Part shown: one piece after another, positions 1 to 64,000 of the stretch
Position numbering within the stretch: position 1 is the stretch's first letter
Layout: each line of letters starts with the position of its first letter
From: Lepidodermella squamata
Lineage: Eukaryota; Animalia; Gastrotricha
DNA length: 64,000 nucleotides
Direction of reading: 5' to 3'
Assembly: GCA_047495785.1 (NCBI GenBank)
Contig: JBLDXI010000004.1
Location: 124,001 to 188,000 of the forward strand
The notes under the pieces: generated by a model
Told to the model about the DNA's origin: nothing
The model's input: only the letters and a program-made list of their open reading frames with translations
Databases searched by the model: none
Position numbers and translations under genes: made by a program

Positions 1-181
1 TAATTTTTTCAAATGTTAAATCGACTTTTGGGAATTGAGGAAAGTTCAAATTTCCTAAATCTGTGGAATTAAATTATACAATCTAAATTTCAAAAATTGG
101 AATTTTCAAGACTTTGAATCGAATTGAAGTCAAAATAGGAGGAAATTTGTAGAAAATTGAATGGAATATTGTATCCATTAG

Positions 182-788
182 GAAAGCTGGTATTAAGCAC
201 GTTATCTGGTCGACCCTAGATGATACCTCCAAATTTATCCCACTGAGCGATGACCGCATGCCAACGCTGTTCGGAAAGTACAAGGTGCCTCATTTCGAGA
301 CGAAAGCCTCCTGCGACCACCTCTTCGCGGACCAGCCTGTGACCTACATGATGACGCCGTTTTTCTGGGACAACTTCTACAACGGCAACGTCCCAATCCA
401 CCGCGGCCCGGATTGCAAACTGTCGACTTCAATACCCGGAGGGCAGATCACCATGCCTGGGTTAGCCGTCGACGATATCGGCCGATGTGCCTGGATCGGC
501 AAGAGAATCGCGATTTCCAGTGAATTTTTGACATTTCCGGAGTACCTTGAAAAAGTTTCGAAAAATGTCGGGGAAGAAGTCGCCTATCGCCCTGTTCCGT
601 TTGATGTTTTCCGAAAATTCCCATTCCCTGGCGCGGCTGATCTCGGGAATATGTTCCAGGTCTGGCATGATTTTCCGGATAAAGTTGGGTCGATTCGAGA
701 CCCGGAAGGGTCGAAAAAACTAAACCCCAGAATGATGAATTTCGATCAATTTCTGGAGAAATACGGCAAGCTGATCAAAATTAATTGA
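182..788 (+). CDS. NmrA-like (NmrA/HSCARG, atypical SDR) protein, terminal exon
   Basis: Acceptor AG at 180-181. The frame reads KAGIKHVIWSTLDDTSKFIPLSDDRMPTLFGKYKVPHFETKA...FFWDNF...AVDDIG...FPFPGAADLGNMFQ, which are NmrA-family motifs. Stop at 788, AATAAA near 966. Upstream exons lie outside the window. Confidence 0.85.
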
Positions 789-1295
789 TAAACGAAAAAT
801 CAGCCCATGTGACATTCAGAAAAGTTCTTGATTTTTTTCTAATATTAATAGCTCAAGTAGATTACATTTTAGCGCAGCCTGTAAATTTTCGGAATGTTTC
901 CTAATTTTTCAAATTTTCATTTAAAGTCGAATGAGCAATCGAATATGTTCTGCCGATAAAGCAATCAATAAAACATGACTGATACCTAACATCAAACTAG
1001 TATTTTTCCAATATGAGAGGTTATCCGCACCTCTGAGTTTGTCCTACTTTCTATTCTGTTGGACTTTGATAACTCGAATCAATTATCGATCTCAACAAGT
1101 GACTGTTTCTGGGAGCGTGACCAACATCGAAAAATAGCACGAGCCTTGAGGTGTTGCTATTTTCAGATTTTCGAAAAACAAGCTAGAAAAAGCCACGTGC
1201 TGGTGTTTTTTCTGAATTGCTCATCTCGAATTTATTGTTTTGAATTATATTATACATTCATTTTAAATTCTCAATTTTTCTCATTTGAAAGCAAA

Positions 1296-4200
1296 ATGCG
1301 GCAATTATTTGTAACAATGATGTTTTGCTTGGCGGCCGTTAAAGTGGCGCTTGGCGGCGAGTGGGCTCGCTGCGTCTCGCAATTCGATGACAAATTCGCT
1401 GATTGCCGCGAACTGCCGACCGGCTGCCAGCTATTGAGCGAATATCAAGTTAGTTCCAGCCTAATTGAAAGCCTATTTGACTTCCTTTATTATCGCGAAG
1501 GTTGGAAGCAGCATTTCTGATCAAACCAGTTGTCTAAGAGCGGTTTGATGTTTTATTAATTTCAGCTTTTATTCAGCCATCTTCAGGGTCTGACAACAAG
1601 TAAGGAAATCAACAATCAAGTTTCGAGACTAATATTAAAACAAGTTTACCAATTTTGTCACCAATCGTTTTTTCGTGTAATTATCAAAAATTAATCAAAA
1701 GAATCAAAAACAGAAATCATGATCTATTAAAATAAATAAATTGTATGAGTAATTATTTGGATTATTTGGATTAGGCGACTGGTTTTTCATTTTTGAGTCA
1801 TAATTATGATATCGCTTTTCCATCAAATCCTACGACTAAAAATTTTATTAATTTGTTCCAATTTTCCATGTTTTTTTTAATAGACTGCGAGAATGTGCTA
1901 CAGATACGATACTTTCATAGCAACATGTCGGCCAGGAATACCGGGATGCGGCAAAACCACCGAAGTCATGGTGAGTTCCTCATGTTCGAAATTGAAAACA
2001 AATCCGCTTGTTCCAAATTTTGTACCTATAAGTCTTGGTTAATCGTGTATAATCGCGTTTTTGTTTATATTTTGACAAATTCAAGGTCAGCGGATCTTAC
2101 AACGGTGCATTGCCGTTCAGAACAAATCAAGCGGCTTGTGTCAACGACTTCAGCTCGTTCGCGGTTGAAAAATCTCTGCTTTCATAAGCGAATGTAAACG
2201 ATTTCTATTCACAGAATCGAAAATTCGACTCGTGCGTTGATCAACAGATCGTCACTTGTGTGCCTAGCGAAATTTCTTGCCCTAGCGGGGTGAGTGACGA
2301 AATTTTTCGAAATTTTATCTCATTTCTCGAATAATTTAGGGGAAAAACGCTACTGGATTCCCGAGCTTGGACGCATGCTTGAAGTCATTCACCAGTACGG
2401 CAATTTTGTTTACCAAATTATTCCAATTTATCATCGAAAAATCAAACTTATTGAGCATAATTTAAGCCATAGATACATATACAACTCAACCCTCGATATA
2501 ATGCTTCTGATATCTATTTCCTAGACCAAGTCGCTGACTCTGTTAAGCCACACATCCGCTGCTTCAACGCTGTCACTCGGGAATTCACTGCCTGCCGATT
2601 GAGCACCACGCGCTGCATCGCCAATGAAACCGGAGATTTTTCCAGTGGCGTCTACCGCAACAAAGCCAACTGCTTGTCATGGGTATGTTTATATTTTTGA
2701 CATTTTTCATTCGAATATCAAAGCCTGCCTAAAGTAACCTTAATACATCATAGATTTTAAATTTTTCGATCTAAAGATGACTTTTTTCGCAGTATGCTTC
2801 TCAATGCGATACGCCAAGCGGCAAGAAGTGCTACAACACTTGTCCGGCCGGTTCAACTACGGTGAGTAGCAAATTCAGCCTTGTGTTATCCGTTTCTATT
2901 GAATTTATGACAAAGGTTAAAACGTACTCGAACTCGAAGAAATTCTCCGATAACTACGCAACTTGTTTGAACGACTTGAAATCAGCTGTGTCAAACAAGT
3001 CCTACTTTATGTCCTCGTCAGCAGCAGGTGGTTTCAAAGCTCAAAAGCGGCAATGCAGGAGTGATGGTGGCCGTCTGGCTACGATGTCAACGCTAGCTGA
3101 TCTCGCAGCGGCTACGCAAGTCGTGAATGCCACGGCCTTTGTCTTCGTCGGATTGCTTGCTGATTTCACGTGGGAAGATGGCAGCCGTGTCGAATTCGGC
3201 TCATTTTGGGCCGATGGCCCGCAAAGCGCAGGTCCATGTAAGTCACTGTCCACATAACCCATAACCTCAATATTTGGTTTTATAGCCGGGAGCCGGGATT
3301 AAAAAGTTCCAAATTCAAGAATGAAACATTGCTGTACCCTCCCTGAACGAGTTGTTCAACAGCATTGATCCGACTCGGCCCAGTACTCAGGGGGTTAAAG
3401 GTTAAATTGACCAATTTGAGCCGGAAATTTGCATATCATAAGAGGGCAGCCTTGACTATTATTTACTGTGGACTATTATTTACTATTTGGGCTCAGCTAG
3501 TAATTTTCCGTCTGGAATGGGATATGGAAAATGGGGTATCTGAATTCATTCTTTCGGTGGAAAAATTCGGGTGCTTTTTTTCGCTGCAAATGAATTTAAA
3601 TACATTTGGAATTAGATTGCTCCCAGGGCCTTATTTGAATTTGGCCTTATTGTGAGACCCCAGGCCCCCGGGGTCTCACAGGGTAAAAGGCCGATTTCCA
3701 TCACTCCTATTAGGGTGATGTTTTCCGGGGCAGCGATGTTGCATTAACGTTCCTGTGAAATCTTATTTCATTCAATTTACAAGTACTAAGTACAAGTTCC
3801 ATCCGGGTTTTTTGTGGCTATGAAGATAGGACTCTACAGTACCCCCGTAATCCCTGTACATCGCATGCTGATGCAGTCTTATATATTTTATATTTGTATG
3901 ATATAACATGAGTAGGAATCTATATTTGAGTGAAGCACGAAATATAGATCGAGTAAAACGAATGAAACCAGTGAAATCGAGGCGGAACGAGCCGGCAGGC
4001 GAGTGGAGACGAGATTTCACGAGGTGAATGAGTTTTACGAGATCTATACGAGCGCTTCACGAAAATATAGATTTCTACGAATGTTGTATCGTAAAATATT
4101 ACACTGTGTCTATATTTTTCGCACCGCAAAATAATAAAAAATAAAAAATCCATTTTAAAATTTCATCGAAAAATGGCTTTCTATTCATTCTCGCTCATTT

Positions 4201-5960
4201 TTCTCATTCGTTCGAATTTCGTCTCGTTTTGAAAGTCGATTTTCTATCTGACCGGAATTCTGCTCGAATTTCACGAACAAATGCTCCCAGAGTTCTGCTC
4301 CAATTGGCAAAGCTGCTGCAATTGAAGCCGAATGGTTCGATAACCCATCAACTCTGAAACCCGGTTCCTTCGAAATTAATAACGTTCCATGCGCCTTTAC
4401 AATCCGAAGAAACTGGTTCGATTTGAACGACACGTTTGGTTTCGATGAAAGAAGGTCGACAGCAGTTCGTCGGAATTTCATCTCCGGTTGAAAATGGCTC
4501 AGTTTCGGACTAGCGCGTCGCAACGGTATTTGGTACGTCGATGTTTTCAACGTGATCGAACCGGAACTGTCGCTGGCAGAGTGCTCCAAGTTCAATCAAG
4601 TTTCAACGTGGTGATTTCTGCGAATTGGGGTCAAAATGCTGTCCGATTTTCTGGATTTTCTGCTCAGTGTTCCGGGCGCGTTTTATCGATCTATGGAGGC
4701 GACTTGCCGACCGTACTTGACCGTACCGTAATCGCTGCGAATTCATGCACAGCGGGGACGAAATGCTGCCCGATTTTCCGGAGTTTGCTGAGAAATTCTG
4801 GTTCCTACGGCCAATTTTTGCAGCCCGCCTGCCAAGCTGTCCCCGTCTAAATAATTCTCAAAATTGAATTTCTCCATGTTCTTTCATACTAAATTGCGTT
4901 GCGAAAACTATATCCCTGTGTTTTTCCGTTAGAATTAGCTGTTTCAAGACCTCAGAAGTATTGGGCTTGGAAATGGGCATCCATATTCAAAATATAGATT
5001 TTCCGGGTCAAAAATATAGATACACCTGAATCTATAAGTATTTCAGATATAGATCAGAAATATAGTTCATATTCAAATCTATATTTGAAATATGAAAAAA
5101 TATAGATTTGTCTTTCAAGGTTAAATATATAGACACAGTGTTATATTTGTATGGTATGACATGAGTAAAACGTTTATAACTGTACAGAGCCGCCCGAGAT
5201 TTACGAGTTCAGATATGAACGATTTACGAATGTTATACCGTAAAATATCGAATTGTCAAAGCTACTCGACCTATTCATTCGAATTTCTGGGGACAATTCT
5301 ATATTTTATGATATTTGCATGTAAATCTTTAATATTGTTCCTGTTATTCTTTCTGATTCTAAGGTGCCTCGATGTTCAAGCCTCCTGTGATAATTGATTT
5401 TAATTGCAATTCCGTTGCGTTCGCTCTCTGTGGAAATGTAAGTATAAGTATATGCTAGAATCCGATCGAAGGGTGCAACATATTTTCACTGGAACCTTTC
5501 CGCTTATTTGCGCTCTGCCTATACCTCAATACAATGTTTTCGTATGCATTTTTACAATAGACATCAACCAGCATCGAAAGAATCAGCACGAGCGTGAAGC
5601 GAGACGAACAGGTAATTAATTGCGCAAAGGTCGGTAAAACGCTGGCCACGATCAAAGATGAGGCGACATTCGACGCTGCCTCGACGGCTATGACTAATTT
5701 GCCGCATTACATCGGGGCGAAACGGCGCGACCTGGATACCTACTTTTGGATAACAGGCGAGCCATTCAACAGGGCACTGTTTAATTTAACTGGCACTCCA
5801 GCCGATTCCGAGCACTGTGAGTGGCACATTGTCCAAAGCTTAAGTATATGAGAAATGTTAATTGATAATCCGTATAGGTGTTGTTCTTTACAATGGTGCT
5901 CTTCAGCGATCTAGATGCTCAATGCCAGGTGGATATGCCGCCCTGTGCGAGCATTTATAA
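1296..5960 (+). CDS. Gene A: secreted Cys-rich repeat protein with two tandem C-type lectin domains (multi-exon)
   Basis: Signal peptide MRQLFVTMMFCLAAVKVALG. Phase-consistent GT-AG exons at about 1296-1448, 1501-1542, 1884-1970, 2086-2163, 2215-2289, 2340-2394, 2525-2682, 2793-2861, 2916-3237, 5364-5437, 5561-5816 and 5879-5960. CTLD hallmarks: CRSDGGRLAT...FVGL...FTWEDGS...C...ALC and CAKVGKTLATI...YIGA...YFWITGE...CVVL...ALCE*. Confidence 0.8.
4102..5140. mobile_element. Non-autonomous DNA transposon, CACTG termini, 3-bp TTA TSD (Chapaev3/CMC-like), inside an intron of gene A
   Basis: 14-bp perfect TIR cactgtgtctatat (4102) / atatagacacagtg (5140), flanked by tta on both sides (4099-4101, 5141-5143). 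Confidence 0.65.
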
Positions 5961-6629
5961 ACCTGACAGCCAAAGTTATTTTCGAAGCAACTTCGTGAAA
6001 CCTGGATGCACTTCTATCAAAAGCCTCCACAGATTGAACTAAGACAAGCTGATGGCTTATTTATCATGAATAAAACAACTCACCACTTCTGACACCACTT
6101 CTTGTTTAATAAAATCATGACTCACTGATAGGGCATACACACACAAGCAAATTAGAGTTGCCTGAGCTCAAATCAAGGCGGGTGAAAAGATCATTCAAAG
6201 CGTTGTGCAATCTGGAGGAAAAAACAAATGATTAATCGTCCAAAATAAGCGATTTCTAACGGGAGGAAGATTCATTGTTACAGGTTTCGAGCTTATTCAG
6301 CCACATTTAACATAGCAGCTTTTGTGGCGAAGTTCATCATCAACCAATGCTTTCTATAAACAAAAGCAATTATAATAGATATTCCTTTTTCAATTATTTG
6401 GATTCACTTCGTTTGCGAAACAGCCAGTCAAAATCTTTGCGTCGACAGCCGGAGAATACCGTGAACACGCCGCGGTAAGACTCGCTGTAGCATGCTATAT
6501 TAATCTGCCAATTTTCCGTTACATTTGCCCAGTTGAAACGTAGAATGTAACCTTACCATTTCGTATTCATGTTGACTGGTGAGACAATTGCGATAGCGAA
6601 ATATACGATTTTTTCCGCACTTACTGCCG

Positions 6630-6730
6630 GATAGTGCCGAATTAGTGCCAAATCAGTGCCAAATCAGTGCCAAAAAGGTGCTGAATCAGTGCCAAATTGG
6701 TACCAAGTCAGTGCCGAATCGGTGCCGAAT
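6630..6730. repeat. Degenerate 11-bp minisatellite (gtgccaaatca / gtgccgaatc)
   Basis: About 9 adjacent units are visible. The related gtgccgaa motif recurs at 7750-8010. Confidence 0.8.
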
Positions 6731-7122
6731 GAGAAACAAGACATTTTTAATTGAAATTGACTCTAATTGAGGCGATATTTTTATTCGAACATTTAAGAGA
6801 ACACAGAACCACGAAATGGATGAGAAGAGCCCGAAATTACTGATGAATCATCGGGGATGATTGCTGTTTGGGGTACTTCCAAAAATAACCGGCGCCTCAT
6901 TATTAATCATTTTCCTGCGACTAAATATACAAATATTTTGTGAAAAATATTAATTTAAAAAAATGAATATTGTAATATCTATTTAAAAATTATTTAAAAA
7001 AAAATATTTTTTCTCGAGGTCAGGCGCGAAAATTAATTGCCACGCCGGCAGAGTTGCCAGTGCAGGTTAAGCGGCTTTTCCAAACTTTGCCATCGGCTAT
7101 CAGTTTCGTTGAGCAGTAAGTG

Positions 7123-7580
7123 GATGTCTAAATCGAATGTCTCCAACGCAGAATCACGCGCTGAACAAGAATATGTGGTTAGTTTTTTGATTGCAAACGA
7201 CTTGAGAGATTGGCGAAGCTGGAACCGCCAAAATTCAGGTTTTTTTTGGTTGCCCCCAAAGTTTGAGATCACTCAGATCTTCTGTTTTGTTGTCAGTAGA
7301 TGTCTAAATCGAATGTCTCCAACGCAGAATCACGCGCTGAACAAGAATATGTGGTTAGTTTTTTGATTGCAAACGACTTGAGAGATTGGCGAAGCTGGAA
7401 CCGCCAAAATTCAGGTTTTTTTTGGTTGCCCCCAAAGTTTGAGATCACTCAGATCTTCTGTTTTGTTGTCAGTAGATGTCTAAATCGAATGTCTCCAACG
7501 CAGAATCACGCGCTGAACAAGAATATGTGGTTAGTTTTTTGATTGCAGACGACTTGAGAGATTGGCGAGGCTGGAACCGC
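7123..7580. repeat. 176-bp tandem repeat, about 2.6 near-identical copies
   Basis: gatgtctaaatcgaatgtctccaacgcag... starts at about 7123, 7299 and 7475. Confidence 0.95.
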
Positions 7581-8977
7581 TAGAACCGCAGTATGCAAAG
7601 CATGAGTTGATTGCGCCACTAAACAATATGACGACAATATGATGTTTTTGCTCGATATATGTTCAAAATACATGTTTTTGAAGCATTTTTTGCAAAATAA
7701 AATGGTTTTATGTCACTCTCATGAATGTAAAAAATAGCTTTTCGGGCGGAACTCCGTGCCGAACGTGCGGAAGGGCCTTGCCGAACGTACGGAAAGGTCT
7801 AGCCGTACGTGCGGATTGAGGGTGCCGAATGCCTCGAAAATTGTGCCGAAAGTGCGGAATTGATGTGCCGAAAGGGCGGAACAAGTTTGCCGAACGTCGT
7901 GCGGAATCGTTGCGAAATCGGTGCAGAACGGGTGTCAGAAGTGCCCAATAAATATGCCGAAAATCGGTGCAGAATGGTGCCGAATTTGGTGCCGGAAAAT
8001 CCGAAATGCCGCTATAGATCAGTTGGTCCAAACAAAGCTATGAGTTTGAGGTGAGTTGAATTAAAAAAAAATAACCGAGAGATCTTGAAAACGTCACGTT
8101 GCGTTTGAAAGGGGCCGCTATCGAAATGATTAAATGACTTTCAAATAATAATAATAATAATAAAAACTTAGCGGCCCCTCAGATACGGCACACATGGCAG
8201 ATACAGGGCTGCAAAACCTGCGAAATTTCCCGCTAGCTTCGACCCATTTCAGCACATTATTTTGCAATTTACTGTCATTTGTCGAACATTTCCCGCGCCA
8301 TTTTTGCATGTTTTGCAGGCATGTTAGATAGTAGTCGCGTTTTACTCTGTCAGCATCTTTAAACTGCGTTGCTGATTATTAAAAAAGGCGATTTTAATTA
8401 GACAATCGGACAAATAAAATCAAATTTTACTGGAATATTTAATCATCGACCAAAAGAGAGACCGCTATGTAGATTTCCTTCATCCTTACAATACATGGCA
8501 GCTATTAAGGACAAAAATTATCAGCCCTAGAAAATCAAGAAAAATTGCTACAAATCGTCATGGACACGAGAAATAGTGTAAAGTCCAATTTTTCACGAAA
8601 ATGAGTTATTGAGAGCTAATTAGTATATTCGATACGCCCGATCTCGTGGTGAAATCCGTTTTTTAAGATTCGTTCTAGAACATGGTGTATAAAGTCCCAC
8701 CGGCAAATTTACTTTGATCTTTCATTGTCCTCTAATTCAATTAGCGCTCGCACACGTTGCATAATGAGCACAAGCTGTTGCATGAAACAATGAAAAATGT
8801 TTTATTTTCATTTTTTCGCTGTCTAAAGTTTACTAAAATGTGTTGCCCTCGCTTTCAGGTGAAATATTTATGAATTAATAATAATATATAATATACGGAA
8901 GACAAGAAGGGTATATGGGTTTATAATCGCCTGGTGATTTGAAACCCATATAACCTGAATGGCTTCCGTATATGTGT

Positions 8978-9933
8978 GTTATCCGGGTCGTATCGTAAAA
9001 TTTTCAGGGTTACTATCATTGTATGGTACGCTCTCGCTGAATTTATATTGATTTGATTTGAAATTAAAAGATCCAACTTAAAAAAATCATGAAATTTGTT
9101 TCTTGCTCATTTTTTTCTCGCATTCTTCATTTTGCGAGTTTTTGGTTCGGTTTTCACATCGAATTTCCCGCATTTCTGGCACGCCAAACAAATTGCTGGT
9201 GCTGAATCTTGTAATCGGGCTCTCGCACCGAGATTCTGCTCGATTGGCTTCGGATGGCTATCAATGCGATCACTCGGTTTGCGGAGCTGCTTCTAAATCG
9301 ACGAAGAACACGATCGACGAAATCTTGAACGAATAGCCGCAATGTGTCAGGGTTTCAGCAAACGCGCAACAAGAACTGCTCAAATTCGTCTACTTCGCTC
9401 GATCTTCTAGCTTTCACTGTCACAAGCGATGCCGTGCTGCGATTTCTGGAATCCAATGCTGCCCGAGCTCTCTCTGATTTAACGGAAAGCTGGCCGATTG
9501 TTTCTTGATTTCCGCGACATGCTGGACCAATTCTGCCCAAATTTCGCCAATTACTGCCCGAATTCCGCCATTTTCTGGACGAGTTCTGCCCGATTTTCCC
9601 GAGCTCTTGGCTAAGTGCTGTTCGATTGGGGTGAATGCTGCCCGATTCGATACCTGGCGTGTGCAATTTCTCCCAAAATTATGCCAAATTTCTCGTGATT
9701 CTTAATAAAATCGTTTTCGAGTGTTGCTTGAACTTTTTTGGGTTTCTCTTGTGTGTTTGACAAGTGGGGTTTTTCGTGATATTTTCTGGACAAGCGGGCA
9801 TTTTTTGATATTTTTATATCAAAAAATCCCTGCCTGTTTGGAAAATATCAAAAAATCCCTGCTTGGAAGAAGGTTTTATGAGTTTATAATTCGGCCATTA
9901 AGAAGGCATATTTTACGATACGATCCGGATAAC
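8978..9933. mobile_element. TIR-bounded non-autonomous element (~950 bp)
   Basis: 24-bp inverted repeat with 1 mismatch: gttatccgggtcgtatcgtaaaat (8978-9001) / attttacgatacgatccggataac (9910-9933). No clear TSD. Confidence 0.65.
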
Positions 9934-10270
9934 CTATAATGACCGCCGTAAAAAGTTAGCCTAAAGGATGACCGGAGTGCCCATCAAAAATTCCCAATCG
10001 ACTTGTAGATAACGTTTTGTTGTTTTTCTCCAAAAGTGGTTTTGTGAACTTTAGACATTTTCTCGCGCGCATGACGAAATGTGAAAATTTCAGGCCACGA
10101 GGGCAGACCCAGTTTCCACGTCTGAGCAAAATATCGTCATTTCCTCCCTCCCGGTGTAGGACGCCATTCACCGGCAATCAAGATATGGCTACTCAGCACG
10201 CAAAGCCTGGGAACTATGGTTCGACCATCAACCATGGGAATAGTTTACTCATAAGCATTGTGATGATGTC

Positions 10271-10426
10271 CAGTGTAGAAAGTACGGTTCGGATGCGTTC
10301 GGATCATCCGAACCTAAAATTTGGGAAAATGAAATTTTTGTGCCGAAGTGTAAGGGTCCCCCCTGTGGATTTGTCACCCAAGGCGCCGAAATCCGTACCT
10401 TTGCCGTCTTCCTACTTTCTACACTG
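10271..10426. mobile_element. hAT-family MITE (156 bp)
   Basis: 14-bp TIR cagtgtagaaagta / tactttctacactg. Perfect 8-bp TSD atgatgtc (10263-10270, 10427-10434). The left ~50 bp match the end of the transposase-bearing element at 54312. Confidence 0.92.
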
Positions 10427-12247
10427 ATGATGTCTGATACCAAATGCTAAATGTCGAAAGGCAACTTGCATAAATAAAGAGTATGAGTATGCTTCGGCAA
10501 CAACTTTATTACTTCGAAAATAACCAGAATAGTTGAAATGATACAATCAAGACCTTTAAAAGGACCGAATGATGACGTATCAACAACAATAATCAAGGCA
10601 TAATCACAGTACAAAACCATCAAAACCATCAAAACCAAATTGGAAACAATGCTTTATTTGGTCTACAAAATTAACTAGCACGGGCAAGCGAATCGCCTTG
10701 TTCAAGGGGGGGGCGCAGGGTCGCCGACGAGGTAGTAATTTGCGAGGTCGTAATTGTGTGGCAGATACATTCGGTCTTGGAAGAAAAATTGAAATAAACA
10801 TAAAAAATTTCTAATTGAAAGATAAAAAAAATCAGATGTTAAAATATGGGTCCCCCACAAAGCAGCAGGCTTCAAAGTAGGATAAACCCAAAAAGCGGTG
10901 CAAACGCCACTCGAATTAATTACCATAAAATTCTGCGTAATTTTCTGAATATGGGCCCCTCATAACTTCAAGAGCCCGGCTTATGAATTTTGGAGAAATG
11001 ACTTTTTTGACCAAATTGAGGTCTGAGCTACTTTACGGAGTTTTCATGACTTACGTTCCTCAAATTTTGGTGTCGAAAGCTAGAATAGCTGACCATCATG
11101 TTGGTCCATTGGTTGAAATTCAGAGGCTAAGCCTGAGCGCCTACTGGGAGGACTGCTTAGGGCGTTTACCCTGCTTTGAAGCCTGCTGCTTCGTGGAGGA
11201 CCCTAACATATTTTTAAATTTTTTAAATTTCAAAATATAATTTTATACAATTTAAATTTAAATTCTCTACAAAAAATGAAAAATATCAGGGAATAAATAT
11301 TAGAATTTTTCAAATTTGAAAAAATAATCTACACAATTAAAACTGAAAATTCAAAAATTCAAAATAATAATAATAATTCCGCCTTGGGATACCTTGGGAA
11401 TAGACGTATTGGCGTAATCCGGAAGTTTACTTCGAGACCAAACACCCCCATCGCTGAAACGTCCAGGGGCGCCAACGTCGACCAAGACGTATTTATAATT
11501 AGCGTCAACCGTCAACCACCGTCATTAACACAATCGAAAAGTTGTAATTGAAATATTGACGATTGACGACTAGTGATCGCCGTGGCGACCGATTGAGCAA
11601 CCTCGTCGAGCGTCGACAGGTGCGGGTTGCTGCTGCTTCCGCGAGCGCCACTTGAACGCGGCGTCGGCGCCGCCGGCATTGAAGATGAAGAGGCGGTGTC
11701 CGATGTAGACGATGACGACGATGAAGACGCGGAAGTCACTGGGGCCGTCTCGGTTGGTGTGGGCGTAGGACTTCTCGCCATCGACGTTGCTCGTGGACCC
11801 GTAGTCCTCATTCCTCATACGAGAAGTCGAGGAGCCAGGTCAGCTCGTCGAAATACGCCCATTTCTTCGTTTCATTCTTCGGGCTCTCCTTCATCACCTT
11901 TGATTCCACGCTTTGATTCTCAGACGGCGGGGCTTGGGCCTTTAAAGTTGAAATGTTCAAAAAAATCGGCAAAACCGCTTCCTTTAATTTTTCACGGCGG
12001 ATCCGAATCCGTTTTCAGAATTTCAGTAGCTGTCATACTTCCGGAAATGATTGAATGTTTTGAATTATTTTATTACTTTATTGCACCTTCATCATTTTGT
12101 CTTTCTGAATGAGAAAATAGTCGAGTAATACATCAAACTATGCAGTTTTTCACGCAGAATCACGTGGTGCATAAAATTCAACTAGTGATACGGTTAACGA
12201 GATGAAGCTTGGAGCAAAATACCCATTTTTACACTATCTGTATATAC

Positions 12248-12450
12248 CTGTTTAAACATGTGTTTAAACATGTGTTTAAACGTTTAAACAGATCCGAAAT
12301 TTGAAATATCTGTATAAACCCCAACCCTGATTTTGGAGGATTTGGTCAGGATTTTGGAGGATTTGGTTGAACATGTGTTTAAACGTTTAAACAGATCCGA
12401 AATTTGAAATATCTGTATAAACCCCAACCCTGATTTTGGAGGATTTGGTC
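12248..12450. repeat. Direct duplication (~80 bp) with palindromic tgtttaaaca units
   Basis: acatgtgtttaaacgtttaaacagatccgaaatttg...accccaaccctgattttggaggatttggtc occurs twice, about 100 bp apart. Confidence 0.85.
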
Positions 12451-13185
12451 CCAAAATTTAAAAAATGTGCTCTTTTCCGAAAATCGACTTCATTTTTTCC
12501 TTTTCGTAGCATTTTTTATGATATATCATGATCCTCCTGTTGAATGGACCATTTTTTATGCGGTTTTTTTAATCGATCGATTTATCGGAAGTCACTTTAA
12601 AATTAACCAAGTAACCACCACTTTTCCGATCCAGAAGTAGCGGCTCGCTTCTTCCAGTCACTGGATGCTAGACCACTCCACAGGTCCGGTGAATCGGCCG
12701 GCGAATCGCAATATTTAGGGTCCGCTTATCGCAATGGCTCACCGAGACATTCAATCTGAAGCGTGATGCCGGGTTAGAAGAACCGCCGGAGGACATCCAT
12801 CGAAAAATGATGTGCCCTTATGGCCTTTACCTTGGAGCAGAAGAGATGGATGATGCCACTGTTGTTTTCGGCGAATTTGGCTTTGGCATTTGCTCCGTCT
12901 TCTTCAAGAAGGAAGATCAACTCTGGGTCGGGTTAAGAATTTTGCAGGCCGATAAATTAACGCCTAACGGTCATCATTTCATCGTCACTCATACTGCTGC
13001 GAGTATGGTTTTCCGTCCCTTCGAGCTAGTCACCGCCCCATGTTGCGTGTTTCGAAGCAAGTCCAGTGATGACATCTTCATCTCGAAAATCACAGATCTA
13101 GCTGAGGTTGCCTCGTGAATAACACTGCTGCTCCATAACCACAGTTGAATGTCAAATATACGTGTCATTATATAGACGCCACATA

Positions 13186-16100
13186 CAGGGTGTTCTTTTT
13201 AAAACCGAACATCCGCCGCGCGCGTTGGAAAATCGCGTGCTACCGCAAATTTTTATGCACAAAATTAAATATCCTTTTAAAAATATTTTTATTTTATTAT
13301 ATTAATAATTTTTTTTAAATAAAAATTTTGTTGCTACGGAAAAGCGTGCTGCGCGATGCCGCGCGTTTTCGCGTTTTAGCCGCTCCGCGCACCGCAAGTT
13401 CCCCGGCGCGCAACTTCATCCCCGTAATTCCGCATTTTATCACCGGTGACGACACCTTTGTTAGTGTTTTTCTGATAGCATTTCAAGCATTTAATAAGGC
13501 AGCCGGCGTCATTTTTTCTAAATATGGCTCAATTAGACGTATGCGCTAAGCCTAAACAAGCCATTTTTATGCCGTTTTTCGCAGATCTTAAGCGTTTAAC
13601 CCCGGAAACTTTCACCTAAGTGCGGTTATACCTTGCGGAAACAGTGTTTCTAAGTACAGTAATGTATTCTCTACAAGATTACCACAGCCGTTTTTGTAGG
13701 ATGATGGTTATTTTTAGCACGTCTGCCCTAACAGCCAGCCGGTCTTTCAGAGCATAGATCTCATTATCACCATCTTCAAGGAGGTCTATGCCTTCAAATC
13801 ACCCGTCAAAAACACTGTCTCTCATTGTTTTCTTGTAAAGCAGAGTAAATACTACTTAGTTACCGTTACTTTTTGGAGGGTCACCGCGGTTTTTCACTTG
13901 CTGCTGCTATGGATGCATTCTGTCGATAAATAGAGTTTTTTGGGATATTCGGAACATTTACAATGTTAGCAAACAATTCAGCGGTCAAATGGGGGCTCAA
14001 ATGAGTGAATTCACTAGGAGACGTAAATACTTTGACAATGAAACAAGAAAAAGTCGGTGTTGCCATACTAACTCGTGAGCAGGAGGGACTTCCTTCTGCC
14101 ATACCTGCTGTGTTAGATCTCATCCTCTGGCCAGATGAACGATCTTCAAGGTGGTCCATGTCATGAATTTTGCTTAATTAGCATTGTTACTCATTGTTTT
14201 CTGGTAGAATAGAGTGTAAATTTCTTAGTTACCATGTCTTTTTGGGGGGTCACCGTGGTTTTTCTCGTTTTACGGCTTAGGATGCATTTAGACGTTAAAA
14301 TGGAGTTATTCGGGTTTATCGGAACATTTATTGATGCTGGGAAATAATCAACGGTCAGATATGGGTAAAATTGGGTGATTTTGCTTGGAGACTATATCAA
14401 TATGACGACAAAGCAGAAAAAAGCTAGTGTTGCCGTCGTAATTCGAGCGCAGGATCGACTTTCGTCTGCCCTACACACTCTGGTTAGACGTCATCATTGA
14501 GTCAGATCAGCAACCTTAAGGATAGCCCATTTCATGAAATAATCTGGTAAGAACAATCTTTCTCATGGTTTTCTTGTAGAATAAACTGTATATTTCTTAG
14601 TTACCGTTACTTTTAGGTTGGACAACGCGGTTTTCCGCTTTAAGTGGCTTGGCATGCATTTTTCGGGTTTTTTCGGGTTTTTCGGGATATTTTTGGTCGT
14701 AGCAAATAATTTAGCGGTTAAATTTTGGCTAACATAAGTGAACTTGCTAAGAGAAGATGTCAGTTTGACAATAAAGCAGAAAAATGCTGGTGTTGCCGCC
14801 CTAACTCGAGCGCTGGGTCGGCTTTCTGATACCATACCATCCTTGTTAGATGACGTTTCAACGCGTTGTAGCCGCAATCCTTCGTGATTTATGGGGCCAT
14901 ATGACGTCGATGCATGAATTTTAGGCATTGTGTGAATATATTGCTTTAATCGTGTTAAAATTCTGCAAAAGACTTCACCCGTTGACACATTTCAGCCGCT
15001 GCTACTGGTTTTCAGCGGTCGCATTAGGGCTAAGGTTTGAAATCGTTTGTTTTCGCTTATTCTTCTATTTCTCCGGGAAATTCAGCGGGTTATATTATTG
15101 TGATTTATTGCGCTTGAAGTTACATCAATCAAATAGTTTACCACTAAAATATTACAAGAAACGTAAAATCTATGCGAGAATGCTGGACTGTTCTTACAGG
15201 ACGCGTAGAATCAGAGATCAAAGGGATGCATATAAAAGACAAAGACTGGCGTGGTGTTAAACTTGCTTTGTTACCGCAGTCTCACAAACAGTTAAACCCG
15301 CCCGCAACTGCGGTTACCGCAGGGAAATGGATGACAGGACACGGGCATCACCACGGAATATTCCCGCCGGTGCCCTGCGCCGCCGCAAACGAGTGATCAT
15401 TGTCTGAATAAGATCTCGGTTATCAGTCCTAAGCGTTGTCTCAGTCATCGGCTGTTTTCAAATCTCCGGCGGATCCAGTGATACCAATGAATTTTTCGCC
15501 GAAAATGATGCTAAATTCTCACTCTTAACGACTCACGCCGCGCGCCGGATGCTGCCAATGATGTTAAAGTTTACATGACGTTTTGTTAAACACTCAACTT
15601 ACTCATACTCATACTCATACTTGATCTTGATCTGAATGGTGCAAATAAACGGCTGTTCATAGCCTAGCGATGTTGATTTTCCATGCTATGGATGTTAAGG
15701 ATGCATTTATGAGTAAAAGAGATGCTAAGCGCTCTCTTTACTTGAAAGCAATCTTGCTATAAGGAATTCCTTACTAAGGATGTCCTTACTAAGCAAGACA
15801 TCCTTAGCAAGATGGCTTCCAAGTAAGGACGCGGTGTCACTGGTATGCTTGGTAGGAATGGCTTACTCAACAATCCTTACTCAGACTTCGCCGCTTCAGA
15901 CTGAGCGATCTAAGGATCTGATCTCAGATGGACCTGTGCACCTTAAAAGACGCGGCGTAGAGTGAAGAGTGAGTGTCCATAGTTATGACTATTAAGATGA
16001 CAGTCCTTACTAAGCACCAAGCTACGCTGACTTGTAAACCACTATCCTTAGTAAGGAACATGACTGATGTTACGAACAGCAGTAAACGAAATAAACTGAG

Positions 16101-16972
16101 CGGCTAAACCATCGTAATCTAAAATACCTTGTATTTTTTCTTTTTGATATTATGAACATGTTCTACGAGACAGCTTTGATGATAACGGTGGTAACGCCTT
16201 TGAGATCAGCTTTGATTAGTCTATAGAAGTTAGCTACGGCTTCACTGCGGACGACGAAGTATCACACAAGGATGAGAGAGCATCAAGGATAAAGAAGGAA
16301 GGCAACATCTCTTCCGCATCAGCAACATCTATGCCAGTAAATTCGACATGTTTCCCCTCAGCTTTCCGTTTATTTGCATGATACCACTGCCCTTTTCATC
16401 GTGAAACAGCTAGTTGCATTGCATTTCGCCCAGAAAAGGGTGCCGTTCTCTGATCCGCGGACTGAAACTTGAGCGACAAGTTTTCAAGGCCGCTAGTTAT
16501 ATCATTAGACTCCTCAAGACAGCAGAAAACCACGTTGCACCGCCGTCTTCTTGATTCCAGCGGTGGATTTCAACGGCAAGGAAGCGCAATTTAAGGCTCT
16601 TTTCACCGATTTTGGGTATACCACATTGCGAAAACTGAGACCGAATAAGAAAAAACGGCGCGGCTAAAACATTTAGCTCGCTTAACTGACTTGAATGATG
16701 CGCGGCAAGGAGCCGCGCGCTTGCTGGTTACCTTAGGAACCAGGCGCGAAAACCCTGATTTCAGGCGTTTTAACCGCTAAAATTTAAAAACCGACGCGTC
16801 GACGTGGCAACGCGCGCTAAAATTCAAGGGCATCGTGCAATTGAAAATAAAATTAAAAATTTATATTAAAAGTGATAAAAAATTATTTTAGTAAAATTAT
16901 TTTCGTAAAATAGCCGGCAAATTTATTTTTCGCGACTACGGCAGGATGTTCGGTTTTAAAAAGAACACCCTG
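13186..16972. mobile_element. Large non-autonomous Tc1/mariner-type element (3.8 kb)
   Basis: 29-bp perfect TIR cagggtgttctttttaaaaccgaacatcc at both ends and a TA target duplication (13184-85, 16973-74). No transposase ORF. Contains internal ~370-bp diverged repeats. Confidence 0.88.
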
Positions 16973-17781
16973 TATATATTGTTATTTTTAAATAAAGTTT
17001 ATTTTTTGAAGCTGACGTTTTATCACTGATTTATTCACGTATGTTGCTTCAAAATGGTTGCTTGGCATGATTCTACAGCAGTAGGGATATATTCACAGGT
17101 TATTGATTCAAGGTATGCGGTATGATCATAATGAGTCCAGCTTTCTCCAGCTCGTTTTACGTGTTTTACGGACTTGTACTATTTCGTCAAGTGGAACGTT
17201 ACCTGGAGAGAGCTGGAATTTTCCACAGCGAATATTTCCACCTCTTTCCACGTGTTAGAGCGAATTTCCAGCTAATTTCAGCTTCCGTTTAACATTCCAG
17301 CTCTCTTCAGCAAATAAATGCCGATATGGGGTCTGCAAAAATTGTTTCATATTAGGAAGTACTAACTATTTGATCTTAGTAATAATACAGGCAAATGGGT
17401 ACTAATAGAAAAAAGGCAGTTCAACTCCGGGGAGCTTGATAACACTCTGGCTAACTCACAAATTAAATTCAAGTGGAATTTAAAGTTGAAAGAGTAGTTA
17501 GGACTAAGATCTAAGATGGTAGTTAAACAGGCGAATAATGTATTTCTCTTCAATATGCAATATAATCAAGTTCAGTAAGAAGATCAGTGACATCATAAGG
17601 TTGTGACTCAAGATCTCAAGGTGTCATTATCCTTCCCTTCCTATAATAACATGATATAGTTGATATGGTAAAGAGGTAAGTAAGTGTATCAGTGAACATT
17701 TATGCTGAACTGAGGTCAGGTAGCTACTTAACTATCAGCTGAGACCATGAAGACCATGTGTAAGACGGATCTATAGAGATC

Positions 17782-18710
17782 GCACATTTCCCCATCCGCC
17801 GGCGTTTCCTCCGCGCGCGCGCTCCTATTGGCTGGGACTTGTTGCGCAACAACTAAGATAATTACTGCCTTAGTGCGCGCGCGCAATAACGAGAGCAAAA
17901 ACGACTGCGCCCTGCGATGAGTCAGCGAAATGCTTTCAAAAAAATAAAAAGGCTTAAATTTAGGCAGATTTTCTTGTCGAAAAACTGGACAACATTTGGA
18001 TTATCATGTAACGGGATTTGTTCTTATTTACCTATCGATTAAATAGAATATAGAAAATGGTGCGCGCGGAAAATTTAAATTTTAGGTAACGAATTGCGAA
18101 AGCGCGCACCGATGGCAGGAGCTGTTTTCAGTGAATTTATAATTTCATCAGAATATAGCTTCAGACTCTAACCATTTAATTATTTTCGCGCAATATCGAA
18201 TTGATCGAAAAATGTTTCTTGCCCTTGAAAGTTTGTGCGTATGAAAAGTTACCGCTTATTACCAGAGCCGCTTATAATATGGAAAAATTCCTTAGAATTA
18301 TCAAAAGCGCTTTTAAAAATGTAGAAAAATTGCGATTTCATAAAAGCGACATAATATCATGATGAACCATGGTGGCGCGATTTTATTTTGCTTGGAAATA
18401 TTTTTGAGCGCCCATTCGATTGTAAGTGTAAGGCATCACTGTTTCTCACAAATCTTTTTGATTTGCAATTTTCTGAAACTTGGTACTAATTGAAAAATGT
18501 ACTCTCGATGCGCGCGCTTCACATGATATACTGGACTTGTTCAATTCGGGTTGGCTGACTTGTGGTTTTCTTGTGACTTTGCAACGCGCGCGCAGAAAGC
18601 TGCAATTATTTGTTGCGCAATAAATGCGCGCAACGTGCGGTTACGCGTAAATTTAACCAACCAATAGGCATGCGCACGCGGAGGAAACACCGGCGGATGG
18701 GGAAATGTGC
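17782..18710. mobile_element. Mutator-like non-autonomous element
   Basis: ~50-bp near-perfect TIR gcacatttccccatccgccgg... and a perfect 9-bp TSD atagagatc (17773-17781, 18711-18719). Confidence 0.88.
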
Positions 18711-19905
18711 ATAGAGATCTACGGATGGTTTGAGATGACAAATGGTAAGATCAGAGAGCGAAGTTCCGTTAGGGAGTCCGAGGTCCGAGTCGGGTTTGGG
18801 TCCGACTTTTTGGACCCGGGGCCAATTCTGGGTCGGGATCATCCAGTTCAATCGGCAAACTCAATCCATAAGCAAATGGGGTCCTTGTGTCGATTACCCC
18901 GATCTCCTCCCACTTCTCCTGTCCTACTTCGCTCTTTGAGTAAGATGATATGATAATGAGTTCTGATGAGTCCCGCTGTAACAGAGATGGAACAGGTGGA
19001 ACAGACCTCAACCTAGCACCTAGCACTCGTCCCGCCTTTACTTTGAGCCCCGCCGTCTTCCCGCGTCGCCGCGGGTTTTCAAATTCAAGGTTGCGCGCGC
19101 GTGAAATTTTTTTCATTTTCCGTCGAATATTTCCGCTTGAAATTATCACCACCATGTGACAGTATTTCCATTATTGCTCATCTTGCTAACCGTTGCGCAT
19201 ATTGAGAATCAGCCAATAAAATGCCGATTTTTCTTGATCTGATGGCTCTCGCTCAGCTCATTTCGAGAGCGACCCCTTTTAAACGCGACGTTATTAAAAA
19301 CGCTAAAAGAAAAAATCTTCGACGAATGTAGCATGACTTTCGTTTTCATTTTCAGCAATTTATGTTGGGCGATGAAATTCCACGAGCTTCTCTGAACTGA
19401 ACCAACTGCCATCGCTACAAGGTACAAGGAAATTAGATCATACGTGTGTCGTGATCGTTGACTAGGCATTATTACCATATGTTGAGTTTTAAAGTTTGAG
19501 TTCGAGGGTGAATAACCTATTGGCCCCAACAATGTTCAACCTGGATGTGGACACCTTCAATAATATCACTTTTATCATATCACTGCTGCAAGAGTTCCGT
19601 CGGGTATTTCATACGATAGCCATTGAGCCTCCAATTCGAATGGCCATATTAAAAATTAGAGCGACACTAATATTTATGCCATTTGAGCTTAGCTGCTGGC
19701 ATCAGTCGAAACTCGAAAATAAAAATTTACTGCGACGCTACGTACACATCGTAAGAGTTGTTTTTCATTCACAAAAATTGTTGGGCGCGTGTGACTTTTG
19801 GCGAGAGTATTTTTTCTGAACAGCTCGTGCGTAAAACCTGTCATTCAATAGGCCACTTGCCCATTTCATTTCGAATTTTCGAGTCAAATTTAAAAAGGTT
19901 TTGTT

Positions 19906-22633
19906 ATGGATAAAGCTCTACGCCTCGTTTTATTATTAAGCTCCCTTGGAGCAGCCTCTACACAAGAGTACAAACGCTGCTTTTCGCGCTTAAATGACAG
20001 TTTCACTGGATGTAAGACTGCTTGTTCAGTTCTCGATGAAGTTCAGGCAAGTTTCAGCTTGATTTTCAGATTTTTCCTGATTTCCAACTTGACCAAATTT
20101 TAGCTTGGATTGCAGTTGAACTCCCTGGCTGCATGCAAAGCTGGTGTTAGTTTTTGATCCGATTTACAATTTTTCAAAAATGATTTGATTGCCTCTTGTA
20201 ATAGGCTGCTCGAAGCTGTTTCAACTACAAAACGATCAACATGCGATGCATTCCACGAAATCTTGGCTGCGATAAAAACGATGAAGTTCAGGTTGTTTTT
20301 CAAAGTTATCAATAAAATTAGCCTAATTTCTCCATCTTAAAATTTCATAGACTGCTGAGTTTCTGGGCAACGTCTTCGAATCACAATACAACATATGCAG
20401 ATCTAAAATCAAAAATTTTCTGGTAGATTTTTCAATTTCTTTTCTAACAATTTTATTTTATTGTTTTTATCCAAAGAGCACCCAAGCAAACGTGTGCGAC
20501 GCAAATGGCCAGCGAACCTGTATCCCAGTTGACGGCCCATGTCCCAATAGCGGTGTAAGTTTAAAAGTAATTTTGGGGTCTTTCAATTATCACCTACTAT
20601 TCTTTGATTTCATAGAATGTGGTTGGCAATCGAGATACAATGCAGATATGCTTGGCGCAGGAGAACAGTAATTTCGAAATTTCGATAATTCTTAGATTCA
20701 ATATTCTCACATATTTTTATTTTTTGATAAATTGATATTCTGGTAACTTGATAATTTCGAAATTTCGATAATTTCAAAGAAATTGCGCACCGCTCTAAAA
20801 CGAGTAAAAACTGGTTTGGCAATCAGCTACAATCAGTTTTCCGAAAAAATGAAAATTTATTTTAAAAAAATTATTCTTCGGCTTTTAGGATGGTCTAAAC
20901 GGCTATAAAAATGTGTTTCAGACGGTGTTTAATCGATACTCAGAAGATAGGTTTTACGGTGAAAAATTGCGAGCTGTGATATGATTGGAGACAAAATTTT
21001 TATTTTTATGAAGAATTTTTAGGTGTACCTATAGTCCCACAATCTATTGCTACTGATGGGTAATAAAATTTGGGATTTGGGACTGATTGTTACGGGATTC
21101 AGTAATTGGTAATTATTTCTCTATATAAGTATCCCTTTTTAAATATTTTCAAATTTACAGATTTTGGCCTTTGATTTTTTTTATAATTTCAGTCGTTAGG
21201 AATAACGCCGATTTTCAGCTGCACTATCGATGCTTTCTTCAGAGCGACCGATCCTTCGTCGGCTGCCAATCAACGCCTTGCAATGCCAACTCAATGACCC
21301 AGGTTTGGCGGCTTTTCAAATGCAGAATTAATTTTTTTTAATTTTTTCTAATGTTTTCAGTCTTACAGCGGCGACACTTACATTGACCGGTTCCACTGCG
21401 TCGCTGGCGTTGGTTTCTCATAAAAAATGTCTCTCGAAATTCCATCTGTAATTTTTGCAGCCTGCTGCCCTCTGCTCGACAATGGATGGCTTGGTTTGCC
21501 GCAATTCGTGCCCGTCCCCCATGTCTATGGTAAGATAGGCGCATGATTAAGTGTTGACGGGCTATTTTTCGATCCTTATCGCGCCCGAAATACAGCTAAT
21601 ATGTGGGATGATTGTTTGAAATCTTTCAGGATACGATATTCAAAGCAAAATCGGACTTTTCGGGCAATTACGCTGACTGTCTACAATCGACAACCGATTT
21701 GTTAGTTTTTCGCAACATCAGCTTTATAATTTTCAAAAATCCGGCTATAGATGCTTCGAAGGGTTTTACGAATGGAGGACCCCTTTCTTGAGAGGTCCAA
21801 AGAGAATCCAAAAAACCACAGGGAAGAGAGTTAGCTCAGATAATTCGGGCTTTAATTTAAAGTTCATGACGGGTCGGTTGGATATTGAAATTCCAATTCC
21901 AATTAAAAGCTCTGCTCTACGATTTAGGAATAAATTCTTAGTCGGGAAAGTTCAAGACGGGTAGGGTGAATATTATAACTTCATCATGAAACGTTTTCCC
22001 CCAAAATTGGAGAGCTTTTTAGTTGGTAGTTGACCTACCTTTGGTACTGTGCTGGTCTAGCCTATTTTCTAGCCCAGTCTATTTTTGAAAATATTTGTAA
22101 CCAGATTTCAAATGTGCATTTCTTCAAATGGAACGACGACCTGCCGATCAATTTCAGCCGAAAGATGCTATGATAACGAGAATCGTTTCCCGCTAAATGT
22201 CAATTTCACGAGCGTATCGAACTGTCAGAACGCCGCTAAGCAGTTCTTCATCTTGCCAACTTCGACTTCGACCAATACGATGACACGAACTCAGGCTGTT
22301 TCTGCGTGCCTCAACGAGAATGGGCGTATTGCGATGCCGAAAACAACGGACGAGCTGGTACAGGCGCGTCAAGTACTTATTCCGACGTTCGGTTTTCCTC
22401 CGCCTGTCAACTTTTTGGGTGCTTGGGTTGGTCTGAGAAATGTTAACAATACGCAGCTGACGTGGGATGACGGGTCGCTTTACAACCTCATCTCGGATGA
22501 TTGGGGTGCGGCTGCTTCGTTCGATTGCGTTACCATTGGTCGCAGAGACTCTGACGCATACAAGTTCTATCCATCTTCTTGTAACGCCACTGACCACTAC
22601 TACGTCGTCTGCGAAACGTACATCTCAAGCTGA
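19906..22633 (+). CDS. Gene B: secreted Cys-rich repeat protein with C-terminal C-type lectin domain (~11 exons)
   Basis: Signal peptide MDKALRLVLLLSSLGAAST, then EYKRCFSRLNDSFTGC. Exons are phase-consistent if intron 1 is GC-AG. The last exon (~22105-22633) has ACLNENGRIA...AWVGL...LTWDDGS...DCV...C...YVVCE. Confidence 0.82.
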
Positions 22634-25600
22634 GGATTGATTCATATTGGCTACTGGCTATGCTTCAATTGTCTTGCAATAATAGGGCACATGACATTTT
22701 AGAGACAGGTCTGTTGTAAAAATCTGCTCAATGCATGGCTCACTGTTCATGTTAGTGTATCGTATTTTGATCCTGTTAAATAAATAATCACAAGCGCAAG
22801 TTTTTTATTTGTTTACTGATGCGGACATTCAGCCATGGCTCAAAACATTTAAAGGCCATTCGCAATGTCATTATTCCCAAGGGCGACCGTCAAATTATTC
22901 ATTAGTTTGTCCAATGGTGACTGGTCAAGGCAGGTTTTGCGACACAGCGCAAAGGTAGGGAAAGACATTCCATGCAGCTCTTTTTCGCGACACCTGCCAT
23001 ACACCAGGGCGCATTCTTGTAGATCCCTTTGGCGGATCAGATGCGAACATAGCAGATTTTCCTTGAACAGCTTGAAACACTAAGTCAACAGTTCGATCAA
23101 GTTGCGCACAGTTTCGTGTGTCTATAATCGAGCTCTTGCTGAAAAAATTGGAAAAAGTGAGTGCCGCCAGTTGGAAAAAAGAGAACGCCCAGTTGCCTCG
23201 CAATAGTTAATTCGGAATTAGGTAGGAGGCCGGAGCAAGGAGCAAGCTTTTCTATATTGTTTTATCGTTATGTAATGTTTACATATAATATCCGGGTTAT
23301 TTTTCGCTGCGCAGCTATGAAATTCGAATAAAAAAGTTGAGTTGAAAAATTTAATCATAGTGCCGCCGGCATTGCGTGGGGACTGATTTTTAAGAAACGA
23401 CCTTATTTTATTAATTAACAGGGGTTCATATCTTCGAATTATTAATAAAACAATATTTCAAACCATGGAAAAATATAAAAAGGCTTCCGTATTGGTTTTC
23501 ACATCAATTTATTAATGAGAACTGGCGCGCAATCAGGTTTGTGGCTGGTGTTAGGCAGTGGTTCGTGTTGCCCGTGGGTTGGGCTCGTCAAGTTAACTTT
23601 CGGCTGTCTGGCAGTGTATTAGTGCTTATTTTAAGTTGCGGCATTGTATTGTTTGATCAATTTTTGCTATTGTAGGCGGCAGTGGAGTGGTTAAGCAGCA
23701 TATTTTTCAGATTATCAGTTAGATCGGCTTGTTGCTGGCTGTTCTTCTGCAACTCATGACTTTGAAGATGAGCAAGCGACCATGTTTTGGTCTGAATTAG
23801 GAGCGCTTTGCTGTGAATTGAAACTCCTTATATCCAGAACACCACTCGTTTTCATAAATTTCGGGAATTTCTCGCGGAGTTACTCTGATTCACATTTTAG
23901 ATGCTATTGGAGTTCACAGGTTAGAGATGGGGTTTAATGGATGCTCCTTGTTTATGTTGGCTTGGCATGAGAGTACTAGAATTTACTTTCTTAATGCTTT
24001 TCTGTCTAAGAATTCAATCTAATTTTGCCCTAGGGTCTCTTTGCTGTCTTTCTAAAACCGAAGTTACGGCGTCGATGCACTCGGGGACGTTATGTGTTAT
24101 GTGCATTTGATGCTGGTTGGAGTCTCGAGTGTGACATCATTTTCATCTTGAACTTCTTGATAACTGGTAATGGCGGTCCGCTAGGGTTGTAATATCTCTA
24201 GGCTTCTCACTCTAGGATCGAATGAGTGATAGAAAAATGTTAGGCAACATGTAAAGTTTGAAATGCTTCAGGCTGTTGCTGTTTGGGCTTTTGTGAGCTA
24301 GCGTGTTTGAATGCAAGGCGAGTGTGGATCAGGGTGGCGCTGCGTAAACACTCTGATTTAAGTTTGCACATTTAAGGTGACTAATAACTAGTAAGAATCC
24401 GACTTTAGGCCTTTCATTTTAAGTCAACTGAACTTTCATTAGTTTCGGTCGTTAGCCAGATTATTTCCGAGTTGCTTATCTGGCAGCGCTAACAATATCC
24501 ATCCACACTCACACTAGCTAATCACGAGTTGCGGATGGGTAGCTAAATAACTAACGCTTGAAGCCAACAAAGCAATGAAGAATTGGATGCTATAACCAAG
24601 ACTTGTTAAGAAATTTCACGATGAATTTGTTTCATTTTGACTTCCGTCTTGCTTTGAAATGTATGATGATTATTTACAAAATTCAGTCGTGAGGTTAAAT
24701 TGCGTTAATGTCTCATGTATGTGTAGAGTGGTAATTTCCATTTTTTTCTTAGAATTTATCGATCAAACTTAAAATGGCTAGTCAAAAGGAGAATACGATG
24801 CGCCCGATACGATCTATACCTTAAGCAGTCGGCCCTTCAGGCGCTTGACTCGCGGCAGACTAAATCAAAGCAAGAGAAACCAAACCGAAGATACTGGATG
24901 TGTTATTCAGCCACGACCACAAATGGTACTTTTAATGTTGAATTTCTTGAAAAATTGGAATTATTTTCAAGGGATCGGAGAACTCTTCTAGAAGATAGTT
25001 ACGAAAATAACTCTATCGTGGATCTATATGAGCCAAAGTAAAATGGTTGAATCCAGGAGCGTGGTATGTTAACATTTCAACTGTTGTTCAGCCGCAATAT
25101 TATTATTCTGATTATTTTCTCAGGTAGTCTGAGATTATTGAGACAGTTTTGGTATCGATTTCGGCTCTGTCGAAAATAAATTGGCGCAAGAGAAATATCG
25201 TCAATAATCGAGCTAAAATTCAACGTTGTCTTTGTTTGAATGTCGCAGTTCAACTGTTACTTATTGAATTTCTAAATCATTTTTCGAGGTAAAAATGCCA
25301 ATAAAATTTCGAAACCAAAAGTGTAATTTTTCTGTGAAAATCTGTTGAAATCCATCTTAATTATCGATCGAGTGGCTGTTGCTGATGACGAAGGATGGCC
25401 CACTGCTCTATATCTGACAGGCTTTCATTCATGCAGAGATTGAAGCAGAAGCTACAAATGGCGAAAATATTTCACAACCACCAATAAAAAAGCCGGCCTT
25501 GGGACCGGTTCCGGGAAAAAACCGCGGAAGGCCTTTACAATGCTAGCATTGCCCTCAGGATTATATACACGAATTAGCACGCAAATAAGAAATATTGCGA

Positions 25601-25719
25601 ACAAGCCCGCTATCGAAGGCGAAACTGTTAGAGCGAGAAGAAAGCCAGCAAATGAATTATATATTTTTCGCATATTTCTTCGCAGCCGAAATTTTAACCT
25701 GAGCAGCACAACTACAGCG

Positions 25720-25965
25720 TGTCCCATAAGTAAGGCACGCAAAGAAAATACACGGAAAAGGGCTCAGAAAATTTAAAATGCGAGGCGAAGTCACGCCTCG
25801 TGGCCAGAAAATTTTTAGAAAAATTCAAAATATCACACGTAATCAATTTTGCTTCACTCTAAGTGAGATTAAAAATTCCGGAGAAATTTGGCCCAACCCG
25901 GTAAAATACCGAAAATTACCGAACCAGTTACCATCGGGATTTTCCGGGATTTCTCCGGTAAATCT
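25720..25965 (+). repeat. Dispersed repeat family member
   Basis: The core ccggtaaaataccgaaaattaccgaaccagttaccatcgggattttccggg recurs inverted at ~36368-36640, ~41008-41270 and partially at ~56985-57045. Confidence 0.8.
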
Positions 25966-28900
25966 TTAATTTCTTCGGTTAAATCGCCGATAAAAGATGG
26001 AAATTCTCTCGGTAGGTTTAATTTAATAAAAGTAATGAATTTCCTACTAAAAGTTACAAAATTAAAGAATAGTTGCACAAATTCTGGGACACTCTGTATT
26101 TATCCACCTTAATATCGATTTCGTCGCCATAAAACATCATGAAATTGATATTTTCAAGCTTTCCTTATTGTTAAAATGGCTAATACAGGTTTTTGTACAT
26201 TTCAAATCGGCCGCCTCAGGGCGGAAAAGTGAGCCGCATGATGAGACTTGCGCTGAGCTAAAAATTAGGTAAAAACAGCGACTGGTCGAGGGTCGAGGGT
26301 CGAGACCATGATTCACCGTTTCACACCGTTTCCATAATATGGAGGTACAGCCATTGGCCGTGGCCCGTAATTTTGGGTTGGCGGAGTCTGGCGAAATTAA
26401 TTTCAAAATTAATCAGAAAATGTTCTTCTTCTTCTGGCTGTAGGTCATAGTCAAAAAAGCCGAAATAGCAACAATAAATCTGAAAAATTTGTTACCACGA
26501 AGCTGTAATTGAACGCTGATGCCTTCACTTGAGCGGCGTAAATATACATATTTAAACATATTTCCAGAGGTATTGTGTCTACTTAATTTTGGTACCGTTA
26601 ACACTGAAAATTGAGTTTCGGCAGCTAAAAATATAGAGCTATAGAAAAAGGTTGTATCTATTCAGACCCCCATCGGAATTCACTAAAATTCAAACGCTTT
26701 GAATTTTTTGTTGAATTTAGGGTTATGAAGTTTTCGAAAATTTAGGGAAAAATCGCATGGAACCGTGAAAAATGCAGCGTGGCATTGCGGGACTTTCCAT
26801 AGATATATCAAAAAAGTCAAATCAAGATAAAATCTATTGAAACTACCCGCACGTCGGCGGATGAAGGAATGCCTAATAAATGGTAAGAGCTGACTTTTCA
26901 CCTGAGTGGAAAGAAATTGAGGTTTTAAAATACGTGTAGTCCCAGTCTTTAAATTTCGCGTCGAAAATCTCACTCAGAAAAATCAGCACTGTTTGTGTGA
27001 CAAGCTGGCATTTACTGTCTTTGAGTTTAATTTAAAAGCGATTAAGAGTCACGTGACTAGTGTGGCTGTATTAATGACGCAACAATGAAGGCAGGAGCCC
27101 TTCTAAACGGGGGGTCGTGATTTTTTTTGGACTTTTGCTTAAATAGAGGTGATTTTCTCGGTCAGTTTGTAAAATTTTCGAATTTTGAACATATCCTAAG
27201 ATTCCTCTGCTCTTACATTATAATATCACTTAGAAATAGCTTTAGAATGAATTTTACCATTAAAATGCTGGCGGAAATACCTGTTATATATGCCCATTTT
27301 GAGGATTGTTCTGGTTGCTTGTTGACCATTGTTAAGCGATTTTAGGCGATTTTAACCGGATTTTCGAGCCATATATGGCTGCTAGCAGTCGTAGCAACCA
27401 GATTGTCGAGAAAAAACGGTTGCCGAAGCATTAAAACTGGCAGAAATCTAACTTTTAGGTAAGTGAAAAAGCAATAAAAACTGCCTTTTATACGCACAAA
27501 TTTGAAATTTGTGCGCAGCTTGTGTATTTTTTTATAATCCATGAGTGCGAAATTTCCACAATGCTTTTTCATCCGAGCATTTTTTTAAGGCGATTGTGTG
27601 GGGCAATTTTTGACAGATATTCATATTTAGAATTTGAAACTTATAGTTTCGCTTCAAATATCGAGCTTAATAATTATTATCACACAAATCAAGGATGGGT
27701 ATTTATATATAGATAAGTAACAAGTATTTCATATACCGCTTCATTTCATATATGTATTTCTGATTTAAATGGAATTTTTTTAGAAATTGTTTCTACATAA
27801 ATTCGATGATTTTAAAGATTTTTCGAGCAAATTTTTTTCTTCTATTATCCTTTCTTGAAGCGCCATCGATTAATTAATTCGGAGCGGTTGCAATTGCCGC
27901 CGGCGGTATTAAACATCATTCTCATTTTTTTTGAAATTTGCCATTTTATCGCAATTTTATTACAAAAATGTTGGACGCATTTTTCGCCATTCTCTCGCCA
28001 ATTTTCGCTATGGCATCCTGAACAGAAGAGAATTAGTGTGTAGGGTAGCTCGGTTGGCGTGCGTGACCTACTTCCGCCGTTTCGGTACGGTGTAATTAAG
28101 CGGGCTTTCGCTCGCCGTTTTATTACTGACCTACCAGAAAGCGGGTATATTCAACAGGTCTGCTTGATGTGCAGTATTGTGGACTTGTTATGTACGTTGC
28201 TTGTCTTCCTGATCCATCCTGAAATGTCCCCTTGCCACACAGTTTTCTCTTTTCTCAAAGTGTTATTAGGAATTTTTTTCTGCTGAGAAAATCAATGCAT
28301 TTTTAATGGTAATGTATTACTGTTGCGCTTATAGGTGATAAAACATCTTGGCTCTATGTGATACTGAAAACTGTTAATTTATCGACGGTTGCCGTTGAGT
28401 GAAAATTTGCTACCGCTATCGGACGCGGTCGCTGGATTTTTTATTGGTTAGTGCCGTATTTACTTTACTTTGACATGAATGACCTCACAGAAAATGGCCA
28501 ACTAATTATTTAATAATAATTATCGATTTGACCTTTCGTTGCTCGTCTTCTAAAATTAGGTGAATTTCACGTCACGGGCGGTGAATCTGGTCGAATGACC
28601 AACTCTTCGAACGTGGACTCGGGTTAAGGCTGGAGTTCAGAAATGTAACTTTTTATTTCGAATTCGGCCTGTTGATTGTTGTCATTTTTCGCCTCATTTA
28701 ATGAGCAACTCTCCGTATGCGTCCTCGTAACCCTTTAATTGTTGAGGGTCTGATTAATGGCCAATTAAAATGGCCGCCAAATATTCAGCCACCACGCCTT
28801 GTTAGCGTTTAACGCACAATACTTCAATTTTCTCGTTTTTGCTATCTAAAAGTGAAGATTTCGGATAATTTCGAATGAAGTATCCTTGGTTAAAATTCGC

Positions 28901-30099
28901 AATCTTTCTTGTTCGAATTCTCGCCATTGCTTTAATACCAGTATTATCTATGATAATAAGGTATCGACTTTGACTTTACTTTGTTATAGGACATAGCTGG
29001 AATACATTATGTCACCTGAAGGTATTTATGCGTGCATTATTATTTTTTGTTTATTTTTGAAGCGGCCATTTTTTGCATGCGCACCTATGCAAAATCGGGC
29101 GAAATATATTTTTTATAGCTTCGCGATTATGCAGGACGCAATTGTTAATCCAGCATGTTGCGTAACACAGAGATTTGCTCCATAAAAGAAAAGGGATTGC
29201 TCATTCCATGTCATTTAGTATTCATTTTGAAAATTCACTTGGGCCAAATTTTGTTATACCGCTGATAGTAGTTTTACGCTCCGCTGCGAGTCGAGAGCCT
29301 TTCGATCCTGGTAATATTTGCTGGTTAGAAATATCCACCTTAATGCCTGATTTTCAGCTGGCGTTTGTTCACGCTGTAGCCCTTGCTGGTATAGCCTGTA
29401 AATCGGCATCGATTTCGACTGCGCGTCAAATTGCGCATCACTGCGACACGGCTATATTTTTCATTAAAATCATACTCGTTTGATTCAATTTTGCTCATGT
29501 AACCTGGGTAAAATAAAAATTTTCTGCTGTTACTTCATAGCTTGAAATAGGTCTGCACCTCGCTTGAATTGAGTCTTAAAAAAAATTGACCTGTTTTGTT
29601 TGCTAGCAATTTATAAAAACGCGATTTATTTCTGAAGCTCACTCGGTTTGATAGATGACGAAGAATAGCGCGGAGGTAGCTTAAAGCGAATAGCCCGAGT
29701 AACTTAAAGCGGCGCGGCCTTATTGGATGGCTGTAGAAAAAACATCAAGTCTAATTTCGTCCCATTGAACAATTAATCGCAATTTATCAGTAAATTTAGG
29801 GTAGAAAATTCCGAAAAATGGCTGACATGTCGAGTAGGTAGGTATGTCACCTGGCACCGACTAGGTTTAGGTTCTCGTCGAGATGAGATGAATATCTGAG
29901 AATTATCCAAGAACCAGCTTCATCCACGGTACTGCGTCGAGAAAAAATTGCATCTCTATCTAATTGATGGTTCTGAAAACGGTAGTAGTGACCCGGATTT
30001 TCGTGAATTTTTTGAAGTTTGCAACGTCGACCTGTGCCCAATTTTTATACGCTACGGTATAAAATTATATAACCATTGGAATCACAGATTTTATGCTAT

Positions 30100-30462
30100 C
30101 ACTATAAAAAAAATTCGCAATTTAGCCGCTAAATAACCGACTTCTACTCGGGCATTTAGGACCCTGGGAGCCTCCTATTCAGCCTAAAAATTTCAGCTGA
30201 AGCTTCTAATTGCCGAAAAAGGAAATTCTATGCGATAAATTTCAAATTTTAGGAAAATAGTATGAAAAGGCGGGTTTGCTTGGTCATCTATTTTTGGACA
30301 CCCTAAACTCCATTTTCCCCTATGTTTTTCCCTATCTAAATTAATCCCCAATTATTCTAAATAGTTTTCTGGTATTTAGCATTCGAAATTGTTGTAATTT
30401 TGATTCTAAATAACCGGCCGTGCTAAATGCCAAGTGCTAAATAGCGAACTTTTTTTATAGTG
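30100..30462. mobile_element. MITE with CACTA termini
   Basis: cactataaaaaaaattcgcaatttagc / gctaaatagcgaacttttttttatagtg inverted repeat. The flanks tat/tac are an imperfect 3-bp TSD. Confidence 0.6.
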
Positions 30463-30991
30463 TACTTATGATTGAAATTACACTGTAGTGTAGAAATGGG
30501 AAATCGGATTTTAACAGTTTATTATCGACATTTTTTGTTATTTATTTTGGTTAGGAAAAATTGCCCACTTTCGGTTCTCAGTTGTCGTAGAACACTCGAT
30601 AACTGAGATCGGACATCCCAGAAAACGACAACTGAGACCAAAATCAAAATAAATATTTTTATTGCCGATATCCGAGACACCGACAACAGAGATTAATTAA
30701 TTAACCAATTAAATTTATGATTTTATTTTTCGTACGACAACCGAGACAAAAATATAGGGAAATTTAAAATAGATGGTAAAACTAGGACTTAGGCTTAGAA
30801 TCGCTGGCCTTGCCCACGTTGATGTCGTGTCAAGTTCGAGTCAGACATTTATCTTCGCGATTATTGTCTCGGTTGTCCGTTCTCAATTGTCGGATCTGAA
30901 ATGTCGTGGTCTCAGTTTTGGGCATACGAAGAAGAAGGTTAGTAATAAAAATCACGGTAAATCTTTATAAATGAAATTAGTGATTCTCAAC

Positions 30992-31473
30992 CATACGGGC
31001 GCCGTCGTTAACAAATTATTTTTACAAAATTTGTGTCATTTGAGACAATGGTCACCCCCCTTAAAAATCATTCTAGAACGCTGAAAACAGGTCTATATAG
31101 TCACATTTTGAGCCGCACATTTTGGTGAATTTTCCAGATTTTTATTTCAAGTCTAACTGGTCGAAAACTGGACCTAAATGACTTGAAAAAATTTTAATCG
31201 CCGAATTTTGAGTTGAAAATGTGATTTTCGGAATCAACGATTTTTTAACCCTAGAAATGAGTTGAAAATCACTTCGATTGGAAAATTTTCATTTTTTGCT
31301 AATTGCCGTTTACGGTTAGATAATTGAGAGATAAAACGGCAACCAGCGTGCAGAGCGTCATCGATTACCTACTGGGTTGTGTTATTTAATGCAAAATCGC
31401 AATTTTCAAGGGGGCAACCATTGTGTTGAAAATTTCTCAGTTTTTTTACTTTGTGAACGACGGCGCCCGTATG
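30992..31473. mobile_element. MITE
   Basis: 18-bp perfect TIR catacgggcgccgtcgtt / aacgacggcgcccgtatg plus a longer imperfect subterminal match. TSD not evident. Confidence 0.75.
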
Positions 31474-31559
31474 ACCCTAATTTCCGATTATGGAATTGTT
31501 AATATAATTCATGATAAATCGAAAATTAGAAAAATAATTATTGTAATATTTGGTGTGAT

Positions 31560-32206
31560 GAGTAACTATGCATTCTTGGAACCACATTTTACGAAAATTG
31601 ATCCCCCGTCTTGGCAAGAATCAGCGCGCTGGGCAAGTGGATTCCTAAATGTAAGCCCAATGGAGATGCTGAACTTCGTATAAATAAGTGGTTTTATTTT
31701 TCAGACCACGCGCCCTATTGTTAGGAAGGTTGTGAAAGAAGTAGAAAAGGAAACTAAAATTAGGGATACCAAACCTGTTGGCGATAGCGCTACAACGAAA
31801 CGGCGAAGTCCCACGCAACGTGTTGATGTACCAACTTCTAATTCCCATGTCTCGCCTAAGAGTACGGGATAATCCCAATATTAGGATTTTTTGATATATT
31901 CAAGAAAATTTATTTTTATTGTTAAAAGATCCGAGCTGTGGCAGCTCTTGCGCCCTTCATCAGCGGTTCTTAATAGCAAACGGTGATCTGTGGGTACCTG
32001 AAGACCCGAAAAGACCTAAACTTGTGCGAAAGGTCTGCAGGCGGTGCGTCGATGAAGGGGTAATAATTAAAAATTTGAGCAATAAGGATGCAAGATTCAA
32101 GGGAAAACAAACTCGTTTCTATTGTGGCCAATGTGAAGGCAAGCCGCCAATGTGCGATGAGCACTTCATTGAGCATCTGACGGGCTGGAGGTTGGCTCTG
32201 AATTGA
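31560..32206 (+). pseudogene. 3' exons of a piggyBac-like gene (C-terminal Cys-rich finger)
   Basis: RKVCRRC...KQTRFYCGQCEGKPPMCDEHFIEH matches the piggyBac transposase C-terminal CRD pattern. No DDD core is visible upstream, where MITEs intervene. Confidence 0.6.
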
Positions 32207-32418
32207 AACGAAATATTTTGAAAATGCGTATGACTTCTGTCATATCATTCTGTCATATACTTCTCTTCAGCTGTATTACTATTTGTCATTGCGAAAACGG
32301 TGAAATTAGTAATCTGGAACAAGAATTTACCTTCAATTAATCATAATTTTTCCAAACATTTTGTACCACGATATAGTATTTTATTTGCTGGTACTTTTCA
32401 ATTTAACCCGAACGCTGC

Positions 32419-33495
32419 ATGGCTGATATGGCTGATCCCTACGAGTTCGTTCCCGAAAATGCGTCGAACAAGGCTCTTGAAAGTGTGATACGATGCAATA
32501 ATTTGAAATTTCATGACTAATTTTGTCTTTTCTGCCAGAAATTCGCCAGTCTGGACTGAGCCCTGAAGAGTTGAAAGCTTCCTTACGCGCCAACAGGTCA
32601 AGTCCAACTCGGTTTCTTGGGGAGATGATGATAGCCGCCGCTCAGAAAACAGGCAATAGGTAAATTTATTGCGATGTAGCAGATTTTTTAGAGATACGTC
32701 CTAGATTTGCAAGAAAAATTCTTAAAAATTTGAAAAAATTAAAAAATCGAAACAAATCTGAAAAATGTTCAAAAACTTTTCAAAAATTTTATAGAATTAT
32801 TTTAAAATTATTCTAAAATTTTATTTAAAAATAAAAAAAATCGCAACAATGAAAGCCATCTACCGCAGTAAGAATTGTTGTCTGTTATTTGGTTAAATTG
32901 CGAGATTTAGAATTGAAACTTAATTTGGAAATTGTCCTCTATATTGCAACGTTTCTTCAAATTTCAGATTCGATAACCAGTATATGGCGAAAAATCCTGC
33001 CATTTTTTGCTCTGTGGCTACATACTTGTATGAAAACGTGGAGGAAGAAGAGCGGTTGAAAATAATTGCCAGGCAACTGAAAAAGTTACTCGTCCTCCGT
33101 CTGCCTCCTGGGAATAACAAAAGCGATAGCTGCCTTATTTCGGAGGCTGAATTTGACGCGGCGAACTTGATCGTAAGGGTCGACAAACGATCTGTTTCGG
33201 TTTCGGAACCGTTTTCGGCCAGGTCGACTCTAAGTGGTACCAAAGCGGTATCGGATTTGGGGTTTCGGACGCTGGCGACGGTTTCGCGCGAACTTCAGTA
33301 AAATTTAATTCATATATATTATGCCAGTTCTATTATTATTCTTGTTACAGTGACGATCCAAGAATGATGGTGGAAAATTGGTCAATCGTTCTGGCACTGG
33401 CGAGAATAGTTGCTCTCAAGTTCAGTCGAGGCACCCTGAGGCAGTTTTGCTTTGCTGAGATGCGTAGAATGGCTTCCAACATGTACGAAAAATAG
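32419..33495 (+). CDS. Orphan 4-exon gene, ~220 aa, unknown function
   Basis: Exons at about 32419-32482, 32539-32659, 32968-33297 and 33351-33495 splice in phase (1,2,2) into an uninterrupted MADMADPYEFVPENAS...AKNPAIFCSVATYLYEN...MRRMASNMYEK*. Confidence 0.55.
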
Positions 33496-34144
33496 ATTTT
33501 CTCTAATTAATGATCAAGCGAAACAATTTCTGGATATAACTGATTTATCGAAAGACATTTTAACATGATTGGATTAGAGTTTAGAGGGACGTAACTTAAC
33601 TTTGGCGTTTAAAAAATTTATGAAATTTAATTATCCCAAGTCTGCGGTTTCACATAGTTTGGTTAAATCGCTCGTTGTGCACATGATAATTCATCGCGAA
33701 ATTTGTGGGCAAATTTAATTTTCGAAATTTTGATACAAGAAATTTGCCGGCTGTGGGAAATGGTGCCCCAGCAACAGATGACTTTTCCTGTCACTACAAT
33801 TACCATTATTAATTGTAAAGTGAGGTGATACTATTGCTAAATACAAGACTCGCATGTATGTTTAGATGAATTAATTTCTGTAAAATTAAAATATTGAGCA
33901 ATTAATAAAGAAGGTATGGAATAATTTCTTGGCCATTTTTCTTGTGCGCTAGAAAGCAGCATGCTTGATAATTTCGATCAATATTTTACGATTTTATTTT
34001 ATGATTTTAAGAAAATTAAAAAAATTGAGAAAAATGCTGGTGAATTATGATAGATTTTTAGTAAAAAAATCGGAACTGATGTCAGACTCAGCTGTTAGCG
34101 AAATCAATTTTGAAATATCAATATTTTCATTTCTTAGAATCGCA

Positions 34145-35890
34145 ATGACGAGATTGGACCGTTTGATCTGCCTTGACCGCGAGTTTCTAAGCAACATGTT
34201 ACATCGGCCCTTTGTTTTGAATGTGCAAATACCTCCTTTGGCTAGACAAGTGTTGGAGAGCCGTAGAGATTATTGTTCGAAGAGCCGGCATTTATTGATG
34301 CTATCGAGGGTTTACCAAAATAAGGTGGAATTTCTGTTCACTGATGCCTGGAAACTCTTCGTTGATACTGTTGACGACCCCGAGAGTTGGATAAAGCCCC
34401 TATCTACCGATTTTTGTGAAATTCCATCTATCGATTTGCCGGAAATTCCAGCCTCTCAAAAGCCACGTTGTATCTCTCGCGTCGACGACGACCTATTTTT
34501 AGCAGGACTTTTCGAGGAATATTATGCTCCCGCAACAGCTGAAGTTGATAGGGAGGCTGATTCATATCTGGCCATTGAACCGCGCGATTCTTTGCCAATT
34601 GATTTGAATGCAAATATTCAACCTGAGGACACTTCGTCGTATACAATGAATCTAGGTGACCTAGAAATGCAAGCCCAAGTTTTGCATTCAGCCTCTAGCA
34701 TCATGGAATTGGATGATCTGGCGATTCCAGCCCCAGTTTCCTGTTCGGCCGTTGACTACGAGGACATTCAGTTGAGCGTTGCGGATTCTTCTCCCGATAT
34801 GGATATCGATGAACTGGCGATGGATTATGTTCCCGATATGGAAATCGATGAACTGGCGATGGATTTTGTTCCCGAAATCCTGGTTGAAAATGCCGAGGAT
34901 GCTCAAGGTGAGCCGAAAACGAAAAGACAGCCAGGCCAAGTTGCAATTGACGTAGAGACGGAAATCGACGATGATCCCAGTTTCCTCGAGAATTGCAACA
35001 CTGCGCCCATGACGCTAGCACCTCAATCTCGGCAGCTGATGAACGCAGCAGCTGTCTGCAATCTCGATCGGCTCATGGCAGGATGTAGTATTGACATCAG
35101 TCGTAACTTGAAGGACAGCCTTTTTCCAGGCTGGAAGGTGGTCAACCATGGACCCGGGTATTGGGACAAATTCTTCCGGTTACCGATGATTGACCGGGAT
35201 TTGTTGATTCACAGCATTAGATTTCCCCCAGGAGAAAAGTGTCCTTGTCCCCCTTTAGCTGAGGGTCACAGTTTCAATGTCCTCCCCATGGCAGAGAGGG
35301 TGGCTCGTTATGATCTCCTGAGCGATCAATTAGGGGAGAAATGTTGGTTCTCATCTCCAACTCTGGAACCCGCCATCGTCGAATCATCCATGCAGCCGTC
35401 CCGTTCTCCAATATCATCTCCAAGTTTGGAACCAGCCATCGCAGAACCCTCCATAAACCCGCCCTGTTCTCCGCTTTCCCCTCAAATTCCAGTACCAGCT
35501 GGAATTTCAGAGGCTCGCCAGGACTCTTTATTACCTCAGCCCATGAGCCCGCTCCAAGAGCCCGGAACCTCCGATGGACCACCGGCCGATTCGCGTGAGT
35601 CCCAACCCGCCAAATTGAGCCAGTCCGACGTTTTCTTGCTGTGCGAGACCAGCGAGTCTTTCGACGACCTGGTGTCAAGAAGTCTCTCATCAGCAGCCCT
35701 TCTTTTCAGCCAATTGCTGGGACTCGCGGCAAGAGGCGATATACAGCTGGTGCAGAAAACACCCGGCGCAATCGATTTTCGTTTGTTGCGGACAGTTGCG
35801 GAATCCGGTCCAAACAACTGCAGCTCTGAGGTATTCAATTTGGAAGATTACGTCGTGATTTGTAATAGGAAATACGATGCCTCAGACTGA
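34145..35890 (+). CDS. Divergent alpha-kleisin (Rad21/Rec8-like cohesin subunit)
   Basis: N-terminal LHRPFVLNVQIP...SRHLLMLSRVYQNKVEFLFTDA resembles Rad21_Rec8_N. C-terminal SFDDLVSRSLSSAALLFSQLLGLAARGDIQLVQKTPGAIDF resembles the Rad21_Rec8 winged helix. The linker is acidic and Pro-rich. Single long exon; a possible acceptor at 34137 may join an upstream exon. Confidence 0.75.
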   Translation: MTRLDRLICLDREFLSNMLHRPFVLNVQIPPLARQVLESRRDYCSKSRHLLMLSRVYQNKVEFLFTDAWKLFVDTVDDPESWIKPLSTDFCEIPSIDLPEIPASQKPRCISRVDDDLFLAGLFEEYYAPATAEVDREADSYLAIEPRDSLPIDLNANIQPEDTSSYTMNLGDLEMQAQVLHSASSIMELDDLAIPAPVSCSAVDYEDIQLSVADSSPDMDIDELAMDYVPDMEIDELAMDFVPEILVENAEDAQGEPKTKRQPGQVAIDVETEIDDDPSFLENCNTAPMTLAPQSRQLMNAAAVCNLDRLMAGCSIDISRNLKDSLFPGWKVVNHGPGYWDKFFRLPMIDRDLLIHSIRFPPGEKCPCPPLAEGHSFNVLPMAERVARYDLLSDQLGEKCWFSSPTLEPAIVESSMQPSRSPISSPSLEPAIAEPSINPPCSPLSPQIPVPAGISEARQDSLLPQPMSPLQEPGTSDGPPADSRESQPAKLSQSDVFLLCETSESFDDLVSRSLSSAALLFSQLLGLAARGDIQLVQKTPGAIDFRLLRTVAESGPNNCSSEVFNLEDYVVICNRKYDASD

Positions 35891-36755
35891 ACGTCGCTGA
35901 CCATTATTTGATAATTTATTTAAAAAAAAAACAATATAGGGAAAAGCGAAAATTTAATATTTTCGAGCTGTAGGCAACGCCCGTATTTTTTCCAATTTTT
36001 CAGAAAGTTTAAATAACCAGTTACCTAGTTTTCCTCAATGTTATTACATTTGAAGTTTCAAAGTAATGGAAATTCCTATCCTCCTCAAGTTTAGAAACCC
36101 GCAAAGTGTCACTGATGTATGAAAACTCGAAAATCATCTACCAATTGAAATAAAAATTCGACTTTAAGCGGATTGATTCTAAATAAATTTAATATCAAAT
36201 TGATCAAATTATTTCAGTCGAATTACAGCTTGTCGCTTAGGTTGCGCCACAATTTTTTAAATTTGTACCTTTTTGCAATAAATTTGATCAATTTTCGAGA
36301 TTGAAACTACATACTACCCGGAGAATCGCACATCCTTAACCCGCGATTTAATCGGAGAATATACACATTTACTGGCGAAAACTCGGAAAAGCATAACGGT
36401 AATTGGCTCGGTAATTTTTGGTATTTTACCCGGTTAGACCAAATCTCTTGGGACTTTTTTATCCCATTAACAAGTGGCATATTTGATTACTAATATCGTA
36501 TTTTTGGAATTATTTTCAAATATTTGTGAAATTTAAAAAAAAATCAGGGTCATGAGATGATGTGACATTGTCTCTCATTTTAGAGTTTCTTAACCCTTTT
36601 TCGTGTATTTTCTCTCCTTGCGTTACTTATGGCACAAATTGTATTGCTAATTTTATGAATTTTACTTATTATCGTGTAACCGCAGAGCGGTTTTTTTTAA
36701 ATGTTTCAAACTGAAATATGAGGAAATAATTCATTTCGTTAATGTCCAGTTTCAG

Positions 36756-37870
36756 TCATCATCACCTGTGTTGATACCTTCGAGTGATAGTTTGACCCCC
36801 ATTTCTTCATCTCCATTGGCTCAGGTTCCACATGGCGCTCCTGGTGGTTGTTTTAGTAGTGGTGGTCGTGGCAGCGATCGTCGTGGACGATCAATGTCTG
36901 TGATTTCTTCTGATGATAAGTCACTCAGAGTTACGACTCGGGATCAACAACGCGATCGAGATGGTTCGGCTAGGCCGCCGCCTCAGCCTACTACGACTCG
37001 TGGTCGAGGGCGCGGTACACCCAAGCCAGCAGCGGCTTTCTCTCAGCCTGATAAACCCAGTTCCAATCGGGGTCGGGGGCGTGGCACTCCTAAGTCAGCG
37101 GCGGCTTTCTCTCAGCCCGATAAACCGACTTCCACTCAGGGTCGAGGTCGCGGACGCGGCACTTCCAGCTCCACCAAGGCTTCGCCTCAGTCAGCTGAAA
37201 TTAACCGTGGGCGTGGACGTGGTCGAGGCCGTGGTCAAGTTCTTTTAGCGATGCCTTCGCCCCCGCTTTGCCCTGGCGATTCTGCCTCTGCCAAGCCATC
37301 GGCTCATGCAGATGAGCCGATGGACAGTTCCACCCGCGGTCGTGGACGTGGTGGACCTCGTTCGGTTACAACCCCGCCCGAACCTGCAACTCCTCAGCCA
37401 TTGGACGTTGCCAATCGTGGCCCAGGGCGTGGCCGGGGACGCGGTGGAGTCTTATCGCCTCCACATCCGCCACAACCTGGTGATACCAGCCCCACTCTGA
37501 GCCCAACTGCTATGTCTGATTATTCTGTGGCCGTAAATTTCTTAATTTCTTTCCTTTCCAATTACTTCTATTCATTGTTAAGGAGTCGTTTGAATTTGCT
37601 CCGGGCATTTTCGTCCACCACTTTCCACCATCGCCCGAGGACCCACCGGAATACGATGAGCCCCCAGACTACTCAACTATATGCTATCAATGCCAGCGCA
37701 CTCTCAAACCAGACGGAAATTGTGCGGCTTGCGGAATCTGTTTTGACTACGACCAAAATGCCTCCGCAAAAGACTTGCAACGCATGTCGCTGTTCGCGAA
37801 AGCTCAAAAGCGCAAAGCGGAGAGGCTCAGAGGGAAGAAGTTGATCGAGAATGAAAAGAAAGACGCCTAA
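36756..37870 (+). CDS. RG-rich low-complexity protein with C-terminal C4 zinc ribbon (at least 2 exons; start uncertain)
   Basis: Open frame with about 6 RGRGRG blocks. A phase-0 intron at ~37533-37581 joins an exon encoding ICYQCQRTLKPDGNCAACGIC and a basic tail, ending TAA at 37870. Confidence 0.55.
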
Positions 37871-38636
37871 TGTTATGAATCATGGATTATTAATTAATAA
37901 TCTCTCAGATTGAAATAATCAAACCTCAATAAATGAAGGTCGCTCTAAATCACGGGTAATAATTTAAAAATAATTACTAGTAAAAGCCGCAACTCCGAGC
38001 AGAGAACATAATAAAAAATTCTATTTGTGGGTTTTTTTCTATGATTAAAAACCATGGCAAGTTGGGTACATGTATATCACTAGCCTTTGGAATTCGAGAA
38101 ATAATGTTACCCCCCGCCAACATATGATGAACCTAAAACAGGTAACGTAACTCGCCCTAAATTTGGACACCCCAAATTTGGACACTTTATAAGCGTTAGC
38201 CCCGAATATCAATTCGTGCTGCATAACTGATAATATAAAAATTTCGGTGAAAAATAGCTTGATTAATGGACTTTCCAGCGGTACCAAATTTGCCAATACT
38301 TTCATATACTATCGATTTGCGAATAATCGCCGAAACTAGATCACTCAGAAAGAAAGTTAGGCTATTTTATTTCCATTTTTTTAGACGAAACCCTAATTTT
38401 TTTAATTAAAAAAGGTGTTTTGTCCAAAGTTGGGACCCGTTACGGTATTTGTTATCGAGAATGCGGAAAATAATATTCGTTCACGGCGGAAACTGCTGAA
38501 TCGGATGAACCTAAATTGCATCTAATCTTCAGACCATATGGGTATCGAACATTACATTTTTATTTGATTTCTCAAAAATTATTATCCAACTGCTAGACAC
38601 CGCTGAAAATAGTTGGTTAACAATTAATTTCAGCTC

Positions 38637-39138
38637 TCAATTTATTTGCATTCTTTGCAAGCGAAAAGTTAACACAAGCTCTCCCCAGTCAGGAGATATA
38701 TCGTCCTCCAGTCGCTTGAACCAAAGGGTTGCCGTTGGTCCCACTAATGTGGAATGTAGCCTCTCGTCATTTTCATTCAGCCCAATTAAGTGCTGAAGCT
38801 CAATTGTGCTTATTTGGAATCGGCGCCGTGATCTTATCTGGTTGAATCTGAATGAAATTTAAGGCTTAACCTTATCATTTCCAATTATAATAATTTATTA
38901 CTCACCGATCCTGAAGCGCTTCGAAACGAACACGGCTAATTGGGGCACGTTCCCGGCAGGTGACCACTGCCGTCGACCTTCTTCGCCGCTTCAGGTCGCG
39001 GAATACATAAGATCCAAGGGCGCGGAGCGGACCGTAGGCCGGACCGTTCCTCACCAATCGCCTTGCCTGCTTCGCTTGACGAAAGTTCACAGGCACATAA
39101 CGGTGCGGGCGCTTTGTTGGCCGACGACGCAATTTCAT
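38637..39138 (-). CDS. Orphan 2-exon Arg-rich basic protein
   Basis: MKLRRRPTKRPHRY...EALQDR, then a strong donor gtgagt (phase 2), acceptor ttcattcag, and FNQIRSRRRF...DWGELVLTFRLQRMQIN*. Head-to-head with the transposase gene. Confidence 0.45.
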
Positions 39139-39699
39139 AACCAAATTTGTTAGTGTAAAATGAAAAATATCTTCTTTCTTCAAATGGGTATGATTGCCAA
39201 TGTTCCCTCCGTTGCTGAACAGCCAGAATTTCTCAACTTCTAGTAATTTAATTGGAATTCTCATTATAAATAATTACAAAACGCAATAACTTTCTAATGA
39301 GTCCACTCGACGCACCATGCATCAAGCATGGATCCAATTAGTACAGTGATATAAAGTCCAAATAGCGACCAAGCATTGCTCATCTTTCCTAAAAATTTTA
39401 CTCGCTTTAGTGAATAAAATTTTTCATAATTATTTATTAATATTATTTTTAATTTTTATTTAATTTTTAAGCTGTCTGTCTCGTTGCCAATTATTTGTAC
39501 GTAATTACCTCCTCTGTTCCGAACTGTCGCAATCTGTCACTTTCGCCTAATTCTCTACATTTTTTCTAGTCTCAGCCATTTTATTATCTCTTAATCACGT
39601 TTTTGCCTACATCTTCGTTAATTTTCAGCCCATTTATTTCCCCCATTATTTTTTGTAATTTCTCTGGCTCTTTTGTCTAGTTTTTTCATTTAAAACAAT

Positions 39700-42600
39700 A
39701 TGGATCCTAGCGAAACAGAATCGGAGCCTACTACTAATGAACAGGTAATTTCAAGGATATATTTATTGATTAATTTAGAAATTTGGGTATTTATAGCAAT
39801 CTGCAGCGGTGAAGCCGAAGCGAGGCCGACCATCCAAACGACGACAAGTATCTAATGCTAAGAGTAATCGTTAGCTGTAAATGCTATGACTTTTTTTCCT
39901 ACAGACGACACACGAATCATCAAAACGCCGCAACACTATTGCCTCTTCGCAACCTTCGGTGAATGAACCTACGAATCGGGTGAGATTTCAGGAACATAAC
40001 ATCGGTTTTAAATTGGCCGATTTTTCTTGTTTTTTAGCCGCCGAAAGAATATGCCGACCTGTCAGCTTCCGGTCAGTGCAGGCGAAGAGCTGCCACGTTC
40101 TCTGACTTGGAAACGACCTTGAAGAAGCGATCCGTCCCAGGAGCAACCATAGCCTTGAACTTGCCGTTGAAAGGCGTTATGAAACCCTATGTGCGCACTT
40201 TCGGCAACGCATTAGGCTCAAAGTCTCCTCAAGCTTGTCAAGAGTTTGTTGTTTTTCTGCTCATTTCATTATACCATAATGTTTGGTTGATTTTCCCGAG
40301 TGAAGCAAGCGTTAAAAATATCTAGCATTTCTCGGAATTGTATACGAATCATATCAATGAATTAATTTAGGTCTGGCATTGGATTACATTCGGGCATGCG
40401 AATCCATGCCTAATCATAAATTAACTATGATGCTTCCGATTTTTCTAGGGTGATTTATTTTTTTTTTTATTTCCTGCTTATTTTGCACGATTTGAAAAAA
40501 ATTTCCTTTTTAATTTTATTTTTTCGCCAGATTTTTCGCCAAGTTCATACAAATCGGGGTTCCTCTGTAATTATTTCAGTTTTTGAAGACAACTGTTTGA
40601 CCTCGAATTCACATTTATCTTATCTACTTTCCTCTACCACATTACCTATTTATGTACTAAATATCTTTATTTGTTATTTCAATTTAGTATGGCGTATTTC
40701 CAAACTGCGAACAAAATATCGAGTCGGACTACAGAAAGCCTGCTTCCCAAGTTCCCCATCAATCGAGCCACCTTTAGGCAGGAGAGGAGAGGTCTGGCTG
40801 AGTCATTACCGCTACATCTAATCCAGCCTTACCCTGTAAGTTTATTTAATTAAAATCCCGCGCACAGGAAAATAATCCCAAAAGTTGCGCTACTATTTTT
40901 AATTTGGCAACTTTTTGTTGGAAATTCAAATATTTTTTTTAAATTGTACCTACCGACAGAAAAGTCCGACTTTTATCTGATTTATCCGATTTAACCGAAT
41001 AAATTAGAAATTTACCAGAGAAAACCCGGAAAATCCCGATGGTAACTGGTTCGGTAATTTTCGGTAGTTTACCCCGTTGGACAAAATTCTCTAGACTTTT
41101 ATGATCCTTTTAACAACTGGCATACTTGATTACCATTGTAGTAATTTTTTAATTTTTCTAAATATTTTTTGGCCGTTAGATGTGAATTGGTCTCTCATTT
41201 TACAGTTATTTATGTGTATTTCCCTTTCCTGTGTATTTTCTTTGCTTGCGTTACTTATTGGACACGCTGCATTTATTGGGACAGCAAATTGCGGCTTTTC
41301 TTCTTCTGATAGATAAAAGCTGGCGATATTTCAATTATGTCTTAATTATTTTATTGGAAATTTTTTATTTACAACTTTTCATTCAATGTTTTAACTAAGG
41401 CATGGTATTTGAATTTCAAAGAATAAGAAGGAATGAATTCTAATGTTTGCGGCAAGTTAACAGAGCTGGCTAGCATGCTGGCAAGATGGTTGGCAAATTT
41501 TATGTACTCAGTTATCCGAAAAGTAGTATTTCGAGAGTTAGAGCACCAGTTGTCGTTTGACCTCAATGACCTTGCCACATCCCGAATTCCTTACTCAGCT
41601 CAGTTTTGCGATAGAAATTCATGAAACCTGCGGCTTCTTGAATGATTTTATTGATCAGCGGGCGGGCGGGTGGATAGTAGTAGTTTTCCACTCCGACGAC
41701 CTCCGTACCAAACGAGTGGTTGCTGTGTCGTGATAAAATCCAAAGGCCAAGTATCTCGGCTGGTCTCGCCTATTCGTCTGCGTTTCGCTTCCAGGCAGTC
41801 GTTCATAGATTTCGGCTTGGATTTCGTTTAAGTTCAAAGCTCGATTTTCGGCTTGGATGGGGACTTCGTTCGTGTTATTGTTGGGAATACAGACGGCCAG
41901 ATTTGAAGCAGCTCAAAATATGAGTCCTACGGCGAGCCTTGTCGAAAATTTAACTTCAAACCCTGTCACAATAACTCTGTTTGTTTAGTTTGTTCGGGTT
42001 AATTTACTATATATTGTTAAACATGCTGTCAATCTCGATGACTGAATTTGCGTGGCGTGTCGAACACGGCATCTCCCTTGAGAACGAAGATTTTGAACAA
42101 ATTCGCGACTTATTTCTCTACGGCCCGTCCAGCTTCATCGATGAAAGATACCTGTTGCCACATCAAACAGGGTTTCTACAATTTGCCTTTAAATTCATCG
42201 ATGAAGATGACGAGGTACGCGACGACGGGTCAAGTCTCGTCCGCGCAATTTTCTCTGTGAGCGGTGCCCAAGCTGCCATCCCAGCAACTGACCGTCGGCA
42301 CGGGCTTATCCTGGCTATGATTGAATTTTGCAAACCTGACATCAGTTTGGAGGAAAAATTAGTACTATTTCATTTCTTCATCAAGAGGTTTGCTCAATGC
42401 GGCTGTCGAGTGGAGGAGAGCGCATTTCAAAGCCATGACTCGTCCTTAATACTGAACAATCCCCTTCTCAGGCCTTTTATATTAGAAATTGCCAACAACT
42501 ATGGCGGTATATTATTGAAGCGGCCTATGTTATCGTTAATGTCTATCGCACGCCGAGTTGTGTTAAACCGATTACGGCTGGGGCTGGATCAGCGCTCAGA

Positions 42601-45600
42601 AGACATATCTGCCTTAGAATTACCGGAATGCTTGATGCGCTACTTACAGTATAATGACCTTTAATTACATAAATATTGAAGAGAGAAGTGTTGTAGAAGA
42701 ATAAAAAGACAAATGAGCCGTCATTTAACCTTGTGTAATTGCTGAGAAATTATATCATATTTTAATGAAACTATACCCGTGATCGGGAATAGCATTTAGA
42801 CAGCGTGTTTATTTGAGGATCTATTGGGTGTTTAAAATTGTGGTTTTGGAGTTCAATTTTGGGACTGAATACCTTTTTTCTTGCGATTTCGAGCAAATTT
42901 AAGAATTTCTCGTTTGGTGTTTAAAAATTAAATTGTTAAACTGCCTAAAAACACGGATTTAGAAATCATTTTTTTTCCAATTTTTAGAGAACGAAGGAGG
43001 TTGATGGCAAACAGGTGATGATCAAGAATAATCAAACGGGTGGGTGTTGTCGCGACTTCATTGACGTCCTGTATGTCTTGGTTGGGCTACATTCGTTGCA
43101 ATCACATCACCCTCACGAGCTGCGTCTCTGTTTCGACAACACGCCAGCAAGACAACAAGGCCAGCCGATGGAGCGCATGAACGTCACCCTCGTGGAAAAG
43201 AAAACCAGTCCCACCACTAGTGACGAAGTGGCAATTGGTTTATTTTTGGACGAGGAAGGCCGTGGAGAACTAGCGCACTATTACGGAAAAGTCTTCGAAC
43301 AGGTTTAATTTATTATTCGAATCGATTAATGGACCAAATATATTAAAAAGAATTCGCGCCTGAATTTGAATCCCCGACGGCCGACCTGTTTTTTTCAAGC
43401 AAGTGGTCGCAGAACCTTTTAGCGTGGATCTCATATTTCTCCGATTTTTTAAATTTGACAAATTTCAGAACTAATTATTTTTTCGCATTGGAAAATATTT
43501 TAATCATTTTTAATTAGAAATTCTGTCCGAAATTATAAAATCGGAGTTTTTTGTGGAATATTTTGCTGAGTTGCTGAGGGTTGCGAGAATTGAAATGGCT
43601 CTGGTTATTCAGTTGACCGTTAAGCCTCGCATCGAGCGCGGTTCATTTCGCCTCACTTCCATGCAAAAATTACCAACTGTTTCTTTCCAATAATTTTTCC
43701 AATAATTCAGAAATGTCCTCTAACCCCACTGACTTTTCCATCTTCCTTTCTTTTTTTTCATCTATGTAAACCCGCCATTTAATTCCATGAAAAAATTCTG
43801 ATTTTCTAATGCTCGAATTTCCCGTTTAAATCAAAATAGATTTGCCTCTACTATTGAGCTATTTTCAAATAATAATCCATGTATTTTTTTCAAGAATTTT
43901 ACCAATCAATATACCTGAGAATTTATTGTAATATTTTTTATATTTGTTTAAAGATCATCGCGGTTGATGAGAACGGCGTGAAAATCTGGGGCGAAACGTT
44001 TCACTTTCGATTTCTACTATGTGTGGATGTCATGGCTGCCATTGTACTCCTTGGTGCTGGGTCACCTGTGGGCGACTACATCTGCCCCATATGCGTGAAA
44101 CGAGCCGATGACCCTACTCCTGGGCGGCGAGAATACCGTAACTATCGCGATTTGTCAAATCTGAGGAAGTTGATCGGCTTCACCGTGGCTGGGCGCACGC
44201 CCGCAGGGAAAAAGTCGACAAAAAAAGCAATTGTCGACGTCAATGCGCAAGGCCTCGGCCACACTGAACTGCCGCTGCTCCCCATTGAGGCTGCCAATAT
44301 CATCCCAGACTCGCTCCATTTCAACGCTAGATACTCCGAGACGCTGATAAAAGTGGTAAAATAGTTCTCTCTTTGTGTAATACTTTGTTTTTCGTTTGCT
44401 AAATTGCTTTGATAAGGCTATGAATTTATCACTTTCTCTCGCCATTTATAGCCAGTGTGGCAGATGAATTACTGAATGAATTCCCGAAAAACGGTATTTC
44501 GCCCTCTTTAATTGAAATTCATGAGATATTATTTCATTGAGATAGGAATATCGTTGAAAAATTCTAGGTTATTTTCATTATTTGTATTCACCCTTATTAT
44601 TTTTCACAAGCCCTGCTATCAGCGGAACCAAATTGCCGCCTGATAATTGACCTCAAGCTGAATTAAATTGCGACCAATTATGTTGCTTGAAGTTATTGTG
44701 TTATTTTCAGAATTTTTCAAAATAATGTGTTTGAATCTTTTGGTTCCGGGTAAATTTTTACGTTGGACTCTTAGTTACACATAAATTTGGGTCCCTAAAA
44801 TTATTCCATTTTTTCAACAAATTTTTTTTTAATATTATTATAATTAGTGATTTCCGCTATTTAACTCTTTTCCCAGACAATTACCATCCTGTATGACGGC
44901 AATCTGATGGACACGGCGAAGACCATTATGGAAACGCTCAGTGGTGTTACGAAAAACGCCGTGAAAATTAAAGTGACGGCCAAAGGCGCGCAATTCACGT
45001 CTTGCAGCGTTGACATTGTCATGCCCACTCACGACGATGCCGCTAATGCCTTTCTCCTTAGCCATTACCTTATCATCACGGAGCCGAGACCTCTGCTGAC
45101 CAGGGCCCAAGTTGTCCGAGCACATTTCAGCAAATGCGACACATCGATCCTCAGACGTCAGTACACACAAATCATGAAGACCTCGAAGAAATCTGTGGCT
45201 GCGATTCAAAATGTGGCGAAAGCAACAAGCGACCAATTTGTCGAGAAATTCGTCGAATTCGATGCTGCTGGTGTTGCTTATGAAGATAGGAAGGAAGTTG
45301 AAAAGCGCGTGACAGATCTGCATACCTTGGATGAAATTACGCGAGTTTTCCGGTCGATACTGCGCTTTTTTAAAAATAAGAGATCTGTTCCAAGGCCGCG
45401 TGAGGAAGAGTTCCACAAACTGGAGGACCTTATGTTCACCCTGAAGCAGCGGCACACTACCTACAGTCACTGTAAATTAACGGCTTTCTTGTTTATCTTT
45501 GCGATTGATTTTTTATTTAACTTTATTACAGATGCCGGGTCCCATTTCTTCGACGCCACTGAAAAGTGGGACATTCTCGCCCTTAACACAGTCGCCATCG

Positions 45601-45806
45601 AGCGTGGGCACAAATCGGCGAAGACTGAGCGCGACAACACAACCTGTCCCACGAGCGGCTGCAGTGTGGCCAAGCAACTCATGGAAAAGGAGAACATCAG
45701 ACTTCATGAAGTTATTCATACGGCCGGGATGGACATCGAATGGCGTTTTGACGACGATTCCAGTTGTAATGTCAGACGGCCATTTCTCGTTGGCATCAAT
45801 CAGTGA
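39700..45806 (+). mobile_element. Intron-rich Transib/RAG1/Chapaev-type DDE transposase gene (possibly decaying)
   Basis: In-phase exons 39700-39744, 39797-39847, 39905-39979, 40038-40243, 40688-40835, 42988-43302, 43954-44355, [44356-44876 unresolved], 44877-45471 and 45532-45806. Motifs: AT-hook KRGRP; PKEYADLSASGQCRRR (NBD-like); LCFD; LCVD; YICPIC; PLLPI..IIPDSLH; spliced YSHYAGSH (HxxxxH); AIERGHK. Confidence 0.75.
42023..42664 (+). CDS. SOCS-box protein, intronless, nested in a transposase intron
   Basis: C-terminal PMLSLMSIARRVVLNRL...ISALELPECLMRYLQY is a canonical BC-box plus cullin-box. AATAAA at ~42699. Confidence 0.8.
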   Translation: MLSISMTEFAWRVEHGISLENEDFEQIRDLFLYGPSSFIDERYLLPHQTGFLQFAFKFIDEDDEVRDDGSSLVRAIFSVSGAQAAIPATDRRHGLILAMIEFCKPDISLEEKLVLFHFFIKRFAQCGCRVEESAFQSHDSSLILNNPLLRPFILEIANNYGGILLKRPMLSLMSIARRVVLNRLRLGLDQRSEDISALELPECLMRYLQYNDL

Positions 45807-47609
45807 CCTAACGGTAATTATTTCCTCTGTCTTTCTGCCTCTTGACCTTTCAAATATTAAATATTGAATTTATTTTCAATTTTATTTATTTATTTTTTTA
45901 ATTTGAAAATTTTCCCAGTTTTCAAAAATTTTGGAATTACCTTGATTTTTTATTTTTTATTTTCAAAATCTGATATACATGATTCACAAGACATTCTTCT
46001 GGCGGGTCGAGAAAATATCCAATTTTCAATAATCAGTTTCTCCTAATAATTTGGGGATTTTTTATTTCTATTCAGTATTAATTGAAATTTAGCCAATGAA
46101 CCCCGATCTTGTTTTCCTCGTTTGCCTCGTTGTTTTTCCTACCCTTTGGGATGAATTAGTCAAATATTAAGTCGTAATCATTTTCTGGCCATTGTCTCAT
46201 CACGTGGAAATTGGCTGCCAGCTAGGCACGTCTCTACATCGCGATTTCACTCGATTTCACCCCGTTGGGTCATATTTTAACCCAGAGCTTTTAGATATTT
46301 CAACACGTTAAATTTCTTCAATTTAACGTAAAATTGCTTGTTTGACGGCGCGAGTTTGTCGGCTCATTTTGCGGTTGAAGTCGCCAATCTCAGACTTTCT
46401 TTCATGCGGAAAGTCGGAAAGTTATCGCAACATTTTCGCGGATGGGGGCGAATTTAGGGATGATGGCTAGCTTGATGGTTAGCTCAGGGTACGAATGTTT
46501 TTGACAGTCCGACAGGTCCGTCCGAAGAATTTCGAAAATCGCATTGAATCCTCGTTTTTTCGTGACCCTTAACACTTGCTGATCCAGACTTTCCGCTAAT
46601 TGGTCAATAGCTTTTTTCAATTTTAATATATCCAAAATAGATTGGGGCCGCTTTGAATGGGCATTTGTTCTACAAAAATCGCAGTTTTTCAGCTCAACTT
46701 TGAGGAGTGTCCATAATTTCCTACTTTGGAACCCTGTTTAGGAATTATGAAGGAAGTTTTAGACTTTGAGGAGAGTCATTATATTTTCGACGTTTAAGTC
46801 CAGTTTGAATAATGCGAAATGTTATCATCGATTTTCAAGCCTGTTCTCCTGAAAAAGGGCTTTTTCAGCGTTTCCTCGAATTTTCCGGTGATTTCAGTCT
46901 GCATCTCGACCAATTATGAACGTCTCAATGAGCAAGGAGTCTAATTTTAGTCTGGTTGTAGTATTTCGATCAGTGTGAAGCATGAAGCTTGAACGAATTC
47001 AAGCAGAATTTTCAAGCCCCTATATTTGCGAGACTTTCGTTCACTTTGAAGTTTGAACCTTCCTTTACTCTGGACAATTATATTATGGGAGTTAAATTAG
47101 AAAAATCGCAGTAAAAGTCTTTCCGAAAGGATTCTCGAAATCGAAAAATTATTGAAAATTTATTTGTACGAAAATCGTAATATTTTTTCACTATAAATGT
47201 TAAAATTCCACCTTAATATTTCGTTAAAACAAATCGATCATTTTCCTTTTATTTCCTCATGTTAGTCCTTCCACGCGCCGAAAACGATTCCATTAGCTGC
47301 AATATTCGATCCAATTCCTCAACTTCAACAAACGCTGTCTATGCCTAGCTCTGAAACTCAGTCGCCGAATCTCATCAGCCCAATCGATCGCAGTCAACGT
47401 TCATGCGTGTTTCATCGACTGCCTTTGTCAATGGCGATTATGTCAGGCCAGTATTGTCCTCTCGTGTTCTCGTACAACTTGTCATCCTTCCAAACTCGCG
47501 ATCTTGATTGCCTGCTTTTTAAAATAAGATGCTATCTATTTTCACGATTGATCGCAATAATTGCCTTTTTTCGAGCATTTTATTACGGCTTTTCAAATTC
47601 GAGTGATGC

Positions 47610-47730
47610 CTTCTACAGTACGCGTGACAGATACGGAAAACTCGCGTAATTTCATCCGAGGTATGCAGATCTGTCACGGGTTTTTCCAACTTCTTTCCTA
47701 TCTTCATAAGCAACGCATTTGTTGATTTCG
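47610..47730 (-). repeat. Inverted degenerate fragment of the transposase exon at ~45275-45360
   Basis: The reverse complement reads cttatgaagataggaaagaagttgg...gtgacagatctgcatacctcggatgaaattacgcgagttttcc, matching 45277-45352. Confidence 0.85.
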
Positions 47731-49014
47731 CCCCGTTTACACTGGCAGAGGATTGATTTGTTTGAACTATTGACGTTAGATGACCTAGCTGGCGCATTAA
47801 CCGAAGTAACCGAAGTATGAAGTATCTAAAATGTCTTTATCACATCTGATGAGCTTGTGTTCCTCATGAGTGACCTGTGATCAAAAGTGTTATATCAGTT
47901 TACTTTTACTTCTTTCCTCATCTCGGAATTGTTTACTCTACTTTAAAGATTACCTACTCAGTACTTCTTCGACTCTTCGCTTTCAGCTAGAAACTATTCA
48001 GCGGAGACATTGATGTCATTCAAGCTTATTTCATACCATATTGTATTACTACAACCAGCTAACAGTAATAGACTTGTTCTTTCAATCTGGACCTGTTTTT
48101 TCAGCTGCTTGTCGTCTATACCTCACCAATACTGTGAACATTTCTTGAGTTTAGTTGAGGTGAATGTCAGTAGGCCATATTATCTAATGCATTATTTATA
48201 CAATCATTATCTGTCGATTCTTTGTTCGCAAAGTCAATAAATGGATGTGAACAAAACAGAACTTGTAATCATTTCTTTTTCACCATCTTCAATGATGCAA
48301 TGCAACTACGGATGATAATGGAAGGGATAATTTGTTTACTCTTGAGTAACAATACCGCATGTTTCACAGATACTTGTTTCACAGAAGTTTTAAGATTGAG
48401 GAAGGCATATTGAGGCGTGCTGAACTTGGCTGGCTGTTTAAACAATTTGAGGATGCTCAGGAGTAGGATCGTACACCTCTAACACGGATAAATCGGCCGA
48501 TAACGAACAGGAAACGTACAAGTCCAGTTTAATCAACCTCAGGTTAGCCACTCTCACGCCTCAGCACGAGCAAGCGCGAGGCGACGCGAGACTACAACAG
48601 CTGATAAACAATTCCAATCGCCATAGAAACTCTAAATTTAATTATTTTCTTTATGAAATTAATAATAACTTTCATTAAATAATTTATTTACAACAAATAA
48701 TTAAGAAATAATTGATTTTGCCGCAGAATCCCGTTCCGCTTGGTTGAAAACGGCCACGCAAAGTTGGCGTCACTATGATAAAATTCGCTTTTAATAAAAT
48801 TATTAGAACAGGCGGCGCGGGTATAGCCCATGCGCTATTACTCCACTCATTGATTTTTCCAAAGCTCTAATCCCAACTCTGAGCATGAAGCTATTCGTTG
48901 CGCCAATAGCTACAATAATATCAATAGTGGCATTGAGCTATGATGCTCAAACTTTGCCTACCCACGTAAACAGCCACTTGCAGAAGAATGGACGCAAAAA
49001 CATTGGCGTTACCT

Positions 49015-49320
49015 TAAACAGCCTCTCATCGACGAATTTTGTGACATTTGACATGCCATTCCTTGCGAACCCTGTGGATAGACTTTTTGCGCGACCGACC
49101 AGCCTGGTAGACCAGCTCTTGGGCTTTCTAACGATATCAAGAAATCGAAAATCCATCCACGGAACTCTTAGAGGGAGGGTCCCAAAGATGACCCGTTTGC
49201 TGCCGAAAACAGCCTCGAATTTTGTGACATTTGACATGCCATTCCTTGCGAACCCCGTGGATAGATTTTTTGCGCGACCAAACAGCCATGTAGAGGACAT
49301 CTTTGGCTGTCTTGTGATAT
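49015..49320. repeat. Direct repeat, 183-bp period, 2 copies
   Basis: cgaattttgtgacatttgacatgccattccttgcgaaccc..gtggataga..tttttgcgcgacc at 49033 and 49216. Confidence 0.9.
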
Positions 49321-50456
49321 GAAGAATGCAATTGTCACCCTCGGTCTTTCGGAGATGCAGTAGCTTAAAGTCTGGAAAACGTACATTTTTCACTTTTTCT
49401 TGGGTTTTCGGAAGATCATGAAAATTCCAGCCGTGAGTTTTTTGTTTTATGCTTTATGCGAGTTATTCGCGTGATCCGGAAGCATGGTACCTTCTTCCAT
49501 TGATGAATTCTTCCCTTGTTGTGAAAGACGCCAGGCGCAATCCAGCGACTTCACATCTCGCAGCGGCAACTGTAATGTTTCTAACTGCGGATTCAAGGCG
49601 GACAATTACGAAGTCGGGCAATCATTATTCCAAATTCGATTGTCAATTTTTGAATTTTGAATTCCATCAGTGCGATACACATTTGAAAATATCGAAAAAA
49701 CTAACTATGTCAACAGCACAGGTGTAGAAGTATACCCAGAATAGCTTATCTAAGATCAGATAATCAATTGACATTAAACTTTCCAGTAACTAAAAGCCAG
49801 CACGTCTGACACTGCGAATCTGACACAGCGTAGATAGTTTGACGGCACTTGTGCCGAATGGGTGCCGAGTTTGGGTCCCGGTGCCGCTGTTTCATTTTTC
49901 ACTTTCAGTTGCACCCTCTCCTGCTGGATACAAGCTGGATACTTACAGCCGAAAGTCGTGCTGGATACAATTGGAACTTTTGTGAGATATTTTTGCTGAT
50001 ATGGGGTTAAACGTTAATCTCAATTCATGCATGCAGCAATGTGTCATTGCATTATTTTCCTGGTGCATTAGTATACTCAGACCCAGCTAGCTGAAATGAC
50101 TAGTCAATTTGGCAACAACTGCAAAAAAACCTTGTCCATCTCTGGCAGCGGAGGAATTCAAGATCGCCCCCTGCTCAGACCAGACAACTTCGTTTCTTCG
50201 TTCGTTTTTCCAAGTAGCTGAGTCACTGAGTAGCTGGGCAATATGGAAATAAATGGCATCATAAATATTTAGCAAGGAGTGACTTTTTTACAGCAGATGC
50301 TGTTTATCAACATTTTTGAATGAGTGGAAATTGCGATGTTGAGCACGCGCTGTATACGACACGCGAACGCATGTGACCACAAAACATAAAAACATGCCAT
50401 TCACATCAATCTCACAAAATTTCAAACAGAATTTAGCGCGCCGTTCGTCAAATCAC

Positions 50457-52270
50457 ATGATTTCTTTCACTAGAGCTTCGCTGTTACTGCTCATGCTGGC
50501 GTCGAGCGACGTTGCTTGGGGCAGCAAGCCGTTGAACTGGGTTCGCTGCTTCTCGCAGTTCAGTAACCGATTCACCAGCTGCGTTGAAGCTGCCAATGGC
50601 TGTGATCCACTCAAAGAATATCAGGTTTGCTTCGATGATATTGTTCTTTGAAGCTCGGAAATTGAGATCTTTAATAGCTGGGCTCCATTTTCCGAACAGT
50701 CGGCGTCTGCAACACTGGAGTTTGTTCATTTTCCGTTGACGTCCTGTTCAATAATTCGCTTTTTTCCTTTTTAGAATGCCCGAATGTGCTACAGATACGC
50801 GGGTCTGACCCCTTTTTGCGTGCCTGGAAACGTTGGTTGTAACAACCCGGGTGATATCAATGTAAGAATCGATTTTTAGAATCGATAATTGGAAGAAAAA
50901 CTCATGTTTTGTCGCTCTAATGAAATCATGTTAATAGAATAACACCGTTTTGCTATTATCTACGTTAAAAATTATTATTTTTATCTCAGACGTTCTGGTT
51001 TGACGATCAGGAGCCGACGCTGAGCTTGAAATACAACCTCAACGAATGCGAGAAGCAACGAGCTGTTTTCGAGGTGAGAAGTTTCACACTCCTGTCGGCA
51101 TAACTAATGCATAGTTTTGTCCTATATCCTAGAAATTGCAATTCCGGCGTTGCATTTCAAGCAACGCGATCCAAACATGCGTCCCGAATCCTTACTCGTG
51201 TCCTAACAATTGGGTTAGTTTTAACATTTTTATTCAGATATCATGGCATTTTTAGATTTTTCTCTTCACTGATTTGTCTTGTGTTATAAAATGTTCCGTG
51301 TACATCTAGGTAACTGAATCGACCCTGTACTCAGATTTGACGTCCTGCATCAACGCTACAAGTAAGTCCGAACGCGTTGTTTTCAGTTACCGCAGTGATT
51401 GAACTTTTGCAACTCACAGTAAGTGTTCCAATCACCGAGAAGCCACACATCCGCTGTTTCGATTCGACCACCGGAAAATTCAACGACTGCCGACCGCAAG
51501 GCCCTGGTTGTTTCGCCAGCAATGAAACTCAGCAATACTCGATCGGGGTGTACATCAATCGCGATACTTGCCTGATTGGAGTAAGTTTTGGACGAATATA
51601 CCCACTCGACTATGTACTTTTATTCTGAGCAGAATGCTGTTTCCTGCAAGGATTCATCAAATAGAACTTCTTGTTATGCTGCTTGTCCTCACGCAGGTAT
51701 TGTTCTATCATCGATCAACTTATCTGTTATTGACTGAATTTTTCTCATCAGGATAAGCTATTTGCGGGACTACAGACCTTTCAACTCAATCACAACAAAT
51801 GCATCCAGGATACGTCGCCCGCAGTGAGTTATCTCGCTTGATTACACAAAACGCCAACCTAAATGCAATACCTTTGTTTTTTTTACGAAAAGTCTCCGGT
51901 AAAGAGGTACCTGACGTTTGATATCCCAGCAGATGTCAAAGCCACTGCGGTTTCGAAATGCATCGAAAACAATGCCTCGATAGCTACGATCAAGTCAGCC
52001 GACGAGATCTCCAAGGCCTCACAAGCGATCGGCGCGTATCCTATAGGTACAATGCACTGGACTGGTCTTACTCGGCAAGAAGAAGTTTACAAATGGGACG
52101 ACGGCTCGGATTTGACGTACAACCCGCTGTGGTTTGGGTCTAAAACTGATGGGTGCCTTGTTGCCTTCTATGCTGACAGTACCATGGGATTATCACCCGC
52201 TGGCTTATACTTTTTAAGTGTACAATGCGGCGACCACTTTACAGTTGTTTTATGCGAGACATTTTCGTGA
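50457..52270 (+). CDS. Gene C: secreted Cys-rich repeat + C-type lectin protein (10 exons; apparent frameshift in exon 8)
   Basis: Signal peptide MISFTRASLLLLMLASSDVAWG, then NWVRCFSQFSNRF. Exon-for-exon match to gene D. The last exon has KCIENNASIATI...HWTGL...YKWDDGS...GCLV...VLCE. Confidence 0.78.
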
Positions 52271-52839
52271 TTTTTCTTCTAAGGTAGTAGATATTCGAAT
52301 GATGAAGTAGAGGCAGAAATGGTTGTGAAATGTGAATGATTAGCTGCATAATCCCCAACGTTCTCTATGATTAGCTGTCACATGATTGACTTCGATTGTC
52401 AGTAATAACACTGAATGAATTGCGGAGTAAAACGTTATACTTATGCTTTCCGATCTTTTCGAGACTTGTATCACGCATGTGGCAGGGTACGCGCCTTCGT
52501 AAAAGTCATCTTTCGAATGAAGGATTGAAGGATTCCTGTTCCGTTTTGTACAGCTTACGTTGTATTTACCACGAAAAATCCGAAAACAAAATCAACATTT
52601 CAATCCGAAAATCATTCAAAATTCATTCAAAAATGCCCCATGTGCTTATGCTAAAATAGTCGAATCTCAAGTGTGCAATTAGGCGCATTATGCTTAATTT
52701 GTTCACAGTTTGTTTAGGTGAGTGAGTCATGATTACTCAAACAAATTTTGCAGTCAATTGATTTTTCGGTAACGAAATCGAACCGCACTTGGTTCATTAT
52801 TACCGTAAAAATGCCCAATTTTTGATAGTTTTTCAAGAC

Positions 52840-54312
52840 GTTCAAACGTTGAAGTTCCACAAGATCGGCATGCTTTTCAAATGGTAGGTAATTTTTTATC
52901 TCCACGAAAACAGTACGAAAAACCCTTATCGTTAACAGATTATACAATCTTTCTAATCTGACTTTCTCGGCATCAGTAATTTTCTGTCATTGAAATTATA
53001 TAAAATAATAAATAATAAGAACAATTTAACAATCTACTCACCTCAAAGGTTTTCGCCAAATTTTCTTGTTCCTTCAGCACGGCCTACTTGAAAGCTGACC
53101 TGTGCGACGCCGAACCGATGTGCTGAGAAATTTTCTGATGGACGTGACGTTAATCCAGATTATAATTCACACCATCCTGAGTCCATTCAGCTGAATATTT
53201 GCCCACGTCCAGATCATAACCTTAAAAGTAACGATGGTTGATTAAAAGTTGAAAATTCCAAAAAAATTATGTAATCAATTATTAATTGCAGAAGTTTTTT
53301 AATTAAATAAAAATTTCCATTTTTTCATACCGCATTGACAAAGAGCGCAGAACATTTTCCCGTTTCTAGCGTAAACCGGAACTGCTTGGCCTTTGAGTAT
53401 TTTCTCATCAAACCAAGTGCGAAAGTTTCTCAATGTTTTCGAGCAAGAAGGGAAACTGTCATCTTGTTTTGCTAAGGCTGACTGATGCATGGAAGCAAGG
53501 GCCTTCTTCTCCAATTCAGTACATTGCAAGTAATGGCGAGATTTAGGATTGAAGGAGGAGAATCTGTTTCCGGATAGCTTTTCAACTACAGGCACGGCAT
53601 CATGCGGGAACACGTCGTCTTCGGTCTCAGAATGACGAGGTGAAGTTCGAGATTCAGCCACAGATTTAGGACGCTTCGCATTAGCGGCAGCATTGGGGGA
53701 TGCTGGCCGTTTAGTTGGCGATTTAACGAAGCCGGCTGTTGATTTGGGCCTTGGCTGTGAAGAGCTTGGAGCTGCATCACTCACAGTAGCTGATATGGCC
53801 GATAATGTGACGCCAGTCGTAAACAAGCTATCTATCCGTCTCTGATTTGACGGAATGGCATTTTTTGTTTTAGAAAACGACATTTCTAAATTTGGATAAA
53901 ATAATTTGGATAAAATTTGGATAAGCAATAGATCAAAACAAATACATAAATTTTATTATAAAATAATAAAATAACAAAAAAAATTTGAAATATCAATCGC
54001 GTAAAAAAATCATTCAGAAAAATATTGGCAGCACGCCATTATTAAAATAACGTAACGGTATAGGATATATCGATTTACTCATCAATTTATTTATTTTCAA
54101 TTAATTCAACACAGAGTAGCGCAAATAGCGCGTGAACGATAATACGAGCTTAGCGCGCACAGAGCGCACCAATGAGAGCGCGCAGTCCGTTTAGGTACGG
54201 ATATTGACTATCCGAACCTCGGATAGCGGATAAGCGGAGAAGCTCAGGTGCGAATGGCTCAGGTCTTAGGTACGGATGATCCGAACTCATCCGAACCGTA
54301 CTTTCTACACTG
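52840..54312 (-). mobile_element. Truncated hAT transposon with 5' part of a pseudogenised transposase
   Basis: TIR tactttctacactg at 54312, the same as the MITE at 10271. Spliced remnant MFCALC...EWTQDG...HIGSASH (TTF/BED-type finger) and FRTVFVEIKNYLPFEKHADLVELQRLN. Two in-frame stops. The 8-mer ttcaagac lies on both sides (52832-39, 54313-20). Confidence 0.8.
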
Positions 54313-55042
54313 TTCAAGACCCCCATAGCGTTGTATGGTTTTGATGGGGAGTGAGCACTCTATCTATGGTACTCCATCGACACTCTGGGTTAAGGGCAAT
54401 TTCTTATATGTAGGGCTGTTGACGATCGAAAAGGTTCAGAGCCCCAGATAGTGCCAATTTGTTGCCTTAATGTCCGGCGACCTTGATAAAAGCACCCCCT
54501 TGTTCCTTGTTAAAAGAACAGGTCTGGCGCCAGACGCCGTGCTTTTATCGAGGGCGTACTGTAAATCGAACAAGTTGTTGTTCAAGATCTAGATTTTAAC
54601 ACCCGGATACTGTTTTGCTCGCACCTTGGTTAACACATGGCTTTCAACGCGCTAGTTGTTGAATCTGCTGTCCCAAGATCGAAGATGGCTGATTTTAGTC
54701 GCGAAGACTTAGAAAGCGTAATTAGGTCATTCTTGTTCGTCATGCGACGTCAGCTGTTCAAAGACTGCGTGCTCTGATATGAACAAGTTGGCATGTGAGA
54801 ATAAACAGTCATCATAATCATGAGGGTTTCGGCTTTATCGGCCGAGAAACAGCCGAGGAAGTTGCGATCTCTTATGGTTATGTTCTGGAAAACACAACGT
54901 ATCAAATTTGAGATTTTATTTGAGGCAATTCCTGTTCAAGAAGAGCAAGTACGTGATCACACAAAACGTGGCGATTTTACTTCGTTATCTACTGCTTCCT
55001 ACACCTCGCTTTTTACATTAACGTTGCGGTCTGATGCAAGTC

Positions 55043-57500
55043 TCATGCATATTTCTCGCATGTGACAAATTCGCAACTTGCATCGCAAGGTCTAGCATCA
55101 AAATAATAGTCGTCTTCGAAAAATTGGTACAACATGGCAACACAACCAACTAGCGATGAGTTAGTCCACTGACTGGGAACATAAGTGTAATCTGAGCCAT
55201 CGTCCAATTTCAAATTGCCGTTCTGCCATGTGAGACCAATCCAGGCAGTGTTTGCCGGGGGGAACTGCGACTTCAACACTCGTTTGACCTCAGCCAGCTC
55301 TGCACTCGATTTGATAAGGCCTATTGACGCGTTACTGGCAATGCAATTTTGAGCGCTGGCGGCCTTGTTGGTAGAAGATCCTAGCCAAATGAACTGCTTT
55401 CTTACAGCCAGACAGCTGCTTTCGTCTGCATAGATGGCATTAGCCGGAATTCGATCTTCAGTGTTCGCATCGCAGCCAGCCCCACATCGAACAGAAGCGT
55501 CACTTTTGCTAACGCAGCGTAAATAGTCCGACTGTAAAAAATGCAAAATATAATAATGAAAGTGATAGAGCAAAACCTCAAAGGAATCTTATAGTCAACC
55601 GTTTCAACAAATCAGTGCGCCAAGTGGGATCATCGAGGTCCCCTGTTACGGGATCCTAGGATCCTAGGTTACGGCGGGTACCGTCCACCCAACTCGAGAG
55701 GTACAGACAAGAAAACCCTCAAAAAACAACAAGGGGACCCCCCTGTCTCGAGGATCCTACTCGTAAACTGTCTTCTTGTGTTCTCGAACTCACAGGAGGC
55801 GATATATCCTTGATGCATTTGTCGTAGTTCAGTTGATAGGTCTGTGATAGCGAGAACAGCGCTTCCTGTAATCAAAAACAGCTCATAACTGAGAAAAACT
55901 AGGCTTCGGGACGTTTATCACCTGGCTTTGATCTCGGGGACAAGCTGCGTAGCAAGACAGTCGTCCGGATGAGTCCTTGCATGAAACGGCATTCTGCTCG
56001 AGAATACAACTATATGACGACGGGCAATTTTTAGGGAAAAATGTACTCCTAGCAGGCACGTCGCGCGATTGATGAACACTCTAGACGAGTATTGCTGCGT
56101 TTCATTGCTGGCAGAGCAGCCAGAGATTTGCGGCCGGCAGTCGGTGAACTTTTTGGTCGCAGAATCGAAGCACCGAATGTGAGGATTTTCGCTAACCGGA
56201 GCTGTGACTGAGATGAAAAATGTATTTTGAAAATTAGTTTACTATTCAAATATATACTGCGAAAACAAATCAAAATTCGGTTTTCAGTTTTCGAAAATTG
56301 TTTGAATCACCAACCTGCTCCATTGGTGCACGACGCGAGATTTGGATAAAGAGCTGATTCAGTGACCTAGACGAGAAAAACAAGAAGCAGCGTCAAAAAA
56401 TGTCCACGAGACGTTCCAACTCGCTCACCCAGGTGTTGGGGCATGAGTACGGATCCGGGACACAGGTCACAATTACATTGTTCGAAGTACAGCGCCTGAA
56501 TTTCAAAGTCTGAAGTAACAACGTAGGTGAACTTTCAAATGTTGTGTCAGTTTCCGAATTTTCACCTCGAATACAGCTTTCAGTTTCTCGCATTCGTTCA
56601 GGTTGTATTTCAAGCTTAACGTAGGCTTCTGATCGTCAAACCAGAACGTCTAAACCATGGATTTTTATAAAATCAATAATAAATTGATTAATGATAATGA
56701 ATTTGAAATTATAAATTATAAAATAGAGCGCACACAAATTTAAGCTGTAGTCTTAAAAGAAATGCGAACCCTATCCCTAACAATGACATATAACCCTAGT
56801 AACTAACCCCAACTCATTATCATGGTTATGCAAGAAAGCGCAATTTTATTCACGAAAAAATGTACAGCGCGTCTCAGAAGTTATTTTCGATTTGGCAGCT
56901 TGGTAGGAAATTCAACTAAATTTTGTATTAAACCTATATAGCAACCCTGACCTACCATATTTTATCCGCAATATAACCGAATAATTCACCAGAGAAAACC
57001 CGGAAAACCCCGATGATAACTGCTTCGGTAATTTTCGGTATTTCAATCTTCGCTCCCCTGAATTTTTACGAATTTTCGATAAATTTAATTAGGCTTACAT
57101 TCATATCACCCGGGTTGTTACAGCCGACGTTCCCAGGTACGCAAAACGGGGTAAGAGCCTCGTATTTGTAGCACATTCGGGCATTCTAAAGACGAAACTT
57201 GATTGAGCAAAACTGATTAAAAAAATTATTAGCCGGACCCCAGTGTTACAGACGCCGGTTGTTCGGAAAATCTGGCCCCACTGCAAATAGACAAACAATG
57301 GCCTAGTCTCAGTTGAAATTATATCGAGGAACCTGATATTCGGTGAGTGGATCACAGGCATCGGCAGCAGGTACGCAATTGGTGAATCGGTTGCTGAACT
57401 GCGAGAAGCAACGAACCCAGTTCAGTTCTTTACCCAAAGCCTCGTCACTTAACGCGAACAGCATCAGGGCTAACAGCAGAGCGAATTGATACGAAGCCAT
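55043..57500 (-). CDS. Gene D: secreted Cys-rich repeat + C-type lectin protein (10 exons)
   Basis: Signal peptide MASYQFALLLALMLFALSDEALG. Exons parallel gene C. The last exon reads SDYLRCV...NCIASNASIGLI...AWIGL...DDGS...GCV...PCD...VTCEKYA*. Confidence 0.82.
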
Positions 57501-58873
57501 GGCAGGTCGAATGGGAAAAAAATCAGCTTAAAACTGACGTTAAACGGTTGTAAAAATTATAACGAATGAAACGTAAATGACGGTGCGTTTCAAATTGTTT
57601 GTAGTATTTTTTATTGCGTATTATTTTTGTGGCGTGACACGTGCCCTTTTCATTGATGGCGCGTGTTGGAGAGTTGGAGAGAAAAACAAATGACCACACC
57701 AAAAAAGTGTAATCCCTTGCTCGTATTTCCAGCGAGAAAACTGGGTCAGGGTGCGATCCTGGAATCTGGAGCTGCCATTGACAAATTGTATTCTGTATTT
57801 GCCAGAATTACGAGCGAAGCGTACAATTAGCGTCAAATAAGGGTCAAATTATCATCAAGAGTGAAAACAGAGGAGAATCGATCATTTTAGCCTCGGCTTT
57901 TTGCTGTTTTCAACACATAGAATACCAGAGCTATTAAAAAGAGGAGGAATCGAATGAGTGATCGACTAATTTAGAATTGACAAAGTTGTACATTTTTTAT
58001 ACCTTTTTCGAAGAAATCATATGAGCCGCGACAAGTGAAAACCGTAGCTTACGCATTTAAATAAAATGTTGGCTAGAGCGGAAAAAAGGTTTATCTGTCG
58101 TATTTTATCAAAATCAGCTTTTCGGCAGTTTCTTGTGCAGTTTTTCATGAGGAATCCGCTGGTGCTATTGGTTTTTTTCTACGATGCGTAGTTTTCATGC
58201 TATGTAACAAAAATGCGAGTGTGTCAAAAAGCGTGAAATTCGAGAATTTTGCATTAATTTTTTGGTTAAATTTGGATGCACGAGAAAACTTTTTCCCTTT
58301 GCATTTTTCGCGCGAGAACCCCATATTCATTTTAAAGCTTCTTGCTTGTAGTATTTTTAGACATAAAAACCGCCCATAAATTCGAAACTTGACCTTTGGT
58401 AGTAATGCATCATAAGGCTCGGAAACCCAATTTTCAATTTTAGCCTAGTTTTTTAGTGAATGCATGGCAGTTCTGACTTCGAAATGCTGCTATTATCGCT
58501 GCCCGCTTTCTTCGACTTTACATGGTCGATCTTACGAACTTCTTCGGTTCTTTGTAGGGTAAATAGTTCTGATTAAAAACGGTATCATACTACTGTAAGC
58601 ATTTTTGCAACACCGCACGCGTTTTATTGCTAGCAGGTTTGCTGTTTCACACTCACATCGCGAGTCCGCGCATTTCGCTAGAAATGAGACAACCACGTCA
58701 ATTACTACACTTTCATTCATTAATTGTGTGTGCAGTGAGTGTAGTGAGTTCGACTCGCCTAAATTTCTTTATTAATCAAGCTACTTGCGTGCTTGCGTTT
58801 ATACTTGCAACCAATGCTAAATTCAAGCCATAATTTTACCCTCCAATTTTGCATTTAGCTTGAATCAACTTCC

Positions 58874-60682
58874 ATGGATTCCGACAGGTCTTTTTCCGAT
58901 TCAGAATCTGAGATTGATTTGGAATTCGGGTCAGAATTTAACGTCGAGCACTATTCTCAGAATAGCTTGGCAATCGACGAATTACCGCCCATGAAGTTGA
59001 GTCAGGAAGCCAGCCAGGATCCAGATTATGTTCGAATCAGGTTGAAAGTAGAAGAAGAATGCTGCACAAAGCGTTGCTTGAAGAAACTGTCTGTTGAATC
59101 AATTTACAAGCGTCGGTTGCAAATGAGAGAATTGCCTCGTTCGTACCGAGTTGCTTTCATTCACGGCGTCGCGAATTTTGTGGCTGATTTCAAGAAAGAT
59201 CGCTTCAAGAATTATCATGTTGATGGTATTCATGTTTGTCGAAAGGCCTGGCTTTTTTGTCATAAAATTCATGATTCTACTTTGATCCGCGTGTCCAGAC
59301 ACGTTGCCGAGAGTTGTGCCGAGGAAATTGAGCACGGAAACCGGGGCAAAGGCAGGAGATCGCCTCACGAATCTGTCAAATATGTCGTCAATTTTCTGCG
59401 ACAAATCGGATCCGAGCGTGGCATTCCTTACCCGGCGACCCGAAAAGGGCGCGACGAAACACCCCCGATTTTCCTACCTGCCGACTCGAAAAAAGACGCT
59501 ATTTATGATGAGTACACGCAAGCAATCGGCGAATTCAATGAATCAATCGATTGTGAAGCTGATCGTCTAGTTAAAGTCAGCCTGACGTCGTTTAAAGGCA
59601 TCTGGAATTCTATTCTTCCGAATTTAATCATTCAAGATCCGAAAACCGATACTTGCGAAAATTGCGAGGCCTTAAGAGACGAGTATGCGAACATTTATCG
59701 AAATCTCGAATTAGAAGAAAGAATGACTGTTGAAAACGAGTTCAAAGAACGTTTCATGTTGCATTTCGAATCGGCGATGAGAGAGCGAGACAACTACAGG
59801 GAGTCAGTGAGCGAAAGCCAAACTTTGGTTTACCAACATCAGCTGCTCTGGTCATTCGGAACGTCTGATTATGCTCAGGGTGTATTTCTGCCTCGACTTC
59901 AGCGCCAGCCGGGTCCTATTTATTTCTTGGTGGGTCTGAGAGTTAACGTATTCGGGTTTTTGAGCGAGCGCACTCGCAAGCAGCTTTTTTTTGTGTTTCA
60001 CGAGGGCGAGACGATTGACAAGGACAACGGCTCCGTTCACACGCCGAATGCCGTTATTTCGATGGTAGATTTCGCTCTCAGCCACGAGTTATTCTCGACT
60101 GAGGAGATTCAGCTCTTTGCTGATAATTGTCGAGCTCAAAATAAGCACCGTTATTTGATAGCTTACCTTTGCTGGCGAATAGTGACTGGGCTCAACGGCA
60201 ACATCACGCTTTCATTCATGTTGCCTGGCCACACTAGGTGCAACGTCGATGCGAACTTCGGCAAATGGAAGCAGACGCACGTTCGCACTGATGTGTATGA
60301 CGTAGATGGTATCGCTAGCTGTATTCAAAGAGCGAATCCGGAATCGATTGTGATTCGAAAACGCGATTTTGAGTGGCGGGACTGGAAATCGTTCCTCTCA
60401 GAGTTGGATTGTCAAGAAATTACCGGGATAGCATCACATCAACATTTCAAATTTGACATCGAAAGGCCGCGATCGGTCATGATGAAGTTGCTTATTGATC
60501 GCCATGATTCGATAAAAGAAAGGATCGTATTTCCGGAGGATATCGAAATTCCGTCGGAAAAACCCGTGCCTTTGGTCCCAGGAGGCTTATCAGGTCAACG
60601 AAAGCAGTATTTAAAATCCAAAGTGATGAAATTCGTTCCCTTGGCTGGAAAGGCCAAATTCTCAGCTATTATTGGCGAATGA
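58874..60682 (+). CDS. Intact 602-aa Sola-like DDD transposase
   Basis: Single ORF with CC..RC, VCRKAW, EHGNRG, PKTDTCENC, SDYAQ, FADNCRAQNKH and FMLPGHTRCNVDANFG motifs, typical of this transposase group. The superfamily label is from memory of motifs. No TIR pair found. Confidence 0.7.
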   Translation: MDSDRSFSDSESEIDLEFGSEFNVEHYSQNSLAIDELPPMKLSQEASQDPDYVRIRLKVEEECCTKRCLKKLSVESIYKRRLQMRELPRSYRVAFIHGVANFVADFKKDRFKNYHVDGIHVCRKAWLFCHKIHDSTLIRVSRHVAESCAEEIEHGNRGKGRRSPHESVKYVVNFLRQIGSERGIPYPATRKGRDETPPIFLPADSKKDAIYDEYTQAIGEFNESIDCEADRLVKVSLTSFKGIWNSILPNLIIQDPKTDTCENCEALRDEYANIYRNLELEERMTVENEFKERFMLHFESAMRERDNYRESVSESQTLVYQHQLLWSFGTSDYAQGVFLPRLQRQPGPIYFLVGLRVNVFGFLSERTRKQLFFVFHEGETIDKDNGSVHTPNAVISMVDFALSHELFSTEEIQLFADNCRAQNKHRYLIAYLCWRIVTGLNGNITLSFMLPGHTRCNVDANFGKWKQTHVRTDVYDVDGIASCIQRANPESIVIRKRDFEWRDWKSFLSELDCQEITGIASHQHFKFDIERPRSVMMKLLIDRHDSIKERIVFPEDIEIPSEKPVPLVPGGLSGQRKQYLKSKVMKFVPLAGKAKFSAIIGE

Positions 60683-60964
60683 TCACTTTTTATAGCGTTA
60701 ATTTTGATTAATAAAGTGCGAGTTTTTTTCTAAATTTGTTTTTTGCTTCTCCTGAAAAATCGCTTATTTTTAGTGCGCATACTAATAATAATTATATCTC
60801 TGCAACGCAAGCGAATTTCGAAAAACGGATTGCAGATTTGAAATCAGCGATAAAATCTGCATGGGAATATGAGTTCAACTCATTTTCGAAAAGTTCACGT
60901 CACGCATTGTCCTTTTATTACTGAGATTTCGGATATTTTTTGGATATTTGAAACGTTTTTTTGA

Positions 60965-61445
60965 TATTTGAGCGCGGAGTATTTATCAACAAGGGATAGA
61001 AGAAAATAATTGAATTTGCTGTAAGACATTTCAACATCGAGGAAGAAATCATCCCAATTTACTTCATTCAGACTTTTACCGATCTGGAGAAAGTCAGCCT
61101 AATGAAAATTATAATTCAATATTTCAGGGGTTATCCGCGAAAGAGGAGAATATGAGTTCACATCGATATCAAAGCGAATGGAAAAATGGTCGTTGGTGGA
61201 GAAGGGTTGGGACTTACATATATTGAAAATACTACGACTGGTGTTTGAAAGAACAACATCAAAAATTGATTCACTGTCTTTTTTAGTAGGTTCAAACACA
61301 TTTTGTTAAAACGAATTTTTCGACAAGCAGTCCAGAAATAGAGCTTCCATTTTAAGATAAGATTTGTTCAGGTTTTCCAAGTCGATTTTTTGGCAAATTT
61401 AGATCACCAACTACAAAGATTTGATGAGAGCAGTCGGACAGGTAA
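60965..61445 (-). mobile_element. Degenerate CR1/L2-like LINE fragment (APE endonuclease C-terminus)
   Basis: IFVVGDLNLP..D, QNVFEPTK, IFDVVLSN, PFSTNDH, YNF..ADF...VNW; contains stops and a frameshift. Confidence 0.8.
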
Positions 61446-61699
61446 GATAGGAGAGAACACATCGTTTTACCATAGTCATAGTCATAATCAGCGGGAGAAT
61501 AATACATTATGCTTCCGTATTGCAGGATCAAAGGTCAACTCCCGAAAAAAATTGTTATTGCGTTTGTTTATATCTCTGCGTGCATAATTTTCGTCGCTTC
61601 GTTACTTCGTGGTTCCTTCGTTTCCGGCAAAAATATGTATTCGATTTTTCCGATTTTTCTGTCTCTATTCACGGCTTCCAATATCGCACCCGGCCCCAG

Positions 61700-63949
61700 T
61701 CACCCCGGTAAGAAGCGTAAAGTTGATTCCGGGGCGGCTGCCGCGATGACCGACGAGCAACTCATGACTGACTTGTCGCAAACTGTCACGCAATTAACCG
61801 TCGCGTTGCTGCTGTCGACGCAGCGGATATACGAAGACTGAAAATTATAAAATGTTGTTCATTTTGTGACCTTTTTCAAAAGAAAATAGTTGAAGCTCGC
61901 TGGAGTTACTGAGAAGGGTGAAGTAAGGGGAGAGGTCCAGGCAAGAAAACCACAGCGGGCCCTTAGCTCCAACTATCGCCGGTGAAAAAGCGGTGAGAAC
62001 TCAACAAGCAAATCGCGGCGATCCAGAAATAAAGGGAAATTTGTTATACCTGAGCTATCAAGCAATCGGCATAGTTGCTAGCAAAGTCTGATTTCGCCCT
62101 GAAAATCAGTACCTGAAATAGAGAAAACGGCAATTACGCGATAATCAGACTGCTATATCAGAGAAAGCACCCTTCAAATTGAAATAGACAATTTTTCCCA
62201 CTTGAACCTCCCAACTGAATGCTCCCCCTAGCACCTTGAGCATAGCCTACCTCTGTCATAGGAGACGGGCAGGAGTTGCGGCAAACCAAGTTGCCAGACG
62301 ACGAGCATATGGCCGCAGGCTGCGATATATCCAAAATAAATTCGAAAAATAGCGTTTACGAACAATCCAACTAACGCCGGCGGTACAGCGATATCTGTCG
62401 ATGTAGGTTCCGCTGCTGTAGGACTAGATAGTCGGAAATGAGGAATCAGGGAATGCATTTGAATTACTAAATTTAATCAACCTGAGTCATTGTTGCCGGA
62501 TCGCAAGGCGTTGATTTACAACCGACGAAGGACCGGTCGCTTTGGAGGAAGCATCGATTGAATGGCACGAAGTCGGCATTGTTGCGGATAACTGATAATA
62601 TAGAAAAAAATTGCTGAACCTGGCGGAAGATACTGATAGTTGGCGAAAACACGAAATCTTCAAATTATTGAGATGAATCCAACCAATTTTATTCCGACTA
62701 GGTTCAGCTCTGAGGGGGTTAAATCGAGCATTTTGAGACCTAAATCAACAGGGGGACCCTTTCGTTTTTCAACAAATTTCGAATGACAAGGGGGTTTGTT
62801 TACCCCATTACCCCCGTACTCGGACCACTGCCATAGGCTGTTGGTGAGAAGAATGAACAAACTCTTTTCCTGGGCCAAGCACATTTGCAATGTGTCGTAT
62901 TTGCCGACTGGAGTCTGAATTGGAGAAACAGAGAATCTTGGATTCAACTATCCACATCAGTCGGATTAACGCTCACCGCGCCATCTGGGCATAGGCCGTT
63001 GACCGGGATACACGTTCGCTGACCGTTTTTGTCACAGGCTGTCGCCTGAACGTTCTGTAAATAAGTGAAAAAACGGGAGAACATTAAACTTAAGAGTTAA
63101 ATCGATTGATTTTTGATTGAAGATATGCCTAAATTTCAGCCAAATTTAGAAATTGGGGGATTCTCATAGGGACCAAAGTTAGTGGATTTCACAATATAAA
63201 ACCCGTTTCTATCATCAGTTATACAGTGATTACATTGATTTCTCTGCTGTATTTCATCGTTTGTGGCGCGTGCCAAATAGTGTGGTAAATATTCATTCAT
63301 AATTTTAGAAATTGGCGTTGGCGTAATTTTCAAAATATTCAAATACTGCGTATTTTACAGAGCAAAGCATCGCAGGTAGGAAGTGCTAGTGTCACATTTT
63401 AAGTATTTCTTCAGCTATTTTACAAAAGCGTACCAGGAAATTTTTGATCGTAGATCGGCATACATCGTACTGCGATCCGAAAACGTCTCCGAGAAATTCC
63501 GCAGTCTGTTTCGGAGAATGGGATGATAAGTTTCAATTGCACGTGAAATCCCAGGCACGAACCATAACTTCTTCATTTTTGTCACAGCCGAGGTTACGCG
63601 GGATGCATCGCATGTTGATCGTTTTGTAGTTGAAACAGCTTCGAGCGGCCTTACATCGAAAAGGAGAGATGACAAATTAAAACAGGAATGGATTAACTCA
63701 CACCGGCTTTGCAGCTCGCTAGCGAAGGTAATTGGAGTCCGAGCTTTATCAAATGCAGAAATCCGATTAAAAAATGTTAATTAAAGTTAGAAACAATGAA
63801 CTTGCCTGAACTTCATCCAGGAACGAACAGTTCTGTTTACAACCTGTGAAAGCGTCATTCAAACGGGAGAAACATCGCTTGTACTCTTGTTGATAGGCTA
63901 ACGAAGTTAGGCTTAGGATGAGAAGGGTGCGAAACATTTCGGCCATCAT
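61700..63949 (-). pseudogene. Gene E: paralogue of gene B, truncated before the lectin domain
   Basis: Signal peptide plus EYKRCFSRLNDAFTGC. Exons parallel gene B (AARSCFNYKTINMRCIPRNLGCDKN is identical). The final exon starts at 61837 (SSYIRCVDSSNATVNCVTVCD), runs into unrelated sequence at ~61775 and stops at 61700. Confidence 0.75.
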
Positions 63950-64000
63950 TTTAAATATATATTTTAAAAGAGAAAATAATGAATAAAATTTTACGTTGAC

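Follow-up and report, generated by a model that had tools for sequence, protein, structure and literature searches.

A candidate 25.4-kb transposon of the CMCT clade carrying kleisin-type and SOCS-box genes between two C-type lectin genes of Lepidodermella squamata

Introduction

Cut-and-paste transposons of eukaryotes usually encode only a transposase, accompanied by at most one helper gene. The CACTA/Mirage/Chapaev/Transib (CMCT) clade, whose members are EnSpm/CACTA, Mirage, Chapaev, Transib, Plavaka and ESTA as well as Lanisha, has CA..TG termini and target-site duplications (TSDs) of 2-5 bp, and D/D/CxxC/Hx4H/E-type motifs mark the clade as a whole (PMC12730594). A TET/JBP dioxygenase gene is found in several fungal DNA transposons, among them KDZ, Plavaka, EnSpm and ESTA (PMC12730594), and very large cut-and-paste elements of the same broad group, with several ORFs and a 3-bp duplication, were described in 2013, as far as the citing account relates (PMC6431247).

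Here we analyze a locus within a 64,000-nucleotide stretch of the L. squamata genome (contig JBLDXI010000004.1, hereafter the window; all positions refer to it). An initial sequence-only reading had placed a candidate giant RAG1/Transib-like transposon with chromatin and ubiquitin-ligase cargo at 31500-46000. We lean, with reservations, towards the interpretation that positions 23356-48777 form one 25.4-kb CMCT-clade cut-and-paste transposon that carries kleisin-type and SOCS-box genes.

Results

The locus is flanked by lectin_C genes at 19953-22633 (+) and 50480-52270 (+), and no lectin-like sequence was found between them, in line with the original description of an unrelated gene block separating lectin paralogues. 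The interval between these two genes (A-C) measures 27.8 kb, 25.4 kb of which is occupied by the candidate element, and the neighboring C-D interval measures 2.8 kb. No Rfam families were detected in 20-52 kb. The gene models given below are predictions based on open reading frames, splice junctions and motifs; in the left 8 kb of the candidate element no gene is recognizable.

The block is bracketed by a pair of terminal inverted repeats (TIRs). The left arm, CATAGTGCCGCCGGCATTGCGTGG (23356-23379, +), and the right arm, reverse complement CATAGTGACGCCAACTTTGCGTGG (48754-48777, -), match at 20 of 24 positions (4 mismatches) and bound 25,422 bp, with the dinucleotide AT on the outer side of each (23354-23355 and 48778-48779) as the two copies of a 2-bp TSD. 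The outer tips thus read CATAG..CTATG with AT on both sides, and they adjoin the edges of the non-lectin block. Within the window the arms are reciprocal-best and unique best partners, the next best match reaching 16/24. Among 200 block-shuffled windows, 4 (2%) produced a comparable pair, defined as a CA..TG pair of at least 20/24 that brackets the transposase and has a duplication of 2-5 bp. The outer TIR is short and imperfect, a 2-bp duplication taken alone is weak evidence, and neither subterminal repeats nor longer similarity was found between the two ends or with the nested miniature element (MITE) described next. This 482-bp MITE (30992-31473) has tips CATACGGGCGCCGTCGTT (23/24) and a 2-bp duplication AC. 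The motif CATAnnGnCGCC is common to its tips and the outer tips and has exactly four exact matches in the window, which make two correctly oriented pairs; judged by their sequence, the tips of the MITE and of the large element are closely related.

The two ends, at 23356 and 48777, lie outside the span originally assigned to the transposon. For that span the sequence-only reading had itself reported no termini, and our TIR scans agree: seeded and unseeded comparisons of three left regions with 45.8-48.8 kb returned AT-rich chance matches only. Our scans turned up no CAC-tipped pair flanked by a duplication of 3-5 bp. A 9-bp direct repeat, TGTACGAAA, at 33482 and 47165 beside AT-rich inverted ends (15/20) was rejected as chance because an equally good meaningless match exists in the window and because 9 bp misfits the transposase type.

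The predicted transposase gene (39700-45806, +) comprises seven exons (39700-39744, 39797-39847, 39905-39979, 40038-40247, 42988-43305, 43954-44355 and 44877-45806, all +) and encodes a CMCT-clade protein of 676 aa with an AT-hook at its N-terminal end. All junctions are GT-AG and in phase 0; exon 4 (ending at 40247) and exon 5 are presumed to be joined, and a possible GA|GT donor at 40243 together with an acceptor at 41988 would offer exon 4 an alternative connection to the SOCS exon. Three of its six introns are long (521-2740 nt), compared with about 50 nt for other introns of the genome, and the 2.7-kb intron hosts the SOCS-box gene. The spliced product contains D177, D258, C277xxC280, H560x4H565 and E609, a correspondence at motif level only. 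Atlas look-alikes of the exons are Plavaka, Transposase_21 and RAG1 modules: exon 6, which holds the second D and the CxxC, scored 0.96-0.98 with Plavaka/EnSpm vs 0.92 with RAG1, and exon 7 resembled clusters with RAG1_ZnH2, RAG1_RNase_H and RAG1_ZnC2 at 0.88-0.92. Sequence searches gave no counterpart. Exon 7 had no phmmer homologue among 1.84 billion representatives, two exons had no phmmer match in the PDB, no exon matched a RAG1 family in Pfam hmmscan even at E up to 10, and Pfam, PDB and phmmer returned no known CMCT member for the transposase. The AF2 single-sequence model of exon 7 (pLDDT 39.7) was too poor for a fold search. Downstream, at 47634-47714 (-), lies an 81-bp inverted patch that is 94% identical to part of exon 7 (45273-45352).

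Within the bracketed region we also identified an intronless gene for a divergent Rad21/Rec8-like kleisin of 581 aa (34145-35890, +), which holds internal 39-nt and 63-nt repeats. Its sole Pfam matches stand in the correct N-to-C order and are both below cut-off: Rad21_Rec8_N over residues 1-152 (12.9 bits, E=0.12, cut-off 23.1) and Rad21_Rec8 over the last 99 residues (12.7 bits, E=0.081, cut-off 22.7). In the Atlas, all 30 of the 30 nearest clusters were Rad21/Rec8 (0.95, 202-207 shared features), and these clusters give the protein an overall family resemblance to alpha-kleisins, in which a long disordered linker connects two end domains. The AF2 single-sequence model was too poor for a fold search (pLDDT 34.5), and the helix-helix-hairpin that it places at the C-terminal end reaches a pLDDT of only ~50. 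No sequence homologues of the kleisin were found, including by phmmer against the PDB, and an exact-protein look-up gave no record for the kleisin or for the DUF7869 ORF. An apparent second kleisin fragment at 28.9 kb was dismissed as a chance match.

The SOCS-box gene (42023-42664, +) is a single exon encoding 213 aa. Pfam SOCS_box (PF07525) matches residues 184-223 of the 227-aa ORF translation with 25.2 bits, above the cut-off of 23.5, which places a C-terminal SOCS box (BC box and Cul box) in this ORF. No second Pfam domain was detected that could serve as an upstream substrate-binding domain (SH2, ankyrin, SPRY or WD40), and no sequence homologues of the protein were found. A gene with RG repeats and a CxxC..CxxC zinc ribbon (36894-37870, +) consists of two exons (36894-37532 and 37583-37870) separated by a 50-nt GT-AG intron. 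Of the gene list of the sequence-only reading, the kleisin, the RG/zinc-ribbon gene, the SOCS-box gene and the transposase gained support. The small Cys/His finger ORF (31919-32206, +) is only weakly like a piggyBac C-terminal finger (zf-Tnp_2, E=0.31, below cut-off), and no piggyBac DDE_Tnp_1_7 catalytic domain was found upstream of it or nearby. The two remaining entries were not upheld: the orphan ORF (32984-33301, +) is unsupported, its opposite strand being open as well, the Arg-rich ORF (38902-39264, -) is unproven as a gene, and neither has a match of any kind. RAG2-like (kelch/PHD) domains were absent from the ORFs scanned between the tips.

Besides the MITE, several repeats are nested in the block. 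Copies of a high-copy repeat of ~400 bp lie at 25715-26101 (-) and at 36221-36636 (+), the latter with a summed depth above 8000, and another copy of this repeat (40876-41269, +) sits inside the 2.7-kb transposase intron. A CACTA-tipped inverted-repeat element with 27-nt arms (93%) occupies 30100-30462, and a multicopy repeat with 33-nt inverted arms occupies 38137-38453.

Copy number was assessed with a 6-kb query (34101-40100) that covers the kleisin, the RG gene, the Arg-rich ORF and the 5' end of the transposase. The DNA reads of run X1 showed no second copy at ≥80% identity, a test that covers diverged copies and, with no depth baseline outside the element, is compatible with identical ones; runs X2 and X3 gave nothing. 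The element is probably low-copy or stranded, since no diverged second copy was seen. For the same reason, co-occurrence of these genes at other loci, which the sequence-only reading had named as a check, was not demonstrated. That reading had also taken genes that are single-copy and syntenic in relatives as evidence against mobility, and the single-copy half of this applies to the 6-kb part at the identity used. An empty site was not found: the paralogous lectin D-E interval, which is mirrored, loses similarity before the insertion point. Reconstructed, the empty site is the left flank ending AATTTAAT joined directly to AAAATTCGC.

Discussion

The element most likely belongs to the broad CMCT group and not specifically to Transib/RAG1, because it combines CA..TG tips, a 2-bp duplication and exons whose look-alikes are Plavaka/EnSpm, with RAG1 weaker. 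The motif set, the CA..TG TIRs and the 2-bp duplication of the clade are all present, and transposase type and ends agree because CMCT elements have CA..TG termini and 2-5 bp TSDs (PMC12730594). The label RAG1/Transib proved too narrow, given CATAG..CTATG tips with 2 bp, no RAG1 match in Pfam or the PDB, and an exon 6 nearest to Plavaka/EnSpm. That the locus is a true Transib/ProtoRAG element, with a RAG1-lineage transposase, CAC heptamer-like ends and a 5-bp duplication, is in our estimation highly improbable. Such an origin would explain why the D..D(19 residues)CxxC spacing equals what we take to be that from D708 to C727 in RAG1, why an E follows the Hx4H, and why exon 7 has RAG1 modules among its look-alikes. 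However, the same motif set defines the entire CMCT clade (PMC12730594), exon 6 is nearer to Plavaka/EnSpm than to RAG1, and the family and structure matches, CAC-tipped ends flanked by a duplication of 3-5 bp and a RAG2-like, kelch or PHD gene that this origin would lead one to expect were all absent from our searches.

Two further explanations dispense with a single large element, against which it counts that just a single copy, with a single pair of ends, has come to light. Independent insertions (an element with transposase and SOCS-box gene, one bearing the kleisin, MITEs and others) may have piled up between the lectin genes. In that case the intervening genes would never have moved together, and the CATAG tips on the outside would stem from an older shell element or from two partial elements unrelated to each other. 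Insertions do accumulate at the site, where at least six small repeats lie nested, and an isolated transposase piece lies inverted 2.3 kb downstream. Yet neither the kleisin nor the transposase nor any subset of the genes is enclosed by an inner TIR pair with a duplication, no further copy of the inner genes covered by the 6-kb query appeared at ≥80% identity, and the outer arms are mutual best matches with a matching duplication; we regard such a nest as unlikely. Alternatively, the block could be an ordinary island of fast-evolving host genes with a domesticated or stranded transposase, the 20/24 match being due to chance or to two solo ends. Animal genomes commonly contain kleisins and SOCS-box genes specific to a lineage, no diverged copy was seen for any tested gene, intact ORFs are what host selection would leave, and shuffling alone produces such a pair in 2% of windows. 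Against this stand tips that fit a family signature common to a clear MITE, that are of the kind expected for such a transposase and that sit directly at the borders of the non-lectin block, as well as proteins with no detectable homologue among billions, which is unusual for conserved host genes; we consider a host island quite unlikely.

The single-element interpretation keeps the core of the original proposal, one large cargo-carrying element, in that a TIR pair with a 2-bp duplication brackets the block; co-occurrence of the genes elsewhere was not seen for the 6-kb part covered. Because one copy was seen, it is the ends by themselves that speak for movement as a unit. We infer that the two ends are a true pair, that they are the substrate of the transposase and that the cargo was already aboard at the move. 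The long intact ORFs (581 aa for the kleisin and 676 aa for the transposase model) argue against old dead DNA. In the proposed scenario, the element would have entered the region between two C-type lectin genes at an AT dinucleotide. The DDE transposase encoded by its own intron-bearing gene would bind the CATAG..CTATG ends and excise the element, re-insertion would use a 2-bp staggered cut, and everything between the ends, including complete kleisin-like, RG/zinc-ribbon and SOCS-box genes, would travel along. Small MITEs would have landed inside the element later.

We further speculate, as an idea to which we give little credence so far, that a CMCT lineage keeps accessory genes that manipulate the host, namely a kleisin of the cohesin type and a SOCS-box adaptor of the Cul5 type, both aboard the 25-kb copy. 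If so, SMC complexes might be acted on by the kleisin, and a host repressor might be directed to degradation by the SOCS-box protein, each in the interest of the transposon; the cargo would then touch chromosome architecture and protein turnover. In a literature search we came across no publication reporting a kleisin gene within a TIR transposon. If the ends are real, they and the 676-aa transposase constitute a concrete testable substrate; if they are not, what is left is still a locus where orphan and rapidly evolving genes of kleisin, SOCS-box and transposase-derived type cluster.

Compared with known systems, the locus shares with the CMCT clade its CATAG..CTATG tips, AT duplication, C277xxC280 and H560x4H565. 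Its placement is at the level of the clade. It differs in having no sequence-level match to a catalogued member and in a transposase gene with six introns, one of which hosts another gene. The catalytic and zinc motif set and the language-model look-alikes of exon 7, which include RAG1 modules, recall Transib, ProtoRAG and RAG1, whereas the 2-bp instead of 5-bp duplication, the CATAG tips in place of CAC heptamer-like ones, and the lack of a RAG2-like partner and of a Pfam RAG1 match set it apart. Like the multi-ORF giants of 2013, as they are characterized in PMC6431247, it is a very large, multi-ORF, cut-and-paste element of the same broad group; measured against that account it is distinguished by its 25.4 kb, its animal-like small-intron genome, a 2-bp vs 3-bp duplication, and an ORF content of kleisin, SOCS box and RG/zinc ribbon. 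The fungal TET/JBP transposons are likewise TIR elements, some of them CMCT, with a complete chromatin-related accessory gene beside the transposase. Their cargo is a DNA-demethylation enzyme found in many copies and families, whereas here it is a kleisin plus an E3-adaptor-like gene in one known copy; if real, the element would be an animal counterpart of these transposons and of virus-encoded Cul5 adaptors. Pack-MULEs and the gene-capturing CACTA elements of plants (PMC6431247) also carry host-derived sequence between TIRs and move by cut-and-paste, but they hold mostly gene fragments, whereas the kleisin and SOCS-box frames described here look complete.

Results

The window is eukaryotic DNA of about 40% G+C with small introns. 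The proposed 25,422-bp element (the block) lies between two plus-strand C-type lectin genes, A (19953-22633) and C (50480-52270). The sequence-only reading had placed the gene run within it between lectin paralogues, which holds: lectin genes flank the block, and similarity to them is absent across 22.7-50.4 kb. The A-C interval spans 27.8 kb, of which the element would make up 25.4 kb, and the adjacent C-D interval 2.8 kb. The cluster is mirror-like: A resembles E (about 61.7-63.9 kb) and C resembles D (55043-57477), D and E being minus-strand, mirror-image copies in inverted order with 67-75% DNA identity. No paralogous empty site was found in the mirrored D-E interval. Two of the lectin paralogues have between them an intact ORF of 602 aa (58874-60682) that contains a DUF7869 domain (E=2.8e-16) and is possibly another mobile-element gene.

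The sequence-only reading had proposed a giant RAG1/Transib-like cargo transposon at 31500-46000 and reported no termini, and our scans for terminal inverted repeats (TIRs) likewise found no convincing ends in or near that interval. In a wider scan of the window, CATAGTGCCGCCGGCATTGCGTGG at 23356-23379 matched the complement of 48754-48777 at 20 of 24 positions, and this inverted pair is bordered by AT on either side. The two tips are reciprocal best partners window-wide (next best, 16/24), and of all the window's CATA..TATG pairs, true repeats alone reach this score. Nested in the proposed element is a 482-bp MITE (30992-31473; tips CATACGGGCGCCGTCGTT, 23/24; 2-bp duplication AC), and the tips of the two are related, with CATAnnGnCGCC in common. 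The latter occurs without mismatch exactly four times in the window (0.27 expected), as two pairs in the correct orientation, a descriptive count and no independent test, as the motif was drawn from those same four tips. No subterminal repeats were found at the element ends. A 9-bp direct repeat, TGTACGAAA (33482-33490 and 47165-47173), beside AT-rich inverted ends matching at 15 of 20 positions and 13.7 kb apart, was attributed to chance: the window contains another pair that is just as good yet meaningless.

The predicted plus-strand transposase gene (39700-40247 and 42988-45806) has seven exons encoding 676 aa, with all junctions GT-AG and phase 0. Its product contains an AT-hook (KPKRGRPSKRR) near the N-end and the motifs D177 (LCFDNTP), D258 (LLCVDVM), C277xxC280, exactly 19 residues past D258, H560x4H565 and E609 (AIERGHK). 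No homologues were found in Pfam or PDB, or when phmmer was run exhaustively against 1.84 billion representatives. By language-model likeness, exon 6 (43954-44355) resembles Plavaka and Transposase_21 (EnSpm) at 0.96-0.98 and RAG1 modules at 0.92, and exon 7 (44877-45806) resembles unnamed eukaryotic clusters, clusters with RAG1_ZnH2, RAG1_RNase_H or RAG1_ZnC2, and Plavaka. Judged at motif level, the predicted protein is an enzyme of the CMCT clade (CACTA/EnSpm, Mirage, Chapaev, Transib and kin). The "RAG1-like" label is too narrow for it; the signs point to the clade and not to RAG1/Transib in particular. Three of its introns measure about 52-58 nt and the others 2740, 648 and 521 nt; the longest contains the SOCS-box gene as well as one copy of a MITE, and we infer the exon join across it. 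A candidate in-frame alternative splice (GA|GT donor 40243 to acceptor 41988) would place the AT-hook exons 1-4 onto the SOCS-box exon in place of the transposase core. An 81-bp patch of the last exon (45273-45352) is repeated inverted 2.3 kb downstream (47634-47714; 94% identity) with almost no similarity around it. Gene conversion, filler DNA or the remains of a second copy might each account for it.

Three of the proposed cargo genes, all on the plus strand, gained support. The kleisin-like ORF (34145-35890; 581 aa) had no sequence homologue in a word-indexed search of 5.8 billion proteins or in PDB. Its first 152 residues gave Rad21_Rec8_N (E=0.12) and its last 99 Rad21_Rec8 (E=0.081) as sole Pfam matches, both under the cut-off, yet the expected family pair in the expected order; all 30 of the closest protein clusters in the Atlas were likewise Rad21/Rec8 (score 0.95, 202-207 shared features). 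We accept the predicted product as a very divergent alpha-kleisin. The RG-repeat gene (36894-37870) is interrupted by a clean 50-nt phase-0 intron and encodes a CxxC..CxxC ribbon at its C-terminus. The nested SOCS-box ORF (42023-42664) passes Pfam's own threshold, with no second domain in Pfam and no homologues in the protein search. The piggyBac-like finger (31919-32206, plus strand) fared worse, matching at E=0.31 only with no catalytic domain nearby, and the orphan and Arg-rich ORFs found no support as genes. The kleisin and RG genes contain tandem repeats, all in frame, with units of 39, 63 and 69 nt (34792-34875, 35351-35472, 36998-37153). Alleles differ in the repeat region, as a contig from sequencing run X1 is 3 nt shorter at 35502 and shows further differences at 35713 and 40010.

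Other repeats include a high-copy family of about 400 bp (25715-26101, 36221-36636, 40876-41269, 56882-57043; copies 70-77% alike), whose summed X1 contig depth exceeds 8000, where unique DNA has about 250. The RG gene is separated from the Arg-rich ORF by a further multicopy element (38137-38453), which measures about 317 bp and has inverted arms of 33 nt, and a CACTA-tipped inverted-repeat element (30100-30462; 27-nt arms, 93%) has no clean duplication at these coordinates. No Rfam families were found in 20-52 kb.

Copy number was assessed by comparing contigs of three runs, X1 (95% of words), X2 and X3, with 34101-40100 at 80% likeness. In X1, the kleisin and RG genes, the Arg-rich ORF and the 5' end of the transposase gene are covered by single contigs that show 0-1 differences, and X2 and X3 match only the repeats at 36301-36700 and 38101-38500 or short AT-rich bits; hence these runs contain no diverged second copy (80-99%) of those genes within 34101-40100. 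The two repeats are the only multicopy parts of this interval, with summed X1 depth in the thousands. Over the kleisin, the RG gene, the Arg-rich ORF and the transposase 5' end depth is flat (228-300). All these contigs fall within the proposed element, and for want of a depth baseline outside it identical copies may exist beside this apparently single copy.

Discussion

We lean, by a modest margin over even odds, towards the block being one large CMCT-type cut-and-paste element. It would have inserted at AT between two lectin genes, bringing along a transposase of its own together with several additional complete genes, and MITEs would have landed in it afterwards. That the block is instead a nest of separate insertions within an older shell element seems unlikely. 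Slightly less probable again is a host gene island in which a transposase has been domesticated and an inverted match arose by chance; under a rule set beforehand (a CA..TG pair of at least 20/24, bracketing the transposase, with a 2-5 bp duplication), 4 of 200 block-shuffled windows produced such a pair. A true Transib/ProtoRAG element is very improbable: scans for a CAC-tipped pair with a duplication, for RAG1 matches in Pfam and PDB and for a RAG2-like gene among the ORFs between the tips found none, and Transib makes a 5-bp target-site duplication, which the 2 bp seen here do not fit.

If the block is one large element, its cargo invites speculation. Some viral proteins recruit Elongin B/C-Cullin 5 to degrade host factors, and by analogy the SOCS-box protein might do the same to a host factor, while the transposon-borne kleisin might engage host SMC rings. 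In our literature search we found no published case of a TIR transposon that carries a kleisin gene; the sole paper combining kleisin, transposase and terminal inverted repeats concerned condensin assisting PiggyMac. Kleisin and SOCS-box cargo together in one, apparently single-copy, element would be notable if the element reading is true. The CA..TG tips and 2-bp duplication fit the range stated for the CMCT clade, members of which are among the fungal transposons that carry TET/JBP genes (PMC12730594). Enlarged En/Spm families of 16-20 kb with 4-5 ORFs are reported from a red alga in work cited by PMC6431247.

What the first reader, a model, noticed from the sequence alone, without database searches (positions are those of the whole stretch)
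39700..45806. Intron-rich transposase with a full RAG1-core motif set, visible only after splicing
Seen: an AT-hook, an NBD-like PKEYADLSASGQCRRR segment, two Asp motifs (LCFD, LCVD), CxxC, D-S-L-H and E-R-G-H-K. Removing a stop-free 60-nt intron (45472-45531) creates YSHYAGSH. Known: RAG1/Transib use D600/D708/E962 plus a C2H2 zinc site (CxxC...HxxxxH) in this order. Inference: this is a divergent RAG1/Transib/Chapaev lineage. No kelch/RAG2-like partner was seen. The 44356-44876 segment seems to need frameshifts (ISGT/NCRLIID), which suggests decay.
Basis: partly seen in the sequence, partly recalled or inferred. Interest (0 to 1): 0.8.

Follow-up and report, generated by a model that had tools for sequence, protein, structure and literature searches.

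The report
Orphan intron-split transposase with RAG1-type motifs
Nine exons join into an unbroken 703-residue protein whose catalytic and zinc-binding residues sit in the order and spacing seen in the transposase group that includes RAG1, but no database relative, fold match, transposon ends or RNA support could be found. It is best read as a very divergent member of that broad group, not a special RAG1 relative.

Summary
The 60-nt GT..AG intron is real-looking, and removing it gives H-x4-H. The supposed "frameshift/decay" zone 44356-44876 is an ordinary AT-rich GT..AG phase-0 intron. A 9-exon, 703-aa open model exists: exons 44-59% GC, introns 19-39%.

The motif set (D, D, C(2)C, D(2)H, H(4)H, E) is not RAG1-specific. 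The literature assigns it to the whole CACTA-Mirage-Chapaev-Transib (CMCT) clade.

Language-model neighbours of two separate exons point into that clade: RAG1-domain clusters for one, Plavaka/CACTA clusters for the other. Every sequence test was blank:
- Pfam
- PDB phmmer
- an exhaustive phmmer search of 1.84 billion proteins
- word searches
- metagenome scans

Single-sequence AlphaFold models were unusable (pLDDT 30-40), so the fold was not tested. No terminal inverted repeats, target duplications, RAG2-like partner or RNA evidence were found.

A separate ORF with a genuine SOCS box lies on the same strand inside the largest intron.

The scan has already reported several other CMCT-clade transposons elsewhere in this genome.

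Verdict: probably an orphan, low-copy CMCT-clade transposase(-derived) gene with sub-lineage unresolved. Interest is moderate.

The parts
39700..39744 (+). exon 1 (ATG; MDPSETESEPTTNEQ)
   Evidence: ATG followed by a GTAATT donor, phase 0; 44% GC against 19% in the next intron. Its link to the catalytic exons is inferred.
39797..39847 (+). exon 2, with AT-hook KPKRGRPSKRR (39812-39844)
   Evidence: TTTATAG acceptor, GTATCT donor, R-G-R-P core flanked by basic residues; 59% GC
39905..39979 (+). exon 3 (basic, Ser/Thr-rich)
   Evidence: CCTACAG acceptor, GTGAGA donor, phase 0
40038..40243 (+). exon 4 (contains PKEYADLSASGQCRRR, 40041-40088)
   Evidence: TTTTTTAG acceptor. GTTTGT at 40244 is the donor used in the model; it matches the acceptor phase at 40688, though one search lists two other donors (40223, 40286) in the same phase. 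No family match.
40688..40835 (+). exon 5
   Evidence: AATTTAG acceptor, GTAAGT donor, ends in phase 0; no family match
40836..42987 (+). intron 5 (2152 nt), holding a high-copy repeat and the SOCS-box ORF
   Evidence: GTAAGT..TTTTTAG, phase 0 to phase 0. Joining exon 5 to exon A is an inference without RNA support.
40876..41269 (.). high-copy short repeat (MITE-like) inside intron 5
   Evidence: contig depth up to 57,000 against about 230 nearby; copies at 25715-26089 (-), 36344-36636 and 56882-57043.
42023..42664 (+). nested same-strand ORF (213 aa from its ATG) ending in a SOCS box and a stop
   Evidence: PF07525, E 2e-5, 25.2 bits against a cut-off of 23.5, residues 184-223 of the 227-codon ORF. 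46% GC. No usable phase-0 acceptor to join it to exon 5. No homologues by word search.
42988..43302 (+). exon A: first catalytic Asp (LRLCFD, D225, 43120-43137) and the predicted beta1-beta3/alpha1 of an RNase H-like core
   Evidence: A variant copy (14 substitutions listed over 43089-43285) exists in run X2 with 6 synonymous and 8 non-synonymous changes.
43954..44355 (+). exon B: second Asp (FLLCVD, D305), YICPIC (C324/C327), PDSLH (D399/H402)
   Evidence: Atlas neighbours are Plavaka and Transposase_21 clusters at 0.96-0.98.
   Evidence: GTAAAA..CCCAG, phase 0, 31% GC, 11-13 stops in each frame
44877..45471 (+). exon C: long helical insertion region ending in ..HTTYSH
   Evidence: Atlas neighbours carry RAG1_ZnH2, RNase_H and ZnC2 domains at 0.93.
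45472..45531 (+). intron 8 (60 nt, stop-free in frame)
   Evidence: GTAAAT..TTACAG, 25% GC, same size class as introns 1-3 (52-58 nt)
45532..45806 (+). exon D: H612-x4-H617 completed, E636 in AIERGHK, C-x4-C-x14-H-x3-H tail, stop
47540..47714 (-). short decayed fragment of a paralogue of exon C
   Evidence: tblastn, E 7e-7; an 81-nt core is 94% identical with one indel, and similarity is lost beyond it

Best explanation
The + strand between 39700 and 45806 carries an apparently intact, intron-rich gene (9 exons, 703 codons). It encodes a very divergent DDE transposase, or transposase-derived protein, of the CACTA-Mirage-Chapaev-Transib (CMCT) clade, the group to which RAG1 also belongs.

Inferred mechanism:
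- An RNase H-like core uses D225, D305 and E636 to hold two metal ions for DNA nicking and strand transfer.
- C324/C327 and H612/H617 form the zinc site that ties the long insertion between D305 and E636 to the core, as in RAG1 and Transib.
- The basic N-terminus with an AT-hook contacts DNA.

The sub-lineage (Transib side or CMC side) is unresolved. No transposon ends were found, so this copy is either a low-copy element with short ends that are not recognisable from a single copy, or an immobilised or domesticated copy.

The SOCS-box ORF in intron 5 is a separate nested gene, probably a member of a SOCS-box family that earlier unchecked notes describe as expanded in this genome.

Shown: the open spliced reading frame, the splice-site and composition contrast, the motif order and spacing, the SOCS box, and the existence of at least one variant copy and one fragment. 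Inferred: homology to the CMCT clade, catalysis, the link of exons 1-5 to the catalytic exons, and expression.
For: - Eight canonical GT..AG introns give one open frame of 703 codons.
- Exons have 44-59% GC against 19-33% for introns, or 39% for the intron that holds the SOCS ORF.
- The only CxxC and the only [DC]xxH in the protein lie in the CMCT order D..D-x18-CxxC..DxxH..HxxxxH-x18-E. The relaxed pattern occurs in 17 of 20,000 shuffles.
- The spacings equal or nearly equal those of mouse RAG1, verified against PDB chains.
- Two exons, searched independently in the ESM Atlas, both land in that clade. Exons C-D match RAG1_ZnH2/RNase_H/ZnC2 clusters at 0.93 and Plavaka at 0.88, with 9 of the 10 best labelled hits in one clan. 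Exon B matches Plavaka and Transposase_21 clusters at 0.96-0.98 with up to 206 shared features.
- Read by eye, the hydrophobic strand/helix pattern around D225 and D305 fits beta1-beta2-beta3-alpha1-beta4.
- A variant copy of exon A, with dN/dS about 0.38, and a fragment at 47540-47714 show a small repeated family.
- Earlier notes report other CMCT transposons in the same genome. I did not check these.
Against: - No exon matches any Pfam family of the clade (RAG1_*, Transposase_21, Plavaka) even at E 10.
- No PDB chain of RAG1, BbRAG1L or HzTransib is hit by phmmer at E 10.
- Exhaustive phmmer of the 309-aa C-terminal piece against 1.84 billion representatives gave 0 hits at E 0.001 or better.
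- Word searches and metagenome scans were blank.
- Local alignment to two RAG1 motif windows is no better than shuffles.
- Atlas evidence is a lead only. Exon B's recognition value is below the tool's 2300 mark, shared features for exons C-D (151-154) are below the 170 typical of same-family hits, and exon A gave no usable hit.
- The fold is untested: AlphaFold pLDDT was 39.7 and 30.5.
- No TIR or TSD was found.
- No RNA evidence exists for any junction.
Confidence: 0.6

Rival explanations
1. It is specifically a member of the RAG1/Transib lineage (a RAG1-like or Transib transposase), closer to RAG1 than to CACTA, Mirage or Chapaev.
For: Spacings D-x18-C and H-x4-H, the YIC..C motif and E-x-G-x-K are the same as in mouse RAG1. 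The nearest labelled Atlas clusters for exons C-D carry RAG1 domains. An AT-hook lies at the N-terminus, as at the start of the RAG1 nonamer-binding domain (the latter is from my own knowledge).
Against: The motif set is clade-wide (PMC12730594). Exon B's neighbours are Plavaka and CACTA clusters. Pfam RAG1 domain models and the PDB chains of RAG1, BbRAG1L and HzTransib are not hit. There is no significant local similarity to RAG1 motif windows. No 5-bp TSD, RSS-like ends or RAG2/kelch partner were found.
Confidence: 0.12
2. There are two or three separate genes. Exons A-D (42988-45806) are a 5'-truncated remnant of a transposase with no N-terminal DNA-binding part. Exons 1-5 belong to another transcript, alone or with the SOCS-box ORF.
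For: The SOCS-box ORF with its own stop lies between the two parts. The 2152-nt gap is far longer than the other introns. Exons 1-5 have no family match and are low-complexity and basic. There is no RNA evidence.
Against: Exon 5 ends and exon A begins in phase 0 with good GTAAGT and TTTTTAG sites. The only good acceptor ahead of the SOCS ORF (41989) is in the wrong phase for exon 5. Without exons 1-5 the catalytic part has only 49 residues before the first Asp and no start codon context.
Confidence: 0.2
3. It is a chance constellation: a lineage-specific orphan gene, or a set of open frames, unrelated to transposases, in which D, CxxC, HxxxxH and E happen to fall in this order.
For: All sequence-based homology tests were blank. 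The pattern was picked by eye in a scan of many windows, so a rate of 1 in 1000 per protein is not negligible. Atlas hits at these feature counts can arise by chance (tool notes).
Against: Two exons point independently to the same rare clade. The exact spacings match RAG1. The single CxxC and single DxxH are in the right places. The family is repeated in the genome. The same genome is reported to hold other elements of the clade.
Confidence: 0.2
4. The gene is the transposase of a giant cargo-carrying transposon (about 31500-46000) that also carries the kleisin-like ORF, the RG-rich ORF and the SOCS-box gene. This was another first reader's note (s1-407520).
For: Several unusual intronless ORFs lie upstream on the same strand. 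Two unchecked notes describe CACTA elements with SOCS-box genes elsewhere in the genome.
Against: No inverted repeat joins 30000-39705 to 45800-50500 beyond AT-rich chance matches. The best CAC..GTG pair (38742/47872, 11 of 13) has no TSD and an expected chance rate of about 0.2. A minus-strand ORF (38902-39264) lies just upstream of the ATG at 39700. Run depth is single-copy over most of the gene.
Confidence: 0.05

Closest known systems
RAG1 / Transib transposases (mouse RAG1 core; HzTransib, PDB 6PQN; amphioxus BbRAG1L, PDB 6B40)
   Same: The order is D, D, CxxC, DxxH, HxxxxH, E. The D-to-C spacing is identical (19) and the H-to-E spacing nearly so (19 against 20). YIC..C and E-x-G-x-K are shared. 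[quoted passage not shown] Atlas neighbours carry RAG1 domains.
   Different: No detectable sequence or profile similarity. D1-D2 is 80 residues against 108, and C-to-H is 285 against 207. No RSS-like ends, 5-bp TSD or RAG2-like partner. It has eight introns and a nested SOCS-box gene.
CMC superfamily (CACTA/EnSpm, Mirage, Chapaev) and the related Plavaka, ESTA and Lanisha lineages
   Same: [quoted passage not shown] Exon B's nearest Atlas clusters carry Plavaka (PF18759) and Transposase_21 (PF02992). Plavaka also appears for exons C-D.
   Different: No Pfam match to Transposase_21 or Plavaka. No CA..TG ends with 2-5 bp TSD were recognisable. No second transposon gene of the TnpA type was seen.
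Other CMCT-clade two-gene transposons reported by this scan in the same genome (s1-365904, s1-410272, s1-379575, s1-391699, s1-421463)
   Same: Same genome, the same motif class, and the same conclusion by the follow-up agents: RAG1-like fold and motifs, but clade-wide rather than RAG1-specific.
   Different: Those are compact 3-6 kb elements with recognisable ends, 2-bp TSDs and a small partner gene. This locus has no recognisable ends, has more introns, has a nested SOCS-box ORF and shows no similarity to anything indexed. I could not read their sequences, so relatedness is untested.

Membership tests
CMCT clade (CACTA/EnSpm-Mirage-Chapaev-Transib, incl. RAG1) | [quoted passage not shown] | tested here: met
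   D225, D305, C324xxC327, H612xxxxH617 and E636 in the spliced model. This is a motif-level test only.
CMCT clade (CACTA/EnSpm-Mirage-Chapaev-Transib, incl. RAG1) | RNase H-like catalytic fold with a zinc-bound insertion domain | tested here: inconclusive
   Single-sequence AlphaFold2 models of exons C-D and exon B had pLDDT 39.7 and 30.5. No fold search was justified, and no alignment could be built because no relatives were found.
CMCT clade (CACTA/EnSpm-Mirage-Chapaev-Transib, incl. RAG1) | 5'-CA..TG-3' termini with 2-5 bp target-site duplication | tested here: inconclusive
   No convincing TIR or TSD. Short ends cannot be recognised from one copy.
RAG1 / Transib | Sequence or profile similarity to the RAG1 core (Pfam RAG1 domain models; PDB RAG1, BbRAG1L, HzTransib) | tested here: not met
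   No Pfam hit at E 10 for any exon. No PDB hit to these chains at E 10. SW scores to two RAG1 windows are within shuffles. The test used single exons only, not the whole spliced protein.
RAG1 / Transib | 5-bp TSD and RSS-like (heptamer CAC...) terminal inverted repeats | tested here: not met
   The best CAC..GTG pair, 38742/47872, matches 11 of 13 but has no TSD and a chance expectation of about 0.2.
RAG-like (RAG1L-RAG2L) transposons | Adjacent kelch/RAG2-like partner gene | tested here: not met
   No Kelch or RAG2 Pfam match in the ORFs scanned between 31919 and 49322. Only ORFs were scanned, not spliced models.
CMC (CACTA/EnSpm, Mirage, Chapaev), Plavaka | Match to Transposase_21 (PF02992) or Plavaka (PF18759) profiles | tested here: not met
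   hmmscan gave no hit. Only Atlas feature neighbours carry these families.
SOCS-box proteins (nested ORF 42023-42664) | C-terminal SOCS box (PF07525) above the gathering score | tested here: met
   E 2e-5, 25.2 bits against 23.5, profile positions 3-39 of 39, followed by a stop 4 codons later.

The most novel reading that the evidence does not exclude
The gene is not a mobile element but a host-retained (domesticated) recombinase or nuclease of a deep, so far unsampled branch of the RAG1/Transib-CMC clade. It would be kept intact with host-like introns and functionally paired with the SOCS-box E3-adaptor gene nested in its intron, a non-RAG2 partner, in a genome reported to have large, fast-diversifying SOCS-box arrays.
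Probability: 0.06. Interest if true: 0.8.

Novelty: new variant of a known kind. Interest (0 to 1): 0.4.

Why it matters
If the assignment holds, this is a branch of the RAG1/Transib-CACTA clade so divergent that an exhaustive search of 1.84 billion proteins finds no relative. It would widen the known sequence space of the group from which the V(D)J recombinase arose. It would also add a case of an intron-rich, apparently end-less copy with a ubiquitin-ligase adaptor gene nested inside it.

It does not bear on the origin of RAG1 itself. The shared motifs are clade-wide, and the same genome already yielded several better-defined elements of the clade.

Tried and rejected
- Pfam hmmscan of every exon and neighbouring ORF: only the SOCS box matched.
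- phmmer of exons A, B, C and D against PDB sequences: only chance hits (factor Xa, calbindin, PARP zinc finger, INSM1), all at E 0.3 or higher.
- Word-index homologue searches of exons C-D, exon B and the SOCS ORF: blank.
- Exhaustive phmmer of exons C-D against 1.84e9 representatives: 0 hits.
- Metagenome locus scans with exons B and C: blank.
- AlphaFold2 on exons C-D and exon B without an alignment: unusable, so no fold search was run.
- RNA support: the look-up of sequencing runs gave one sparse run guessed as RNA, but its contigs cover intron 7 and an unspliced acceptor, so it gives no junction evidence.
- TIR/TSD searches by three methods: nothing convincing.
- Look-ups of window ORFs in public assemblies, to walk to the neighbouring CMCT element: not on record.
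- Similarity look-ups in the scan's own notes: blank.
- Local alignment to two tool-verified RAG1 motif windows: not significant.
- Yuan & Wessler 2011 (PMC3093488) is not held in the library.
- Rejected: joining the SOCS ORF to exon 5 (wrong phase).
Full report
**What is in the sequence**

The window is animal DNA. It has about 40% GC, C-type lectin ORFs, and short GT..AG introns of 52-60 nt.

On the + strand between 39700 and 45806, nine exons can be joined through eight canonical introns into one open frame of 703 codons:

| Exon | Coordinates |
|---|---|
| 1 | 39700-39744 |
| 2 | 39797-39847 |
| 3 | 39905-39979 |
| 4 | 40038-40243 |
| 5 | 40688-40835 |
| A | 42988-43302 |
| B | 43954-44355 |
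| C | 44877-45471 |
| D | 45532-45806 |

Every exon has 44-59% GC. Seven of the eight introns have 19-33% GC. Intron 5 has 39% because it holds a 46%-GC ORF. This contrast supports the exon model independently of any protein reading.

**Check of the observation**

- AT-hook: 39812-39844
- LRLCFD (D225): 43120-43137
- FLLCVD (D305): 44011-44028
- YICPIC: 44077-44094
- PDSLH: 44305-44319
- AIERGHK (E636): 45594-45614

The 60-nt intron 45472-45531 (GTAAAT..TTACAG, 25% GC, stop-free in frame) turns ..YSH/..AGSH into H612-x4-H617 when removed.

It has 31% GC and 11-13 stops in each frame. H402 to H612 is already 210 residues. The corresponding RAG1 interval is about 142 by my recollection, a figure not checked with a tool. 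So no coding sequence is missing there, and nothing in this copy looks decayed.

It ends in a genuine SOCS box (PF07525, E 2e-5, above the gathering score) followed by a stop.

**Is it more than chance?**

The protein has a single CxxC and a single [DC]xxH, both in the expected positions. A relaxed version of the whole pattern appears in 17 of 20,000 composition-preserving shuffles.

The comparison of spacings is:

| Feature | Mouse RAG1 | This protein |
|---|---|---|
| Second D to first C | D708 to C727 = 19 | D305 to C324 = 19 |
| Motif at the cysteines | YICTLC | YICPIC |
| His pair | H937-x4-H942 | H612-x4-H617 |
| Second H to E | H942 to E962 = 20 | H617 to E636 = 19 |
| Motif at the glutamate | E-S-G-N-K | E-R-G-H-K |

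Beyond these residues there is no measurable similarity. Smith-Waterman scores of the two RAG1 windows against the model are within the shuffle distribution (P 0.19 and 0.82).

**What family?**

The literature is clear that this motif set is not RAG1-specific. [quoted passage not shown] Together these form the 'CMCT' clade, which mostly has CA..TG termini and 2-5 bp TSDs. Even HHpred hits to RAG1 are obtained for non-Transib members (PMC12730594).

The only positive, independent pointers I obtained are ESM-Atlas feature neighbours:
- For exons C-D, the nearest labelled clusters carry RAG1_ZnH2, RAG1_RNase_H and RAG1_ZnC2 (0.93). Plavaka follows at 0.88. Nine of the ten best labelled hits are in one clan.
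- For exon B, the nearest clusters carry Plavaka and Transposase_21 (0.96-0.98, up to 206 shared features).
- Exon A gave nothing.

Two separately searched exons falling into the same rare clade is hard to ascribe to chance. By the tool's own calibration, however, these are leads. They also split between the Transib side and the CMC side.

**Negative results**

- No Pfam family of the clade is matched by any exon, even at E 10.
- phmmer against all PDB sequences finds no RAG1, BbRAG1L or HzTransib chain.
- The word-index searches are blank.
- The exhaustive phmmer of the 309-aa C-terminal piece against 1.84 billion representatives gives no hit at E 0.001 or better.
- Metagenome scans are blank.
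- With no relatives there was no alignment, and single-sequence AlphaFold2 models were unusable (pLDDT 39.7 and 30.5).
- The tools do not accept a protein read through stops, and a spliced protein has no reference. All searches were therefore made exon by exon, which lowers sensitivity.

**Mobile element or gene?**

- No terminal inverted repeats or target duplications were found by three searches. The best CAC..GTG pair (38742/47872) matches 11 of 13 without a TSD and is expected by chance about once in five tries.
- A minus-strand ORF (38902-39264) lies a few hundred bases upstream of the ATG at 39700.
- In the genomic run X2 most of the gene has single-copy depth. A variant contig covers exon A with 14 listed substitutions (6 synonymous, 8 non-synonymous, dN/dS about 0.38, not significant). 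One contig joins 42572 to 43051 with 13 other letters between them. This hints that the SOCS ORF and exon A are also neighbours in another copy, but I could not verify it.
- An 81-nt fragment of exon C, 94% identical with an indel, lies inverted at 47634-47714.

So the family is repeated at low copy number, which fits a transposon family. This copy's ends are not recognisable.

**RNA**

The only run guessed as RNA holds a few short contigs identical to the window. They cover intron 7 and an unspliced acceptor. It is DNA or unspliced, so no junction has transcript support.

**The nested SOCS-box ORF**

- It has its own ATG (42023), 46% GC and a C-terminal SOCS box.
- The only good acceptor ahead of it (41989) is out of phase with exon 5.
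- It has no homologues by word search.
- Earlier unchecked notes report large SOCS-box arrays in this genome, and two 'CACTA transposon with SOCS-box gene' loci.

I read it as a separate nested gene. Whether it travels with the transposase is open.

**Verdict**

The scan has already found several other CMCT-clade transposons on other DNA of this genome. Their follow-up agents reached the same clade-level conclusion.

I place this locus as a new, orphan variant of a known kind, with 0.6 confidence that it is a CMCT-clade transposase(-derived) gene at all.

Noticed in passing
window 42023-42664 (+): A 213-aa ORF with a genuine C-terminal SOCS box (Pfam E 2e-5) is nested on the same strand inside the 2.15-kb intron of the transposase-like gene. 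It has no homologues by word search. Earlier notes report big SOCS-box arrays in this genome.
   Followed up: partly
window 40876-41269; copies 25715-26089 (-), 36344-36636, 56882-57043: A short, very high-copy repeat (contig depth up to 57,000 against about 230), probably a MITE. Many contig joints and loose ends fall at 40896-41269.
   Followed up: partly
window 42572 -> 43051 (run X2): One genomic contig at about a quarter of the local depth joins the SOCS ORF to exon A, skipping 478 nt with 13 other letters between them, and carries substitutions in exon A. It is a paralogue or a divergent haplotype with a deletion. The length of its left side was not shown.
   Followed up: partly
window 45645-45719 (+): The C-terminal tail of the transposase-like protein has C-x4-C-x14-H-x3-H, which looks like an extra C2H2-type zinc finger. 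Its weak best PDB hit is a PARP zinc finger (E 0.47).
   Followed up: no
window 58874-60682 (+): An intronless 602-aa ORF with Pfam DUF7869 (E 2.8e-16). It contains an ..FADNCRAQNKHRY.. stretch and looks like another mobile-element protein. No paper mentions DUF7869.
   Followed up: partly
window 31919-32206 (+): A 95-aa ORF with a Cys-rich C..C...C..C...C..H pattern that resembles, by eye, the C-terminal zinc domain of piggyBac transposases. It has no Pfam hit at E 0.01.
   Followed up: no
window 33965-35890 (+) and 36768-37844 (+): Two long intronless ORFs (641 aa acidic/Pro-rich; 358 aa with GRGRG repeats and a 69-nt tandem repeat at 36998-37153). Neither has a Pfam match. Another reader called the first one kleisin-like.
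   Followed up: no
window 22085-22633 (+), 55043-55573 (-), 258-788 (+): C-type lectin domains in two ORFs (E 1.6e-5 and 8.6e-7) and an NmrA-like ORF (E 1.1e-10). These are ordinary host genes that mark the window as animal DNA.
   Followed up: no
window 44844-45470 (-): A 208-aa antisense ORF lies over exon C and has no family match. It is most likely a shadow of the sense frame.
   Followed up: partly
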